A DNA stretch of 64,000 nucleotides from an uncultured Pseudomonadota bacterium (GTDB taxonomy: Bacteria; Pseudomonadota; Alphaproteobacteria; Rs-D84), in contig CALABO010000014.1 in the NCBI GenBank assembly GCA_937885575.1, positions 20,726-84,725 of the forward strand. Reading direction: 5' to 3'. Below the pieces are notes generated by a model. The model ran no database searches. It had not been told where the DNA came from and saw nothing but the letters and a program-made list of their open reading frames with translations. This document shows positions 1 through 64,000 of the stretch, piece by piece. Each line of letters begins with the position of its first letter. Position 1 is the stretch's first letter. The position numbers and the translations under genes are program-made.

Positions 1-27
1 CAGCGTAACGGAAGAATAGAAAAGGTG

Positions 28-411
28 ATGGTTATGCAAGGAAATAGCGAAAAGCAAAATTGTCAAGAATTTAAAGATGTCGGTGATGTTTTGTCTTTTC
101 TTTTTAGGTCAGCCAAGGGTAAGCAGTTGTCTCGTGCGGAAGTAGTGAAGGTGTTTAATATTGTTTCTGAGTGGTTTAAGAAAGCACCTGGGTATAAGAA
201 ACCAGTGTATACCGCGGTTGAAACGGATGCCCATGCGCATAGGTTGCTTACCGAACTTAGGGAGCATAGTTTTAGGTCACTTGGGGCGGGCGAGCAATAT
301 TGGGTGAAAGGTTCAAATGGCTCGTCTGAATGGCTTGTGAAAGTTTCAGATATTCGTGATTTGTTGATAAAAACATATCCGCAAATGGCGTGTTTGGGTA
401 AAAATAAATAA
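28..411 (+). CDS. hypothetical protein with no recognisable family; sits where rpmD/rpsE normally precede rplO
   Basis: ORF track 25..411 (GTG start) has in-frame ATGs at 28 and 34. It is on the same strand as rplO with a short gap. I recognise no motif. Confidence 0.4.
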   Translation: MVMQGNSEKQNCQEFKDVGDVLSFLFRSAKGKQLSRAEVVKVFNIVSEWFKKAPGYKKPVYTAVETDAHAHRLLTELREHSFRSLGAGEQYWVKGSNGSSEWLVKVSDIRDLLIKTYPQMACLGKNK

Positions 412-476
412 ACCGAGTATGCGGATACTTGTCCGCATGCGCAAACGAACTATATAAAGTTCATAGGAGTAAAAAG

Positions 477-935
477 ATGAAATTAAATGCTTTGATGGAT
501 AACAAGGGGGCACGGGCCGGTATCAAACGCGTTGGGCGTGGTATGGCGTCGGGTTATGGTAAAACCGCGGGTCGTGGAACCAAGGGTCAAAAGGCACGCG
601 CGGGTTCACGTAAACAGGCAACTTTCCAGGGTGGTCAGATGCCGATTTTGCGTCGTTTCCCAAAATATGGGTTTACAAATCCGTTTGCGAAACACTATGC
701 AACAATCAATTTAGGCGATATTGAAAAGTTTATTACTGCTGGCAAAATTGATGCCAAGAAAGATATCACTATCGATTCTTTGATAGCGGCAAAGGTTTTG
801 AATCGCCGTATGTCTGGTCTGAAAGTTTTGGCCAAGGGTGAAATTAAGACTGCGGTGAATATCGTTGCAGCAAAATGGTCCAAGGCGGCCGAAGCGGCCA
901 TCACCAAGGCGGGCGGAACAATCAAAAATAAATAA
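477..935 (+). CDS. rplO: 50S ribosomal protein L15
   Basis: The translation MKLNALMDNKGA..GRGMASGYGKTAGRGTKGQKARAG.. is a typical L15 N-terminus. ATG at 477 follows GGAG at 464-467. The ORF-track TTG start at 429 is probably too far upstream. Confidence 0.9.
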   Translation: MKLNALMDNKGARAGIKRVGRGMASGYGKTAGRGTKGQKARAGSRKQATFQGGQMPILRRFPKYGFTNPFAKHYATINLGDIEKFITAGKIDAKKDITIDSLIAAKVLNRRMSGLKVLAKGEIKTAVNIVAAKWSKAAEAAITKAGGTIKNK

Positions 936-961
936 TCGGGAACAGGAAAGAGAGACGGCGC

Positions 962-2278
962 ATGAAATTCATATCAAGGTTTTTTGGGAAACTTTCAGAT
1001 TTGCAAAAGCGTATTTTGTTTACGCTTGGGGCGCTGGTTATCTATCGCGTTGGTTCGTTTATTCCGTTGCCGGGCGTAAATGCGTCGGCGGTGTTGCACC
1101 TGTTTACCGGCGAAGGCAGTGGTATGATGGGCATGTTTGATATGTTCACCGGTGGGTCGCTTTCGCGTATGTCGGTGTTGGCACTCAACATTTTCCCGTA
1201 TATTTCGGCATCTATCGTGTTGCAATTGTTGACCGCGACCAGTAAATCGCTAAATGATTTACGCAAAGAAGGCGAATCGGGCCGTATCAAAATCAACCAA
1301 TATACGCGCTATTTGGCGGTATTGCTGGCCGTGGTTCAGGGTTGGGCCGTGGTGCGGGGGTTGGAGGTTATGGCGCCGGTCAATGGTGTGCGCGCGGTTG
1401 TGAATCCTGGATTTTCGTTTGAATTGTCGGCTATTATTGCACTGGTTGGTGGAACGGTTTTCGTTATGTGGCTTGCGGAACAAATTACCGCACGTGGCAT
1501 AGGCCAGGGCGCATCGTTGCTGATTTTCGCGGGCATTATCGCGCAAATTCCCGAAGGTGTCGCGAAAATTGTGTCCCTTGGGTCCGTTGGGCAAATGTCG
1601 CCGGCGATGATTGCGTTGGTGATTTTGTTCGTGGTTGGAATTGTCGCGCTGATTGCGTTCTTTGAATTGGCGCAACGTCGCGTGCAAATCTTGTACCCGC
1701 GCCAGGTTATGGCGAACGGTGTTGTGAATACGAACGCATCTTACTTGCCGATAAAGGTCAATATGTCGGGCGTCATGGGGCCGGTGTTTGCGTCGTCCAT
1801 TATGATGTTGCCGGCGTTCGTGCAACGATTCGTTCAAAGTGAAAACTTGGTTGTGCAAAGTATCATGGGGTTCTTTACGTATGGCGCGTGGTCATATATC
1901 ATTTTATATACGATTTTGATTGCGTTCTTTGCGTATTTCCAAACGGCGGTCGTGTTTAATTCTGAGGAAACCAGTAATAATCTGCGCAATGCCGGCGGTT
2001 ATATTCCGGGTGTGCGGCCGGGCGAACAGACGGTAAGTTTTCTTGATTCCATGGTTTCACGGGTGACGGCGATTGGCGTTTTGTACCTGATTGTCGTGTG
2101 CGTGTTGCCGATTATCTTGAATACGCACTTTGGAATGCCGCTGATGATTGGTGGAACCAGTGTTTTAATCGTTGCGGGTGTCGTGCTTGACACCATGAAC
2201 CAGGTGCAATCTTATTTGGTTGCGAAGCAGTATCATGGCGTTATGGGCGCCGCAAAGAAAGGTCGTTTCCGTAATTAA
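962..2278 (+). CDS. secY: preprotein translocase subunit SecY
   Basis: 438-aa polytopic membrane protein with canonical SecY N-terminus (LQKRILFTLGALVIYRVGSFIPLPG) and the expected position after rplO. Confidence 0.95.
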   Translation: MKFISRFFGKLSDLQKRILFTLGALVIYRVGSFIPLPGVNASAVLHLFTGEGSGMMGMFDMFTGGSLSRMSVLALNIFPYISASIVLQLLTATSKSLNDLRKEGESGRIKINQYTRYLAVLLAVVQGWAVVRGLEVMAPVNGVRAVVNPGFSFELSAIIALVGGTVFVMWLAEQITARGIGQGASLLIFAGIIAQIPEGVAKIVSLGSVGQMSPAMIALVILFVVGIVALIAFFELAQRRVQILYPRQVMANGVVNTNASYLPIKVNMSGVMGPVFASSIMMLPAFVQRFVQSENLVVQSIMGFFTYGAWSYIILYTILIAFFAYFQTAVVFNSEETSNNLRNAGGYIPGVRPGEQTVSFLDSMVSRVTAIGVLYLIVVCVLPIILNTHFGMPLMIGGTSVLIVAGVVLDTMNQVQSYLVAKQYHGVMGAAKKGRFRN

Positions 2279-2389
2279 AATTTACGCGAAACAAAGGTTT
2301 GACTTTTGCGCCGATTCGTATAGAATTGTCGTAATGGCAAAAATGGGGGCGGAAACGTCCGAACAAAAAAATAAAAAGGAAAAATAAAA

Positions 2390-2767
2390 ATGGCACGTAT
2401 AGCAGGTGTAAATATACCCACAGAAAAACGTATCGAGGCCGCGTTGCAATACATTCATGGCATTGGGCCAACCCGCGCCGCACAGATTTGCAAGGCACTG
2501 AAATTAAAGGACGGTCTGCGCGCAAAGGATTTGACCGACGAAGACGTTATCAAAATTTCGAACTATATCGAACAGAATTTCAAGGTCGAAGGTGATGTCC
2601 GTCGCGAAGTTGCGATGAATATCAAACGGCTGCAAGATTTGAAAACATATCGCGGTATCCGTCATCGTAACCGCTTGCCGGTGCGCGGTCAACGGACTCA
2701 GACGAACGCACGCACGCGCAAGGGTAAACGTATCGTTGTCGCGGGTTCTGCGGTCAAGGGTAAATAA
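2390..2767 (+). CDS. rpsM: 30S ribosomal protein S13
   Basis: [26 protein letters not shown].. is the canonical S13 sequence. Confidence 0.95.
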
Positions 2768-2831
2768 TAAAATTGGGTAGAGATTAACACGATAGTTAAT
2801 TGAAGACATCTAATCAAAGGAAAAAACAAAA

Positions 2832-3209
2832 ATGGCATTAAATAAAAAGAAAGTTGTAAAAAAAGTTTCGCACGGCATTGCACATGTCGTTGCCACAAAT
2901 AATAATACGCGTATCACAATCACCGATCAATCAGGTGCGGTTTTGACTTGGGCGACGGCGGGCGCGAATAATTTCAAGGGCGCAAAGAAATCGACCCCGT
3001 ATGCGGCGACGGTTGTCGCGGACGCGGTTGGCAAAAAGGTTGCCGAAATGGGTATGAAGACCGTCGATGTCCTTATGCGCGGAATTGGCCAGGGGCGTGA
3101 ATCCGCGGTTCGTGGTTTGGCGAATGCCGGGTTGGTTGTGCAAAGTATTACCGATACAACGCGTATTCCGCACAACGGTTGCCGTCCAAAGAAAGTGCGT
3201 AGAGTTTAA
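2832..3209 (+). CDS. rpsK: 30S ribosomal protein S11
   Basis: ..GIAHVVATNNNTRITITDQSGAVLTWATAG..PHNGCRPKKVRRV is the canonical S11 sequence. Confidence 0.95.
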   Translation: MALNKKKVVKKVSHGIAHVVATNNNTRITITDQSGAVLTWATAGANNFKGAKKSTPYAATVVADAVGKKVAEMGMKTVDVLMRGIGQGRESAVRGLANAGLVVQSITDTTRIPHNGCRPKKVRRV

Positions 3210-3210
3210 G

Positions 3211-3236
3211 AAAAAATCCGCCAAGGCGGATTTTTT
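3211..3236 (+). terminator. rho-independent terminator after rpsK
   Basis: Hairpin ATCCGCC-AA-GGCGGAT is followed by TTTTTT. Confidence 0.8.
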
Positions 3237-3266
3237 AGTGTGAGTGTTAGTGATTAGTGTAAGTGG
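3236..3266 (+). repeat. (T/A)AGTG hexamer array
   Basis: Sequence is tagtgtgagtgttagtgattagtgtaagtgg. It belongs to the same family as the arrays at 21254, 23976, 25007, 38451, 41131, 41185(-), 46508, 49443, 49577(-) and 59097. Confidence 0.8.
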
Positions 3267-3291
3267 AACCGGTGCGTTGCTCCGGTTTTTT
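3267..3291 (+). terminator. second hairpin plus T-run downstream of rpsK
   Basis: AACCGG-tgcgttgct-CCGGTT is followed by TTTTT. Confidence 0.6.
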
Positions 3292-3292
3292 G

Positions 3293-3447
3293 TATGGATT
3301 CCAGAGAACAAAGTTCCCCTCTGTCGCGCCTTTGGCGCGACGAAGAGAGGGGTGCCCCGTGGAACGGGGCGGGGTGTGGTGGTTGCGTACGTGTAGCAAA
3401 TTCACAGGAAGTCCGACAAGATACCGGCTTTCGCCGGTATGACGGCA
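3293..3447. repeat. nested palindromic REP/MITE-like element
   Basis: Modules present: attccagag, GTTCCCCTCT..AGAGGGGTG (with a nested gcgcc-tttg-ggcgc hairpin), GGCGGGGTGT, and TCCGACAAGAT-hairpin-GACGG. Each module recurs elsewhere in the window. Confidence 0.7.
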
Positions 3448-3528
3448 TTTTTATTAGTTTCTTGCGCCGGGCATCATTTTATGATACAATATTCCCCATA
3501 GGGAGATTTTTAATAAAAGGAAAGAGAG

Positions 3529-4563
3529 ATGAAAAAACTGCTTGTGTTTTTTATGGTTTTGTTTGGAATAAGTTTGGGCGCGATGGCGGATGAGTTTGGA
3601 GATTTGATGGAATACGGCAAGCGTGTCGGTCCGTGTGTATTAAAGCCTGGTGGTGCTGACGTAGATGGGACATATGCTATATTTTTTAAGACTGGGGAAG
3701 CGAAACCAACGCAAGAATGTATAAATGATTTTAATAAGATTAAAGAAGAATTGGATGATTTATATAAAAACGGAGATGTTGAATATTTTGTAGTTGTGGG
3801 AAGTGCTGATTCACAAGGCGCCGCATCTGATTATCCAAATGATGTTTTGTCGGGAAATCGTTATAATTATGCGATTACAGAGATAATTCCAGAATATTCA
3901 GAGGTTAGAGATGAGGGTTGGCTGTCTGGCGATGTTACAGGGCGTTTGTTTAAGAAAGAAAGAATAAAAAATCCATTATATAGAAGTGTGTATATTTATG
4001 TTGGTTGGCGACTTGCACAGTGTCCAGCAAAGTTTGTTGGAAAATTGGATGCGTATGAAAAAGAATTGGTGGACGCTTTAGGTAAATACCCGAATTCAAA
4101 GAACAAGATACAAGACGCTTTAAATGGTGTAAAAAAGGCAAAGGAAATTTGTGGTGATGGTGGTAAAACGTTGAGAGCAAGCAAAGTTGAGCAATTGTTG
4201 GATGAGGTGTATCGTATGTTATTGGATGTTGGTGATATAGTCGTGTCAATTGGGGTCATGAATACAGATGTTGGCATTGATGTTTCCTATCAGGAGAATT
4301 CGATTGATTTGCAATATTCGAAACTTGATAATTTGCGGCGCGAGTTCGGACTTTCCGTGTGGCGGGATGAAAATGGGAATTTTAATACTGCGCGGTTGGT
4401 GTCAGATTCGATTGCCGGCGTTGTTTTGGGGACCGTTGGTGGGATTGTGACCAGTAAATTGGTCAAGAAAAATCAATTAAAGAAAGGTTTTGAAGATATT
4501 GGTTGTTATGTCGGCGGTCAATCCGTCGCCGGATACGGTGATGAGTTTTATGTAGGACGGTAA
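3529..4563 (+). CDS. secreted or membrane-anchored hypothetical protein; possible divergent OmpA-C-like segment and C-terminal glycine-zipper helix
   Basis: Signal peptide MKKLLVFFMVLFGISLGAMA. VVVGSADSQGAASDYPNDVLSGNRYNYA...NPLYRSVYIYV loosely follows the OmpA-like GHTD..G..N..LS..R...NRRVEI pattern. IAGVVLGTVGGIVTSKLV is hydrophobic. A good RBS (aaaggaaagagag) precedes the ATG. Confidence 0.6.
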   Translation: MKKLLVFFMVLFGISLGAMADEFGDLMEYGKRVGPCVLKPGGADVDGTYAIFFKTGEAKPTQECINDFNKIKEELDDLYKNGDVEYFVVVGSADSQGAASDYPNDVLSGNRYNYAITEIIPEYSEVRDEGWLSGDVTGRLFKKERIKNPLYRSVYIYVGWRLAQCPAKFVGKLDAYEKELVDALGKYPNSKNKIQDALNGVKKAKEICGDGGKTLRASKVEQLLDEVYRMLLDVGDIVVSIGVMNTDVGIDVSYQENSIDLQYSKLDNLRREFGLSVWRDENGNFNTARLVSDSIAGVVLGTVGGIVTSKLVKKNQLKKGFEDIGCYVGGQSVAGYGDEFYVGR

Positions 4564-4565
4564 GT

Positions 4566-4712
4566 GTGTCGTCATACCGGCGAAAGCCGGTATCTACGCG
4601 GGGTTGCAGTGAATTAACTCTCTGCCGATCCGACAAGATTCCGCGTGAAACCACCCACAAAAATGTTGCACATTTTTGTGGGGCCCGGTACCGCGGAATG
4701 ACGGTATAAAAA
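4566..4712. repeat. nested palindromic REP/MITE-like element
   Basis: Contains the inverted copy (4570-4595) of the 26-mer at 3419-3444, the hairpin CCCACAAAAATG-ttgc-CATTTTTGTGGGG (4654-4683), and ATTCCGCG..CGCGGAAT. Confidence 0.7.
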
Positions 4713-5157
4713 ACGATGGCGTTGGCCACCGTTTCACTAATAATAATTAACAGAAGCGAGTAAGTTGGCTGAAAGCCGCAGAATCCGTGGCTTACAGCGG
4801 TTTTTGCGGTTTGTTCATATATGGCTATGTGTTTTCTGAAAAACGCACTAAAATCAACGAATTATGCGTAGATTTCTGTATAAAATTATGTACATATGCA
4901 TACATGTCATACGTGATATTTGCTTTTATTTCAGTATTTGATTTCATGTTATAAATCTATATTGAAACCAAGTTTGATTGTTAACAGATATTACAAAATG
5001 CATATATCTCTTTTGATATCAAAATTGAAATCAGTATGGATTCTAGTTCTGATTGCTATTGCAAAGATACCGTTTTTTTACTATGCTTAGTTCAGAAAAA
5101 TAATCGTAAAACAATGAGGTATTGTTGTCCGTATGTCATTTTTTATATAAAATCTAT

Positions 5158-5226
5158 GCGACACACGGAATGGTGTATTGGTTTTCTGCACTTGCCAGAC
5201 ACGCCGAGTGATATTCCGTGTGTCGC
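5158..5226. repeat. perfect 14-bp inverted repeat (stem-loop) in an ORF-poor AT-rich spacer
   Basis: GCGACACACGGAAT (5158-5171) and ATTCCGTGTGTCGC (5213-5226) are separated by a 41-nt loop. Confidence 0.7.
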
Positions 5227-5544
5227 TAGAAAAATGTATTGTGTTCAACCCCTTGAAAATGCTGGAAAAAACATTTTGACCCCAATGTTCCCGTATACAA
5301 ATATGTAGTTTTTGCAAAAAAGGGCGAATTTCGTACCGGTTTTTGATTGTTTTTGATGGCATATGATTTGCTCGTGCGAGTACGAATTGCCGGAATTTTT
5401 GAGAAAGAAAAACAATAAAAAACCGCAGAAATCTGCGGTGTATCTTGGCTCAGATGTATAAACTTGGTTCGAACAAGGGATATCTTAGATTTACTTAGCT
5501 TGGGTAAAAGTATTGAAAAGATTTTGCAGCGTTATCCAGTATAA

Positions 5545-5572
5545 TCGTGTAAATTCGTGTAAAATCGTGTAA
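5545..5572 (+). repeat. three 10-bp-phased direct repeats of TCGTGTAA
   Basis: TCGTGTAA occurs at 5545, 5555 and 5565, about 75 bp outside attL. Confidence 0.6.
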
Positions 5573-5644
5573 GTTCCCATGTCAACCCAGCAGAAATCAG
5601 GCAAAAACCCAAAATTTATTCGTTTGCCATCCCATCTGCTCAAC

Positions 5645-5662
5645 TGACATACGGATTAACAG
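5645..5662 (+). repeat. attL core (TGACATACGGATTAACAG)
   Basis: Identical 18-mer at 16611-16628. Confidence 0.8.
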
Positions 5663-5763
5663 TCCTAGTGTCAGTATTTAAATAATTTTTAATTTTTTAT
5701 AATTTTTCTTGATTTTCTGCGGGTTCTACACTATAATATATGGTATATGAAGTTTAACGAAGT

Positions 5764-5815
5764 CATAGAATAAACCATAGAATATGACGCCGTTTATAGA
5801 ATATGCATAGAATAA
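5764..5815 (+). promoter_or_regulatory. candidate arm-type integrase/Xis binding sites (4 copies of [CT]ATAGAATA[AT])
   Basis: catagaataa at 5764, catagaatat at 5776, tatagaatat at 5795, catagaataa at 5806. The same motif occurs twice at the other end of the island. Confidence 0.6.
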
Positions 5816-5829
5816 AAATGGGATAGAAA

Positions 5830-7014
5830 ATGAAAACAGAACGCATCAAATTTACACAGAAAACAATCGACGCATTGCCAGTGCCAGAATCAGGCCAGAA
5901 GATATATTATGACACAGATTCCAACGATGGTTTGTGCCTGATTGCATCATATGGTGGGTCAAAAACCTATTTTTTGCAAATGTTTTTTCGTGGTCGTGGC
6001 ACCAAGACCAAAATCGGGTCGGCCAAGATTATGAAATTGGCCGAAGCCAAAGCAAAGGCACACACATTGCGTGAACGTGCTGAACAGGGAATAGACCCAA
6101 GTCAGGAACGTAATGAAGCGTTGCGGGATATGACATTGAAACAGTTTTTCTATGATGTTTATTATCCAAGACACGTCAAGGTTCACACGCGCCCAAAAAC
6201 ACAGGCCAAAGATGAAACAATGTTTCGTAATAATCTGGCAATGTTTCACAGTCGCAAGATGATGAGCATAACCAAAGCGGATGTTGAACGGTTGCACGTT
6301 GAATTGAAGGACAGAATAAGTTTATACACGGCAAACCGTGCGATTGGTATGTTAAAGCATATGTATAACAAAGCCATTGAATGGGGGTATCCAGCGCACA
6401 GCGGTAATCCTGTTGTTGGTATAAAGATGTTCAAAGAACGGTCCCGTGAACGTTTCCTGCAACCAGATGAGATTAATCGGTTCTTTGCTGCGTTGTATGA
6501 AGACCCAAATGAAATGTTTAGGAATTATATTTTGTTATCATTATTTATCGGTCAGCGACGCCAAAATATGTTATCTATGCGCTGGTCTTATGTGGATTTA
6601 AAACTTGGTGTTGTGTCGTTCCCAGATTCCAAGAACGGTGACCCCCAGCGCATCCCGTTAATAACACAGGCGTGGGATATTCTGAAAGAAATGCGCCGTC
6701 ACGCAACAGACGATTGGGTGTTTTCAAGCCAGAACGGCAGCAAAAGTGGTCACGTTGAAGATTTGCATCGGCCTTGGTATGCTTTGTTAAAGCGTGCTGG
6801 CATAGAAGATTTGCGTTTGCACGATTTGCGACGCACATTTGGTAGTTATCAGGCCATCACAGGTGCAAGTTTGCATATAATTGGCAAGTCCTTGGGTGAC
6901 AAAACCAGCGCAGCAACCAAAGTTTATTCGCGTCTGACAATGGACCCTGTTCGTGATTCAATTCAGCGTGGTGCAGACAAGATGTTGGAATTCGTAGAAC
7001 AAAACAAAGCGTAA
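5830..7014 (+). CDS. int: tyrosine-type site-specific integrase (P4-like, N-terminal arm-binding domain)
   Basis: The N-terminus KFTQKTIDALPVPESGQKIYYDTDSNDGLCLIASYGGSKTYF is typical of the DUF4102 arm-binding domain. The C-terminus has HDLRRTFGS and a ..KVYSRL.. catalytic Tyr region. Confidence 0.9.
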   Translation: MKTERIKFTQKTIDALPVPESGQKIYYDTDSNDGLCLIASYGGSKTYFLQMFFRGRGTKTKIGSAKIMKLAEAKAKAHTLRERAEQGIDPSQERNEALRDMTLKQFFYDVYYPRHVKVHTRPKTQAKDETMFRNNLAMFHSRKMMSITKADVERLHVELKDRISLYTANRAIGMLKHMYNKAIEWGYPAHSGNPVVGIKMFKERSRERFLQPDEINRFFAALYEDPNEMFRNYILLSLFIGQRRQNMLSMRWSYVDLKLGVVSFPDSKNGDPQRIPLITQAWDILKEMRRHATDDWVFSSQNGSKSGHVEDLHRPWYALLKRAGIEDLRLHDLRRTFGSYQAITGASLHIIGKSLGDKTSAATKVYSRLTMDPVRDSIQRGADKMLEFVEQNKA

Positions 7015-7074
7015 AAAGTTTTTATGGCTTTTTAACACAAAATCTTTACAATACACCACAACAAGGATAAAAAT

Positions 7075-8334
7075 ATGACAGCAGAAATCGTGGTCTATAA
7101 TAGAAATGCAATAGCGCTGGCTGCAGATAGTGCGGTCACCGTTGGGAGAAAAACATACAATTCGGCAAATAAATTATATATGTTGTCAAAGTATTATCCT
7201 GTCGGGGTTTTGATATATAATAGTGCCCGAATAAACAATATCCCCGTTGAAATAATAGTAAAAGAATATCGAAAACGCTTAGGACGCAGATGTTTTGATT
7301 TCCTTAAAGAATACAAAGAAGATTTCGTAAAGTTTTTGCGTTCGTTTATCCAAGAGCAAGAAAATGAAATGGATAAAAAGAACAGCATACTTGTTCAATT
7401 GCAAAATATGTTTTATTTTGTGACGTCTGGACCAGATGTGCCGCAAGTGCAACAAGGACAGGATTTTTTTGAAGAATTTAATAAACACTTGGATAGGGTT
7501 TTTGATGAAATTAGTAAAATTGTTCCCGCAGAAAAAAATGTGGATTTGACACTTGTAGATATTAAAACCGAAATGGCCAACATTATTCGTGCGTTGATGA
7601 AGATACAAGATATCAATGAACAAACACTGGATAAATTGGAAAAGTTGTTTCCATATTACATAAATATGCAAGGTAATCCAAATGTCACAGGTATCGCGAT
7701 ATGCGGTTATGGCGAAAAAGAATTTATGCCGAAAGTATATTGTTTTGAAACCTTAGGTTTTCTTAATGATTGTTTTAAATTGACAGATACCCAAACGAAT
7801 GAAAATACTGTGGAGGGGGTTATCCCGTTGGCACAACGGGATATGGCGGATTTATTTATTTCTGGCATTGATGATGGTGTTTATAAATTTATTGTCAAAC
7901 AATATGAAGATTTTATAGATGATTTATTTTCTGAAACAACCCAGGCAGATGCTGCATTTGCAAGATATGTGAAAATATATAAATCGAAAGTATCCGAGAA
8001 GATACAGGGGATTTTAACAGAAGAAAAAATACAGCCATTGTTAAACGTAATAGGTATACTTTCAAAAGAAGAATTGGCAGAACTTGCAGAAAGTTTAGTA
8101 AATTTACAGGCATTAAAACATAAAATGTCATTGAATATCGAAACTGTTGGTGGGCCTATTGATGTGGCAATAATATCTAAACACGATGGTTTTATATGGA
8201 AAAAACGAAAATTATATTTTGATAAAGATTTGAATAGTCATTTTTTTGAAAATTACTTTTCTAAAGATGATAATTGTGATAAAATAAAGACCAAAGGGGT
8301 GGATGATGACGACTTATCTGGTTGTAAATGCTAG
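7075..8334 (+). CDS. divergent proteasome-beta / HslV-like Ntn-hydrolase family protein with a large insertion
   Basis: M-T-AEIVVYNRNAIALAADSAVTVGRKTYNSANKLYML parallels TTIV...vvlAaDtrat.g....KK of the HslV/20S-beta N-terminus. Counting from Thr, Asp falls at position 17 and Lys at position 32. The C-terminal VGGPIDVAIISKHDGFIW resembles the conserved GG...va.i.kdG strand. Confidence 0.5.
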   Translation: MTAEIVVYNRNAIALAADSAVTVGRKTYNSANKLYMLSKYYPVGVLIYNSARINNIPVEIIVKEYRKRLGRRCFDFLKEYKEDFVKFLRSFIQEQENEMDKKNSILVQLQNMFYFVTSGPDVPQVQQGQDFFEEFNKHLDRVFDEISKIVPAEKNVDLTLVDIKTEMANIIRALMKIQDINEQTLDKLEKLFPYYINMQGNPNVTGIAICGYGEKEFMPKVYCFETLGFLNDCFKLTDTQTNENTVEGVIPLAQRDMADLFISGIDDGVYKFIVKQYEDFIDDLFSETTQADAAFARYVKIYKSKVSEKIQGILTEEKIQPLLNVIGILSKEELAELAESLVNLQALKHKMSLNIETVGGPIDVAIISKHDGFIWKKRKLYFDKDLNSHFFENYFSKDDNCDKIKTKGVDDDDLSGCKC

Positions 8335-8335
8335 T

Positions 8336-8473
8336 ATGATGGGGCAGTATAACAGATTGCCGACGTTTATCGGACACCAAGATTTGGGACGCCGTATGGC
8401 ACGCGAGTTTCGTGCAAATTTTCAAAAAAAATATGCCACGAAGTCAAAGAAAAAAAGCGTTAAATTTAAATAA
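8336..8473 (+). CDS. possible 45-aa basic micro-ORF, translationally coupled to the Ntn-hydrolase-like gene
   Basis: ATG lies 1 nt after the upstream TAG stop. Translation is MMGQYNRLPTFIGHQDLGRRMAREFRANFQKKYATKSKKKSVKFK. It is below the ORF-track length cutoff. Confidence 0.25.
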   Translation: MMGQYNRLPTFIGHQDLGRRMAREFRANFQKKYATKSKKKSVKFK

Positions 8474-8493
8474 TAGTATTTCCACACCAAGCG

Positions 8494-8515
8494 TTAACTA
8501 GGTCTTAACTAGGTC
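8494..8515 (+). promoter_or_regulatory. perfect tandem 11-bp direct repeat TTAACTAGGTC x2 (operator-like)
   Basis: Copies at 8494-8504 and 8505-8515, about 200 bp upstream of the HNH gene. Confidence 0.4.
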
Positions 8516-8718
8516 AATAGTGACCTGTATTGTATATCAAGCCAGAGCCCATATCAACATATGTGTATACCTTATCCACCATCTTACCCCCTATACTATA
8601 TCCCTATACCCCCCCAGGGGGTGGTGGTAAATCCCAGAGCAAAAACGATGTTTTTTGCTTACAAACAAAAACGTAATCTGGTATAACAAAACATATAAGA
8701 CAATTAAAGTATATTGAT

Positions 8719-9720
8719 ATGATAACGGTGAATGATTTTTTTGAACAAGAAAAAGAATGTGGTTATAAAGATGAAACATATTCGGTGCGCGATAATGGTG
8801 CAGTTATGCGTCACGCCAGAGAAGGCAAAATAAAACGTAAACTGGATGAAATATGGACCTTTGGGGATAAGAATACCAAGAATGGGTATATGTATTTAGG
8901 CACGGTTAGGGTGCACAGAATTGTTGCGGCGGCGTTTCTTGATAAAGAACCATCACCAACGCACGTTATTGACCATATAGATACCAACAAATGTAATAAT
9001 CGACCAGCTAATCTGCGTTGGGTCACGAGATTGGAAAATGCATTGTCTAACCCAATAACAAGGAAACGAATAATAGCGTGTTGTGGTAGTATTGAAAAAT
9101 TCTTAGAAAATCCTGCATTGTTGAGAGAAGGTAGTGTAGACCAAAACTTTGATTGGATGCGGACCGTATCCCCAGAAGAAGCAAAAATCAGCAGAGATAA
9201 ACTGGAACGTTGGGCCAAAGAAGATTCTATGCCGACGGGTAAAGGAAAATTGGGCGAATGGGTATACCAAAAAGATGCGGTTGAAGAAGAACAAGAAGAC
9301 AATAATGACGAATATGAACAGGTCACCCAGTCAGAAACACCAAATGCTGTCCAGATTAACTGGCACACGCCAACTTTATTTCCTTTATGTCCAAAACAGC
9401 CAGGGGATAACCCATTGCAAGAATATTTGGATAAATTGGTTGAAGATGCCGTCTTCGCAACAAATCAATATGGAAATTCAATGGTTTTAAAAGCGGATTT
9501 TAATAAAGAACGTAATGCGATTTTTGTGGCCACTTACACAGATTCAGAAAGTGCGGCGAAAGGGTATGCGTTGGCCAAGATAGAATATGATAACACCAAC
9601 AATGTTTTTCGTCACGAATCCAGGGGAACATTTTTCTTTGATGATGGTGTAATGAAATATTTTACCACAGAACGCGGGTATGAGTGGGATGGCGAAGAAG
9701 TTTTTGATGATTTATGTTAA
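8719..9720 (+). CDS. HNH endonuclease (phage homing-endonuclease type) with an unknown acidic C-terminal half
   Basis: HRIVAAAFL..HVIDHIDTNKCNNRPANLRWVTRLEN is an HNH_3-type motif. The upstream YSVRDNGAVMRH resembles NUMOD4. Confidence 0.75.
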   Translation: MITVNDFFEQEKECGYKDETYSVRDNGAVMRHAREGKIKRKLDEIWTFGDKNTKNGYMYLGTVRVHRIVAAAFLDKEPSPTHVIDHIDTNKCNNRPANLRWVTRLENALSNPITRKRIIACCGSIEKFLENPALLREGSVDQNFDWMRTVSPEEAKISRDKLERWAKEDSMPTGKGKLGEWVYQKDAVEEEQEDNNDEYEQVTQSETPNAVQINWHTPTLFPLCPKQPGDNPLQEYLDKLVEDAVFATNQYGNSMVLKADFNKERNAIFVATYTDSESAAKGYALAKIEYDNTNNVFRHESRGTFFFDDGVMKYFTTERGYEWDGEEVFDDLC

Positions 9721-9843
9721 AATATAGTAATATCCAAATATTGCCCCCTTAATTCTGTAAAATTGTATTGATTTAATTCTTGTTTTATTGTATATAAAAA
9801 GTGGCTGTAATGTGCTTTTTATGAAGTGGAAAGGATTTTGTAA

Positions 9844-11352
9844 ATGACTGATACACCAAAGAAAGATATATTGGAATATTTACAATGTATGGTGAACACG
9901 GAAACACCGACCCCACCAAAGGTTGTAAATGATATGTTGGATTTAATTCCTGACAGTGTTTGGGCTGATGATGGTGCTAAAATACTATGCCCAGCGTGCA
10001 AAGATGGTATATTTTTGCGTGAAGCAACTCTTAGGATTTTGCGTAAAAAATATGAACAAATGGGGCCAGTCGCATTTCGTAAACACCAAGATGAAATAGT
10101 TGACCATATATTGCGTAATCGTATGTTTGGAATTGCAATATCGTATCGTGGGTATCGGGTGACCAAACGTAGTTTATATACTTGCAGTAATAAATTTGCA
10201 GGTATAGATAATATATATTTTAATGAAGATTATGGTCGTTATGTACAAGATAAATCTGGTAAAGAAGTAGAAAAGCAATGTTTCCATTTTATTGAAAATA
10301 TTGATGAAGTTTCCAAGTTTTTTGAAGGCAAAGGGGTAAAGAATATGCATTTTGATGTAATTATTGGTAATCCGCCGTATCAAACCAACGATGGTGGAGC
10401 TGGTGCCAGCGCAACACCCATTTATAATGATTTTGTGGACCAAGCCAAAAAATTAAATCCACGTTATCTAACGATGATTATCCCTAGTCGTTGGTTTTCA
10501 GGTGGTAAAGGGCTAGATGCATTCAGAAATAGGATGTTGACCGATAAAAAGATGAGTAAGTTAGTCGATTTTTTTGATGCAACAGATTGTTTCCCTGGGG
10601 TTGATATATCTGGTGGTGTTTGTTATTTCCTATGTGATAACAACAAAAACAAAGAGTGTGAAGTATGCACCGTTAGAAATGGGGTAACATCTTGTATAAC
10701 AAGACCATTGTTGGCATATGGTTCTGATAGTTTTATTCGTTTTAATGAAGCAACGTCTATTGTTGAAAAAGTAAAAAGTTTTGATGAAGAATCTTTTGAG
10801 GAATTAGTTAGTTCGAGAAAACCTTTTGGCCTTGGTACAAAATTAAACATCAAGAAGAAACAAACAAAAGAAGATGATGTTCAAATTTATGCATACCCTG
10901 ATAATGGTTTTGTAAATCGTTCTGAAATACAAGTCAATAGAGAATGGATAAATAAATATAAAGTTTTAATGGGTAAAGCATATGGTGAAAGGGGAAGTTT
11001 TCCATATTGGGTTTTAGGAAAACCGAAAATTGTTACCCCTGGGACTTGTTGTTCGGAAACATATTTGGTTGTTGCTCCTGATAATTCTGCTAAAATAGTA
11101 CAAAATGTGTCCCAATATATCCAAACAAGATTTTTCAGATTTTTGGTTTTATTGAAGAAAAACACTTTAAACGCTCCTAAAGGGGTTTACAAATTTGTCC
11201 CAAAGCAGGATTTTAGTAAAGAATGGACTGATGAAAAATTATATAAAAAATATAATCTTACCAAAGATGAAATAGCGTTTATAGAATCTATGGTCAAACC
11301 AATGGATAAAGATACAGAAATTGTAGATAATATAGATATAGACAATGAATAA
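9844..11352 (+). CDS. N6-adenine DNA methyltransferase, Eco57I-like gamma class (NPPY)
   Basis: FDVIIGNPPYQ has NPPY at nt 10369-10380. The N-terminal TPTPPKVVNDML resembles motif X. The motif I position reads ILCPACKDGIF, which lacks the GxG. Confidence 0.8.
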   Translation: MTDTPKKDILEYLQCMVNTETPTPPKVVNDMLDLIPDSVWADDGAKILCPACKDGIFLREATLRILRKKYEQMGPVAFRKHQDEIVDHILRNRMFGIAISYRGYRVTKRSLYTCSNKFAGIDNIYFNEDYGRYVQDKSGKEVEKQCFHFIENIDEVSKFFEGKGVKNMHFDVIIGNPPYQTNDGGAGASATPIYNDFVDQAKKLNPRYLTMIIPSRWFSGGKGLDAFRNRMLTDKKMSKLVDFFDATDCFPGVDISGGVCYFLCDNNKNKECEVCTVRNGVTSCITRPLLAYGSDSFIRFNEATSIVEKVKSFDEESFEELVSSRKPFGLGTKLNIKKKQTKEDDVQIYAYPDNGFVNRSEIQVNREWINKYKVLMGKAYGERGSFPYWVLGKPKIVTPGTCCSETYLVVAPDNSAKIVQNVSQYIQTRFFRFLVLLKKNTLNAPKGVYKFVPKQDFSKEWTDEKLYKKYNLTKDEIAFIESMVKPMDKDTEIVDNIDIDNE

Positions 11353-11860
11353 ATGTTCTTTGATAAAATCTTGCACACGCGTTAGGGACCTTGGGGAAGT
11401 TTTTACCCCGCGTAAAATTGTGCGGGATATGTGTAATTTGATTCCGAAAGAAGTGTGGAAAAATATAGATGCAACTTTTTTAGAACCTGCGTGTGGAAAT
11501 GGCAATTTTATAATTGAAATATTAAATAGAAAATTAAAACGCTGTAAAACAATCGATGAATGTGTTCGTGCCCTGAAATCTATTTATGGTGTAGATATAA
11601 TGCAGGATAATGTTGAAGAATGTCGGTGCAGAATGCTGGGTATTGTATTGGCTGAAATCCAAAAAAAAGAATGTGTATGTTGGCATAATATTAAAGATTT
11701 TGTTGATGTATTAGAAACGAATATCATCTGTGGAGATACATTAACAATGTTGGATTGTAATGGCGAAGATTTAAAATTTAAAGATTGGAAAACTGGTGAA
11801 TTTGAAACACTGAAACAGATGTTGAATGCAGAACCTGTGCAAACAGAATTAAATTTATAA
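11345..11860 (+). CDS. methyltransferase N-terminal-half-like protein (motif X + intact SAM motif I, no NPPY)
   Basis: GEVFTPRKIVRDM (motif X) and FLEPACGNGNF (motif I). The start overlaps the upstream stop by 8 nt. Confidence 0.6.
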   Translation: MNKCSLIKSCTRVRDLGEVFTPRKIVRDMCNLIPKEVWKNIDATFLEPACGNGNFIIEILNRKLKRCKTIDECVRALKSIYGVDIMQDNVEECRCRMLGIVLAEIQKKECVCWHNIKDFVDVLETNIICGDTLTMLDCNGEDLKFKDWKTGEFETLKQMLNAEPVQTELNL

Positions 11861-11869
11861 GGATGCAAT

Positions 11870-14470
11870 ATGAATATCTATGTTATTTCAAATCCTAATG
11901 ATGGAAGAAACCTTGTAAAGGTAGGGCAAACAAAACGAAGTTGGGCAGAGCGTGAAAAAGAATATCGTACACACGGTACCAATCCGCAAGTTTGGCATAT
12001 TGAATATGATACAACCTTAACAGATGATGACATTAAGCACGTTTTAATCAATGATTTGCACTATACAACCGAAGGAACCGTCGGGGATGAATGGTATGTG
12101 ATTCCAGATGGTGAAACAGAGAAAGATTTTGCTAACAAAGTCAAAGCAGTGATAGTTTCTTTGAAACACAATGAACCTTTGGATTTATTAAGAACACAAG
12201 ATTTTGACCCCAGGGATGAGCAGAAAGAATGTGTTAAGAAAACTTTGACAGCATTTAATGCTGGTAGTGACAAATTCCTTTGGAATTGCAAAATGCGTTT
12301 TGGGAAAACTTTCACAACATATCAGTTGATGAAACAGGCAAATTTTCAAAATATATTGGTTTTAACTTGGAAAGTTGCGGTTGAAAAGGGATGGAAGGAA
12401 GATTTATTGTCGCATCGTGATTTCAAAGGCATTAACTTTGTAAACAAGGATGCATTGGCAACTTTTGATAAATCCAAGCGTAATGTCGTGTTCTTATCAA
12501 TTCCTTTGCTATTGGCGAATACATCCAAAGATGCGAAGGCAGCGGAAGATTCTGAAACAGAAGATGATGCGGCGATTTCAGATGCCAGTATCAATGCATT
12601 TGCAGATAAAATTAAATCAATTGCAGATATGAACTGGGATTTATTGGTAATCGACGAAGCACATTATGGAACACGTGCCAAAAATACCAAAAAGATTTTA
12701 GAAAAATTAAAATACAAAAGGAAACTAGAATTATCAGGAACGCCATTCAAAATATTGGATGACGCAGAATACCATTCTGATGAAATTTATAATTGGACAT
12801 ACAAACAAGAACAGGCAGCAAAATATGGGTGGAAAGGACCAAAAGACCAAAATCCATATAAAGATTTGCCAGATATGCACATTTATACTTTCGATGGTGC
12901 ACGTGAACTGATAAATGATTTTTCAGATACTGTGTTCAATATCAACGTATTGTTTAAAACACATACAGAAAAAGATAAAAATAATAAACCTGACCCCACA
13001 ACAGCGACGTTCGTAAATTTGGATTCTGTAAAAAGAATGATTGATTTTATGTGTGGTGAGCAATTTGACCTGACAGAAGACAAAGATATTAAAGAATATG
13101 ATGTGGTTTTGCCGTATTTCCAAGATATGGTTGATAAAAACAAAAAATCAATCTGGTTTTTGCCTGATGTTGCGTCTGTCTGTGCAATGGAAAAATTATT
13201 GAATAACCATAAAATCTTCAAGAATTATAAAATAATAAATGCTTCTGGGGCGGGTGAAGGGTCCAGTGCAAAATCATTAGATAAGTTTCACGAATTGGAA
13301 CAGAAAACAGATAAAATTATTTGTTTGTCTTGTGGTATGTTGAACACAGGTGTGACTATCAGGCCTTTAAATTCTGTTGTTATGTTGCAGGACAAGCATT
13401 CGGCACAAGATTTCTTTCAATCGATATTTAGGTGTCAAAGTCCTTGCCCACCCGATAAAAGCGATTGTTATGTGTTTGATTTTAACCCGCAGCGTTATTT
13501 CAATAATATGTTGGAATTTTCAAAGGTTAATTCAAGTAAACGTAACCCACGTGAAGTGTTGGAAGAAAACCTTATTGAAACACATTTATATATTGATGGG
13601 AATATGATTGCAACCAACTATGATGATATTATGCAATATGTAAGTTTTGAAGTTAGTCCTGAACGCTTAAAAAAGTATTTTATCAGGTCAAATAATATCA
13701 AAGTTGAAACATTGGAAAATTCGGCAAAAGATATATTAGAAATCATTGATAGTATCCCATATTATAAAAAAGAAACTAAAACAGCAGAAAAGACACAGAA
13801 AAAAACTGGGAACAGCAAGAAAAAACAAGGGAAAAAACCACCTATATCCCCAGAACGTAAAAAAGCATCAGAATATGATATTCGTAAGGCAAAGTTGGAT
13901 ATTTTAATTTCCAGTTTGACGATATTTATTTATATCACAAATGCCCAAGAATCAAATGTTTATGAAATAATCACAACCAAAGAACCCGATTTGTTCAACA
14001 AGATTTGCTTTATTGATGTAGAACAATTCAAAAAATTATATGACTATAAAGATAAAAATGGACGCAGCTTCTTCAAACACGATATTTTGGATAAAGCGAT
14101 TGCCAAATTCAAAAATGAAGAATTTGTGTCGCGTGACTGGGATGAAATTTTACGTGATGAATTTGGTTTGCCACGTGTGGTTGCAACAAAGAAAATTACT
14201 GGCAATCAATTTTCTTTTGATGAAATTGGGTTAAAAGCAGGTGCCGAATTAACTTTTGCTTTAGACCCAAATAAAAGATGCTATGTTGCACCTGATTTAA
14301 GGAATGTGACATACCAAGCAAATTTATATTCTTTGTCTGATTTGGCCAGAATATTGGCAAAAGAAATGGGTGGTAAAGATTGGGAACATCGTGGCCCAAA
14401 ATATTTTGAATATCGTGGGGTTAAATTATCAAAAATTGTGGAAGACATAAATGCCCAATTGGATAGTTGA
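11870..14470 (+). CDS. T5orf172 (GIY-YIG-like) nuclease domain fused to an SF2 DEAH helicase (restriction res-subunit-like)
   Basis: The N-terminus IYVISNP..LVKVGQTKRSWAEREKEY...GDEWYVIP follows the T5orf172 pattern. Walker A is RFGKTFT (about aa 145), DEAH is LLVIDEAHYG (aa 262-265), and motif VI is like QDFFQSIFRCQSP. Confidence 0.75.
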   Translation: MNIYVISNPNDGRNLVKVGQTKRSWAEREKEYRTHGTNPQVWHIEYDTTLTDDDIKHVLINDLHYTTEGTVGDEWYVIPDGETEKDFANKVKAVIVSLKHNEPLDLLRTQDFDPRDEQKECVKKTLTAFNAGSDKFLWNCKMRFGKTFTTYQLMKQANFQNILVLTWKVAVEKGWKEDLLSHRDFKGINFVNKDALATFDKSKRNVVFLSIPLLLANTSKDAKAAEDSETEDDAAISDASINAFADKIKSIADMNWDLLVIDEAHYGTRAKNTKKILEKLKYKRKLELSGTPFKILDDAEYHSDEIYNWTYKQEQAAKYGWKGPKDQNPYKDLPDMHIYTFDGARELINDFSDTVFNINVLFKTHTEKDKNNKPDPTTATFVNLDSVKRMIDFMCGEQFDLTEDKDIKEYDVVLPYFQDMVDKNKKSIWFLPDVASVCAMEKLLNNHKIFKNYKIINASGAGEGSSAKSLDKFHELEQKTDKIICLSCGMLNTGVTIRPLNSVVMLQDKHSAQDFFQSIFRCQSPCPPDKSDCYVFDFNPQRYFNNMLEFSKVNSSKRNPREVLEENLIETHLYIDGNMIATNYDDIMQYVSFEVSPERLKKYFIRSNNIKVETLENSAKDILEIIDSIPYYKKETKTAEKTQKKTGNSKKKQGKKPPISPERKKASEYDIRKAKLDILISSLTIFIYITNAQESNVYEIITTKEPDLFNKICFIDVEQFKKLYDYKDKNGRSFFKHDILDKAIAKFKNEEFVSRDWDEILRDEFGLPRVVATKKITGNQFSFDEIGLKAGAELTFALDPNKRCYVAPDLRNVTYQANLYSLSDLARILAKEMGGKDWEHRGPKYFEYRGVKLSKIVEDINAQLDS

Positions 14471-14988
14471 ATTCCATAAACAGTAAGACAATCAACCAGC
14501 GCAATTAAAAATAAATGCTTGGAGATAGCAGTAGGTTTGAACCGCCCAAGCACATAGTGCCCTTTAACCGTTCTAGAAAACAGTTTTTCATTATTCAGCA
14601 AAAGACCCTGTCTAGCGTTAATGTGCCCGTTGATGAGCAGTTAGGAATCACCCAACCCAACCGATTTCGTGGAAACCAAACACTGTGGTTCTTTTTATGT
14701 TTGGATGTTGCGGGCTTGCGTCCCAACAATTATACCCTTTTTCTCTGTTTACAGACAGTCGGCTGCTGTTAAAACTGAAATTGGCAAAGTCATTTTAACA
14801 ACAGGTTGATTATTGGCGGCGCACAATCCCAGGCGTAGGCCTCACAACATCGCTCAGGTCAACCAGTCGCACGCATATAGAATTGTAAATGGCATTTGAT
14901 TTTTAGAACCGCCATCCTGGTTGCCTAACTGTCAGTCGCTCTATTATGCGTTGTTTGTCGCAGGGACAACTTTTAATTAACCAATTAT

Positions 14989-15198
14989 TTATGCGATTGG
15001 TTGCACATTTTGTTGGTGCTCGGCAATCCAAGCATCCAAATCGTCTTTTTTATAACGAATATTGTGGCCCCAGCGCACGTATGGAATTTTATATTTACCC
15101 GTTGCACGCCAGGTGTTTAATGAACCAACCGTAGTGCCCAAATATGCGGCAGCGGCCTTCTGGTCCATCAACGAATTATTTATTTGCATTTCAAACAT
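14989..15198 (-). CDS. AlpA/excisionase-family helix-turn-helix protein
   Basis: 69 aa. LMDQKAAAAYLGTTVGSLNTWRATGKYKIPYVRWGHNIRYKKDDLDAWI is a typical AlpA/Xis HTH. Confidence 0.75.
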   Translation of the reverse strand: MFEMQINNSLMDQKAAAAYLGTTVGSLNTWRATGKYKIPYVRWGHNIRYKKDDLDAWIAEHQQNVQPIA

Positions 15199-15314
15199 AT
15201 TGAATCCTTTAAAACAATTTAATCGTCAAGCATCTGCTTGTTATTTGTATTATGACGTCGGATTTTGCATAATGCACGACAAGACCACTTTGATAAATTG
15301 GTATTTTTTTGTGT

Positions 15315-15340
15315 AAAAAAAGCGGTCGTGAAAACCGCTT
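15315..15340 (-). terminator. rho-independent terminator for the 15362..16255 gene
   Basis: On the minus strand: AAGCGGT-tttcacg-ACCGCTT followed by TTTTTTT. Confidence 0.7.
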
Positions 15341-15361
15341 ATGTGTTATATGTAATGCAGA

Positions 15362-16255
15362 TTAAAGTGGGTGTATATCTGCATCGGTGAATCGTGGCCT
15401 GAAATAAACTTCTTTGGTGTTGGCAATCGGAAAACAGGTGGGCCTTAATTCAGGATATCCTTCAAAAGCGACAAATATGCAATGGCACATTTTGTCATCT
15501 GTAAGAACTTGGTATCTGGTATATTTGAAATTATCAACCAAATCTTTTTTACTGATGGTTTGGTTTGGGTGTTCAATGTAAAATTTAATCCATTCGTATC
15601 GTTTGCTGTCAGGTCTTAACTTGTATATGAGTGTGGTTTTTGTGCCATCGCAATCGCATAAACGACCATCATCTGTAAGCGTCACGGTGTGACGTTTAAT
15701 TGGGTATGTTTTTTGTAAATTGGCAAAGTTAATTTTTATATCACGATATGATGTTTGGTAATGTGGTTGTGTTGGCACAGCAACAATCCAGTTGTATATG
15801 ATGTCCAATTCCCATTCGTCTGGCAATATAACCGTTATGCGTTTGTTATATCCTTTTGGGTCATAGTTTTTATGCTTATGGATGTTTTTGTTCATCACGG
15901 TGTGATGTTCTGTCCAATCTGGCCAAGCAGGGTCAGCAATGCCTGTGACCGTAATAGCACCAGATTTAATCAGGCCATATAACACACCAAGGGCCTTCGT
16001 CATTTGTCTGTTATAATGGTTATTGACTTTATTGTCTTCATCGTATTTATCGTCTGGTGGTATAATTGGGCTTCCAAATGCGTCACCGTGCGTTAAAAAC
16101 GCATAATTGGTTGACCGCACATATTCCATTCTGTCGCATAATTGTTCGTTGGACTTCGTGCGTGGTTCCCAGCCAAATGCGATATATTCGCAGGCCTGTT
16201 TTAATGTGCATTGGGATTCAATAGGGGGAATAATAACTTTCTTTTTCTGCTTCAT
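15362..16255 (-). CDS. hypothetical protein (island cargo)
   Basis: Long AT-rich ORF. ATG at 16255 is preferred over TTG at 16270. No recognisable motif. Confidence 0.6.
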   Translation of the reverse strand: MKQKKKVIIPPIESQCTLKQACEYIAFGWEPRTKSNEQLCDRMEYVRSTNYAFLTHGDAFGSPIIPPDDKYDEDNKVNNHYNRQMTKALGVLYGLIKSGAITVTGIADPAWPDWTEHHTVMNKNIHKHKNYDPKGYNKRITVILPDEWELDIIYNWIVAVPTQPHYQTSYRDIKINFANLQKTYPIKRHTVTLTDDGRLCDCDGTKTTLIYKLRPDSKRYEWIKFYIEHPNQTISKKDLVDNFKYTRYQVLTDDKMCHCIFVAFEGYPELRPTCFPIANTKEVYFRPRFTDADIHPL

Positions 16256-16390
16256 AACCAATCCTTTCAATACAATATGATTCCCACATCCCCACCTGCA
16301 TCTTAATATAGTTCAACGAAGTGTTTTTTCAATGTGTTGCACCGAATTTAATGGGTGTTTTTTGTGGTATCCACCACCCCTATACCCCAT

Positions 16391-16403
16391 CCCCCCCCCC
16401 CCC
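16391..16403. repeat. homopolymeric C13 (G13 on the minus strand) tract
   Basis: Counted directly. It lies about 135 bp upstream of the 16255 start, on the gene's strand. Confidence 0.9.
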
Positions 16404-16516
16404 ATAGATGTCGGGTTAAATTATGGTGCCATATAAAAAGAATGCTTTTTTTAATGTGTGCCAAGGTGGCTGTGGTGTCTGGCGTTTTTTCTGTGTTGCA
16501 AAATGTTGTTGCCTGC

Positions 16517-16537
16517 CATAGAATATACATAGAATAT
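16517..16537 (+). promoter_or_regulatory. candidate arm-type sites (2 tandem copies of CATAGAATAT, 11-bp period)
   Basis: Same motif as 5764-5815, inside the right end of the island. Confidence 0.6.
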
Positions 16538-16583
16538 AACTTTGCAAAAAGAAAAGGGATTCTGCTGAACCCCTTGGAATCTG

Positions 16584-16635
16584 TGGCTCGGGCAACTGGA
16601 CTCGAACCAGTGACATACGGATTAACAGACCTTAC
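16584..16635 (-). pseudogene. tRNA-Asn(GUU)-like 3' fragment (anticodon loop, T arm, acceptor 3' strand, CCA); no D arm or 5' half
   Basis: The minus strand reads CTGTTAA-TCCGT-ATGTC-ACTGG-TTCGAGT-CCAGT-TGCCCGA-G-CCA. The upstream sequence cannot form a D arm or an acceptor 5' strand. Confidence 0.65.
16611..16628 (+). repeat. attR core (TGACATACGGATTAACAG)
   Basis: Identical to 5645-5662. It overlaps the anticodon-loop/variable-region part of the tRNA-like fragment and ends 10 bp from the rplQ stop codon. Confidence 0.8.
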
Positions 16636-16638
16636 TAC

Positions 16639-17202
16639 TTATTTCCCGGTGGCGCGGCGTTTTACCGCAACGGTCTTTTTGGCCGCGGTGGCTTTTTTCG
16701 CCGTCGGTTCTTTGGCCGGGGCTTTTGTTGCTTTTTCGGCCTTTGGCGCCTTGGGTGCTTTTGGCGCATCGGTTGCGATCGCTTCCTCGGCCTTGGCCGC
16801 GGCAACGTCCGGTTTTTGTGCCGGTTTTTTTGCGTTCACATCGCGGTCAACAAATTCGATAATTGCCATCGGTGCGGCATCGCCATAGCGGAAACCGGCC
16901 TTTAACACGCGGGTGTATCCGCCCGGGCGTTTCGCATAGCGTGGCCCAAGCACCGTGAACAATTTTTTCACGGTTGCATCGCACGCGTTGCCCAATTCCG
17001 ACGCGGTCAGGCGACGGTTCGCAACGGTATCAACCTTGGCGCGGGTAACCAATTTTTCCACGACACTGCGCAGATCTTTGGCCTTTGGCAAAGTTGTTTT
17101 GATTTGTTCTTTTTCAATCAGGTTCTTTGCAAGCCCAATAAACAAGGCCTTGCGTGCATTTGTGTCGCGATTAAAAGTGCGACCTGCTTTTTGGTGTCTC
17201 AT
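16639..17202 (-). CDS. rplQ: 50S ribosomal protein L17 with a roughly 60-aa Ala/Lys/Pro-rich C-terminal extension
   Basis: [46 protein letters not shown] is canonical L17. It is followed by [48 protein letters not shown]. Confidence 0.9.
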
Positions 17203-17308
17203 CGGTTACTCCTTTATTTTGTTTCCGCCCGGTTCCCCGGGATTGCACCACTTTTCGTGTCCCAAATCAGTGATTCAGCAACACGCGTTTTTTGAATTCC
17301 CAATAATT

Positions 17309-18337
17309 TTATTTATATGGGTCTTCGTATTTCTTGGCCAACTCCGCAATGTTTTCTGGCGGCCAACCCGGGACCTCCATCCCAAGCCCAAGGCCCATCG
17401 CTTCCAATTGGATTTTGATTTCGTTCAATGACTTGCGTCCAAAGTTCGGGGTCTTTAACATATCCGCCTCGGTCTTTTGGACCAATTCGCCAAGCCAGTT
17501 GATTTTGTCGTTTTTCAAACAATTGTTCGCACGCACAGACAATTCCAATTCGTCCACGCGTTTCAACAATTTCGGATCGAACTGCAACGCGTCTTTGGCA
17601 ACTTCTTCTTCGGTCGGTGTCGCGATTTGCGCCGGATCTTCGAAATTGATGAACAAAGTCAATTGGTCGGTCAAGATGCGCGCCGCAAATGCGATTGCGT
17701 CTTCGGGTGTGACACTGCCGTTCGTTTTGACGGTCATTTCCAATTTGTCATAGTCCGTTGATTGCCCAACACGGGTTTCCGAAACCACGGTCGCGACATT
17801 CAAAATTGGTGAAAAGATTGAATCAACCGGAATCACGCCCAGTGGCAACCCATCGGCATGTGCGTTCGCCGGAACATAGCCACGGCCCGTGCCAAGTGTG
17901 ATTTCCATATCTAACCCAGCCCCTTTGTCCAGTGTGCAAAGTTCCGCATCGGGGTTCATAACCTCTATTGCACTTGGGCATTCAATCATGCCTGCCTTGA
18001 CAACCGCCGGACCGGTCACGTGCAGATTAACCTTGTGTTGACCTTCGGAATTTGCCTTGAAATAAACACCTTTTAGGTTCAATAAAATATCCGCGACATC
18101 TTCGTGCACGCCTTGGATACTTGAAAATTCGTGTTGAACACCTTCGATTTTAACATACAGTGGCGCGCAACCTTGGAGTGAAGACAACAGAACACGACGC
18201 AATGCCGTGCCAAGTGTAAGACCAAACCCTTTTTCCAACGGTTCCGCGACCAATTTGGCCATGTTCGGATTATGTTCATCGGTGGTGATATTCAGTTTTT
18301 TCGGCTTTATCAAAGCCATCCAGTTTTTTTCAATCAT
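17309..18337 (-). CDS. rpoA: DNA-directed RNA polymerase subunit alpha
   Basis: 342 aa. N-terminal [11 protein letters not shown].., [17 protein letters not shown], and a C-terminal domain [24 protein letters not shown]. Confidence 0.95.
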
Positions 18338-18459
18338 TTATATTTCCTTTTAGCTTAGTTTATCATTTTCGCCAATCGGCCGCACACAAACCTTTGCATG
18401 CCCGCGCATTGTATAGCGTTTTTTTCGAAAAGTCAAGGAATTTGGTTGATTTTTTACAT

Positions 18460-18485
18460 ATAAAAATGCCCGCGACCGCGGGCAA
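18460..18485 (-). terminator. rho-independent terminator after the 907-aa gene
   Basis: On the minus strand: TGCCCGCG-GT-CGCGGGCA followed by TTTTTAT. Confidence 0.7.
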
Positions 18486-18489
18486 AGAA

Positions 18490-21213
18490 TTACATCTGAA
18501 TTTCGGTTACTTTTTCAATTGGTGCCGCATATTCGCCACACATTACGCCGTCAAATTTTTCTTGGCAATCATCGCACACATATTTTGTTGTTATACCTTC
18601 GTCGTTTTTCTTTTCTTTGACATAGTCCGATTCAGCAAGGTGTGTTATGTCTTGTTCTTTTGCGCACTCGGTTGTTGTGGTTGTAATCGTGCAAGTGCCA
18701 CCACTGTAAAACGCTTGCTTGGTGACAAGGCTTATCATACTACCATACTTGTTTAATACAACAACCTGGCTCGAATTATGCGACATCAATTCAAGTTTTT
18801 TCGCAAGGTCTGCATTATCGATTACATACGATGCACCACCGTTTGCTAAACCACCAACTTCATTGTTATATAATCTTTCAAAAAGATTGCTAATTGGTTC
18901 CACGGTTTCGCAAATTGTTTTATCATCTTCTGTTCTGCATTTTACGGAATCTTTATCGTATCCCATCATGTAGCAAATCATGCGTTTTTCATCATCGCTT
19001 TGGGCCTTTAACGCGTCCGCCACCAGTTCATCATATTTTGCGCGATAATTTTCGGTTGCCTTATCCAATGCAGAATTAAATATCATGCGCACATACGATT
19101 CAATTAAATGTGGAAATCCACCGTTTCCTGTATAGTTGTTACCGCCACGCCATTTATCGCCACGACCTTCGACACATGTTTTTACAGTTGGGTCTGTTTG
19201 TAATACATTTACTTTCTGTTGGGCTTTATTTTCAACATTCAAATAGGCGGATTTTAGACGACCCTGCGTAGATGTTTCGGTAACACCACTTATATACGCA
19301 TCCATTGATGTGTGATGGAATCTTGGTTGTTTCGTGTTACCCGATAGATAATTATCATCAAACGTTAACAACCCAAAATTTATCAATCCATCAATAACTG
19401 TATCACCATTCTCATCTTTATAAGGCATCAGTGAATTCGTGCCGATTACGGTGTCGTCATCAAACGCTTGACATTCAGACAAGCTGCCACAAACCTCGAT
19501 AACCTTTTTTTGCACCGCTTTTTGGCATGCTTCAAGTAAATTATTATCGATGTTCAGGAATATACCCTGGGCAATTTCTTTAAGGTTGTCGTCTGTTTTT
19601 GTTCCATCGTATTCATACGTGCACCCCGTCAATTTTTCCTTCGGGCACATTTCGACGATTGTTTCGGTGTCCAATCCAATACATTGGGTGTAATCTTCGC
19701 CACAGCGGTCTTCGGATTGCAAACACGCCTTAAATTCGTTGGTGCATGAATCGACACGCATTGATTTCAACCGTGCGCGGACATAGTTCATGATTGCCGA
19801 TTCGGCGGCTTCGCATGGGTCGATTTCAACCTTGCACACCGAACGCAATGTGTCCGGCCGCGTAAGGCACATGTCATATGAACCCTCTGGGTCATTGGGG
19901 TCCATTGTGTCGTGGCATGCCTTTTGGAAACAGTTCGAAATATTCGAAATGCACGATGTGCGCAGGTTCGATTCCACAATCAATTCTGCAGATTTTATTT
20001 GCGGTGCGGCCTCTCGCAAAAAGGCGTCCCATACTTGGTCGCGGACATTGACGCATTCTTGGGTCACGGTCATGCACAGTGTCTTTTTCGCATCCAACGT
20101 ATCATACGTTTCGGCGGAAATTTGTATCTTTGATGATGTGCCTTTGATTGTTTTTTGTTTGGCCACTTTTCCTTCGGTTTTCTTTGCCGTGGAATTTGCA
20201 CGCGCCGCTAAATCGACACAGCCCGTAAAATCATCACCGCAACCGCCGGTTGTTTGCATGCATTGTTTGAATTGTACTGTGCATTGCCCAAGGTCGTATT
20301 TGTTCGCGTTGCGGTATTGTTCCAATGCGGCTTCGCGCATGGCGCTTTGTGCGGCGTAAAGTTTTTGTGCGCTTTGTGTGCGGGCCTGGCGTAAACTGTT
20401 TTCATACGCGGTGCAATCGGAACGCACGCGCTGTTTATACATTAAATCCATCAATGTCGATTGCGACTTACATTCGGGAATTTGTGCGTTGCAAAGTTTT
20501 GCCGCCGCGCGATAAAGTGCATCACCGGTTTTGTTGGCAATTGAAACGCCGTCCGATGAGAAATCAAAAATATCTTCGGCATCGGCATCAAAGTCCAGAT
20601 CCAGCGAATTCCACGAACTTAAATCCAATGATTGACGTTTGGATTTCGCCGCATCCGCCGTTACGCGTTTTGTCACCGAATCGGTTTTCGACATAACCGC
20701 ATCGACCGCGTCGCCCATTTCTATGCGTTCAACGCCAACGGTCGCAAGTTGATAACTTTGTTCGTCAAGTTTTTGAATCTCTTCGAGGATTGCATCGTAT
20801 TCGGCATTTTTATCACTGCAAATGCAGCGCCCGCCGTTCGCGTTGTCCAACATACAGAATGAATCCATGCAGCCGCTGAACTTGCCCCAGCACACTTGGT
20901 CAACCGCGGTGTTTCCCGTGGCCGCCGCGACCTTGGTGCCGGTGTTGATTACGCTTTGTTTCGCGGCACGTGCATTTGTTGTCGTTGATGGTTGGACCGT
21001 TGCCGCACGACCGCGTTGCGTTGTGGGTTGTGTTGATAGTTGTTGTGTGGCACTGCGTGGTGTAACGGTACGTGGTGTTGTGGTGGTTGAGGTTTCTTGT
21101 GGTGCAACAGTTGGACGCACAGATCGTGCGGTGGTGGTTGTAGATGGCCGTGTTGCGCCAAATGCGGCGGACGCGCAGGCAAGAATTACCAATGCAAAAG
21201 ATATCCGTTTCAA
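18490..21213 (-). CDS. secreted cysteine-rich protein, paralog family member (907 aa)
   Basis: Signal peptide MKRISFALVILACASAAFG, a Thr/Pro/Arg-rich N-terminal region, and dozens of Cys. Includes the modules QCTVQFKQCMQTTGGCGDDFTGC and SCTNEFKACLQSEDRCGEDYTQC. Confidence 0.85.
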   Translation of the reverse strand: MKRISFALVILACASAAFGATRPSTTTTARSVRPTVAPQETSTTTTPRTVTPRSATQQLSTQPTTQRGRAATVQPSTTTNARAAKQSVINTGTKVAAATGNTAVDQVCWGKFSGCMDSFCMLDNANGGRCICSDKNAEYDAILEEIQKLDEQSYQLATVGVERIEMGDAVDAVMSKTDSVTKRVTADAAKSKRQSLDLSSWNSLDLDFDADAEDIFDFSSDGVSIANKTGDALYRAAAKLCNAQIPECKSQSTLMDLMYKQRVRSDCTAYENSLRQARTQSAQKLYAAQSAMREAALEQYRNANKYDLGQCTVQFKQCMQTTGGCGDDFTGCVDLAARANSTAKKTEGKVAKQKTIKGTSSKIQISAETYDTLDAKKTLCMTVTQECVNVRDQVWDAFLREAAPQIKSAELIVESNLRTSCISNISNCFQKACHDTMDPNDPEGSYDMCLTRPDTLRSVCKVEIDPCEAAESAIMNYVRARLKSMRVDSCTNEFKACLQSEDRCGEDYTQCIGLDTETIVEMCPKEKLTGCTYEYDGTKTDDNLKEIAQGIFLNIDNNLLEACQKAVQKKVIEVCGSLSECQAFDDDTVIGTNSLMPYKDENGDTVIDGLINFGLLTFDDNYLSGNTKQPRFHHTSMDAYISGVTETSTQGRLKSAYLNVENKAQQKVNVLQTDPTVKTCVEGRGDKWRGGNNYTGNGGFPHLIESYVRMIFNSALDKATENYRAKYDELVADALKAQSDDEKRMICYMMGYDKDSVKCRTEDDKTICETVEPISNLFERLYNNEVGGLANGGASYVIDNADLAKKLELMSHNSSQVVVLNKYGSMISLVTKQAFYSGGTCTITTTTTECAKEQDITHLAESDYVKEKKNDEGITTKYVCDDCQEKFDGVMCGEYAAPIEKVTEIQM

Positions 21214-21253
21214 AAGAAACCCCTTCTACTATCCCGTGTATTTTATCATAAAA

Positions 21254-21287
21254 TAGTGGTTAGTGCAAGTGTTAGTGATTAGTGGGG
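21254..21287 (+). repeat. (T/A)AGTG hexamer array
   Basis: tagtggttagtgcaagtgttagtgattagtgggg. Confidence 0.8.
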
Positions 21288-21288
21288 A

Positions 21289-21317
21289 TAAAAAAACGTC
21301 CGCGATTTGCGGACGTT
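21289..21317 (-). terminator. rho-independent terminator after the 818-aa gene
   Basis: On the minus strand: CGTCCGC-aaatc-GCGGACG followed by TTTTTTT. Confidence 0.75.
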
Positions 21318-21335
21318 ATGGGGACACCACATGAT

Positions 21336-23792
21336 TTATTCAAGTCGTATCGAACAATTGTTTATGTCCAGATATTGTTTCGCCTTTTGTGCACTCGGGC
21401 GACATTCTTTTATCCGTGATTGATATTTGCATGCATTTGAAACGCGCATGGATTGCGGAACATATATTACCTTGGCCGAATTACAACTGGATTCGTTGGT
21501 AAATACTTTACATGCATCAATCCATTCGTCACAATCCGATACACGTGACAGTCCCGCATTTGGATCTGGTTCGTCGGAACCCGGCGTTGGTGTCGGTGTC
21601 ACAAGGCATGCACCGTTCGCCTGGGCCACAGACACGTTTGCGATACATGCACTGCCCGACGGAACACACGGATTGCTTATCAATGTCGTGCTGGACAAAT
21701 TGCCCGGACGATAGTTGAACTTTGCATTTGTGCATTCCTTGGCATCCGTAAATAATGCGCATGTCAACGACCAGTTGTCACAGTTCGTCACGACCGCGGT
21801 CGGTGCAATTGTTGACGGCAAGTTCAATGCCCATTTGACATAGAAGTCGCGCAGACGGTCAATCGTGTATGACTTGCCCAATCCAACCTTGGCCAGGCCA
21901 TCTGCCACGCGGCAATTGATGTTGTTCTTTTCAACGAACGCCGTGATTGCGGTCGCGGTTCCACCGGTTGCGGCGCCGATTCCCGCACCAACCAATGTTG
22001 TTTTCAAACGATTGCCTTTTTCGCCCTGTGTTATGATTTCAATTGAATTGAATAACTGGTCGAGTTTTTTCAGTTGTTCACGGAACTCTTCTCTGGTAAG
22101 GCAACCCTCTTTCTTGGTGCAATACACATCTGTGCCATCAGCCCATGATAGATTCAGGTTAACAAATTTGCATTCTTTTACTTCTGTTTTGGTCGAAGTC
22201 GTATTGCCAGAGCAATTCTTAGAACATGCTTCTGGGTTTTCTTTGACCCAATCAATTATCGCTTGTTTAACTTTGTCTTTTGGACAATCGCCAAGTACAT
22301 CAAAAGTACTATTTTGGCCGTTAATGAGCCCGTTGCATAGACAAGGTTTCGCGTTACATGCTAAGTTAACCTTTTCAATAATATGTTTATCTACATCAGC
22401 TTCCAATATATCTTTGCATGAAATATCAATAGTACCAACATTGGTGCACATTTCCTGCGATGTTGTTTCCTTTTTCGTATCACGGCAAGTATCAATCGCT
22501 TCCTTGCCCATTTGCCATAGACCGTACAAATCCATGATTTCACGGCACTGGCCCAGTGTCATGGATTTTGCGGTGGTCGATAAATCTGATGTGATATATT
22601 GATTAACTGCACCGATTTTTTGAGCGTCTTTCAATTCCTTTAACAATTGGTCGCGCATCGATTCGTTCGTGCAGTTGAAATCACGGTCGCCGTGGCCCGC
22701 CAATGCACCGATTCCCGCACCCAGTAATGTTCCGCCGGGAATTGCGGTTGCCGCAACCGTCTTTGTTTTCGGCATAAGCGAGAATCCGAACAAATCTTTG
22801 TTGCATGTGAATGAAGATCCGGTCGCCTGCCATACTTCGGCAAGTGAATCATCGCCCACAATACCGAACAGCCAACTGTTGGTAATTGGCGTATCTTTGT
22901 TATATGCCGCCACGCGCAGCAAGCATTGTGCATTTTCCGCGTCCCAACGTGCATAGTATCCGCGCTTGCCATCAATCCCGGTGTCGTTCACGCGTGCACC
23001 AAGTGGATTTAGTTTGCTAAGTGAATCATTGCGCGCACTGTTGTATGCGCCGACGCGTTGGTCGTATTCAGATGTCACGCTGTCGCCAACCGACACCGCG
23101 TTAAACGCCGCGCCGTATGTGTTGCGGTCCAGTAGCAGACATGTATTTTCCGCCTGGGTCGGGGTAAGGCCCGTTTGGCGCAGAACGAACGCATAGTATT
23201 CTGGTTGGACTTTGCGCGCATTAAAATCAAGCCACACATCGGAATTTGATGCGTAAACATATTGGCAATTGCGACGAACGGTCGTTACACAATGTTCAAC
23301 CTGGGTCAGGCAAAGGCCCATGCCGTTCACGATGGAATTGCGCAGGTCTTCGTTAAACAGCGAATTTATGCCGTTTGGCAACGCGCCACCGTTCACACAG
23401 CCCAAAATGTCGTTCATACAGTTTTCGACAGAATAGGACGAATTTTCAACACCACCGTCGGCACACTGGGTCTGGGGGGTCGGCGGATTTGGTGCCGGTG
23501 GAACCGGGGTATCCGGGTCTGGTTCTGGTTCCGGCGTTGGTGTCGGATTTGGTGTAGGTTTTGGTTGCGGTGTTGGCTTTGGGTCAATATCGTTACTGCT
23601 AACGGTCATATTTCCGCCCGCACTTACCGGCAAAATCGGAATAGACGGCATACGCGCCGCCGCGGTGCCGCGTCCACGATTGGCCGGTGCCGTTCCGCGC
23701 GATGTGTCGGTTGCCGCAAAAGCCGCGGTCGCAATCGCGATAATTGATAAACATGTTACACTTTTTAATGCAGTTTTCAGCACTTTTTGCAT
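21336..23792 (-). CDS. secreted cysteine-rich protein, paralog family member (818 aa), with a Pro/Thr linker and two glycine-zipper segments
   Basis: Signal peptide ..CLSIIAIATAAFA. Linker PKPTPQPKPTPNPTPTPEPEPDP. CMNDILGCVNGG. GAGIGALAGHG and VGAGIGAATGGTATAI. Confidence 0.85.
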   Translation of the reverse strand: MQKVLKTALKSVTCLSIIAIATAAFAATDTSRGTAPANRGRGTAAARMPSIPILPVSAGGNMTVSSNDIDPKPTPQPKPTPNPTPTPEPEPDPDTPVPPAPNPPTPQTQCADGGVENSSYSVENCMNDILGCVNGGALPNGINSLFNEDLRNSIVNGMGLCLTQVEHCVTTVRRNCQYVYASNSDVWLDFNARKVQPEYYAFVLRQTGLTPTQAENTCLLLDRNTYGAAFNAVSVGDSVTSEYDQRVGAYNSARNDSLSKLNPLGARVNDTGIDGKRGYYARWDAENAQCLLRVAAYNKDTPITNSWLFGIVGDDSLAEVWQATGSSFTCNKDLFGFSLMPKTKTVAATAIPGGTLLGAGIGALAGHGDRDFNCTNESMRDQLLKELKDAQKIGAVNQYITSDLSTTAKSMTLGQCREIMDLYGLWQMGKEAIDTCRDTKKETTSQEMCTNVGTIDISCKDILEADVDKHIIEKVNLACNAKPCLCNGLINGQNSTFDVLGDCPKDKVKQAIIDWVKENPEACSKNCSGNTTSTKTEVKECKFVNLNLSWADGTDVYCTKKEGCLTREEFREQLKKLDQLFNSIEIITQGEKGNRLKTTLVGAGIGAATGGTATAITAFVEKNNINCRVADGLAKVGLGKSYTIDRLRDFYVKWALNLPSTIAPTAVVTNCDNWSLTCALFTDAKECTNAKFNYRPGNLSSTTLISNPCVPSGSACIANVSVAQANGACLVTPTPTPGSDEPDPNAGLSRVSDCDEWIDACKVFTNESSCNSAKVIYVPQSMRVSNACKYQSRIKECRPSAQKAKQYLDINNCSIRLE

Positions 23793-23975
23793 GAAAAACC
23801 CTCCTTTCTATCTGTGACATTATACCACAGAAAAGGGTAATAAAAAAGTGTTTTTTGAAAAAATTTTTCCACAAACAAAAGTTTTGTTGACAGAAAGCAA
23901 AATGTGTCTATAATAGTGGTTATCCGTCACCGCTTGTGCGGTGTCGAGACTGCGCCTTGGCTTTGCCCTGGCTTG

Positions 23976-23994
23976 GTGTGAGTGGTTAGTGTAA
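23976..23994 (+). repeat. (T/A)AGTG hexamer array directly upstream of the 23996 GTG start
   Basis: gtgtgagtggttagtgtaa. Confidence 0.6.
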
Positions 23995-23995
23995 C

Positions 23996-25039
23996 GTGAG
24001 CAATGAAAAAAAATCTTTTGTGAATTTTTGGCGCGCGGTTGCGTGGACGGGGATTTATGTGTTTGTTATGTGGGCGATTTTGCGCGGGCTGTTTAATTTC
24101 AATATGTTTTCGATTGCGCATTTAACGAAACTTTTGCATTTGCAATTGCATGGGTTTGCGGGTGCGGTGTTTGGAATCTTGGTTCTGGCGGCGGTGCCAC
24201 TTTATGTTGCGACGACGGTGATTACGGTGCGGAACAAAGAAATGCCGGTTAAATTGCCGTTGCCAAAGTGTTTAACTGAAACGCCGCCGGCGCCAAAGCC
24301 CGAACCGGTTGTGCCGGTTGTGACGGCGACGGAAACTTTGCCGCCACTGCGTGCGGGCGTTCCGGCGGAAATGCGTGAAACATTTATGCGTGCCCAGAAA
24401 AACTATGGCGCGCGGCAAATGTCGGTGTTTAATCGTCAAACTGCATCGGCGGCGGCTACCGCGCCGGCGGCTATGCCCGCGGATACTCCGGTGGACGAAC
24501 CGGTCCGCGAACCAATTACCGAATCGGCCGCCACGGCAAAAACCGAAGATATGGCGGCCTATGGCGGAATGCCGATACCCACGGACTTTGATATAGATGC
24601 GCCGACGGGTGCGGGGTCGGATGTGGATGTGCCGGTCTTTGCCGATATAAATTTTGATGATGATACGCCGGCGCCGGCGGGCGCAACCGTGGATGAAAGT
24701 CCGATTGACAAAGTGCTGAACTTCCTGCGTGGGGCGGGTGTTGAGGCGCAGGTTAATGGTGATTTGATTGTTGCAAATGGATGCGCGATTGCGGTGCACG
24801 ATGACGATGATTTCTGGGTCCCGGATGAAATCGATTGGTTCGCGGCGGGAAAGCAAAAGCCGTCGCCGATTGTTGCGTTGAAAAAGGCGGCGTCTGAACA
24901 GAATTTGAAACCGATTTTGTATCTGTCGACGAACAGCATAATGGATATTGATGAAAAATCCGCAGAATGGATTGCGGACGGGATAAAGGTTGTGAAGAGT
25001 AGGGAAGAGTTAGTGGAAAGTGTTAGTGTAAGTGGGTAG
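23996..25039 (+). CDS. membrane protein (2-3 N-terminal TM helices, Pro-rich linker, unknown C-terminal domain)
   Basis: GTG start per the ORF track. WRAVAWTGIYVFVMWAIL and AVFGILVLAAVPLYVATTVI are TM-like. The last 8 codons (VESVSVSG-stop) are encoded by a TAGTG array. Confidence 0.6.
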   Translation: MSNEKKSFVNFWRAVAWTGIYVFVMWAILRGLFNFNMFSIAHLTKLLHLQLHGFAGAVFGILVLAAVPLYVATTVITVRNKEMPVKLPLPKCLTETPPAPKPEPVVPVVTATETLPPLRAGVPAEMRETFMRAQKNYGARQMSVFNRQTASAAATAPAAMPADTPVDEPVREPITESAATAKTEDMAAYGGMPIPTDFDIDAPTGAGSDVDVPVFADINFDDDTPAPAGATVDESPIDKVLNFLRGAGVEAQVNGDLIVANGCAIAVHDDDDFWVPDEIDWFAAGKQKPSPIVALKKAASEQNLKPILYLSTNSIMDIDEKSAEWIADGIKVVKSREELVESVSVSG

Positions 25040-25049
25040 TGTTAGTGAT
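25007..25049 (+). repeat. (T/A)AGTG hexamer array spanning the stop codon of the 347-aa gene
   Basis: gagttagtggaaagtgttagtgtaagtgggtagtgttagtgat. Confidence 0.8.
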
Positions 25050-25146
25050 ACTATCTATGTTAAAAGTTGAAACATTTTCAAAACAAAAATAATGATGCTA
25101 AGCACCTTTGTTGCCAGAGGCGTTACCGTGACCAGCATTCGCAGGG

Positions 25147-34046: not shown

Positions 34047-35132
34047 TTATTCCGTGTCAATCGCCACGTCAAAGACCGTTTCGGCGCGCGCTGTATCCAA
34101 TGGGTGCGATTGGAACGGTACGGTTTCAAAATCAATTGTGTTCATGTCGATACGACGAATTGTGCGGTTATACATTGTGTGATAGTAAATTTTCCGATTC
34201 GTAATATCGGTTGCGATTGTCCACTGGGTTGCGGACGGCATGTCGAAAGTTCCCGACTTTGCCGCCTGGGTCGTGCCGAACGGAACATCAAAGTTGTTAA
34301 GGATATGAAACGCCTGTTTAATCGTGGCGGCCGCATCGGGTTGCGTTATTGAATAATTCTTGAAAAACGATGCGCGGACAAAGCGTGACGGCGATGAAAA
34401 GTCCCCGGGCAGGCCCAACAAGCCCGTTCCATGACTTAACGATTGCAATTTAATTGGCCCAAATACCGTCGGCGCGATTGTGCCAGATTGCAAATTGATA
34501 TAGTTATCAAGATTCGTTAAATGCCATGTGAATTCTGGCGAATTTGCGATTGTGCCCAATGGGTTTTCATAAAATGTTGGTATGCCATCGATAATTTCCA
34601 TGACGACCACGCGCCCAGATGCTTCGGCGATGCGCCAATGAACGGTTGATGCGGTGGGGTCAATGTTTACGACGTTTACGGTGTCGATTGCGGATTTTAC
34701 TTCGTCAATGCTTGAAAACGACGACAGTATCCATGATACAACCTGAAAATCCGCAAGTGTGTTGGCGTTATCGGCCGATGAATACGGCACATATTTGCCA
34801 TAGTCCGGAAAATAGAATAGGGCGGCGGAAAGTCCGGCCTCGTTCGTGCCGTCAACGATGAATTCGGGCCTTTGCATGCCAAGGCCGACAAAGCCGTATT
34901 TAGATGTGAATTTCATACCATCCTTTGACCCGTCGGGCAGTAATGATTGTTCAGTGTGGTCCCGCGGACTGATGACGTACAGGTTATCCATTTCTGAACC
35001 CGACCAATCGACGGTGCGCGCAAGGACGAAAGATTTGTCCGCCGCGGTTAGTGTGATGCCGGTGCATGCGGTTGCACTTTGTACGGCTGCGATTGCGATG
35101 GCAAGAATAGAAATTGTGATTTTTGTTTGCAT
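34047..35132 (-). CDS. choloylglycine hydrolase / linear amide C-N hydrolase family (Ntn, Cys nucleophile), secreted
   Basis: ATG at 35132 gives MQTKITISILAIAIAAVQSATA|CTGITLTAADKSFVLARTVDW. RBS AGAGGAAC. The longer ORF-track start at 35393 would run antisense through tRNA-Gln. Confidence 0.8.
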   Translation of the reverse strand: MQTKITISILAIAIAAVQSATACTGITLTAADKSFVLARTVDWSGSEMDNLYVISPRDHTEQSLLPDGSKDGMKFTSKYGFVGLGMQRPEFIVDGTNEAGLSAALFYFPDYGKYVPYSSADNANTLADFQVVSWILSSFSSIDEVKSAIDTVNVVNIDPTASTVHWRIAEASGRVVVMEIIDGIPTFYENPLGTIANSPEFTWHLTNLDNYINLQSGTIAPTVFGPIKLQSLSHGTGLLGLPGDFSSPSRFVRASFFKNYSITQPDAAATIKQAFHILNNFDVPFGTTQAAKSGTFDMPSATQWTIATDITNRKIYYHTMYNRTIRRIDMNTIDFETVPFQSHPLDTARAETVFDVAIDTE

Positions 35133-35261
35133 GTTGGTTCCTCTTGGTTTGTTGTTGTAATTATATTGATTTGGTGCGATCACGACCACAGGAACGAATT
35201 CGGCACGCGCGTGAAAAATTATTTGCAAAACGGAATAGGGCGGTATATAATTCGCTGGCCT

Positions 35262-35335
35262 TGGGGCATAGTTTAATGGTAGAACATCGGACTCTGACTC
35301 CGCTAGTATTGGTTCGAATCCAGTTGCCCCAACCA
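35262..35335 (+). tRNA. tRNA-Gln (anticodon CUG)
   Basis: Hand-folded cloverleaf: acceptor TGGGGCA/TGCCCCA, D arm GTTT-AATGGTA-GAAC, anticodon loop CT-CTG-AC, T arm ATTGG-TTCGAAT-CCAGT, discriminator A, encoded CCA. Confidence 0.85.
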
Positions 35336-36092
35336 AGATGTGCAACCGTTTGATTTTTGAAGTAAATCGAACGGTTTTTTCAAGGAAATCCAAGCTTTTT
35401 TATCAACGATGGTCGAGTTCGAAAGTATCAATTTCAAAAGTGCCCGTTTTTGGTCTGTTTTCGAACTCCGTATTAGATTTCGAGTATTTGCAGCACACCG
35501 AGACAAGTTTACGGTTGATATTTTCTTTTTTTATGCTAGTTTTTGTATTGAGATGCCCGATGCTCTTAGTGTATTTGTGTAAAAAGGTAATAAAATGTGG
35601 AAATGGAAAGATACATACATCGTTAGTACGGATTGTTGGAGTCCGGCACGTGGCCCCGTGACAGAAAGAAATTGGGTAACCGTTATAATACAAAAAAATG
35701 ATCCAATACCATGGTTTTTGGGTGCCAAAATAAGCTACGCCTATGATGTGTCCTCGGTTTGGGAGGGTACTATAGGAGTGAGATACCAATTCCCAATAAA
35801 CATTGTAGGGGATGTTTTAAGAAAGTTGTTTATACAAAGACTAAAAAGATTGCAGGAGATGCAGTACAGAGTGGTTGCAAAGCAGGGAGGCGCTTCCAAA
35901 CTGCTTTGGACATACCCATTCCCATACTACCCCCAAAAAAGGCAAAAGTAGACATATAACAATTCAGCTCGCGAATTGCACAGATGGAATATGTGCGGTT
36001 CGTTTTTTTTCGGATAATATTCCTTTGGATAAATTTGTGTTTTGAAAAATATGTGGTAAAATTATATGCGTAGGAAAAAAAGGAGAGAAAAT

Positions 36093-38450
36093 ATGTTTAA
36101 AAAAATTTTGTTGGGTATTTCTGTTTTGCCAGCCCTGGCAATTATGCCAGTGATGGCGGATCAATTAACGTGGGCGCATCCCGATGATATAGAATCTTAT
36201 ACTGTTGTGGATGGCGATATAAATTATGTGCTGAACGGTGGGACATATAATGTTATCACCGGAACCGGGATGCGTAATACGGTCAATGGTAATGTAAATA
36301 TTACATTGAACGGTGTCACCCAGGTTGTGTCCGGGGACGAAACGAATGTGTACGGGATTTTATTCTTGCCCAGTACAAGTTCGCTTTTATCCTTGGCGGG
36401 TTTAACCGGCGAAGCGCCGACCGATGCGCAAAAAGAAATGCAAATGTATGTTGATGGTGATGTGAACCTTAATGTGTATAATTCGACGATTGGACAGAGT
36501 GTTGTTGGTGTGAACTTTTATGCGAACAACAGTGAATTGACCAATTCGGGGCTTTCGGGCAAGGTGACCGTTACTGTTGATAATTCGACGGTTGATTACA
36601 GTGTGCGCGGTGTGAATTATCGTGATATGGCAACCACGGTTGCGGCGGCGCATGTTGGCGATATAGAAATTAATGTAAATGATTCTTTGATAAAGGAAGA
36701 AATTGTGTCTGCCGGTGCGGGTGCGTCCGCGGGTAATGTTGTTATTAACGTTACTGGGGATACGGTGATTGGTTATACGAGTATGGATGCGACAATTCCA
36801 ACAACAAATCTTGATAAAGGTGGTTGGATTATCGCAGGTGCAAACCGTGCAACCGCAACTATTGCGAGTACAGAGATAAATTTGAATACAGCGGGAACGA
36901 TAAATATCGCGGGCGATGTTAATGTCGGCAGTCGTGAAAGAAATGACGAGTATAATACGGATGAAGATAGTGTCATAGGTGATGCAACATTGAATATGTT
37001 TGGTGGTGGAACGGTTAATGTTGGGCGCGATTTACGCGCATATCATGTTGGTGGCAAAACGACACTGAATATTGGTGATATCGTTGCGAATATCGGTGGT
37101 AATGTTGCAAACGAATTCCAAGAAATCAATATGTCTGGAAATGCCGTGTTGAACATTGACGGAACTTTATCTATGCAATCGACGGGCGTGTTGAATATGA
37201 CGTTGTTGAATACCGATAATTACAGTCAAATAAATGCGGGTGCCATTGATGCAAACGGTGCGACTTTGAACTTTACGGTGGCAAGTGCCGGCGAATATCA
37301 ACTTTTTGATACGGTCGATGATTTTACATGGAATCTTGATAATTCGCTGTTTGTTTTGACGCAAGGTGATGACGGGGTGCTTATTGCGGTTGGAAAGTCC
37401 GCCGAAGATATTGCGGCCGATAACGGTTTGACAGGTGATGCGGCAAACACTGTGTCCGCGTTGATGAATTCTTCGTCCGATGCTTTGGATAGTTTGGTTT
37501 TCGCAATCCAAGATTCTTTGGCAAACGGTGATACCGATGCGGTGGAACAGACACATAAAGCCATTCATCCGGAAACAGAATCCGTTGTGCAATCGGTTAG
37601 CACATCGGTTCAAAATGCCATTGCAAATTTGGCGGCCGGTCGTATGTCGGGGTTGATGGGGCGCAGTGGTGGTGCCGCGCCGGCGCACAATGGTGTTTGG
37701 GTCGAAGGTATGTATAACAAATCGAAACAAAACGATGCGTTCAATGGATATACCCGTGGAATTGTTGCCGGTGTTGATACGCAAATCGCGCGCGGTTTAA
37801 TGTTGGGGGTCGGGTATTCGTATGCGCATTCGGATATTTCTGCGACCGTGCGTAATACCGAAATCGACAGCAATACAATCTTTGTATATGGTCAGTATAA
37901 ACCGGCAGCGTGGTATGTGAATGCGATGGCGAATTATACCATGTCTGATTACAGTGAAAAATCCGATGTTGTCGCGGTAAGTTCGGACTTTGATGTCAAT
38001 GCGTTCGGTGGTGCCGTTATGACGGGGTATGATTTCGCCGGCGGAATCACACCAGAACTCGGGTTGCGCTATATGCACATCAGTGCAGATGAATATAAAA
38101 ATTCGTTGGGGATAAAGAGCAAGTTGGGCGATTCTGATTACCTGACCGCGGTGTTGGGAACGAAATACGCGTTCGATTATCGCGTTGCGCGCGGGTTCAC
38201 ATTGCGCCCAGAATTGCGCTATGCCGTGAAGTGGGATATTGTGTCGGATAAAAGTGTTGCAACGATTACCATGCCGGGCGTGAATTCGTATGTGCTGGAC
38301 GGGAATCGTCTGTCGCGCATCGGTGCGGAATTTGGTGCGGGGCTTGCCATGAGATACGATGGGTTTAGTCTTGCGTTGAACTATGATATCGAAGTGCGTG
38401 AAGATTACACATCGCAAACAGGTCGTGTCCGCGCAAGGTTGGTGTTTTAG
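36093..38450 (+). CDS. autotransporter outer-membrane protein (passenger + beta-barrel)
   Basis: ATG at 36093 follows AGGAG and gives the signal peptide MFKKILLGISVLPALAIMPVMA. The C-terminal domain GVWVEGMYNKSKQNDAFNGYTRGIVAGVDT...RVRARLVF ends in an aromatic residue. Confidence 0.85.
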   Translation: MFKKILLGISVLPALAIMPVMADQLTWAHPDDIESYTVVDGDINYVLNGGTYNVITGTGMRNTVNGNVNITLNGVTQVVSGDETNVYGILFLPSTSSLLSLAGLTGEAPTDAQKEMQMYVDGDVNLNVYNSTIGQSVVGVNFYANNSELTNSGLSGKVTVTVDNSTVDYSVRGVNYRDMATTVAAAHVGDIEINVNDSLIKEEIVSAGAGASAGNVVINVTGDTVIGYTSMDATIPTTNLDKGGWIIAGANRATATIASTEINLNTAGTINIAGDVNVGSRERNDEYNTDEDSVIGDATLNMFGGGTVNVGRDLRAYHVGGKTTLNIGDIVANIGGNVANEFQEINMSGNAVLNIDGTLSMQSTGVLNMTLLNTDNYSQINAGAIDANGATLNFTVASAGEYQLFDTVDDFTWNLDNSLFVLTQGDDGVLIAVGKSAEDIAADNGLTGDAANTVSALMNSSSDALDSLVFAIQDSLANGDTDAVEQTHKAIHPETESVVQSVSTSVQNAIANLAAGRMSGLMGRSGGAAPAHNGVWVEGMYNKSKQNDAFNGYTRGIVAGVDTQIARGLMLGVGYSYAHSDISATVRNTEIDSNTIFVYGQYKPAAWYVNAMANYTMSDYSEKSDVVAVSSDFDVNAFGGAVMTGYDFAGGITPELGLRYMHISADEYKNSLGIKSKLGDSDYLTAVLGTKYAFDYRVARGFTLRPELRYAVKWDIVSDKSVATITMPGVNSYVLDGNRLSRIGAEFGAGLAMRYDGFSLALNYDIEVREDYTSQTGRVRARLVF

Positions 38451-38500
38451 TAGTGTTAGCCCGTCACGACCGCGGCGGGTGATGAGTGTTAGTGATAGTG
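38451..38500 (+). repeat. (T/A)AGTG arrays abutting the stop codon, with an internal GC hairpin
   Basis: tagtgttag ... gatgagtgttagtgatagtg. Confidence 0.7.
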
Positions 38501-38527
38501 AAACCGTCGGAAATTCCGGCGGTTTTT
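38501..38527 (+). terminator. rho-independent terminator
   Basis: ACCGTCGG-aaatt-CCGGCGGT followed by TTTTT. Confidence 0.7.
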
Positions 38528-38634
38528 AGTTTGCTTTTTGATTGGTGACTTTCCTGTTTTTTTATTTGTATAAAAATGGAGTTGATTTTTACAAAAAAGT
38601 GATTTAGTATTGCTACAAAAAAGAGGAAAGTATT

Positions 38635-41130
38635 ATGTATAAATCAAATCATATTTTGTTTGTTTCGTTATTGTTGGCTTTGGTGGCGGCGCCGTTGATG
38701 GCGGGCGATATGCCAGGGGTTCAGGTAATCGGTGAAGGTGAATCGATAACCTTTTCAGATGTTATTGCAAATTCATTCAATACCGAAGGTGGCGTGATCC
38801 TTAATGCCGGAACGGTTATCATAAATGGAACTTCACAGTTTAATAATAATACCGGGACCACATTGGGTGGTGTGATATCAAACAAGGCAACGGGGGCATT
38901 GCAAATCGGGAATGTAGAGTTTGGTGGAAATGTTGGATACAATGGTGCGGTTTTGTATAACTTGGGAACTGCGCAGTTTTTGGGAACTGCGCTTTTTGCT
39001 AATAATACGGCGCAAAATTTGGGTGGTGCGATATTTAATGAAGGGAATGTAGTGTTTAATGGTTTGGCGACTTTTACTGGAAACAAAAGTTTGAACGGTG
39101 GTAATGTAATTCAAAATGAATCAACGGGCGTGATAAATTTTAATGCTGGTCTAATTTCTTATGATAATACTTCGGCGGATGATTATGTTGTCACATATGG
39201 TATCAATAACGGTGGAACAATGACGGTCATCGGTGGTGATGTGAAAATTTACGGCAATACGGCCTATGCCGGGGCCGGGGTTTCGAATTTTGGAACTTTG
39301 TTGCTGGGTGCGTTTTTTGATGACGATGGTAATGTTGTGTCGGCGCCATTGGACAATATCACATTTCAAAATAATACGGCCACAGATGGTGACGGCGGCG
39401 CGATGTATATTGCGGCGACCGATGCATCTGATGCGGTGTCCACGATTCTAAATGGAACAACAACATTTTCTTTGAATCATGCGGCATCAAATGGTGGTGC
39501 CATTAGTAATTATGTTGATGCGGGGCAATCAGAATTGATATTTAACGGTGATGTCGCGTTCAGGGGAAATTCTGCGGATGATTTGGGTGGCGCAATTTAT
39601 AATATCGGCGGTGGCAATGGTGTGATTACATTTAATGGCGATGTGGTGTTTTCGGGCAATACTGATGGCATGGGTGCGAACGATATCTACAACGATGGTG
39701 TAATCAATTTTAATGGCAATGTAAAAATGGATGGTGGAATAACAGGGGGGGGGACTTTGGTTTTATCCAGTGGTAATGTTTTGGATATTCAAAATTCGAC
39801 TCTTACCCAAGGCATGGTTATAATGAACGGTGGAACAATTGTTGCAAACATTTCCAATGTTGATGATGACTATCGCATAAATGTTGGAACGTTTAGTGGT
39901 GATGGAACAATTGCATTAACATTGGGTGGTGAAGGAATATATAAAATATTTGGCAATTCTGTATTTGGTAATACGGTGTTCGAAGGGGATATAACTTTTA
40001 ACAGCCCGATTTATAATCTGTCTTGGGTTGATAATAATCATTCAGTTGTTGCAAAGCGTAAAACCGCGCAACAGATTGCCGATGATAATGGTGTGTCTGG
40101 TGATGCGGCGCATACGGTGTTGAACCTTATGGATTCTTCATCAGAAAGGTTAAAGGATTTAAGTTTGGTGTTTCAAAATGAATTAGCATTGGGGCATTTG
40201 AAACCAATAGAAAAGGCGACGATTGCACTGCGTTCAGATGCAAATGGATTGTTGCAATCGGTTAACACATCGGTGCAAACCGCCGTCGCGAAATTGGCCG
40301 CGGGTCGTATGGCACTGTTGCAACAATCAATCGGACGCAGTGGCGGGGATGTGCCGACGCGCAGTGGTGTATGGGCCGAAGGTGTATATAATAAATCGAA
40401 ACAAAATGATTCTTTTAATGGATATACGCGTGGTATTGCCATGGGGATAGATACAAAACTTTCGCGTGTGTTCATGTTGGGTGCGGGATTTTCATACGCG
40501 CATTCCAATATCGCGGCGATTGCGCATGACACCGAAGTAGATAGCAATACGATCTTTGTTTATGGTCAATATAAACCAACGGCATGGTATATGAACGCGA
40601 TGTTGAATTACACAATGTCTGATTATACCGAAGGGGCCGATGTGTTCGGAACTTTGGTTGAATCAGATTATGATGTTAATTCGTTTGGTGCGCGTATTAT
40701 GACGGGGTATGATTTTGCAAGTGGTGTAACCCCAGAAATTGGTTTGCGCTATATGCATATCAGTGCTGATGAATATAAAAATTCGTTGGGGATAAAAAAT
40801 AAGATTAATGATGCTAATTATCTGACCGCGGTTTTGGGAACCAAGTATGCGTTCGATTATCGTGTTGCGCGCGGATTCACATTGCGCCCAGAATTTCGCT
40901 GTGGTGTGAAATATGACATGATTTCCGATAAACAGATTGCAATTGTTACAATACCGGGCATAGATTCGTATGCAATTGATGGAAGCCGTCTGTCGCGCAT
41001 CGGTGCGGAGTTCGGTGGCGGACTGGTGATGAAATACGGCGATTTGAGTTTAGCATTGAACTATGATATCGAAGTGCGCGAAGGTTATACTTCACAGACC
41101 GGTCGTGTCCGCGCAAGGTTGGTGTTCTGA
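38635..41130 (+). CDS. autotransporter with polymorphic-membrane-protein (Pmp)-type GGA[IM]/FxxN repeats
   Basis: Signal peptide MYKSNHILFVSLLLALVAAPLMA. Repeats LGGAIFNEGNVVFNG..FTGN, GGAMYI, NGGAISNY and LGGAIYN..ITFNGDVVFSGN. The C-terminal barrel is a close paralog of the upstream gene and has the same last 11 residues, SQTGRVRARLVF. Confidence 0.85.
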   Translation: MYKSNHILFVSLLLALVAAPLMAGDMPGVQVIGEGESITFSDVIANSFNTEGGVILNAGTVIINGTSQFNNNTGTTLGGVISNKATGALQIGNVEFGGNVGYNGAVLYNLGTAQFLGTALFANNTAQNLGGAIFNEGNVVFNGLATFTGNKSLNGGNVIQNESTGVINFNAGLISYDNTSADDYVVTYGINNGGTMTVIGGDVKIYGNTAYAGAGVSNFGTLLLGAFFDDDGNVVSAPLDNITFQNNTATDGDGGAMYIAATDASDAVSTILNGTTTFSLNHAASNGGAISNYVDAGQSELIFNGDVAFRGNSADDLGGAIYNIGGGNGVITFNGDVVFSGNTDGMGANDIYNDGVINFNGNVKMDGGITGGGTLVLSSGNVLDIQNSTLTQGMVIMNGGTIVANISNVDDDYRINVGTFSGDGTIALTLGGEGIYKIFGNSVFGNTVFEGDITFNSPIYNLSWVDNNHSVVAKRKTAQQIADDNGVSGDAAHTVLNLMDSSSERLKDLSLVFQNELALGHLKPIEKATIALRSDANGLLQSVNTSVQTAVAKLAAGRMALLQQSIGRSGGDVPTRSGVWAEGVYNKSKQNDSFNGYTRGIAMGIDTKLSRVFMLGAGFSYAHSNIAAIAHDTEVDSNTIFVYGQYKPTAWYMNAMLNYTMSDYTEGADVFGTLVESDYDVNSFGARIMTGYDFASGVTPEIGLRYMHISADEYKNSLGIKNKINDANYLTAVLGTKYAFDYRVARGFTLRPEFRCGVKYDMISDKQIAIVTIPGIDSYAIDGSRLSRIGAEFGGGLVMKYGDLSLALNYDIEVREGYTSQTGRVRARLVF

Positions 41131-41224
41131 TAGTGTTAGTGTAAGTGATAAGTGGTTAGTCGTCTCTGGAATCGGTTCATGATTGCAAAATTATACTAAC
41201 CACTTACACTGGCCACTTACACTA
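41131..41224. repeat. convergent inverted pair of (T/A)AGTG arrays forming a long hairpin between two converging genes
   Basis: The + array is 41131-41160 and the - array is 41185-41224. AAGTGGTTAGT pairs with ACTAACCACTT. The centre contains GTCGTCTCTGGAAT, which is also seen inverted at 49562-49576. Confidence 0.8.
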
Positions 41225-42325
41225 TTATGCCACTTTTCTGATTCCGGATTTTATGTTGCGGATGTATTTGCGCAATTCATCGATTGATATAAGTGTGCCG
41301 TCGCGCTTTTGTGCCGACCAATAGTCCCAGCCATTATAACTTTGGCAATGTTGAATGCGCGCCGCCATGACGTGGATTGATGCCTTGCCATATAAACTGT
41401 GCACCAGGTTACCGTCGTTCGCAATCATGACGCGTTCGCCACGCGGACTGACCAATGTTTGTCCGGCATAGAGCAATCCGCCGTCAATAAGTTCGCGGAA
41501 TGCAACACGGATTTCGTCACGTTTTGGTTTTGAAACTTCGATATCCGAAAGGTCAATGGGTGTAATGTGTGCAACGCGTTCGCGTGCGGCGGTGACATAT
41601 GATTCTTCGCGTTCGATGCCGATGAATTTTCGCCCAAGTTCACGCGCCGCGGCGGCCGTTGTGCCCGAACCCATAAATGGGTCCAATATTATGTCGCCCG
41701 GTTTTGTTGATGCCAAAATTACGCGGCGCAATAAATCCATTGGCTTTTGCGTGTTGTGCAAACTTTTGCCGTTTTCGTCTTTTAATCTTTCTTCGCCAAG
41801 ACAAATGTTCATGTCCCAATCAGAACGCATTTGCTTGCCGCCGTTTAATTTCTTCATTGTTTCATAATTGAAAGTGTATTTGCCGGTCTTGGTTGGCGTT
41901 GCCCAAATCAATGTTTCATGTGCGTTCGTAAATCGTGTGCCGCGAAAGTTCGGCATGGGATTTGTTTTGACCCATACGACATCGTTCAAAATCCAAAAGC
42001 CCAATTCTTGCATAATTGCGCCGACCTGGAAAATATTATGGTACGAACCGATTGTCCACATTGCGCCGGTCGGACGCAGGACGCGCCGGCACTCCGCCAT
42101 CCATGCGCGTGTGAATTTATTGTATTGTTCGGGCGATTCAAACGCGTCCCAGTTGTCACGCACAGCGCGCGCGGCCGTTTGATCTTCGGGGCGATAAAGT
42201 GTTTTTTGCCCAAGTTGTAAATTATATGGCGGGTCCGCAAATACCGCATCAACCGAAGCGTCTGGAATTTCGCGCATAATTTCCACGCAATCACCAATCA
42301 AAATTTGATTAAGGTATTTGTTCAT
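41225..42325 (-). CDS. ccrM: CcrM-type N6-adenine DNA methyltransferase (GANTC class, beta group)
   Basis: ILIGDCVEIMREIPDASVDAVFADPPYNL (DPPY) ... DPFMGSGTTAAAARELGRKFIGIE (FxGxG), plus the conserved C-terminal domain. Length 366 aa is typical of CcrM. Confidence 0.85.
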   Translation of the reverse strand: MNKYLNQILIGDCVEIMREIPDASVDAVFADPPYNLQLGQKTLYRPEDQTAARAVRDNWDAFESPEQYNKFTRAWMAECRRVLRPTGAMWTIGSYHNIFQVGAIMQELGFWILNDVVWVKTNPMPNFRGTRFTNAHETLIWATPTKTGKYTFNYETMKKLNGGKQMRSDWDMNICLGEERLKDENGKSLHNTQKPMDLLRRVILASTKPGDIILDPFMGSGTTAAAARELGRKFIGIEREESYVTAARERVAHITPIDLSDIEVSKPKRDEIRVAFRELIDGGLLYAGQTLVSPRGERVMIANDGNLVHSLYGKASIHVMAARIQHCQSYNGWDYWSAQKRDGTLISIDELRKYIRNIKSGIRKVA

Positions 42326-42487
42326 TGAATCTCTCGTCCGTGACTAATTATACCATATTTTGGCGGTAAAAAATTTTGCCCGATTCGGTCGATATGCAAA
42401 AAAAGGTCTTGATTTTTATAAAAAATGCATTTTTTTCGAAATAAAATTTGCTTTACACAATCGCAACAGATTGCTACATTATGCGGT

Positions 42488-42988
42488 ATGAGATGTCCAT
42501 ATTGTAATTATTCAGATAGCCGTGTGGCTGATTCCCGGCCGGATATGGAAAGCGGAACAATTCGTCGCCGCCGTGTGTGTAATCAGTGCGGTGCGAAATT
42601 TTCGACGGTTGAACGTGTGCAGATGCGCGACTTGGTCGTGAAAAAAAATAGTGGTAAAACCGAACCGTTCGATAGGGATAAATTGCGCCGCAGTATAAAA
42701 CTGGCCTGTCATAATCGTGATGTCGGGGACGAGCAGATTGAACGCCTGGTCGCGTCGATTCAGCGGCGCTTGGAAACCGAAATGGCCGATGATATGGTGA
42801 CAAGTAGCCAAATCGGTGAAATGGTTTCGGATTCGCTGCTAAACCTTGACCCGATTGCGTTTGTGCGCTTTGTGTCCGTGTATCGCAAGTTCTCTAAAAT
42901 ATCGGACTTTAAGAAAATCATTGATACTATACCAGAGGTGACCGACGAAACAATCGTTTGCAAATTGCCAAAGACAACGTTGTTTTGA
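42488..42988 (+). CDS. nrdR: transcriptional repressor NrdR
   Basis: MRCPYCNYSDSRVADSRPD...RRRRVCNQCGAKFSTVE zinc ribbon plus an ATP-cone. ATG at 42488 is preferred to the longer ORF-track start. Confidence 0.9.
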   Translation: MRCPYCNYSDSRVADSRPDMESGTIRRRRVCNQCGAKFSTVERVQMRDLVVKKNSGKTEPFDRDKLRRSIKLACHNRDVGDEQIERLVASIQRRLETEMADDMVTSSQIGEMVSDSLLNLDPIAFVRFVSVYRKFSKISDFKKIIDTIPEVTDETIVCKLPKTTLF

Positions 42989-43005
42989 TGGCGGGGGGAT
43001 TTTTC

Positions 43006-44733
43006 ATGAAAAAGATTTTTTTGTTCATCTTTTCGGTGCTGTGCGCGACGGTCGCGTTTGCGAAAACTGAAATTGATGTGTTATCAGATGCGGATGAAAG
43101 TTTATATTCGCAAATTTTTACTTTGCAAGATTCTGAAAAATTTTCCGCCGCGGAAAAGTTGCAACGCCAAGTTGCCGACCCCATTTTAAAGAACGAGGTT
43201 TTATATCAAAAATATTTTTCTAAAACATATAAAACCAAAGGGGCCGAAGCGAAGGCGTGGATGGATAAATATGCCGATATGCCGGGCGCGGTGCGTGTTG
43301 AAAAAATGGCGGGGCGCAAAAAAACAAAAGTAAAAAAGGCCATTGTGCCGGCGATGCTGTCGGGGAATCAGTCCATTGAAAATGCGCAATCGGAAACATG
43401 GACGGAAAAAAATTATTCCGGTGCAACCGACAAAAAAATCACAAAGTTCAGAAAGGCAATTCGCAGTGGTGCAACTAAGGCCGCGCGAAATATTTTGGAA
43501 GATAAAAATTTTCGGAAAAAATTGGCGGCGTCTGATTATGGGCGTCTTGCGGGGCGGTTGGCGTATGTCTACTATACTAATGGTGAATTTGAACTTGCAA
43601 AAAAATGGGGAACGATTGCGGCCGATGCGGATTCAGAGTTTGGTCTTTGGACGATGGGGTTGTTGCAATTCAAAGAAGAAAATTTTGAAAAAAGTGAAAA
43701 GTATTTTGCGGAAATTCTTGAATTGCCACAGATAAATAATGCAAGAAAGACCGAGGCCGCATTTTGGGCCGGGCGTGCCGCCGATTTGAATGATGATCGG
43801 GCGGATGCAAAAAAGTATTGGCGCATCGCCGCGGCGCATCCGATGGCTTTCTATGGGGCACTGGCCGCGACAATGTTGGGTGATGTGCCGGAATATGAAT
43901 TCTTTGAACAAGAATTTACCGATGACGATGTCGAAGAGTTGCGGCGTGATAAGTATGGAAAAATCGCACTTGCGTTGCTTCAGGTAAATCGCAAGGACAG
44001 GGCGGAAGAATATTTGAAATATATGATGTCGCCAAATGTTAGTGACCGCGCCTTGCATGCAATAAATTCGGTTGCGACGGCGTATGGGCTTTCGCGCGTG
44101 TCGATTTTGTCTTCGGGTATTATTCGCGACCGCGGAATTTTGGAAATTGATGAAGATGTAATTTATACCACGCAATACCCGTTGCCTGATTGGGAACCGA
44201 TGGGCGGTTGGTCAATCGATAGGGCGTTGTTGCTTGCCATTATTAAACAGGAAAGTGGTTTTCGGCCGGGGGTAAAATCTGGTGCGGGTGCCAAGGGTGT
44301 AATGCAATTGATGCCTGGGACGGCGAAATTGGTGGCTCGTGCGAATAGGGTTAAGATGTCCGATATTGATATGTCGAACCCGGAACACAATATGTTCCTT
44401 GGGCAACAGCATATTGTTGATTTGCTGATGCATCCAAATGTGAACAACAATATTATCAAAATGCTGGCCGCGTATAATGCGGGTATGGGTGCGGTGGTAA
44501 AGTTTGAAAAATCTTTTTCGACCGATGACCCGTTGTTATATATCGAAAGTTTTCCGGCGTATGAAACGCGCGGGTATATCAAGCGCGTGATGGCAAATTT
44601 GTGGCTTTATCGGGCGCGTTTGAATCAGCCACTTACGACACTAAAAGTTTTGGCGGATGCCCAGTGGCCATTGTATAGCAGTGAAGACGAATATGTTCGC
44701 AGTGACATTGATGATATTCCGTATTCGATATAG
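43006..44733 (+). CDS. soluble lytic murein transglycosylase (SLT domain)
   Basis: Signal peptide MKKIFLFIFSVLCATVAFA. Catalytic region LLLAIIKQESGFRPGVKSGAGAKGVMQLMPGTA. Confidence 0.85.
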   Translation: MKKIFLFIFSVLCATVAFAKTEIDVLSDADESLYSQIFTLQDSEKFSAAEKLQRQVADPILKNEVLYQKYFSKTYKTKGAEAKAWMDKYADMPGAVRVEKMAGRKKTKVKKAIVPAMLSGNQSIENAQSETWTEKNYSGATDKKITKFRKAIRSGATKAARNILEDKNFRKKLAASDYGRLAGRLAYVYYTNGEFELAKKWGTIAADADSEFGLWTMGLLQFKEENFEKSEKYFAEILELPQINNARKTEAAFWAGRAADLNDDRADAKKYWRIAAAHPMAFYGALAATMLGDVPEYEFFEQEFTDDDVEELRRDKYGKIALALLQVNRKDRAEEYLKYMMSPNVSDRALHAINSVATAYGLSRVSILSSGIIRDRGILEIDEDVIYTTQYPLPDWEPMGGWSIDRALLLAIIKQESGFRPGVKSGAGAKGVMQLMPGTAKLVARANRVKMSDIDMSNPEHNMFLGQQHIVDLLMHPNVNNNIIKMLAAYNAGMGAVVKFEKSFSTDDPLLYIESFPAYETRGYIKRVMANLWLYRARLNQPLTTLKVLADAQWPLYSSEDEYVRSDIDDIPYSI

Positions 44734-44742
44734 TGGTGTGAT

Positions 44743-45357
44743 ATGGTTGTGGTTGCGGATTTTTCCATTGAAAATGAAATAGGTGCAAACTTTATTGCCG
44801 GATGCGACGAGGCCGGACGCGGTCCACTTTGTGGTCCCGTGGTTGCGGCGGCGGTGATTTTTCCGAACCGCGAAATTGAAATTCCGGTGGTAATAAGGGA
44901 TTCAAAAAAAATGTCCGCGGCGCAAAGGGCGATCGCCTATGATTGGATAACAAAAAATACAATTTGGGCAACGGGCCAGTGCACATCGGCGGAAATTGAT
45001 GAGTTAAATATACTTTGGGCATCGATGTGTGCGATGGAACGCGCGGTGGCGGGGTTGGGGCAAACGCCGGATATGTGTTTAATTGACGGGAATCGCGTGC
45101 CGAAAAATTTGCGGGGCAGGGCGATTATAAAGGGCGATGCGAAATCGCTTTCCATTGCGGCGGCATCCATTATTGCCAAGGAAACGCGTGATAAAATTAT
45201 GCGGGAATTGGCGTTGGAATTTCCACAATATGGTTGGGACCGGAACGCTGGATACCCGACCGCACAGCATTTGACGGCAATCGAAAAATATGGTATAACA
45301 AAGTATCACAGAAGAACATTTGGACCAATAAAGGAAAGGATAAAAGATGAAACTTAG
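44743..45357 (+). CDS. rnhB: ribonuclease HII
   Basis: AGCDEAGRGPLCGPVVAAAV and ..DSKKMS..R.. Confidence 0.9.
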   Translation: MVVVADFSIENEIGANFIAGCDEAGRGPLCGPVVAAAVIFPNREIEIPVVIRDSKKMSAAQRAIAYDWITKNTIWATGQCTSAEIDELNILWASMCAMERAVAGLGQTPDMCLIDGNRVPKNLRGRAIIKGDAKSLSIAAASIIAKETRDKIMRELALEFPQYGWDRNAGYPTAQHLTAIEKYGITKYHRRTFGPIKERIKDET

Positions 45358-46516
45358 AACAATTGAAGGATTGGATTTGCGCGGGAAATATGTGTTGCTG
45401 CGCGATGATTTTAATGTGCAAATTGTTGATGGCAAAATTACCGAAGGGTTCCGTATAGAGCGCAGCCAAGCCACGATAGATGCGTTGCGTAACGCGGGCG
45501 CGCGCGTGGCGATTTGTTCCCACCTTGGGCGGCCAAAGGGCGCGCCGGACGCAAAGTATTCGTTGCGTGGGGTTGCGGATTATATGAAATTGCCGTTTGT
45601 CGATGATTGCCTGAATCGTGATTTTATGGCGGAAATGCATGACGGCGATGTGGTGCTGCTTGAAAATGTGCGATTCTATGCGGGCGAAGAAGAAAATGAC
45701 CCGGCGTTCGCCGAAAAATTGGCGCACGGTTTTGACGTCTTTGTGAACGATGCGTTCGCGGTTTCGCATCGCGCGCATGCCAGTACCGTTGGCGTGACGA
45801 AATTTTTGCCGTCCTATGCGGGGTTGTTATTGCAAAGTGAAATTGAAAACCTGACGCGCGTGATGGAAAACCCGAAACATCCCGTTCTTTCCATTGTTGC
45901 AGGGTCCAAGGTTTCAACGAAAATCGGCGTGTTGCGCGCACTGGCGAAATTGTCGGACACGATAATTGTTGGTGGGGCGTTGGGGACGACGTTTAATTAT
46001 GCACTGGGCGGGGCGGTTGGAAATTCGCTGTATGAACCGGACCAGAAAGAAAACGCACTTGCCATTATGGAATACGCGCGCGAAAATAATTGTCGGTTTT
46101 TGGTGCCACTGGACAAGGGTGTTGGGCCGGTCTTTGAACCGAATGCGCCGCGCACCGATAAAGATATCGCGGACATTGCGCCGGACGATGTGATTATTGA
46201 CGGTGGCCCGAAAACCGCAGCGCGCGACGCGGCGGAAATCGGCCAGGCCGCAACGGTGATTTGGAACGGCACGGTCGGCATGGCGGAATGGCAACCGACG
46301 TGGTCGTTTGGTTCGTTTGCGATTGCGCGCGCGATTGCCGATAATACGCGCAGTGGGAAATTGGAAAGTATTGTTGGCGGTGGCGATACGGTCGCGGCCC
46401 TGGACGCGTGCGGCGTGATGGGTGACATAACGTATGTTTCGACCGGTGGCGGTGCGTTCCTGGAATTTATCGAAGGCCGCGAATTACCAGGCATAGAAGT
46501 GCTGCGGGAGTGTTAG
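45347..46516 (+). CDS. pgk: phosphoglycerate kinase
   Basis: 389 aa. ..RDDFNVQI.. and C-terminal VSTGGGAFLEFIEG. The stop TAG is embedded in a TAGTG array. Confidence 0.9.
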   Translation: MKLRTIEGLDLRGKYVLLRDDFNVQIVDGKITEGFRIERSQATIDALRNAGARVAICSHLGRPKGAPDAKYSLRGVADYMKLPFVDDCLNRDFMAEMHDGDVVLLENVRFYAGEEENDPAFAEKLAHGFDVFVNDAFAVSHRAHASTVGVTKFLPSYAGLLLQSEIENLTRVMENPKHPVLSIVAGSKVSTKIGVLRALAKLSDTIIVGGALGTTFNYALGGAVGNSLYEPDQKENALAIMEYARENNCRFLVPLDKGVGPVFEPNAPRTDKDIADIAPDDVIIDGGPKTAARDAAEIGQAATVIWNGTVGMAEWQPTWSFGSFAIARAIADNTRSGKLESIVGGGDTVAALDACGVMGDITYVSTGGGAFLEFIEGRELPGIEVLREC

Positions 46517-46680
46517 TGTAAGTTCCCCTCCTGTGGAGGGGTGCCACGGCACCGCCTTCGGTGACGGGCGGGGTGGTTAGGGAATACGGAATAATAACGA
46601 ATGCTCTAACCACCTCCCGGTGTTCCACACCGTACTCCTCCAACGGAGGAGAACTTTGCGCTCTGGAATTATTTGAAAAT
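46508..46680. repeat. TAGTG array followed by a REP/MITE-like composite
   Basis: gagtgttagtgtaag, then GTTCCCCTCCTGTGGAGGGGTGCC, GGGCGGGGTGG, and CCACCTCCCGGTGTTCCACACCGTACTCCTCCAACGGAGGAGAACTTTGCGCTCTGGAAT. Confidence 0.75.
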
Positions 46681-46687
46681 GGTGGGG

Positions 46688-47437
46688 TTAGTTAATGTAA
46701 TTTCCCCAACCCATGCGGTTATTATTTTGATTGCGTTGTGAACTTCTGAATAAATTGACTTGTTGATACAGATAGGCCGTGCAACTTGTCAATAATTGTT
46801 TTGTTCTTAATTTGCTATCTATAGTGTTTTGTGTCGCGCCACTCTCATTGGTGCATGTACAAGTAATTTGTTTCTTATTATCGCTTGGGTCTGTGCACAT
46901 TTTATAGTTGTCTATAATTCTCCAATCTTTGGCGAGTTGCTTGCGGGCGTTGGTAATGTCGGTATCTGCGGCCATTTGAATCTTTTGTAAATTGCCCATT
47001 AAACAATCAAAGACCTTGTCATATTCAACAAAAGAACAATCGTTTGCATTGGCCAAACCGTTGTTATTCGAATTTGAACCACCCGATGATGAATTGGATG
47101 ATGAAGATGTGTTGCCGGTAAGGACTTCGATTTTACTGGTTAAAACCGCCTTGTTCAGTTGGGTTTTGAAACGTTTGATAACCGCGTTCAATCTATCATA
47201 TTGTTGTTTTAACTGTTGCACCATAAATGTGGATTTAAGTGCGATAACATCTTCGATATCGGTTGCGCGACCAACGTCGGTTGGGTTTTGTCTGTCGCCG
47301 ACGTTGTATGCATGCACACTGCACAATGCCAATGCCGGTGAAAAAAATGTGCATTCTTCGGTCGCATGCACGGTGGCCGGCAACACACAAAGAATTGCAA
47401 AAAATATAGTATTAAAAATTTTCATTTTATATTCCAT
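46688..47437 (-). CDS. secreted Cys-containing protein (249 aa), last gene of the stator/Cys-rich gene string
   Basis: Signal peptide (MEYK)MKIFNTIFFAILCVLPATVHA, Ser/Asn-rich tract, paired Cys. The start overlaps the upstream gene's stop. The alternative ATG at 47425 lies 1 nt after that stop. Confidence 0.75.
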   Translation of the reverse strand: MEYKMKIFNTIFFAILCVLPATVHATEECTFFSPALALCSVHAYNVGDRQNPTDVGRATDIEDVIALKSTFMVQQLKQQYDRLNAVIKRFKTQLNKAVLTSKIEVLTGNTSSSSNSSSGGSNSNNNGLANANDCSFVEYDKVFDCLMGNLQKIQMAADTDITNARKQLAKDWRIIDNYKMCTDPSDNKKQITCTCTNESGATQNTIDSKLRTKQLLTSCTAYLYQQVNLFRSSQRNQNNNRMGWGNYIN

Positions 47438-49352
47438 TTGACCACTTCAGTATTTGTTGATCGAGCTGAAATTTTGTTGCCTCTATGTCAACTTCACAAC
47501 GGGGTTTGGGAGTTGCGTTGAAATTCCATTTGCAACCATTGTTGCATAAAGAAGGGGTTGTAATTCCGATACAATTGACAGTAGCAGCTGCGGAGTTTCT
47601 GAGTTCTTCTGCTTCCTTTTCACCAACACCTTGACCGACTTTCTTAGAAATATAGGTGTTCGCCCAAGTTTGTCCTGTTGATATGTTTTTATATTTATCA
47701 TCTACTTTTAATTCAATTTCACTATTCGATGAACCGCCGTTATCTAATTTTCTGAAATCTTTTTCGTCGGCAAAGCACCAATTTTTTGTTGGCCACTTTT
47801 TTGTATCAACGGCTGTTTTTAATTGTGTCATTCTATCTTTGTCATTGTGTGGATCAACATTGCAACGTCTTGCACAGCAATCTTCCAATACATCAAAAGA
47901 ACCGTCTTTGTTAACACCGCATGTGCATGAATCTTGGTTTATAAGGTCACGCAATGTTTCAATGTCCACCTTTGTATTTTTGCGTTTTAGGATACTACCA
48001 AATATGGATATGTCGGCAATAATATCCGTAGCACAAGCGACCTGGGTTGCACCACCTATGCCAGAATTTGGATCAATCCATTCATGCCAAACGCTTTCTT
48101 TATTCCCTATTTGATCAACCATCCGACAGTGTTGTTGTCTACTGGTAACCCGGCCATCGCCTGTGGAACTTGTTTTTACGCGATAATAGCAATTTGTGTA
48201 TTCATTTGTTTTATCATTATAGTTATTACAGAAACAAATTTCACCGGTAGATGGATCTTCTGCTTGTCCATCTTTTTTTGCTTTTGGTAAAGAGCAAGGG
48301 TCGCAAAGGAATTTCCCCCACATATTGCACGAATCACTTAGTAGCATTACAACATCACTAACATCGATGCCGACCGTAATTGCGGTGACAAGTGCGTCAT
48401 ACATACTTTCAAGAACACCTTCATACGGGTCAAAGAATTCGTTTGCCATGTCTTTGAATTTTTTTACGCGCTTTGGGCCGGTGCATTTTGTCACCGACGG
48501 GTCGCAACCGGCGTATTCGATAATCGCGTCCAGCGTTTGTTTCAATTCCTTCATTTTAAGTGTTGCGTCTTCGATTGCGGTTTCGATTTGGCCGCCAATT
48601 TGTTCGCGTACAAGTATATCGGTGCTGATTCCGTTTTTCGCCGCCAATTGTTCCGCGACACCAAGTCCCTCAAGCCCCGCAATCACCGCGCCGGTTTCAA
48701 TCGGTGCCGTCGGCGCACCCGCGTATGTTGGTGATTCCGCCGCGCGCGATTCAAGGGCGTTTTGGATTTGCGCGTTTTGCGATTCCGCCGTGGCCGCCAT
48801 TTGTTCCTGCATCGCGGTCATGGATTCCGCCATTTGTTGTTGCATTTGCGCCATCTGTTGCTGCATCGCCACCATTTGCGCGTTGTTTTGTTCGGCGGCC
48901 GCCGCCGATGCCGCGGCACTGGCCTCGGCCTGGGCGCGCGCGATTTCAACCGCGTTTTGTTGTTCTTGCACCTTGGCGGTCGATTGCGCCACAACCTGGG
49001 CCGTGATGTATTGAATCAGGTCGTCACCATATTGCTTGCAATTTTGGTTCGAATTGACACAGCCCGCAACAATCGCGGCGGCAACGTTCATGTCCGTGCA
49101 TCCGCCCGATGCGCACTTTGGCGATGCGCAACGCAACACAATCGCATTACAGTTTCCGAAATTCGCTTCGGCCGCGTTTTGCGACATGCCGGCACGACCG
49201 TTCATTAAACTGTTCCACTGATTATTATTCATGGCGCCGGTGCCGTTATACGCCGTCAGGTTAGATCCCGCCGTCGTCGCAACATTTGCCCCCGCCGGTA
49301 AAATAACCGACGCAAAAACCGCACCACATAAAAGGTTTGAATAGAATTTCAT
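47427..49352 (-). CDS. secreted cysteine-rich protein with a central Gln/Ala/Met-rich coiled coil (641 aa)
   Basis: Signal peptide MKFYSNLLCGAVFASVILPAGA. NCNAIVLRCASPKCASGGC. AQMVAMQQQMAQMQQQMAESMTAMQEQMAA. Cys-rich C-terminal half. Confidence 0.85.
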   Translation of the reverse strand: MKFYSNLLCGAVFASVILPAGANVATTAGSNLTAYNGTGAMNNNQWNSLMNGRAGMSQNAAEANFGNCNAIVLRCASPKCASGGCTDMNVAAAIVAGCVNSNQNCKQYGDDLIQYITAQVVAQSTAKVQEQQNAVEIARAQAEASAAASAAAAEQNNAQMVAMQQQMAQMQQQMAESMTAMQEQMAATAESQNAQIQNALESRAAESPTYAGAPTAPIETGAVIAGLEGLGVAEQLAAKNGISTDILVREQIGGQIETAIEDATLKMKELKQTLDAIIEYAGCDPSVTKCTGPKRVKKFKDMANEFFDPYEGVLESMYDALVTAITVGIDVSDVVMLLSDSCNMWGKFLCDPCSLPKAKKDGQAEDPSTGEICFCNNYNDKTNEYTNCYYRVKTSSTGDGRVTSRQQHCRMVDQIGNKESVWHEWIDPNSGIGGATQVACATDIIADISIFGSILKRKNTKVDIETLRDLINQDSCTCGVNKDGSFDVLEDCCARRCNVDPHNDKDRMTQLKTAVDTKKWPTKNWCFADEKDFRKLDNGGSSNSEIELKVDDKYKNISTGQTWANTYISKKVGQGVGEKEAEELRNSAAATVNCIGITTPSLCNNGCKWNFNATPKPRCEVDIEATKFQLDQQILKWSNGI

Positions 49353-49442
49353 CTCTCTCTGCGATAGTGTATTTTATCATATTTTGGGGGACAAGGAAAG
49401 GGAAAAGTGATCCGTTCCGTCATCGCGTTGCGATGTCGGAAT

Positions 49443-49591
49443 GAGTGTAAGTGGTTAGTGTAAGTGGTTAGTGTTAGTGCACCACACCCCGCCGAGTGCT
49501 ACCCGGCACCCCTCTCTAGAGGGGAACTTTGCTCGCTGGAATAACCGTGTAATTATGAACTAATTCCAGAGACGACCAGCCACTAACACTA
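49443..49591. repeat. inverted TAGTG arrays flanking a REP/MITE-like core
   Basis: The + array is 49443-49479. The core has ACCACACCCCGCC, GGCACCCCTCTCTAGAGGGGAAC and AATTCCAGAGACGACC. The - array at 49577-49591 abuts the TAG stop of the MotB-like gene. Confidence 0.75.
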
Positions 49592-50764
49592 CTTGTTTGT
49601 GAGTTTCAATTCAATGCGGCGGTTTTTCTGCATGTTTGCTTTATCGGTGTTCGGGGCGAACGGATACATGTCGCCAAATCCGGACGGTACAAGGCGTTTG
49701 CGCGCCACACCATCGCGGACCAGTTCATTCACCACCGCCGTCGCGCGCAGTAATGAAAGTTCCATGTTGTTCGAATATGCGCGATTGCCGGGGACGACGG
49801 GTTTGTTATCTGTGTGGCCGTCAACGCGAATTATCCATTCGATTTCAGACGGGATTTTTGTTTCCATTTCTTTGATGACATTGGATATGATTTTAAGTTG
49901 CTTTTTGCCCGCGTCCGACAATCTGTATGAACCGGTTTTGAATAAAATATCACTTTGCACAATAAACCGGTCGCCGTCCTCCGTGACGGATTCTGTGTTG
50001 CCAAGTGCAATTTTTACCGCGCGATAAAATTCAGATTGATATTCCCGCATGTCTTGCAATTCCGCAACCTTGTCCGCAAGGGCCTTGTTCAGGTTATTCG
50101 ACATTTCGATATATTTCGCCTGTTGCGCAAGCAGTTCGCCGTCCGCCGCGCCCAGTGCCGCGTTTAGCCGTTCAAGTTCCGCCGTGTATTTTGCCATTTC
50201 GGATTCAAGGGCGTTCAATTTCGCTGCCTGGGAATTCATTTCGGATTCCTGGAGTCCGATTAATTCTTGCTGAACATTTACCTGTTTTTGCATTTTGTCC
50301 TGTAATTCGCGACGTTGTTTTTCCAATTCGGCAAGTTGGTCTTTGATGGCGTTCGCCTGGGCCAATTGTTCGCGAAGCGCGGCAACCTCACGCCGGGCGG
50401 CATCGTCACTGGCCTTTACCTTGGATACTTCGTTTTCGTATGCGTTGATGACATCGATCATCGATAAATTCTGGCTGTCGATTTCATCCTGGTTCGATAG
50501 CAATTCGGCGCGTGCCTGGATAAGCAGGCGCATCGCTTCTTCGTTGTCGGCGTTCATTTGGTTGATTTGTGCAACCTGGGACGCGTTGATTTTTTTCAAA
50601 TCCGCAATCGTTTGAACGCCCGCCTTTTTGTTAAAGACACTGGTCGTGGTCCAAAGGAACACAAACACAATCAGCAAGAAAATCAATATGATGACCAGGT
50701 TTGAAAATAAATCGACGAATGCCGGCCATGTGTTTGGTTTGTTGCGAAAATTTAATCTGAACAT
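49589..50764 (-). CDS. MotB/OmpA-family protein with a roughly 200-aa coiled coil between the TM anchor and the peptidoglycan-binding domain
   Basis: N-terminus WPAFVDLFSNLVIILIFLLIVFVFL. Heptad-rich middle. C-terminus VDGHTDNKPV..YSNNMELSLLRATAVVNELV..NRRIELKL. Confidence 0.8.
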   Translation of the reverse strand: MFRLNFRNKPNTWPAFVDLFSNLVIILIFLLIVFVFLWTTTSVFNKKAGVQTIADLKKINASQVAQINQMNADNEEAMRLLIQARAELLSNQDEIDSQNLSMIDVINAYENEVSKVKASDDAARREVAALREQLAQANAIKDQLAELEKQRRELQDKMQKQVNVQQELIGLQESEMNSQAAKLNALESEMAKYTAELERLNAALGAADGELLAQQAKYIEMSNNLNKALADKVAELQDMREYQSEFYRAVKIALGNTESVTEDGDRFIVQSDILFKTGSYRLSDAGKKQLKIISNVIKEMETKIPSEIEWIIRVDGHTDNKPVVPGNRAYSNNMELSLLRATAVVNELVRDGVARKRLVPSGFGDMYPFAPNTDKANMQKNRRIELKLTNK

Positions 50765-50790
50765 TTTTGTTTCTCCCTCGCGCGTGCGCT

Positions 50791-51576
50791 CTATGCAGCT
50801 ATTGGTTCGGTTGGTTCGAATTTTTGGTTTATGTTTTCAACGTTGTTGTTGATATGCCCAAGCAACGATTCGATTTGGGGCAGGGCGGATTCCGTTAAAT
50901 TCGTGCGGAATATACTCGTCCGTGCCGATAGGAATTCTTCGAGTGAATGTATAATTGCGTTTTGTGCAAGTTGTAATTGCAAACAAAGGAATCCGACAAT
51001 CAAACTGCCCCCCAGGCCGAGCAGCGAACTGGTGAATGCGGTTGCCATGCCCCCCAGTGGTTGCGAAAGGCCGGCCTGCATCGTTTCCAGTACCGCATCG
51101 TCGTTAAAGTTTAGGTTGCTAATTAAATCCGCAAAACCGCCGACCGTAAGAATCAGGCCCCAAAATGTACCAAGCAACCCTAAAAATACCAATGTGTTCA
51201 CGGTGTATTGCACCGATTCGCGGTCGTTGTCCATTTTAATCTGAATCGTGTCCATGACACCGCGCAATCCGTCCGCCATAAGTTGATTCTTGCGGTGGTG
51301 CAGCAACAGCGCAACAGACCGCAACAGCCGCGGGGGCAGTTTCGGATTGCGCACACCGCGCATATATTCGTGCAACCATTTATGTTCGGGGACAAGGGCA
51401 AAAACCTTGATAAAACAAATGATTATGCCGAAAAGCGTTGTGCCGATAATTATGCCATTAAGGTATATGTTCGCAATCGCAATCGTGAAAAACAGCCGAT
51501 AAAAGATGATGCACAGGCACAATACAAACGCTGTGAAAATTGCCATGCGGTTAAGATTCTTATGAAAACTGTTCAT
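50791..51576 (-). CDS. MotA/TolQ/ExbB-family proton-channel protein
   Basis: Three to four TM helices. LVFLGLLGTFWGLILTVGG ... GMATAFTSSLLGLGGSLIVG. 26-bp gap to the MotB-like gene. Confidence 0.8.
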   Translation of the reverse strand: MNSFHKNLNRMAIFTAFVLCLCIIFYRLFFTIAIANIYLNGIIIGTTLFGIIICFIKVFALVPEHKWLHEYMRGVRNPKLPPRLLRSVALLLHHRKNQLMADGLRGVMDTIQIKMDNDRESVQYTVNTLVFLGLLGTFWGLILTVGGFADLISNLNFNDDAVLETMQAGLSQPLGGMATAFTSSLLGLGGSLIVGFLCLQLQLAQNAIIHSLEEFLSARTSIFRTNLTESALPQIESLLGHINNNVENINQKFEPTEPIAA

Positions 51577-51753
51577 ATTTTTCCCCCGTTACAAGGGTAT
51601 GTTAGAAAATTTTTTAATGGTGTGTCAATAGAGATTATTCCTGTTTTTGTTCGTTTACGTTTTTACTTGCTTTTTTGTAAAAAATTGTAATAATTGCGCT
51701 TGTTCCTGCTGTGGCCATGGGGGCGACGGCTGATATAAACCAAAGGAAATAAA

Positions 51754-52092
51754 ATGGCTTACTATGAAAGTGTTCTGGTTTTTCGCCAGGATTTGACCGA
51801 ACCGCAGGTCAAAGAAAAAGCGGACAAATTTGCGGGTATTATTAAAGAACTGGGCGGCGAAGTGAAATCCACAGAATTTTGGGGATTGAAGAATTTGGCC
51901 TATGTTATTCGTAAAAATCGCAAGGCGCACTATGTTATGATGAACGTGGAAATGCCGGGTAAATCGATTGCCGAACTTGAACGGCGCAGTCGTATCGACG
52001 AAGATGTTATCCGTTTTCTGAACGTGCGGGTTGAAAAATTGGCGGACGGTCCGTCCATCATGATGAAAAAGAATACCGAGGAGGCAGAATAA
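51754..52092 (+). CDS. rpsF: 30S ribosomal protein S6
   Basis: [19 protein letters not shown]... Confidence 0.9.
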
Positions 52093-52319
52093 TGGCAGTT
52101 CGTGCAGCAATTTATCGTAAAAAGGCCAACCCATTAAAGGGCAAGGTTATTGACTATAAAGATGTTAAAATGTTGGGACACTATATCACCGAACGTGGTA
52201 AAATCGTGCCAAGTCGCATTAGTGGCGTTTCCCAAAAAGACCAACGTTTATTGGCAAGGGCGATTAAACGTGCGCGTCATTTGGGTTTGCTGCCATTTGT
52301 GCGTAATAACATCGGGTAA
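52092..52319 (+). CDS. rpsR: 30S ribosomal protein S18
   Basis: ..[50 protein letters not shown]. Confidence 0.9.
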
Positions 52320-52364
52320 AAATATTTGGGTATAACCCTAACTTTCAACAAAAGGACAGATAAA

Positions 52365-52976
52365 ATGAAAATTATTTTAACGGAAAAAATTACGGGTCTT
52401 GGGACAATCGGCGACACGGTAGAGGTTAAAACTGGTTACGCGCGGAACTATTTGTTGCCAAATAACAAGGCGTTGCGTTGGTCGCGTGAAAATGTCGCGT
52501 TGTTCGAAGCGCAAAAGGCGGAACTTCAGGCGCGTCATGAAAATGCACGCAAGGCGGCGGAATCCAAGGTTGATGCGGTCAAAAATGCCAAGATGTACAT
52601 GATACGCCAGGCGGGCGATACCGGTCAGTTGTATGGTTCGGTGTCAAGTCGCGATATCGCGCGGACACTTAAAGAAGTTGCGAATGTTGAAATTTCTTCG
52701 GCCCAGGTTATGTTGGGTGCGCCGATTAAATCGATTGGTGCGTTTGACACGAAAATCGCACTGCATCCGGATGTGATTGTTCCGATTAAGGTCTATGTCG
52801 CGCGTACAAACGATGAAATCGAAGCGTTGGTCGCCGGCAAGGTTTTGACATTTGGAACCAAAAAGGTTGAAGAAGAAACTGAAACCGAGGCGAAGGCCGA
52901 AGCAGTGGCGGAAAAATCTGAACCGGTTGCGGAATCCGAAAAAACGGAAGAAGCCCCGGTCGCAGAAGAAAAATAA
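52365..52976 (+). CDS. rplI: 50S ribosomal protein L9 with an acidic C-terminal tail
   Basis: MKIILTEKITGLGTIGDTVEVKTGYARNYLLPNNKA, with tail KKVEEETETEAKAEAVAEKSEPVAESEKTEEAPVAEEK. ATG at 52365 is preferred. Confidence 0.9.
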   Translation: MKIILTEKITGLGTIGDTVEVKTGYARNYLLPNNKALRWSRENVALFEAQKAELQARHENARKAAESKVDAVKNAKMYMIRQAGDTGQLYGSVSSRDIARTLKEVANVEISSAQVMLGAPIKSIGAFDTKIALHPDVIVPIKVYVARTNDEIEALVAGKVLTFGTKKVEEETETEAKAEAVAEKSEPVAESEKTEEAPVAEEK

Positions 52977-53100
52977 TTCCGGTTTTGGTTATATGAACAC
53001 CCCGCGGAGAATTACCCACAAAAAATGTTTTACATTTTTTGCGGGGCCCAGCGTCGCGGGGTGTTTTTTGTTTGGTATTTAAGGATGGGGGTAGGGGTTG

Positions 53101-53263
53101 GCGACACCTCCCGGCGTTCCACGCCGTACTCCTCTGGCCAGAGGAGAATTTTGCTCTCGTCACATCGCGGTCCAAGTTCCCCTTTGGCTAGAGGGGTGGA
53201 CGCGTGTCAGGCCCCGCAAAATTTGAAAAATTTTGTGGGGGATGACCGCGGACGGGGTGTCGC
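53101..53263. repeat. MITE-like element with 10-bp terminal inverted repeats (GCGACACCTC / GGGGTGTCGC) and a nested hairpin insertion
   Basis: The first 99 bp are about 92% identical to 63858-63956. An extra CCCCGCAAAATTTGAAAAATTTTGTGGGGG hairpin module is inserted before the right terminus. Confidence 0.75.
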
Positions 53264-53340
53264 AAAATAATGCACGCGCGGTGTGACGCGAGTCTGGAAT
53301 TTTCGTGCCCCGGTTTAGTTGTGCGTTTCCGCGGGGTGTT

Positions 53341-53976
53341 TTATTTTGAATTTGGAAACACCTGTTTTGATAGTGTTTTTAATAGTTCACTGCGTGGAAC
53401 AGAATATTTTGCAACCGTTTCTTTTGCATCCATTGGTATCCCATTTTCACGCCAACTATGAAAAACGGTCATTACTTTGGATTTGTTTATGTCCAAAAGG
53501 TTCCCGTCTTTATCAATTGCGCCATTTTGAATGTCATGAATATATCCCCAAAATAACTCGGAAACAAGATAAGGATTTACATCGCCAAAACTTAAGCCGT
53601 ATCTGCTGTGTGCTTCTTCATATTTATCTTTTGGAATAGAAACAAGTTTCTTAAGTGGTAGTGTCCTTATAAGATATGCAGCCGCTAAACTTGATAAAAT
53701 CAGTTCAGGCGAGTTCGCAAATTTTTTGGGGTTCACTTCTTTAAGTGCCTCTATACGGATTTGAAAAATTCGTGGCAATTGGTGAATTTCTGTTTGATAG
53801 TTGGGTAATAATTTTCTTAATTCTGCTTCACGAGCTTCGACCATTTTGTCTAATACTTGTTCAAATTCGTCTGCCTGACGTTTTGTTAGTTGAACACCGT
53901 TTAGGTAAATACCAGTTAATTCATCTGGGTTGTTTGTTTGTTTGTTTGTTTGTTTGTTTGTTTGTTCCGCGGTCAT
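53341..53976 (-). CDS. hypothetical protein (AT-rich orphan) with an in-frame tetranucleotide tract at codons 5-16
   Basis: MTAEQTNKQTNKQTNNPDE... No recognisable family. Much more AT-rich than its neighbours. Confidence 0.65.
   Translation of the reverse strand: MTAEQTNKQTNKQTNNPDELTGIYLNGVQLTKRQADEFEQVLDKMVEAREAELRKLLPNYQTEIHQLPRIFQIRIEALKEVNPKKFANSPELILSSLAAAYLIRTLPLKKLVSIPKDKYEEAHSRYGLSFGDVNPYLVSELFWGYIHDIQNGAIDKDGNLLDINKSKVMTVFHSWRENGIPMDAKETVAKYSVPRSELLKTLSKQVFPNSK
53930..53966 (-). repeat. tetranucleotide simple-sequence repeat (CAAA)8 on the coding strand
   Basis: Counted directly: 8 full GTTT units plus GTT on the + strand, starting 9 nt after the ATG of the minus-strand gene. Confidence 0.95.
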
Positions 53977-54075
53977 TTTTTTACCTCTTGGTATTGTTGA
54001 TTTATTTACTTTGTAAGTATACTATAGTTTGTTTTTGTCAAATGTCAAGTGTGTAATTGTGTTTTTATAAGAAGT

Positions 54076-54110
54076 GAAAAAAATCCCCACGGGTTCGTGG
54101 GGATTTTTGT
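54076..54110. terminator. bidirectional hairpin terminator downstream of the DsbA-like gene
   Basis: ATCCCCAC-gggttc-GTGGGGAT is flanked by an A-run and a T-run. Confidence 0.75.
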
Positions 54111-54122
54111 GTATCGGAATAA

Positions 54123-54947
54123 TTATTTATCCAATGCCTTGATAATCTGATCGTATGGTATCGCGCCCGGAAATGCTTCTTCGCCGATAACCAAATACGG
54201 TGTGCCGCTGATTTCAAAACGTTGTGCCAAATCACGAACATTTTTCAATTCACGTGCGACAACTTCGCCATTCATGTCTTTTTCCAATTGCGCGGTGTCC
54301 AGACCAGCTTCGGCCGCCAATTTCATGACATTCTTTTTGATTTTGTCACCAAGTTTTGAACGATCTTTCATATCATCTTGGGTGTAATATTCTTTGTCCA
54401 TCAACAATTTATCCAACGCGGCGGCTTTGTCGTTGCCCTGTAATTTTGCGGCAATAACAGCCTTGGCCGGTGCGTCAGACAATTCGCCATGGATAGAAAA
54501 GTTTTTCAAGACAACGCGAACATCGTCACGGCTTTCCATCACACGGGCCAATTCGCCATGAACACGACGGCAATATGGGCAAGAATAATCAGACCACAAG
54601 AAAATAGTTTTCTTGGCATCTTCATTACCCCAAATTGGTGCATCGCCAATCATGTCTTTCAAGTTCGAACGAACATATTTGCGAATCGCCTTGTTCTTTT
54701 CGGCGTTCTGTTGTTCCTGCATCGCGGATACCATTTCTTGCAAGATCATTGGGTTTGTATGTGTCAGGTAGTACGGTGTGTACAAACGGCAGACACAGCC
54801 AGCGATCAAAAGGATAGATACCAATTTGATCAGTTTTTTGATTATCATAGGACTGGATTCAGATTTTTTGCCATCCTGTTTGGTGAACATGCCGCCAAAC
54901 AAAAAGAGCGCAATTCCGATAACCAGAACGAGGATTGTCCAAAACAT
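54123..54947 (-). CDS. DsbA-family thiol:disulfide oxidoreductase with an N-terminal membrane anchor
   Basis: Thioredoxin active site SDYSCPYCRRVH (CPYC) and two N-terminal hydrophobic helices. Confidence 0.8.
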   Translation of the reverse strand: MFWTILVLVIGIALFLFGGMFTKQDGKKSESSPMIIKKLIKLVSILLIAGCVCRLYTPYYLTHTNPMILQEMVSAMQEQQNAEKNKAIRKYVRSNLKDMIGDAPIWGNEDAKKTIFLWSDYSCPYCRRVHGELARVMESRDDVRVVLKNFSIHGELSDAPAKAVIAAKLQGNDKAAALDKLLMDKEYYTQDDMKDRSKLGDKIKKNVMKLAAEAGLDTAQLEKDMNGEVVARELKNVRDLAQRFEISGTPYLVIGEEAFPGAIPYDQIIKALDK

Positions 54948-55013
54948 AGTTTTCTCCTTTGCTTGTTGAACGGTTGTATCTTAGAAATTTTTTCCGTGCC
55001 ATGCAAGAGTTTT

Positions 55014-55679
55014 TTAAGATTTTTTTTCGTGTGTCAAAGATATACGTGCATTTGGGACACGTGTGCCTAATTCCGTGCATATTTTTTCAAGGAATTGAAG
55101 TGTCGTGTCCGTTGTCAAAGGCAGTTGAAATAGCCGGTTTACATAGGGTGTGGCGCATTCGGCGCATACCGCACGCCCGGTTTTTGGCGAAAGGTGTGTC
55201 AAATTTTTTGCGCACCCGCAACCCGAACACTTTGTCAAATCTAATGCGAAACCCAATTCTCGCAAAAGCGTCATTTCCCATAGCAGGTAATCGTCAAATG
55301 GTGAATTTGATTTGGGTAAATCCATCATAAATTTTATTGTTGCATCGAAAAGTGCGCTATACGATTCGCGTTCGGGCAATAATGTTTTTATCAAATCAAA
55401 AATGCAATTTACAAATTTAATTCGTTCGAAATTTATCATAATTGGGGCGGTTAAATTTTTTTCACTTTCCCAATGAAACACGCCCAGTGCGGAATCAAGT
55501 CGCGCGCCCCATGTGGCGTTGCCGATTTGGCCAACCAGTGGTTTGTTCGTTTTGGCAACCACCGCACCGCGCAACATTCCGGCGACGACACCATGTTCGC
55601 GCGTAAATATATGTGCGACCGCATCACGTTCGTTAAACGGGCGCAGTGATATTAAAAGACCGGTGGATTCAAGTTTCAT
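55014..55679 (-). CDS. recO: DNA repair protein RecO
   Basis: N-terminal OB pattern GLLISLRPFNERDAVAHIFTREHGVVAGMLRG and a Cys4 cluster CSGCG..C..C. Confidence 0.8.
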   Translation of the reverse strand: MKLESTGLLISLRPFNERDAVAHIFTREHGVVAGMLRGAVVAKTNKPLVGQIGNATWGARLDSALGVFHWESEKNLTAPIMINFERIKFVNCIFDLIKTLLPERESYSALFDATIKFMMDLPKSNSPFDDYLLWEMTLLRELGFALDLTKCSGCGCAKNLTHLSPKTGRAVCAECATPYVNRLFQLPLTTDTTLQFLEKICTELGTRVPNARISLTHEKKS

Positions 55680-56104
55680 TTCAATTTTTCCGCCGCGCCG
55701 CGTGCAAGTTCGTCACAGCGTTCATTTAATTCTTCACCGTTATGTCCGCGTACCCAAACCCAATGAACTTTTACGGCGGATACCAATTCGTCCAACTGTT
55801 GCCACAGATCTTGATTTTTTACGGGCTTTTTGTCGGCGGTGCGCCAATTATTTTTTTTCCAATTTTTCATCCAAACCATCGTGCCGTTTTTTACATATTG
55901 GCTGTCGGTGTGAATTTCAATTTCATTGTGTTTGCGCGCGGCGGATATGGCCCGTATAACCGCGGTTAGTTCCATACGATTATTTGTTGTGTCGCGTTCG
56001 CCACCACTGCGTTCGGCACGGTTTTTCCCGTCGGTTGCAACAAATGCCCATCCGCCGGGGCCGGGGTTACCCAAACAACTGCCGTCTGTCCAAATTTTTA
56101 GCAT
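55676..56104 (-). CDS. rnhA: ribonuclease HI
   Basis: IWTDGSCLGNPGPGGWAFV..TTNNRMELTAVI..IHTDSQYV..W.W.KGH.G...NE..D.LA. Confidence 0.9.
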   Translation of the reverse strand: MLKIWTDGSCLGNPGPGGWAFVATDGKNRAERSGGERDTTNNRMELTAVIRAISAARKHNEIEIHTDSQYVKNGTMVWMKNWKKNNWRTADKKPVKNQDLWQQLDELVSAVKVHWVWVRGHNGEELNERCDELARGAAEKLK

Positions 56105-56141
56105 TTTATTTCATCCTTTGTTTGTGATATAATATCATAAA

Positions 56142-57920
56142 ATGAAAATAGATTCCAAGAATTTACACGAAATGTCAAATGCGGTGCGCGCGGACGCGTT
56201 GCGTGCGATTGCCGCGGCCAAAAGCGGGCATGTTGGAATTGTGCTTGGCGCGGCGGATATTGTCACGATGATTTATGCGGTGTTCCTAAATCCCGTGCGC
56301 GACAGGTTTGTTTTATCGGCGGGACATGGTTCGGCGATGCTGTATGCGGTGTTGAAACTTGCAGGGTATAACATTGGCGATTTGAAATCTTTTCGGCAAA
56401 TTGGTGGACCCCCCGGGCATCCGGAATTTGGAATAGATGGGGTTTGTGCGACGACGGGGCCACTGGGCCAGGGTGTTGCGAACGCGGTCGGTATGGCGAT
56501 TGCCGCAAAGCACAATAAAACCGGCGGGCGCGTGTATTGCCTTTGTTCCGATGGCGATTTGATGGAGGGCGTGGCGGGTGAAGCAATCGGCTTTGCCGGG
56601 CGGTATAAATTGGACAATTTGGTACTGCTTTGGGATAATAATGGACTAAGTATCGATGGCGTGGCGCAAACGGATAAAAATGTGTCGATGCGTATGCGGG
56701 CGGCGGGGTGGACGGTGCGTGCGGCGGACGGCACAGATATGAATGAACTTTATGACGCGATAGGTGCGCCGGCGGCGGGGCCGTTGTTTGTGCGGTGTGA
56801 TACCACATTGGGCCAGGGAACAAGCGTTTCGGGAACGGCGCGCGCACATGGTTTGGCCATAGGTGATGCGGAAATCAAAGAATTGGTAAATCATTTGGAT
56901 TCGGCGGTCGGGCGCGATTTGTGGCGCAAATTTGCACGCATGCATAAAAGGACAGAAAAAACAAAATATGCAAATGTGCCGGCGGTTTCATTGCCACAAA
57001 AAACATCCGCGGTATCAACGCGCGAAATGTCGGGCGAATACTTGGCGGCGATTATGAAACGGGGCGCGGATATTATTATTGGCAGTGCGGATTTGGGCCA
57101 AAGCACGAATATGCGCGTTGCGGGCGTGCGTGAAATTACGGCGGACAATTTTTTCGGGCGATATATAAACTATGGTGTGCGCGAACATGCGATGGCGGCA
57201 ATTATGAACGGTATGGCATATGTGGGTGTGCGCGCGGCGGGCTCAACGTTTTTAGTATTCAGTGACTATATGCGTGGTGCGATGCGGTTGTCCGCGATTT
57301 CGGGTTTGCCGGTAATCTATGTTTTAACGCATGATAGTGTTGCGGTTGGTCCGGACGGGCCGACACATCAACCGGTGGAACAGTTATCGGGTCTGCGTTT
57401 AATTCCGAATATGAATGTTTTTCGGCCATGTAATATGGCAGAGGTCGTGTGGTCTTGGCAAACGGCGTTATCGGAAACGAACCGTCCGTCGTGCATTGTC
57501 CTTTCGCGCCAGGCGATTGCGCCGGTGGGCGATGCAATCCTTGGTGAAATAAAGTGCGGGGGCTATGTCGTTTATGAATCGGGTACGGCGCGGGTAAAGA
57601 TGACGATTGTTGCAACGGGGGCGGAGGTTCCACTTGCCATAAATGTTGCGCGGATTTTGGGTGGCGGGGTCCAAGTGGTAAGTATGCCGTCGGTTGCGCA
57701 TTTTCGGGCGATGGATGAAAAATATAGGGATAAAATCTTGGTCGGCACCGTTGTTGCCATAGAGGCATCCGCCACCGCGCCTTGGTTTGAATTTGCGGAT
57801 ATTGTTGTTGGAATTGATGATTTTGGCTTGTCAGGGGCGGCAGACATGGTGTATCGTGCGTGTGGGTTTGATGCGGAAAAAATCGCGCGGGCGATTCGCA
57901 CAAAAATGAAGCATGTCTGA
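56142..57920 (+). CDS. tkt: transketolase
   Basis: SGHVGIVLGAADIVTMIY...LSAGHGSAMLYAVLKLAGY...GPLGQGVANAVGMA. 592 aa. Confidence 0.85.
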   Translation: MKIDSKNLHEMSNAVRADALRAIAAAKSGHVGIVLGAADIVTMIYAVFLNPVRDRFVLSAGHGSAMLYAVLKLAGYNIGDLKSFRQIGGPPGHPEFGIDGVCATTGPLGQGVANAVGMAIAAKHNKTGGRVYCLCSDGDLMEGVAGEAIGFAGRYKLDNLVLLWDNNGLSIDGVAQTDKNVSMRMRAAGWTVRAADGTDMNELYDAIGAPAAGPLFVRCDTTLGQGTSVSGTARAHGLAIGDAEIKELVNHLDSAVGRDLWRKFARMHKRTEKTKYANVPAVSLPQKTSAVSTREMSGEYLAAIMKRGADIIIGSADLGQSTNMRVAGVREITADNFFGRYINYGVREHAMAAIMNGMAYVGVRAAGSTFLVFSDYMRGAMRLSAISGLPVIYVLTHDSVAVGPDGPTHQPVEQLSGLRLIPNMNVFRPCNMAEVVWSWQTALSETNRPSCIVLSRQAIAPVGDAILGEIKCGGYVVYESGTARVKMTIVATGAEVPLAINVARILGGGVQVVSMPSVAHFRAMDEKYRDKILVGTVVAIEASATAPWFEFADIVVGIDDFGLSGAADMVYRACGFDAEKIARAIRTKMKHV

Positions 57921-58620
57921 ATTTGAATTTATAACTTCATCTGGGGAAAAGATACCGGTCGTGATAACCGTGCGTGCGGGCGTGCGGAATATAACACTGC
58001 GCCCACGCGCGGGGGATGCGCGCCGGATTGATGCAACGCGGCCGTTGATATCCGCCAATTCAACGGTGATGAAATTTGTGGAACAAAAGCGGCGGTGGTT
58101 GGAACGGTTCTTTGCAAACGCCCCGCGCAAGGAACATTTGAAATCGGGCGATATGTTTGACTTTTTGGATATGCGGGTGCGTGTTGTTTATGATTGCGCC
58201 ATGCGTGGCAATAAGTTTGTTTTGAACGATGATGGAACGCGAACGCTTTTTGTTGGTGGCGATGAGAAACTAATTGAAAATCGTGTGCGGTTGTTCATTA
58301 AATCGGAACTTTTGAAACATATCAAAGAATTGATTCATCAAACGCCGCGTGATTTTTGGCCGAAAAAGATTTGTCTGCGCGATACATCGTCGCGTTGGGG
58401 GTCGCGGTCAACGACGGGAACGATTTCCTTTTCGTGGCGGTTGGCGTTTGCGCCGTTTGATGTGATGCGCTATGTCGTGATGCACGAATTGGCACATACA
58501 AAGCATATGGATCATTCGGCGGCTTTTTGGACAGAGGTTCGTGGCCTTTACGGTTTTGGTGTTGAACGTGCGCGGCGGTGGCTGAATGTGCATGGGGGCG
58601 ATTTGCATAAATTCCTTTGA
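57913..58620 (+). CDS. YgjP-like (DUF45/M48-related) zinc metallohydrolase
   Basis: RWGSRSTTGTISFSWRLAFAPFDVMRYVVMHELAHTKHMDHSAAFW. Confidence 0.75.
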   Translation: MSEFEFITSSGEKIPVVITVRAGVRNITLRPRAGDARRIDATRPLISANSTVMKFVEQKRRWLERFFANAPRKEHLKSGDMFDFLDMRVRVVYDCAMRGNKFVLNDDGTRTLFVGGDEKLIENRVRLFIKSELLKHIKELIHQTPRDFWPKKICLRDTSSRWGSRSTTGTISFSWRLAFAPFDVMRYVVMHELAHTKHMDHSAAFWTEVRGLYGFGVERARRWLNVHGGDLHKFL

Positions 58621-58709
58621 AACCATTCCTGAATATTTCTTTGCCTTTTTACGGTATAATTTCGGTGTGTTAAAAGCACATAACAAAAACCAAACAAAGG
58701 AAAGAAAAA

Positions 58710-59096
58710 ATGAAAAAGAAAAGCAAGGAATGTAAAAAGTTATCCGTTGTGGCGGTGTTGGGTGTTGTCGCATCCACGGCTGTGTTTGCGGGTTCTGGAA
58801 ATATGGCGCATAATAATGCAAATAACAATACGATGACCGAAGTTATGACCATTGAACAGGTTCGCGGGCTTTCCGACAATTCGCCGGTTATTGTTCGCGG
58901 ATACTTGCTGCGTCAAAATGGGGAAAATTCGTATGTTTTCCAAGATAACACTGGAACAATCAATGTTGAAATAGACGAAATGGATTGGAACGGCATGAAC
59001 GTCGCGCCGTCTGATTATGTTGAAATATGGGGCGAAGTTGACAAGAACGGCGCATCCATGGTTGAAATCGACGTTTCGGCAATGAAGAAGTTGTAA
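58710..59096 (+). CDS. YgiW/YdeI-family bacterial OB-fold (BOF) periplasmic protein
   Basis: Signal peptide, then TIEQVRGLSDNSPVIVRGYLLRQNGENSYVFQDNTGTINVEID...YVEIWGEVDK. Confidence 0.75.
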   Translation: MKKKSKECKKLSVVAVLGVVASTAVFAGSGNMAHNNANNNTMTEVMTIEQVRGLSDNSPVIVRGYLLRQNGENSYVFQDNTGTINVEIDEMDWNGMNVAPSDYVEIWGEVDKNGASMVEIDVSAMKKL

Positions 59097-59126
59097 TAGT
59101 GGTTAGTGTTAGTGATAAGTGTAAGT
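59097..59126 (+). repeat. (T/A)AGTG hexamer array abutting a stop codon
   Basis: tagtggttagtgttagtgataagtgtaagt. Confidence 0.8.
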
Positions 59127-59127
59127 T

Positions 59128-59151
59128 AAACGGGCGCAGATGCGCCCGTTT
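59128..59151. terminator. bidirectional hairpin terminator between convergent genes
   Basis: AAACGGGCGC-agat-GCGCCCGTTT. Confidence 0.75.
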
Positions 59152-59159
59152 AACAATAA

Positions 59160-60569
59160 TTATTTTACAAATCGGTTATATATTTTTTCGTTTATCTTGG
59201 TTGGGTATTTGCGTTCAAGGTATGCGTTATAATCCGCGTCCAAGTGCCGCATAGCCATATTCGCGATTTCCGGTTTTAATTCTTCAAGTTTTTTGTCGTT
59301 TGTTTCCGGCAATTTTTCTGCCGCGATATTTACAACATAAAATTCATCGGGTGACGACACAATCGAATTGTCGCCAATTGGATTTTTGAATGCCGCGACC
59401 AAGACCGGCATTGGTGCGCCGTCCGTGCGTGACACGGTTAGTTTTTTTGCGGTTTGCAATTTTCCGGTTTCGTTCAAATCCGTCAGCAATTCATTTGCAC
59501 GGACGTATGCCATTTTTTCTTGTTCGGCGTGTGTCCATTCGGCGACAATTTCTTTTTTAACCGAATCGAATTCCGCGGTGTGTTCGGGGATAATTTTATC
59601 AACACGAACAATTACAAAACCATTTTTCGTTTCGATAAGTTCGCTTTCGGTTTCGGGCTCAAGTTCAAAGATATTTGCCACGACCGATTCGTTTATGTTT
59701 TTGTCGTCCGGCAATTTTTCCGCGGAAACACCGCTGTGTTGCACGAACTTTGCGTTGTGCGCTTTCGCCGCAGCGGACAATGTTTCGCCGCCGATGATGT
59801 CATCCTCCATGCTTTGCGCGGTTTTAAGTGCGATTTCATATTCGTCCGGTTTATCCATTGCGGCCGGAACAATTACATATGAAATATCGCGTGCCTCGGC
59901 CACATGATGTGGGTGCGCCGCATAGAAATCGCGAAGTTGTTCATCCGTTGGCTTTGGCGTTTTGAAATTTGAAAACTTTACCGTCGCCATATTTATTTCG
60001 CGTTTGGTATTGCGCGCGTTATACGCCGCAACGGTTGCAAATCGTGGCGTTTCAATTTGTGTCGCCATCGGAACATTTACCATTTCATGCAGTGCCTTTA
60101 TGCGTAAATCATTTGCGACATCCGATTCGGTTAGCCCCGAATTTTGCAGGACGACATCAAACGCCGCCGTTGAAAATTTGCCATTTTCTTGGAATTGCGG
60201 TATTGCGCGAATATCGTTTGCGATTCGGTGGTCGGATACGACATAGCCCAAATCGTCCGCGTGTTTACTGATTCGTTGGATTGATGCGATTTTTTTAATC
60301 ACGCCGTTTTGAAAGTCCGACATTTTCGCCGGGTTCGAATAAAGTTCGCGTTGTGCGTCACGCGACATTGCCGCCAATTCGTTAGAGCGCATATTATTAT
60401 ATTGCTGAATCGAAATCTTTTCACCGCCGACGCGCGCCAGTGTCGTATCGGACGACGTAAGACCAAATACCCATTCGGCAACGCCCCATCCGACGAACGA
60501 AAAGATAAGGATTCCCATTAAAACCTTGGCCAACGGTTTATCGGCCGCATTACGTAAATATTCTAGCAT
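59160..60569 (-). CDS. PpiD-like periplasmic chaperone (SurA-N-like domain, membrane anchored)
   Basis: ATG at 60569 gives MLEYLRNAADKPLAKVLMGILIFSFVGWG, the typical PpiD N-terminus. I do not see a clear parvulin signature. Confidence 0.65.
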   Translation of the reverse strand: MLEYLRNAADKPLAKVLMGILIFSFVGWGVAEWVFGLTSSDTTLARVGGEKISIQQYNNMRSNELAAMSRDAQRELYSNPAKMSDFQNGVIKKIASIQRISKHADDLGYVVSDHRIANDIRAIPQFQENGKFSTAAFDVVLQNSGLTESDVANDLRIKALHEMVNVPMATQIETPRFATVAAYNARNTKREINMATVKFSNFKTPKPTDEQLRDFYAAHPHHVAEARDISYVIVPAAMDKPDEYEIALKTAQSMEDDIIGGETLSAAAKAHNAKFVQHSGVSAEKLPDDKNINESVVANIFELEPETESELIETKNGFVIVRVDKIIPEHTAEFDSVKKEIVAEWTHAEQEKMAYVRANELLTDLNETGKLQTAKKLTVSRTDGAPMPVLVAAFKNPIGDNSIVSSPDEFYVVNIAAEKLPETNDKKLEELKPEIANMAMRHLDADYNAYLERKYPTKINEKIYNRFVK

Positions 60570-60635
60570 TTTTTCACCTTTTGCGCTAAGATAGCAAAAT
60601 GTAACCAAGAAAATCAACGGAAAAAAGGATAAAAA

Positions 60636-61340
60636 ATGAAAATTATTGCAGGAAACTGGAAAATGAACGGGTCGCGGGCTGCTTTGGACGAAATGATTGG
60701 CGCAATTACGCCGGTAAAGACCGAAAATCGCGTGATTTTATGTGTGCCTTTTACCATGGTGCGCGCGGGAACGGACAAGGTCGCAATTGGCGCCCAAGAC
60801 ATCAGCGCGCATGAAAAAGGCGCATATACCGGCGAAGTGTCGGGGACAATGCTGGCCGAGGCGGGTGCAAAATACGTAATTGTCGGGCACAGTGAACGCC
60901 GCATGTATCACGATGAAACAAACGATATTGTTCGGCAAAAGGCGCAGATGGCGTTGGAAAACGGCCTGACCCCGATTATCTGTGTCGGCGAAACAATGGA
61001 GGAAAAGCGCGCTGGCAAGACATTTGATATCATAGAGTCGGGCGTAAAAGAATCCGTGCCAAATGACGCACATGATGATATTATTATTGCGTATGAACCG
61101 CGTTGGGCCATTGGGGCGGGTATAACGCCGACCGCGCAGGAAATCGCCGACGCGCATAAAGTGATTGCCGATACTTTGTCGTATATGGGGCTTGGTGGAA
61201 CGCCGATTTTGTATGGTGCAAGTGTGAACGGCGGAAATGTTGCCGATATTGTCGCAATAAGAAATGTTGATGGGGTGCTGGTTGGTGGGGCGTCCTTGAA
61301 ACCGCAAGAATTTGTCACTATAATAGAAAATGCAAAGTAA
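60636..61340 (+). CDS. tpiA: triosephosphate isomerase
   Basis: IAGNWKMNG...VGHSERR...IAYEPRWAIG...YGASV. Confidence 0.9.
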   Translation: MKIIAGNWKMNGSRAALDEMIGAITPVKTENRVILCVPFTMVRAGTDKVAIGAQDISAHEKGAYTGEVSGTMLAEAGAKYVIVGHSERRMYHDETNDIVRQKAQMALENGLTPIICVGETMEEKRAGKTFDIIESGVKESVPNDAHDDIIIAYEPRWAIGAGITPTAQEIADAHKVIADTLSYMGLGGTPILYGASVNGGNVADIVAIRNVDGVLVGGASLKPQEFVTIIENAK

Positions 61341-61359
61341 TAAAAATAGAGAAAATATT

Positions 61360-61878
61360 ATGGAAGACAAAAAAGAAGTCAAGGTTGAAACAGTATCAGT
61401 AAAAGATGCGGCGGCCCCCGAGAAACCGGTGGAAAAAAACGAAAAGAAAGATGAAGCCGCAGAGACGGCCGCGCAAATTGCGGAACTGAACGATAAATAC
61501 CTGCGCACGGCGGCGGAGTTGGAAAACACCCGTCGTCGCGCCGCTATTGATGCCGAGGCACGCGCGCGGTCGCGGGCGATGTCGGTTGCGGAAAAAATCT
61601 TGCCGGTTATGGACGCGGTTCAGGCGGCACTTAAACATTCGCCCGATGACGCGGGAATTCAATCTATGGCGCGGGCGATGGAATCCGCGTTTGAACAGAT
61701 TGGAATCACAAAAATAAAATCGGTTGGTGAAACATTGAACCCCGCATTGCATAACGCAATTCAGGTTGTGACCGCGGCCGATGGTGTTGCGCCGAACACC
61801 GTGGTTGAAGAAATGCAGGCCGGATATATGTTTGGCGATAATGTGTTGCGGACCGCGATGGTGGTCGTTGCAAAATAA
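61360..61878 (+). CDS. grpE: nucleotide exchange factor GrpE
   Basis: LNDKYLRTAAELENTRRR... and C-terminal GYMFGDNVLRTAMVVV. The start is ATG 61360, or 61330 overlapping tpiA. Confidence 0.85.
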   Translation: MEDKKEVKVETVSVKDAAAPEKPVEKNEKKDEAAETAAQIAELNDKYLRTAAELENTRRRAAIDAEARARSRAMSVAEKILPVMDAVQAALKHSPDDAGIQSMARAMESAFEQIGITKIKSVGETLNPALHNAIQVVTAADGVAPNTVVEEMQAGYMFGDNVLRTAMVVVAK

Positions 61879-61946
61879 TTGGCCGCCCCGTTTGCGAACG
61901 GCATTTTTGTGTGGTATAATCAGAAAAAAGTAAAAAGGTGTAAATT

Positions 61947-62531
61947 ATGTCTTTGATACCAATGGTCATAGAAGAATCCCCACGTGGCGAACGGTCGTTT
62001 GATATCTATTCGCGTTTGTTGCGTGACAGGATTGTTATGATAAATGGTGACATAGAATTGCAAATGGCTAATACGGTTGTGGCACAGTTGCTGTTCTTGG
62101 AATCAGAAAACCCAAATGCGGATATTTCGCTTTATATCAACAGTCCGGGGGGAATTATATCCGCCGGATGGGCGATTATGGATACAATGCAATACATCAA
62201 ATCGCCGGTCACAACGATTGGTATGGGATTGGTTGCATCTATGGCATCGGTGATTTTGGCGGCGGGTGAAAAGGGTAAAAGATTCGCATTGCCGAATACA
62301 GAGATTATGATTCATCAACCACTTGGTGGTTTGCAGGGGCAGGCGACCGATATGGAAATTGGTATGCGCAAAATGAAAATGGTCAAAGAAACTATTACTA
62401 AGCAAATGTCCGAATTTACCGGTCGTAAGGTCAAAGAATTACATGATGCAATGGAACGTGATAATTGGATGACCGCGGAGCAGGCAAAAGATTTTGGAAT
62501 AATTGATAATGTTTTGACAAGGAAAAAATAG
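61947..62531 (+). CDS. clpP: ATP-dependent Clp protease proteolytic subunit
   Basis: [18 protein letters not shown]...[14 protein letters not shown]...IMIHQPLGG. Confidence 0.95.
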
Positions 62532-62539
62532 GGCGGGAT

Positions 62540-63796
62540 ATGACGGACGAAAAGAAAACAACGGAAAAAAAACAACAGTTTTGCAGTTTTTGTGGCAAGG
62601 CGGTTTACGAAGTAAAAAAGTTGGTCAGTGGTCGTAATGTCTGTATTTGCGATGAATGTATCGCACTGTGCAACGACATTATGGCGGACGACATGCGGAC
62701 CGAGGTTGCCAGGGACGCCGCAAAATTGCCAACGCCGTCACAAATCTATGATTTCCTTAATGAATACATTATCGGTCAAGATACGGCGAAACGGACATTG
62801 GCGGTCGCGGTGTATAATCATTACAAGCGGCATAATGTCACGCTTTCGTCCAATGTTGAAATACAAAAATCTAATGTTTTACTGATTGGGCCGACGGGGA
62901 CCGGGAAAACGTTGTTTGCGCAGACTTTGGCTCGCATTTTGGATGTGCCGTTTGCGATTGCCGATGCGACAACACTGACTGAGGCCGGATATGTTGGCGA
63001 AGATGTGGAAAACGTTCTGACGCAACTGTTGCACAATGCGAATTTCGATGTAGAAAAGGCGCAACGCGGAATTGTCTATATCGATGAAATTGATAAAATC
63101 GCGCGGAAATCCGAAAATCCGTCACTAACGCGGGATGTTTCGGGCGAAGGTGTGCAACAGGCGTTATTGAAATTGGTCGAAGGCACAATTGCAAATGTTC
63201 CCGCAAGTGGCGCGGGGCGCAAACACCCGGGCGAAGCGACCGTGCGTTTGGATACAAGCAAGATTTTGTTTATCTGTGGCGGTGCGTTCGATGGGCTTAA
63301 TCGTGTGATTGCAAATCGCAAGTGCGAACGCGCCGGAATCGGGTTTGGGGCGGACGTTTCGTCAAAGAAAGAACGCGATGCGAAAAACTATTTGTCCGAT
63401 GTGCAACCCGAAGATTTGGTAAAGTTTGGAATTATTCCAGAACTGGTCGGACGGTTGCCGGTTATTGCGACACTTTCGGAATTAGATGAAAATGCGTTGG
63501 TGCAAATACTTACCGAACCGAAAAATGCGATTGTAAAGCAATATACCGCGATGCTTGCCATGGATGATGTTAAACTTACCATAACGGATGATGGATTGCG
63601 GGAAATTGCAAAACTTGCGCTTGCGCGGAAAACGGGGGCGCGGGGTTTGCGTAGTATTTTGGAAAAGATTTTGTTGGAACCAATGTTTTATGCGCCGGAT
63701 AAGAAAGATTTAGCGGAAATTGTTATCGATAAAGATGTGGTTATCGGTAAAAAGGCACCAATTGAAATTATGCGTACCGCCAAAAAGGCCGCATAA
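62540..63796 (+). CDS. clpX: ATP-dependent Clp protease ATP-binding subunit ClpX
   Basis: Zinc finger CSFCGK...CICDECI. Walker [19 protein letters not shown]. Confidence 0.95.
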
Positions 63797-63857
63797 AGTC
63801 GATAAGATTGTCGTAATAATATAACAATTTTCAGAGTCGCGTCACACCGCCGAAGGC

Positions 63858-63975
63858 GCGACACCTCCCGGTGTTTCACACCGTACTCCTCTGGCCAGAG
63901 GAGAATTTTGCTCTCGTTCTATCGCGGTCCAAGTTCCCCTCTGGCTAGAGGGGTGCCCGCAGGGCGGGGTGTCGC
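63858..63975. repeat. MITE-like element with GCGACACCTC / GGGGTGTCGC termini (compact copy)
   Basis: About 92% identical over 99 bp to 53101-53199. Contains the hairpins CTCCTCTGGCCAGAGGAG and GTTCCCCTCTGGCTAGAGGGGTG. Confidence 0.75.
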
Positions 63976-64000
63976 GTTCTGTAAAAATTTTTTCAGAAAT

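Follow-up and report, generated by a model that had tools for sequence, protein, structure and literature searches.

[quoted passage not shown] Those authors reported that neither the genomic context nor any co-occurring gene hinted at a function, that PMI homologs have no AAA+ partner, and that insertions of the PMI type would hinder the stacking or formation of proteasome-like rings (PMC8665760). PMI-4, of which HDY66466.1 is the representative, has one insertion after helices H1/H2 and another between H3/H4, and is found in all major bacterial phyla, in Euryarchaeota and in phages; PPH and AAH are other phage-borne proteasome homologs of the same survey (PMC8665760). A functional precedent is offered by connectase, an archaeal monomeric proteasome homolog with helical insertions, which acts as a sequence-specific protein ligase or transpeptidase (PMC7980362).

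The locus under study lies in a stretch of 64,000 nucleotides, hereafter the window, and consists of a large gene and a small gene that overlaps or closely follows its end (Table 1). The large gene encodes a protein of 419 aa, whose N-terminus, in the translation of the open reading frame, is MTAEIVVYNRNAIALAADSAVTVGRKTYNSANKLYML, and whose residues 358-375 are VGGPIDVAIISKHDGFIW. An earlier, sequence-only reading of this DNA had pointed to a Met-Thr start, to Asp and Lys at positions 17 and 32 counted from the Thr, and to a characteristic C-terminal motif, all of which we confirmed on the sequence. In an alignment of 50 homologs, with 32-83% identity to the 419-aa protein, D18, K33, G44 and the stretch V358-G359-G360-P361-x-D363-V364-A365 are invariant, and M1 and T2 are conserved in at least 90%, so that the occurrence of these key residues is far from chance. 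Since the relatives begin at position 1 of the profile, the family lacks a propeptide. Removal of a Met that precedes Thr is expected from the specificity of methionine aminopeptidase, and the nucleophilic Thr is predicted to become exposed by loss of the initiator Met alone.

Table 1. Features of the island and of the two-gene locus, in positions of the window.
Feature	Position	Strand	Basis or remark
Left 22-nt direct repeat, candidate attL	5645..5666	+	Repeat family D8, 21/22 identical; 164 nt upstream of integrase gene
Tyrosine integrase of the island	5830..7014	+	Pfam Phage_integrase E=3.7e-17, Arm-DNA-bind_3 E=6.7e-12
AAGGA, Shine-Dalgarno-like, 7 nt 5' of large-gene ATG	7063..7067	+	Read from sequence
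Large gene, predicted PMI-type proteasome-beta-like N-terminal-threonine hydrolase, 419 aa	7075..8334	+	ORF, phrog match, AF2 model, Foldseek
Thr2 codon, predicted N-terminal nucleophile after Met removal	7078..7080	+	Conservation, alignment
Asp18 codon (Asp17 in Thr1 numbering)	7126..7128	+	Invariant, 50 homologs
Lys33 codon (Lys 32 counted from Thr), corresponding structurally to proteasome Lys33	7171..7173	+	Invariant, 50 homologs; aligned with T. acidophilum beta Lys33
First helical insertion, four helices spanning about residues 98-195, behind core H1/H2	7366..7659	+	AF2 model; length and sequence vary among homologs
Second helical insertion, about residues 289-329, separating H3 from H4; its single long helix is at 293-328	7939..8061	+	AF2 model
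VGGPIDVA, residues 358-365, conserved C-terminal strand of the proteasome fold	8146..8169	+	Invariant; aligned with T. acidophilum SGGMIDVA
AAAGGGGTGG, Shine-Dalgarno-like, 5' of ATG 8303, within the 3' end of the large gene	8293..8302	+	Read from sequence
Small partner gene, 56 codons from ATG 8303 (preferred); alternative 45-codon form from ATG 8336	8303..8473	+	ORF, gene caller, partner alignment
Right direct repeat, candidate attR, inside a fragment resembling the 3' half of a tRNA	16611..16632	+	Repeat search

The AF2 model of the large protein (pLDDT 85, pTM 0.82) contains the core elements of the proteasome fold, namely, helices H1 (58-69) and H2 (77-95), strands S6-S9, and helices H3 and H4. 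When this model was searched with Foldseek against the PDB, the best 50 matches were all 20S beta subunits or Anbu, with E values down to 9e-6, a probability of 1.0 and TM-scores of 0.5-0.57 on the target; against BFVD, the best matches were phage proteasome-like proteins. A profile from which the insertions had been removed found the beta subunit of T. acidophilum in a collinear alignment (E=0.0015, with the next unrelated match at E=0.37), in which Thr1 and Lys33 are in register and D18 aligns with Glu17 of the archaeal protein. Thus, the 419-aa protein is predicted to be an Ntn enzyme of the proteasome-beta fold, a four-layer alpha-beta-beta-alpha sandwich with Thr1, Asp17 and Lys33 in place, and model, Foldseek, profile search and conservation together bear out the proteasome-beta/HslV-type assignment that had been made from the sequence. 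The extra helical sequence noted on that occasion is also real, but it forms two insertions, of about 145 residues in total, and not one block of about 200 residues.

Among profile libraries, the large protein is matched over its full length by phrog_5990, of unknown function (E=2.6e-96), and its relatives make up about 6,500 clusters at 50% identity. None of the PADLOC models, the candidate PDC and HEC models included, matches it. Sub-threshold similarities of the large and small proteins in the Pfam, NCBIfam and PADLOC scans, to SelO, CARF-HEPN, DUF2064 and others, were rejected as chance. A weak similarity to cathepsin L (residues 354-390, single-sequence PDB search, E 0.06-0.3) was likewise rejected, because profile searches give the proteasome beta subunit instead and the fold search agrees.

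With respect to the remainder of the active site, alignment and model place the invariant Gly44, which opens the strand 43-49, roughly at the position of the oxyanion-hole Gly47. In the proteasome 'pentad' the second catalytic pair is Ser129/Asp166 (PMC11947121). At the position of the GSGS motif, after strand S9, the large protein has an invariant Ala253-Gln254 and no conserved Ser, and Glu356, conserved in at least 90%, is no more than one residue away from the site that aligns with Asp166. The pair is therefore not conserved as such, and the chemistry or the specificity of the enzyme may differ from those of the proteasome, or it may possibly not be a protease.

Three known proteasome homologs were weighed as identities for the large protein and rejected. 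First, HslV and the 20S beta subunits have in common with it the Ntn sandwich, the N-terminal Thr, Asp17, Lys33 and the C-terminal GG-x-[IV]-D-V strand; unlike them, however, it is more than twice their size, carries two insertions and has the invariant Ala-Gln in place of Ser129/GSGS, and its gene is accessory and mobile rather than core, with no gene for HslU, an AAA+ protein or an alpha subunit nearby. HslV in particular is compact, at about 175 aa, and has hslU adjacent, as against 419 aa and no AAA+ here. Second, the Anbu operon includes ATP-grasp, alpha-E and transglutaminase-like genes, and Anbu features a C-terminal coiled-coil helix, H5; its operon neighbours are absent from the window and do not recur among the relatives, and the match is at the level of the fold, with a TM-score of about 0.48. 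Third, connectase is a precedent for a lone proteasome-fold enzyme with helical insertions that acts on one sequence motif, but it lacks H1/H2, carries its two-helix insertion between S3 and S4, and is known only from methanogens and not from mobile elements, whereas the large protein has H1/H2 and only a short variable loop between residues 22 and 26.

What does agree is the published description of the PMI proteins. In the AF2 model, the insertions sit at the PMI-3/PMI-4 sites, and with PMI-4 the large protein has in common the core, Thr1/Asp17/Lys33, the missing propeptide, both insertion sites, membership of a very large family that spans the major bacterial phyla, Euryarchaeota and phages, and the lack of an AAA+ partner. 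The large protein is thus most likely a PMI-4, an assignment made from that description and not from a sequence match to HDY66466.1. The earlier suggestion that it could be a candidate new effector or regulator needs to be qualified accordingly. The role in defence is a proposal drawn from association with neighbouring genes; the protein family is already catalogued as PMI-3/PMI-4, with PMI-4 known from phages too (PMC8665760), and is not new, whereas its conserved partner and its placement in prophages and defence islands are additions made here.

The genomic setting in the window is that of a mobile island. Between the two direct repeats GC content is 33-39%, versus 45-50% outside, and, as the sequence-only reading had it, the large gene is the first cargo gene; it follows the integrase in an island of 11 kb that also bears HNH, methylase and helicase genes. 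Neither Rfam nor ARAGORN gave a hit within the island or in the att-like repeat, and predicted promoters and terminators around the cassette were no more numerous than in shuffled sequence. No clear terminator follows the small ORF in the window, and relatives have clean terminators. The description of the enzyme as free-standing also holds: no AAA+ or alpha-subunit gene is present in the island, and none recurs beside the relatives, with a Pfam census of nearest neighbours giving no conserved AAA+ gene.

Immediately downstream, the stop codon of the large gene (TAG, 8332-8334) is followed by a T and then by ATG 8336, which opens an ORF of 45 codons, ending at 8473, whose product has a pI of 11.2 and 13 Lys plus Arg. 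This ORF, its basicity and its coupling to the large gene had been recognised before and are real. Its start, by contrast, is probably misplaced, as three observations favour ATG 8303, which is in the same frame, 33 nt further upstream, and overlaps the large ORF by 32 nt. First, ATG 8336 is without a Shine-Dalgarno-like site, and ATG 8303 is preceded by AAAGGGGTGG, with comparable purine-rich sites upstream of the partner genes of loci L001, L015 and L185. Second, the 56-aa form is the one called by a gene caller on an independent contig. Third, the 56-aa product can be aligned over its whole length with partners from relatives that have 59-66% identity in the large protein, the features in that alignment being a hydrophobic N-terminus, P-x-F, a (D/N)LGxxIAxEF helix and a Lys-rich tail.

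The small gene is not peculiar to this island. Of 78 genome loci, 67 have a partner ORF at this position, compared with 42 of 492 control ORFs (p=4e-46); among viral loci it is 50 of 60, compared with 19 of 126 controls (p=1e-19). As many as 60 of 74 candidate partner starts lie across the large gene's stop codon or no more than 16 nt from it. The partners are of 45-80 aa and usually basic; a single HMM family takes in 46 of 80, and two motifs are common to most of them. No recognisable partner was found at 4 to 11 of the 78 genome loci. The small ORF is therefore a conserved, translationally coupled partner of the large gene, which is described here for the first time. Partners are often missed by gene callers and in RefSeq; that of the E. 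coli large protein WP_000123148.1, from the ETEC/H3 prophage, for example, has 49 aa and is unannotated.

One of the shared motifs, [EQ][WFY]x[KR]x[FY][FN]P[KS], is kept across partner subfamilies, and raises the question of whether the small protein could be the substrate of the large one, with the Pro motif as the site of recognition and of cleavage or ligation, and with the product as the active agent. Connectase, a monomeric proteasome homolog that is a sequence-specific transpeptidase, lends such a pair some plausibility. However, connectase differs from the large protein both in its S3-S4 insertion and in its missing H1/H2, the partner from the window shows the motif only faintly (QYNRLPTF), and no biosynthetic or export genes lie alongside, so we consider an enzyme-substrate pair very unlikely.

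Relatives of the large protein occur in at least 536 species genomes, including those of Methanosaeta and Methanobrevibacter, in 13 deposited phage or satellite genomes and in 225 IMG/VR contigs, as well as on plasmids. Because only 9 of 5,426 E. coli genomes carry one, the gene is accessory. No third gene is conserved: the 145 immediate neighbours of the Pfam census fall into 176 families, none of which recurs more than three times. Large gene and partner thus form an autonomous, horizontally mobile cassette of two genes. These neighbourhoods do not refute the sequence-only reading: the homologs are not housekeeping genes remote from defence or mobile genes, and most of them reside on prophages, satellites and defence islands, even if many genome loci do have ordinary housekeeping neighbours (e.g. 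aspS, pagL). These loci, together with the fold and the catalytic triad, are what a quality-control protease like HslV or an uncapped 20S, present on the island by chance, would have in its favour. The E. coli count and the repeated occurrence on phages, satellites and islands nearly refute such a housekeeping role, which would also have to do without an AAA+ unfoldase and with insertions that would hinder ring formation (Fuchs et al., PMC8665760); we attach hardly any probability to it.

In gut prophages the cassette comes directly after the S24 repressor gene, on the same strand, and before a terminator followed by RecT/YqaJ. We take this slot to be that of rexAB, a superinfection-exclusion moron of lambda, where the order is cI-rexA-rexB with transcription from PRM; the likeness is one of position after the repressor and, presumably, of expression timing, with no kinship in sequence, fold or mechanism. 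Elsewhere the cassette occupies other moron sites. In Klebsiella and E. coli prophages it lies beside HicAB in the interval from Q to the lysis genes, and on the opposite strand. It also stands at the end of another prophage, after the lysis genes, and at the ends of Streptococcus satellites. Further copies adjoin hok at one prophage locus, a DUF4160/DUF2442-HTH pair just upstream of a terminase gene at another locus, GmrSD and AAA_15/21 genes at one locus, and McrBC, a C5 methylase and a KAP NTPase at another. PADLOC, applied to the immediate neighbours, recognised DISARM, type I RM, Hma, BrxH, HEC-06 and Mza.

Since several prophages transcribe the cassette against the lytic genes or with the repressor, expression in the lysogen is suggested. 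This speaks against the idea that the cassette serves the element itself during infection or induction, either as a specific protease that removes a defence or regulatory protein of the host, in counter-defence or takeover, or by processing a protein that the element encodes. Such a role would suit the number of phage and satellite genomes and viral contigs given above, the existence of PPH and AAH as phage-borne proteasome homologs in Fuchs et al., and the Providencia and Porphyromonas phages in which the cassette is co-oriented with late or structural genes, an arrangement that also fits a function in lytic growth. Against it, in addition to the direction of transcription, the cassette is found in non-phage islands, that of the window among them, and at chromosomal spots without phage genes, and it belongs to no conserved phage module. 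Hence, we judge a benefit of this kind quite unlikely.

A further alternative is an addiction module resembling a toxin-antitoxin (TA) system, in which the Thr enzyme would be toxic, the small protein would be a short-lived antitoxin, and the pair would stabilise the element that carries it, with no anti-phage role. Two coupled genes, one of them tiny, in an autonomous unit of patchy distribution with plasmid copies are what such a module would look like, and the HicAB, hok and DUF4160/DUF2442-HTH genes mentioned above show that TA pairs often adjoin the cassette. Nevertheless, the order of a large gene followed by a small one is the rarer one in type II TA systems, and the rexAB-like slot and the RM, GmrSD and McrBC neighbours fit defence at least equally well. 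Moreover, in the closest relative, whose large protein is 83% identical, the partner is truncated by a frameshift and the large gene is intact (L001/L002), which is awkward for a partner that would be an essential antitoxin. We therefore regard addiction as the sole role as unlikely; addiction and defence roles of the cassette are compatible and not mutually exclusive.

Taken with the gene context, these considerations lead us to prefer the reading of the cassette as a conflict module, that is, a mobile PMI-type enzyme with a coupled small partner and a role in defence, although we would give this interpretation no better than an even chance. The cassette would be expressed from the resident element, be it an island, a prophage or a satellite, and its most likely role would be superinfection exclusion or abortive infection. 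As the effector, the Thr enzyme would act on one specific target, by cleavage or transpeptidation, and would not serve to degrade protein in bulk; the small protein would control the enzyme. This control could take one of two forms. The small protein may be an inhibitor or antitoxin that shuts the constitutively mature active site until infection removes it; alternatively, its conserved aromatic-x-basic-x-aromatic-x-Pro motif and its amphipathic helix may let it dock as an adaptor or as a decoy substrate.

Protease-based effectors of abortive infection and defence include Lit, as well as caspase-like, CHAT, Lon-like and trypsin-like enzymes, and the concept in common with the proposed module is that of a specific protease restrained until infection. 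We know of none with the N-terminal-threonine proteasome fold. That no anti-phage system built on a proteasome-fold protease had been described was also the view of the sequence-only reading, and our literature search for links of proteasome-like, Ntn or threonine proteases to phage defence found nothing either; a search on the E. coli accession WP_000123148.1 was equally empty. It is tempting to speculate, tentatively and with rather less assurance than for the conflict module as such, that with this pair the first representative of a widespread system of anti-phage defence or abortive infection has come to light, in which a proteasome-fold Thr effector is restrained by, or acts through, a tiny co-translated partner.

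If this were the case, no immune module before it would have used the proteasome fold, and the largest orphan family of proteasome homologs would have a first function. Threonine-protease chemistry would then join bacterial immunity or TA biology, and the pair would show how, in nature, control is exerted over a proteasome-type active site whose maturation needs no propeptide. The partner and the consistent placement at moron sites, in satellites and in restriction-rich islands turn 'function unknown' into a testable hypothesis. Copies of the cassette exist in prophages of E. coli and Klebsiella.

The ORF at 7075-8334 (plus strand) encodes exactly the 419-aa protein quoted in the sequence-only reading, with the spacing claimed there (Asp at 17 and Lys at 32, counting Thr as 1), and VGGPIDVAIISKHDGFIW corresponds to its residues 358-375. 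The proposed proteasome-beta/HslV-like Ntn assignment proved right. First, the AlphaFold2 model, built from a 50-sequence alignment (mean pLDDT 85, pTM 0.82), was compared with the PDB using Foldseek, as that reading had suggested, and the top 50 matches were solely 20S proteasome beta subunits and Anbu (E from 9e-6, probability 1.0, TM 0.5-0.57 normalised to target); among viral models, phage proteasome-like proteins matched best. Second, the top match of the family profile was the beta subunit of Thermoplasma acidophilum (E=0.022), and without the two insertions this match reached E=0.0015, the next unrelated match being at E=0.37. Third, the insertion-free alignment is collinear, placing Thr1, Glu17 and Lys33 of the T. 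acidophilum subunit on Thr2, Asp18 and Lys33 (Met as 1), and also pairing SGGMIDVAVITRKDGYV with VGGPIDVAIISKGDGFI. The structure and sequence results therefore establish a proteasome-type Ntn fold with the Thr1/Asp17/Lys33 triad (proteasome numbering).

When the secondary structure of the model was mapped on the proteasome fold (see table), the claim of about 200 residues without counterpart held in part: extra sequence exists, but as two insertions of about 100 and 40 residues, with genuine core elements between them. The low-confidence tail of the model is probably disordered. An invariant Ala253-Gln254 replaces the Gly-Ser-Gly-Ser turn, leaving no conserved Ser129, and a conserved Glu356 lies at most one residue from the Asp166 position, which suggests that the chemistry of the family may be tuned differently from that of the proteasome.

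Features of the integrase island (window positions) and elements of the modelled 419-aa protein (residues)
Feature	Position	Strand	Remarks
Left repeat copy	5645-5666		22-nt direct repeat, 21/22 identical
Tyrosine integrase	5830-7014		left repeat 164 nt upstream
Cassette (large gene and partner)			first island cargo, directly after integrase
HNH_3-domain protein, 333 aa	8719-9720	+	N-terminal HNH_3 (Pfam E=3e-15); PADLOC homing-endonuclease model E=1e-11; no domain assigned in C-terminal half
Eco57I-family methylase, 502 aa	9844-11352	+	PADLOC type II MTase E=3e-58, type IIG E=6e-49
171-aa ORF	11345-11860	+	weak N6_Mtase match; overlaps end of Eco57I-type methylase
866-aa protein	11870-14470	+	ResIII helicase domain; weak T5orf172 N-terminus
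302-aa ORF	15362-16270	-	right end of island; only minus-strand island gene; no Pfam match
tRNA 3'-half-like fragment	16578-16632	-	T-arm GGTTCGAGTCC and acceptor end; contains right repeat; abuts rplQ stop codon
Right repeat copy	16611-16632		22-nt direct repeat, 21/22 identical
S1-S5	residues 4-49		AlphaFold2 model
H1	residues 58-69		AlphaFold2 model
H2	residues 77-95		AlphaFold2 model
Insertion 1	about residues 98-195		AlphaFold2 model, four helices
S6-S9	residues 205-253		AlphaFold2 model
H3	residues 256-286		AlphaFold2 model
Insertion 2	residues 293-328		AlphaFold2 model, single long helix
H4	residues 331-351		AlphaFold2 model
S10-S11, then short helix	residues 362-377 (strands)		AlphaFold2 model
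Tail	residues 396-419		pLDDT below 50

Conservation indicates that the motifs of this protein are not due to chance: among 50 aligned relatives (32-83% identity), D18, S19, A20, T22, K33, K39 and G44 are invariant, the C-terminal V358-G359-G360-P361-x-D363-V364-A365 does not vary, and M1 and T2 are conserved in at least 90%. Full-length relatives of 400-450 aa number more than 6,000 among the 5.8 billion proteins searched, each bearing the name 'hypothetical'. When 1.84 billion cluster representatives were searched exhaustively with the profile, 6,501 clusters at 50% identity matched at E<=1e-3, of which 3,778 reached E<=1e-30. Pfam, NCBIfam and PADLOC scans of the 419-aa protein gave no significant match; in PHROGs, phrog_5990 (function unknown) matched over its full length. 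Nearly all of the best 150 of the 6,501 clusters start at the first profile position, which means that the family lacks a propeptide, and removal of Met alone is predicted to expose the nucleophile Thr. An active site born mature would need a brake or specificity device, for which the co-translated partner and the insertions would be the obvious candidates. No unfoldase partner gene was found.

Fuchs, Alva and Lupas (2021; PMC8665760) described 22 new proteasome homolog families, including homologs with multiple insertions (PMI), whose variants 3 and 4 carry one long insertion after H1/H2 and a second between H3 and H4. With 501 sequences at 90% identity, PMI-4 is the largest of these new families and occurs in all major bacterial phyla, Euryarchaeota and phages; according to these authors, such insertions would hinder assembly of proteasome-like rings or double rings, and their sites are those controlling access and oligomerisation (PMC8665760). 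Our protein's family shares both insertion sites with PMI-3 and PMI-4 and occurs in at least 536 species genomes, Methanosaeta and Methanobrevibacter among them, in 13 deposited phages or satellites and in 225 IMG/VR contigs. Because sites and distribution agree, we filed it under PMI-4, to which it most probably belongs by published description rather than by sequence match. Our literature searches found no later paper giving this family a function, nor any linking a proteasome-fold enzyme to phage defence. The protein is a new member of a catalogued, never characterised family, not something categorically new; what is new, and was not reported by the family's describers, is a conserved, often unannotated partner gene and a setting that is consistently one of mobile elements and defence genes. 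Together these open a widespread orphan proteasome homolog to direct tests in E. coli.

Every annotated relative examined has a small same-strand gene directly 3' of the large gene, encoding 59 aa in a gut prophage, 49 aa in a Klebsiella prophage, 58 aa in both a Streptococcus satellite and a Providencia phage, 55 aa in a Porphyromonas phage, and 69, 37, 62 and 49 aa in four further relatives. Counting ATG-initiated ORFs of 45-80 codons that start between -20 and +60 nt of the large-gene stop codon, we found a partner in 67 of 78 species genomes, against 42 of 492 control ORFs of at least 300 codons from the same loci (Fisher p=4e-46); looser limits gave 74/78, and dereplicated IMG/VR loci 50/60 versus 19/126 controls (p=1e-19). 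Of the candidate partner starts (74 in all), 28 overlap with the large gene and a further 32 are no more than 16 nt from its stop codon, as expected under translational coupling. In E. coli H3 (L098 10290-10440; NZ_CP010167.1 ~2825690-2825840) the partner ORF is intact (49 aa, MSLKQAYERTQPKSINDFF...), has a hairpin terminator behind it and lies downstream of WP_000123148.1 without RefSeq annotation, an omission that probably affects most cassette-carrying genomes.

By phmmer the partners split into groups of 27 and 15 plus several small ones; with iterated HMM searches, 46 of the 80 fall into a single family. Its members have a basic N-terminus, an F-R-S-x-x-E-F-E-K-x-Y-F-P-K-S-type motif ([EQ][WFY]x[KR]x[FY][FN]P[KS]; LREWQKKFNPSK in gamma-proteobacterial prophages), a linker and an amphipathic helix, (D/P)xxlGxxLAkEsLxxikxxL. 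The motif's Pro would suit a pair that works like connectase and its substrate, with the partner processed there, a reading we consider quite improbable.

In the window, stop codon TAG (8332-8334) and one T precede ATG 8336, which opens a 45-codon ORF to 8473 with a very basic product (pI 11.2). The coupled 45-aa micro-ORF noted earlier stands as a conserved partner, but probably not with that start. The partner aligns over its whole length with those of relatives having 59-66%-identical large proteins, and ATG 8303, unlike ATG 8336, has a Shine-Dalgarno-like AAAGGGGTGG; the start is therefore more probably ATG 8303, giving 56 aa and a 32-nt overlap with the large gene, and on an independent contig a gene caller likewise chose the 56-aa form. 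These partners have in common a hydrophobic N-terminus, P-x-F, (D/N)LGxxIAxEF and a Lys-rich tail. The window partner is a divergent family member, with significant similarity solely to the partner of one relative (L015).

The genes nearest to the cassette at the 78 loci (145 in all) match 176 different Pfam families, no one of which turns up in more than three loci; the unit is therefore the gene pair. In a gut Caudoviricetes prophage, which the contig index lists in 532 blocks, an S24 repressor is followed after 12 nt by the large gene, then by the partner, a terminator, and RecT/YqaJ or ERF. In lambda, rexAB follows cI, the same slot as that of the cassette after the S24 repressor. Lambdoid prophages of Klebsiella and E. 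coli have the cassette on the opposite strand between antiterminator Q and the holin/lysozyme genes, adjoining HicAB (in E. coli, only 9 of 5,426 complete genomes carry it). In an Elusimicrobia prophage it is flanked by a methylase and a DUF4160/DUF2442-HTH pair, with the terminase gene shortly downstream; in a Tissierella prophage it stands at the prophage end, 3' of the lysis genes; and in Streptococcus satellites it comes last or next-to-last among the genes. Within the window's closest clade, the cassette adjoins GmrSD and an AAA_15/AAA_21 pair at 83% identity, and lies between a C5-methylase RM system and McrBC plus KAP NTPase at 59%. PADLOC detected DISARM, type I RM, Hma, BrxH, HEC-06, Mza and others among immediate neighbours of the 78 loci. 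Homologs are thus not housekeeping genes kept away from defence or mobile genes, the case named earlier as refuting, and a housekeeping protease is very improbable indeed, even with a 66%-identity relative among hypothetical genes between aspS and pagL.

Partner and enzyme are paired in most loci, and mobile elements place the cassette at sites of lysogen-expressed accessory genes. We hold the chances to be about even for a conflict module that acts in superinfection exclusion or abortive infection and may serve for addiction as well; in it, the enzyme would cleave or transpeptidate a specific target once the partner's control was lifted or redirected. A pure addiction (toxin-antitoxin-like) module would also accommodate the pairing, and we regard it as unlikely. 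Against the conflict module stand housekeeping neighbours at many loci, the lack of a conserved Ser129, and the cassette's co-orientation with late genes in two phages, which would fit a role in the lytic cycle of the element itself or in counter-defence, a rather unlikely alternative. Also against it is the truncated partner of the nearest relative (83% identity; L001 9259-9400, and L002), where a 1-nt deletion in an A-run (A7 vs A8 at 8422-8429 in the window) removes the Lys-rich tail and keeps the conserved helix, identically in two assemblies from different samples. Also in L001, the open frame of the HNH_3 neighbour survives only after the HNH domain (about 9560-9790), so this neighbour is decaying there.

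The window's own cassette follows the integrase within a low-GC stretch (33-39% versus 45-50% outside) bounded by direct repeats, a pair expected by chance about 4e-4 times in 14 kb by our estimate; given this order, its description as the island's first cargo gene is correct. The nuclease and methylase genes noted nearby are the HNH_3 and Eco57I-type genes, and 9844-14470 (plus strand) is restriction-modification-like by its domain matches. ARAGORN and Rfam made no call on the tRNA-like fragment, which may be what is left of the integration target. Some 70 nt from the left repeat, on its outer side, a TCGTGTAA(A/G)-type unit occurs three times in tandem at 5540-5578 (tataatcgtgtaaattcgtgtaaaatcgtgtaag). 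The plus strand carries secY, rpsM and rpsK (window 962-4563), and a 344-aa ORF without Pfam match (3529-4563) stands where rpsD and rpoA are expected; rplQ and rpoA (16639-18337) lie 13 kb away on the minus strand, inverted relative to the usual secY...rpsK-rpsD-rpoA-rplQ order. The GC skew changes sign near 16 kb. This arrangement could be a real island-associated inversion or an assembly join.

Follow-up and report, generated by a model that had tools for sequence, protein, structure and literature searches.

Type ISP restriction-modification (R-M) enzymes, such as LlaGI and LlaBIII, carry a nuclease, an SF2 translocase, a gamma-class N6-adenine methyltransferase and a target-recognition domain (TRD) in a single polypeptide. 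T5orf172 domains belong to the GIY-YIG nuclease superfamily. The conceptually closest cluster to have been tested is DnmA-YeeB-YeeC of B. subtilis. A 2009 paper predicted that this combination of methyltransferase, helicase and GIY-YIG protein (YeeA/YeeB/YeeC) is an R-M system. In B. subtilis the cluster gave no restriction, phage defence or transformation phenotype. Homologues of the cluster in Vibrio crassostreae affect phage sensitivity.

Here, we describe a related module in an uncultured alphaproteobacterium. The window (the whole 64,000-nucleotide stretch of DNA that was analysed) contains an integrase-bearing island of approximately 11 kb, in which three adjacent genes are encoded on one strand in the order M-S-R (Table 1). 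The two 22-nt repeats that bound the island are identical at 21 of 22 positions. The GC content is 33-39% between the repeats and 45-50% outside. All three ORFs are full length and uninterrupted. There is an 8-nt overlap (ATGAATAA) between ORF1 and ORF2, and a 9-nt gap separates ORF2 from ORF3; the spacing given for the coupled ORFs in the preliminary description was confirmed. Shine-Dalgarno-like sequences (AGGA/AAGGA) precede ORF1 and ORF3.

Table 1. Features of the island and of the M, S and R proteins. Domain functions are predicted; column entropies are from 60 M proteins sampled through R.
Feature	Position (nt)	Strand	Details
22-nt direct repeat, left copy	5645..5666	.	repeat family D7; island boundary, likely att
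Tyrosine integrase of island	5830..7014	+	Pfam Phage_integrase 4e-17, Arm-DNA-bind_3 7e-12
ORF1 (M)	9844-11352	+	502 aa
M catalytic domain, aa 20-275	9901..10668	+	conserved block, column entropy ~0.8-1.0 bit
M target-recognition domain, aa ~276-450	10669..11193	+	most variable block, 2.2-2.6 bits
M conserved C-terminal helices, aa 451-490	11194..11313	+	WTDEKLYKKYNLTKDEIAFIESM; conserved across M family
ORF2 (S)	11345-11860	+	171 aa
S half-methyltransferase	11345..11860	+	motifs X, I, II, III; no motif IV
ORF3 (R)	11870-14470	+	866 aa
R nuclease domain, aa 1-99	11870..12166	+	T5orf172/GIY-YIG type; signature columns I3, Y4, K17, G19, T21, E74
R motor, aa 108-540	12191..13489	+	SF2 motifs, Pfam, fold matches
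R conserved C-terminal helical region, aa 661-770	13850..14179	+	conserved in all clades
R C-terminal 80-aa module, aa ~779-857	14204..14440	+	window's clade only
Small HTH_17 protein (excisionase/AlpA-type)	14989..15198	-	Pfam HTH_17 E=3e-8
22-nt direct repeat, right copy	16611..16632	.	repeat family D7; abuts rplQ stop codon

The M protein is a predicted gamma-class N6-adenine DNA methyltransferase and includes a TRD of its own. It matches Pfam Eco57I (E=4e-29) and, among PADLOC profiles, MTase_II (3e-58) and positions 862-1359 of REase_MTase_IIG. No MmeI_* Pfam domain was found in ORF1 at E<=0.01. The best folds for an AF2 model of the protein (pLDDT 82, pTM 0.79) were CamA (E=8e-18, TMq 0.55), BrxX/PglX, M.TaqI and MmeI. 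Motifs X (TETPTPP), I (ILCPACKDGIFLRE), II (FGIAIS) and IV (NPPY, nt 10369-10380) occur in this order and are followed by the variable C-terminal domain. The sequence FDVIIGNPPYQ, already noted in the preliminary description, corresponds to residues 170-180. In an alignment of the M family, residues K53, G55, R59, E60 and the NPPYQ sequence are invariant. Family-wide, Lys is found at the normal position of the first Gly of motif I, and the usual acid of motif II is replaced by Ala in 90% of members. Since these cofactor motifs are non-canonical, M could be inactive on its own. The clade to which the window belongs has also lost a Zn-ribbon insert from M and has Cys at position 49, where 98% of the family has Asp.

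Sequence comparisons indicate that, towards its C-terminus, ORF1 has a TRD that recombines and can be swapped. Two tandem M paralogues at one locus (L069) are identical until NPPYQ and divergent beyond. Similarly, M proteins of the window's clade have N-termini that are 86% identical yet TRDs that are just 28-47% identical. A swappable TRD within ORF1 would explain the absence of HsdS. As the preliminary description had stated, HsdS, PglZ, BrxC, DUF1998 and PLD proteins are missing: a scan of seven island proteins found none of them, and no match to Methylase_S/HsdS profiles. BREX (PglZ and BrxC) and DISARM (DrmA, DrmB (DUF1998) and DrmC (PLD)) were rejected as assignments since none of their genes was found among the island proteins scanned. 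PglX profile matches in these proteins were very weak (E>1e-3) and were to methyltransferase motifs only.

The small S protein is, on the evidence of its motifs and conservation, a dedicated third subunit and a half-methyltransferase, not debris. It had been described as having only motifs X and I. Both are present (GEVFTP and FLEPACGNGNF, nt 11477-11509, respectively), but so are motifs II (YGVDI) and III (ICGDTL). Motif IV (NPPY) is absent from the S family in an alignment of 10 S proteins. The Pfam N6_Mtase match of ORF2 (E=3e-6) covers profile positions 23-98 only. S is a paralogue of the N-terminus of M, with which it aligns in hhalign (probability 97.8%, E=9e-13). It keeps the canonical set of SAM-binding motifs (X, I, II and III), whereas M has lost two key positions; conversely, the catalytic NPPY and the TRD are kept by M only. 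The best PDB sequence match of S is a Type I HsdM. Weak MmeI_Mtase matches were seen only in S-family proteins. The family is large, with at least 7,999 cluster representatives, and the best 120 are mostly 204-237 aa long; S is shortened in the window's clade. At one locus (L002) M is naturally broken into N- and C-terminal halves just before motif IV. This is approximately where S ends, which fits a swap of half-domains.

The R protein is predicted to join a nuclease of the T5orf172/GIY-YIG type to the core of an SF2 dsDNA translocase, which is followed by C-terminal domains. The preliminary description had placed a T5orf172 domain at the N-terminus. In ORF3 alone this match scores only 16.8 bits (E=0.0098), short of the cutoff of 20, and the assignment is secured instead by relatives and by the GIY-YIG signature columns. 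Of 41 aligned R relatives, 23 match T5orf172 at E<=0.001 and 21 match MUG113. The N-terminal pattern is IYVISN..VKVGQT..R28..GDEWY(E74), in which I3, Y4, K17, G19, T21 and E74 vary little or not at all among relatives; Arg28 aligns with Arg in most of them. Hence, the catalytic residues of the nuclease domain are conserved; their absence, along with homologues acting in replication or repair, would by the preliminary description's own account have told against its reading. In the window's clade K56 occupies a position where other clades have a conserved His.

The motor is recognised by Pfam ResIII (3e-15) and SNF2-rel_dom (1.6e-5). The motifs RFGKT (residues 143-147), VIDEAHYG (260-267) and QSIFRCQ (517-523), listed in the preliminary description, are present, and the columns for R115-E117-Q118, GKT145-147, DEAH262-265, SGTP289-292 and Q517..R521..Q523 are invariant. 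A Foldseek search with an AF2 model of ORF3 (pLDDT 79.7) returned the Type ISP enzyme LlaBIII (4xqk, E=6e-12) as the top match, then Snf2-family dsDNA motors, EcoR124I HsdR and SauUSI. Beyond the motor, the helical region has conserved residues F686, Y688, E694, L708, F709, F720, F735, F747 and E751. The 80-aa module that comes after it (pLDDT 86-92) is absent from ~747-aa and canonical R relatives in the alignment. Elsewhere, it follows T5orf172/MUG113 domains in ~200-aa proteins, occurs as 2-10 tandem copies and is found on a GmrSD protein. The C-terminal 170 aa of R match PADLOC PDC-S57 profiles (E=1e-17 to 3e-18); the match, at residues 693-860, takes in part of the helical region. PDC-S57 is a single-gene candidate of ~210-220 aa, and the ~200-aa proteins consist of T5orf172 and the same module. 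Conversely, in the window's clade, and there only, the module is an appendage of a motor protein, here of 866 aa.

The arrangement had been presented as undescribed. This did not hold, as the concept of a methyltransferase, helicase and GIY-YIG system was published in 2009 and the same module is found widely in genomes, on plasmids and in phage. A pattern scan of species-representative genomes matched 599 stretches, of which 597 encode an R relative; the family is therefore present in at least 597 such genomes, from many phyla. The survey of gene-triplet conservation that had been proposed bore out the linkage: S and M lie upstream of R on the same strand, in the order S-M-R, at 52 of the 56 informative loci (those with at least 3 kb upstream). 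The M-S-R order of the window's clade differs from that of most relatives. Plasmids of Mycolicibacterium and Sphingopyxis also carry the module, as do a Firmicutes ICE and a temperate phage. Where other genes have entered between M and R, they include those for RhuM, DUF1016/YhcG, AAA_21, Schlafen/AlbA_2, HEPN_Apea, Bro-N and FRG proteins. The RefSeq annotation of the module's proteins is generic, and we found no experimental study of the S-M-R family in the literature searched.

Relatives with fused genes are also known. The T5orf172-helicase-Eco57I fusions of Enterococcus and other Lactobacillales plasmids are genuinely homologous to R (aa 16-558) and to M. On an Enterococcus plasmid, a single chain of 1,456 aa comprises R followed by M, whereas in the window they are separate and ordered M-S-R. 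In these fusions S is kept as a separate upstream gene for a small 'N-6 DNA methylase'. The preliminary description had allowed that the triplet might match an already named R-M subtype. The fused form does have a name in PADLOC, where model PDLC03626, 'REase_MTase_IIG' (a REBASE-style name), labels it "Type IIG". However, the 1,359 positions of this profile span both R and M and include the helicase region. Type IIG/IIL enzymes (MmeI-like) combine nuclease and methyltransferase in one chain and have no NTP-dependent motor, and we rejected this class because the window's nuclease is on another protein, fused to an SF2 ATPase.

Type ISP enzymes offer the closest set of activities. Both systems have a nuclease, an SF2 dsDNA translocase (for R, translocation is predicted from ResIII, invariant motifs I, II, III and VI and the LlaBIII fold) and a gamma-class N6-adenine methyltransferase followed by a single C-terminal TRD. 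In structure, R is matched best by LlaBIII; PDB searches found no sequence-level match to this enzyme. Natural single-chain R-M fusions exist in the window's family. The earlier proposal of Type ISP-like parts split over polypeptides, with GIY-YIG in place of Mrr, is largely supported by these domains, the fold, the fusions and the swappable TRD. They also differ. Type ISP enzymes are one polypeptide, whereas the window has three ORFs and even fused relatives have a separate S; their N-terminal nuclease is Mrr-like PD-(D/E)xK rather than GIY-YIG/T5orf172; and they have no half-methylase subunit.

DnmA(YeeA)-YeeB-YeeC is likewise a three-gene cluster and a predicted R-M system, and it lies in a horizontally acquired region of low GC content. 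Its genes encode a gamma-class m6A methyltransferase that has a TRD, a helicase of the SF2 type and a T5orf172/GIY-YIG protein. However, DnmA is MmeI-like (a member of that family without the nuclease domain) and much larger, whereas ORF1 matches Eco57I only. Furthermore, helicase and T5orf172 are separate proteins there and fused here, with the nuclease N-terminal, and the descriptions consulted include no half-methylase subunit for that cluster. Type I systems (HsdM/HsdS/HsdR) resemble the module in being multi-subunit with an ATP-driven translocating R subunit (here predicted), and in the HsdM match of S. RhuM and DUF1016/YhcG genes, which lie between M and R in the S-M-R family, have been listed inside or adjoining Type I operons. 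Conversely, Type I systems have HsdS with two TRDs and a PD-(D/E)xK nuclease, whereas the window has no HsdS, a TRD within M and a GIY-YIG nuclease. Type III systems (beta-class Mod with internal TRD, Res with C-terminal PD-(D/E)xK) were rejected, as M is gamma-class with a C-terminal TRD and the R nuclease is N-terminal GIY-YIG. CamA, BREX PglX/BrxX and M.TaqI share with M the fold and the domain order, methyltransferase then C-terminal DNA-recognition domain. They differ in sequence (identity just 12-16%), in the motif I Gly to Lys and motif II acid to Ala changes of the M family, and in M's genetic dependence on its S and R neighbours.

We consider it probable that the M-S-R operon encodes a three-subunit, ATP-dependent R-M system carried by the island. 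The analysis shows which domains are present, that their catalytic residues are conserved, that the three genes are linked, that the TRD varies, that the setting is one of mobile elements and defence islands, and that the genes are under purifying selection. That M methylates DNA, which base it modifies, that the subunits form a complex, that cleavage is coupled to translocation and what S does are inferences. M would recognise a short, probably asymmetric DNA site via its C-terminal TRD and methylate adenine (m6A) there as the self mark. S would be an obligatory accessory half-methylase, working with M and most likely supplying or sensing the cofactor. At unmodified sites R would be recruited to M, translocate along dsDNA with ATP and cut away from the site using its N-terminal GIY-YIG nuclease, in the manner of Type ISP and Type I enzymes.

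Alternatively, the operon may be a decayed or domesticated relic, in which R has ceased to restrict and M (with or without S) serves as an orphan epigenetic methylase, as concluded for DnmA-YeeB-YeeC. We regard this as unlikely. The absence of a phage or transformation phenotype for the B. subtilis analogue would fit, as would the changes derived in the window's clade: M-S-R order, Zn-ribbon loss and D49C in M, the His to Lys replacement in R, and the shorter S. However, these changes are shared throughout the clade and not scattered within it. The three full-length genes are all under purifying selection, with dN/dS against relatives of 0.28 for M, 0.09-0.15 for S and 0.07 for R, figures that are rough since dS is saturated; R is the best conserved. 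Moreover, TRDs are still exchanged within the clade, which implies ongoing selection on specificity.

Less likely again is a defence of a non-canonical type that does not use methylation as its self mark. For example, S and M might be no more than a DNA or SAM sensor that licenses R, with the module acting by abortive infection or BREX-like replication blocking instead of classical restriction. SAM-depleting phage counter-defences are known, cofactor motifs are atypical in M and canonical in S, and the nearest folds of M include BREX PglX. Against this, NPPY and the remaining catalytic core of M are invariant, TRD swapping is a hallmark of systems that share one specificity for modification and restriction, and other BREX/DISARM genes are absent from the island proteins scanned. 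Least probable is that the module serves the mobile element and not the host, by addiction or establishment or as an anti-restriction device that acts on incoming element DNA by methylating or remodelling it (compare the methylase-helicase proteins of some plasmids and phages): it does lie in an integrase-bearing island here, and elsewhere ICEs, plasmids and a temperate phage carry it, but ordinary R-M systems are equally mobile, protective methylation needs no conserved GIY-YIG nuclease coupled to a translocase, and many loci are chromosomal beside other defence genes, one (L001) without an integrase nearby.

If the module is an R-M system, as we favour, S may even be a mechanistically new kind of R-M subunit, contributing to a composite or switchable S-M active site or acting as a SAM sensor that gates modification versus restriction; we put this forward tentatively, as a doubtful possibility. 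The module itself is no one-off arrangement but a very widespread, yet experimentally unstudied, restriction-modification-like defence family.

The preliminary description of three coupled genes in the window is confirmed. The ORF positions proposed there were exact, and every motif quoted was found in the sequences. We refer to ORF1 as M, a gamma-class N6-adenine methyltransferase, to ORF2 as S, a 'half-methylase', and to ORF3 as R, which combines a T5orf172/GIY-YIG nuclease with an SF2 translocase. M and S overlap by 8 nt (ATGAATAA), a gap of 9 nt separates S from R, and Shine-Dalgarno-like sequences are located 5' of M and R. All three genes are subject to purifying selection. One correction is needed: S, said to have methyltransferase motifs X and I only, also carries motifs II (YGVDI) and III (ICGDTL).

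Coordinates of the operon, the surrounding island and its flanks in the window
Feature	Position	Strand	Details
22-nt direct repeat	5645-5666 and 16611-16632		TGACATACGGATTAACAG[T/A]CCT; bounds low-GC island
Tyrosine integrase	5830-7014	+	island gene
phrog_5990 protein	7075-8334	+	419 aa; near end-to-end match, E=2.6e-96; function of phrog_5990 unknown
HNH_3 protein	8719-9720	+	333 aa; N-terminal homing-endonuclease-type HNH_3, E=3e-15
ORF1 (M)	9844-11352	+	502 aa; Pfam Eco57I, E=4e-29
ORF2 (S)	11345-11860	+	171 aa; Pfam N6_Mtase, E=3e-6, profile positions 23-98 only
ORF3 (R)	11870-14470	+	866 aa; Pfam ResIII, E=3e-15; T5orf172 sub-threshold, E=0.0098
Small HTH_17 gene	14989-15198	-	AlpA/excisionase-type; right end of island
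ORF without family match	15362-16270	-	302 aa; right end of island
Fragment like tRNA 3' half	16583-16632	-	T-arm GGTTCGAGTCC, acceptor stem, CCA
Predicted secreted protein	3529-4563	+	344 aa; flanks island region; signal-like N-terminus; no Pfam match
Predicted secreted protein	18490-21213	-	907 aa; flanks island region; Cys-rich, Thr-rich N-terminus

Homologues of R were abundant in searches with ORF3. In every context inspected, a gene of ~500 aa and Eco57I type, and a small gene of ~215 aa, were located immediately upstream. A species-level scan, using one genome per species, matched at least 599 stretches, at least 597 of which encode an R relative. The genomes come from a wide range of bacterial phyla, together with a single archaeal MAG; R relatives also occur on plasmids and in a phage. 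By their record labels, the matches listed include Bacteroidota, Bacillota, Pseudomonadota, Actinomycetota, Spirochaetota, Planctomycetota, Saccharibacteria and a Heimdallarchaeota MAG. The survey of triplet conservation suggested in the preliminary description was done with HMMs built for M, S and R, which were used to scan the best 80 loci. Both S and M accompanied R at 52 of the 56 loci having at least 3 kb of upstream DNA, and the gene order was S-M-R every time. Plasmids of Mycolicibacterium and Sphingopyxis also carry the module, as do a conjugative element of Firmicutes and a temperate phage found in human faeces. The order M-S-R was seen only in the window's clade, that is, in the window and at two loci of close relatives (L001 and L002).

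Other configurations were observed. On plasmids of Enterococcus and other Lactobacillales, R and M form one chain of ~1,456 aa and S is still separate. The PADLOC profile PDLC03626 'REase_MTase_IIG' (1,359 positions) matches ORF3 at 152-590 and ORF1 at 862-1359. Genes inserted between M and R include those for RhuM, DUF1016/YhcG, AAA_21, Schlafen/AlbA_2, HEPN_Apea, Bro-N and FRG proteins; others look like toxin-antitoxin pairs. Published work also lists RhuM and DUF1016/YhcG inside, or adjoining, Type I operons.

The AF2 model of M (pLDDT 82, pTM 0.79) is closest in fold to CamA (E=8e-18, TMq 0.55), followed by BREX PglX/BrxX, M.TaqI and MmeI. All are N6-adenine methyltransferases of the gamma class and carry a C-terminal domain for DNA recognition. 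We measured column entropy for 60 M proteins, each sampled via its R neighbour. Residues 1-275 are conserved (~0.8-1.0 bit), residues 276-450 are highly variable (2.2-2.6 bits) and a conserved pair of C-terminal helices follows. A profile of the 120 best matches had indicated no variable target-recognition domain (TRD) in M; this was rejected as sampling bias, because the best matches have the TRD in common. Within the window's clade, TRD identity is only 28-47% between M proteins whose N-termini are 86% identical, and the opposite pattern is found too. In a Polaribacter MAG (L069:3241-6945) two tandem M genes share an identical sequence as far as NPPYQ and then diverge. Judged from these sequences, the C-terminal region of M behaves as the specificity domain of a restriction-modification (R-M) system, with a swappable TRD. 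An HsdS subunit would not be needed, since M carries its own variable specificity domain. Three tandem M genes are found in a Flavobacteriaceae MAG (L015:1245-6915), and a Mollicutes MAG has two S genes (L016:4156-5327). The multiple M genes and paired S genes look like multi-specificity or allele switching.

The cofactor motifs of M are unusual. Motif I of the family reads FLDP-x-x-K-S-G-VFLRE, with an invariant Lys at the usual place of the first Gly. In motif II (GIAIT), Ala (90%) occupies the usual position of the ribose-binding acid. In the window's clade, Cys49 replaces an Asp present in 98% of the family and a Cys-x-x-Cys insert has been lost. At L002, in a relative 61% identical, M is split just before motif IV into N-terminal (168 aa) and C-terminal (319 aa) parts (L002:7693-9187). 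The split point is about where S ends. The PADLOC MTase_II profile PDLC03375 (348 positions) corresponds to the C-terminal part only of the split M.

By hhalign (97.8%, E=9e-13), S is paralogous to the N-terminal third of M. Its motifs are canonical (GEVFTP, FLEPACGxGNF, YG(V/I)(D/E)(I/L) and NIxxGDxLT) and the protein ends just before the place of motif IV. At least 7,999 cluster representatives belong to the S family; among the best 120, most are standalone proteins 204-237 aa long. For S, dN/dS is 0.09-0.15. S is a genuine gene rather than a fragment, because it belongs to a large standalone family, is under purifying selection and is kept where R and M are fused. A search for S-M fusions found none; the extension of one candidate (P0182, 629 aa) is low-complexity sequence, probably from a mis-called start. 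Among phage protein families, the single profile phrog_11371 matches the C-terminus of M and then S, in the order of the window, and phrog_21201 and phrog_4376 match S alone. These matches hint that phages may hold M-S fusions or stand-alone S-like proteins. Our best guess is that M depends on S as an obligatory partner, which would bind the cofactor or have a regulatory role. The half-methylase subunit is the one truly odd feature of the module.

The T5orf172 match of R itself is weak. The assignment, made in the preliminary description from a sequence pattern, is secured by relatives and by conserved signature columns. Thus, 23 of 41 aligned R relatives match T5orf172 and 21 match MUG113 (Pfam, E≤0.001), and columns I3, Y4, K17, G19, T21 and E74 vary little or not at all. 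Four regions can be distinguished in the AF2 model of R (pLDDT 79.7). An alpha/beta nuclease domain at the N-terminus is followed by two RecA-like lobes and then by a helical region, and the chain ends in a small alpha/beta module. Foldseek ranked LlaBIII, a DNA-bound Type ISP enzyme, first (E=6e-12). Snf2-family dsDNA translocases, EcoR124I HsdR and SauUSI came next. The TM-scores are low, which is usual for a multidomain query. The SF2 motifs GKT, DEAH, SGTP and Q..R..Q are invariant in the family. At position 56, the window's clade has Lys and other clades have a conserved His.

The last ~100 residues of R are found in the window's clade only. Within them, an 80-aa module recurs after T5orf172/MUG113 in proteins of ~200 aa. 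Elsewhere it forms tandem arrays (2-10 copies), accompanies HARE-HTH or is attached to a GmrSD enzyme. The PADLOC PDC-S57 match of R is due to this module. We infer that the 80-aa module may be a DNA-binding accessory of T5orf172 nucleases. RAMA or DUF4357 domains had been suspected in the unexplained C-termini of ORF1 and ORF3; Pfam scans of both at E≤10 gave nothing useful and so no support. The copy in the window is a derived sub-variant: its genes run M-S-R, S is shortened, residues of M are changed and R has the extra C-terminal module.

The module is carried on an 11-kb integrative island. The three genes lie inside a low-GC stretch (33-39%, compared with 45-50% in the surroundings), and the rplQ stop codon adjoins the right end. 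We looked for a complete tRNA gene at the island end and found only the fragment like a tRNA 3' half, immediately after the rplQ stop. This fragment suggests integration at a secondary site resembling a tRNA-derived attP core. Near the right end, a ~14-G homopolymer on the minus strand (about 16390-16403) could be a slippage-prone tract or a weak point of the assembly. The 419-aa phrog_5990 protein has no Pfam domain, and its only PADLOC match, of CARF/HEPN type, is weak (E=1e-3). The HNH_3 protein, encoded directly upstream of the operon, has a C-terminal extension of ~220 aa without assignment. At L001 and L002 the same three genes occur in other contexts, without integrase, HNH or phrog_5990 genes. 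Hence, these neighbours are not part of the system, and the HNH and phrog_5990 genes were rejected as components.

Database and literature searches gave generic matches. Single-sequence PDB searches with ORF1 and ORF3 had no matches, profile searches gave marginal matches only (RapA, HsdR, PglX and HsdM) and neither found a solved structure with meaningful sequence similarity to the module proteins. A PADLOC check had been suggested; it returned generic MTase/IIG and PDC-S57 matches, and no other defence-system model matched. No NCBIfam model matched at cutoff; far sub-threshold matches, for ORF1 and ORF2 only, were to MADS MAD2, BREX PglX and an Alw26I-family methyltransferase. Literature searches (T5orf172/GIY-YIG with helicase and methylase, PDC-S57, Type ISP with GIY-YIG, split methyltransferase) found no study of the S-M-R family, and it is not described in a 2023 inversion survey or a 2025 R-M review.

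The module is functionally most like Type ISP enzymes, but it is spread over three chains and has no Mrr-type nuclease. Unlike Type I systems it has no HsdS among the seven island proteins scanned, and it differs from Type III in its gamma-class methyltransferase and N-terminal GIY-YIG domain, and from IIG/IIL enzymes in having an ATP motor. Compared with DnmA-YeeB-YeeC, the methyltransferase is not of the MmeI family and the helicase and nuclease are fused. The half-methyltransferase subunit is without counterpart in these R-M types.

Taken together, the S-M-R module is likely to be an R-M system. This reading is favoured because the genes for the nuclease-motor protein and for a methylase with a swappable TRD are tightly linked, and because natural R-M fusions exist. 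The M-R insertions, including RhuM and DUF1016/YhcG, which also occur inside or beside Type I operons, argue for the same reading, as do the location of the module on mobile elements and near defence genes, purifying selection on all three genes and the published precedent of YeeA/YeeB/YeeC. An R-M system of MmeI-like YeeA, YeeB helicase and GIY-YIG YeeC was proposed previously (Morgan et al., 2009). Vibrio crassostreae homologues of this cluster alter phage sensitivity; activity of the B. subtilis cluster was not detected. By analogy, the mechanism most likely resembles that of Type ISP and Type I enzymes. M, with S, would bind and methylate an asymmetric site; where such sites are unmodified, R would be loaded, translocate with ATP and nick or cut at a distance. 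The functional logic of a Type ISP-like translocating system, as first proposed, stands. The accompanying phrase 'undescribed arrangement' was too strong, since the family is widespread and the YeeA/B/C concept dates from 2009.

The S-M-R family is widespread and generically annotated, yet uncharacterised. PADLOC models and RefSeq product names label its parts 'Type II MTase', 'Type IIG' or 'DEAD/DEAH helicase', so defence-system catalogues probably under-count the module. If active, it would be among the most widespread uncharacterised ATP-dependent R-M architectures. By pairing a GIY-YIG nuclease with a motor of the Type ISP/Type I kind, it would bring a second nuclease superfamily into translocation-coupled cleavage. 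S, as a dedicated half-methyltransferase subunit, could reveal a new coupling of cofactor binding to modification or restriction, and the swappable TRDs are a possible source of new methylation specificities.
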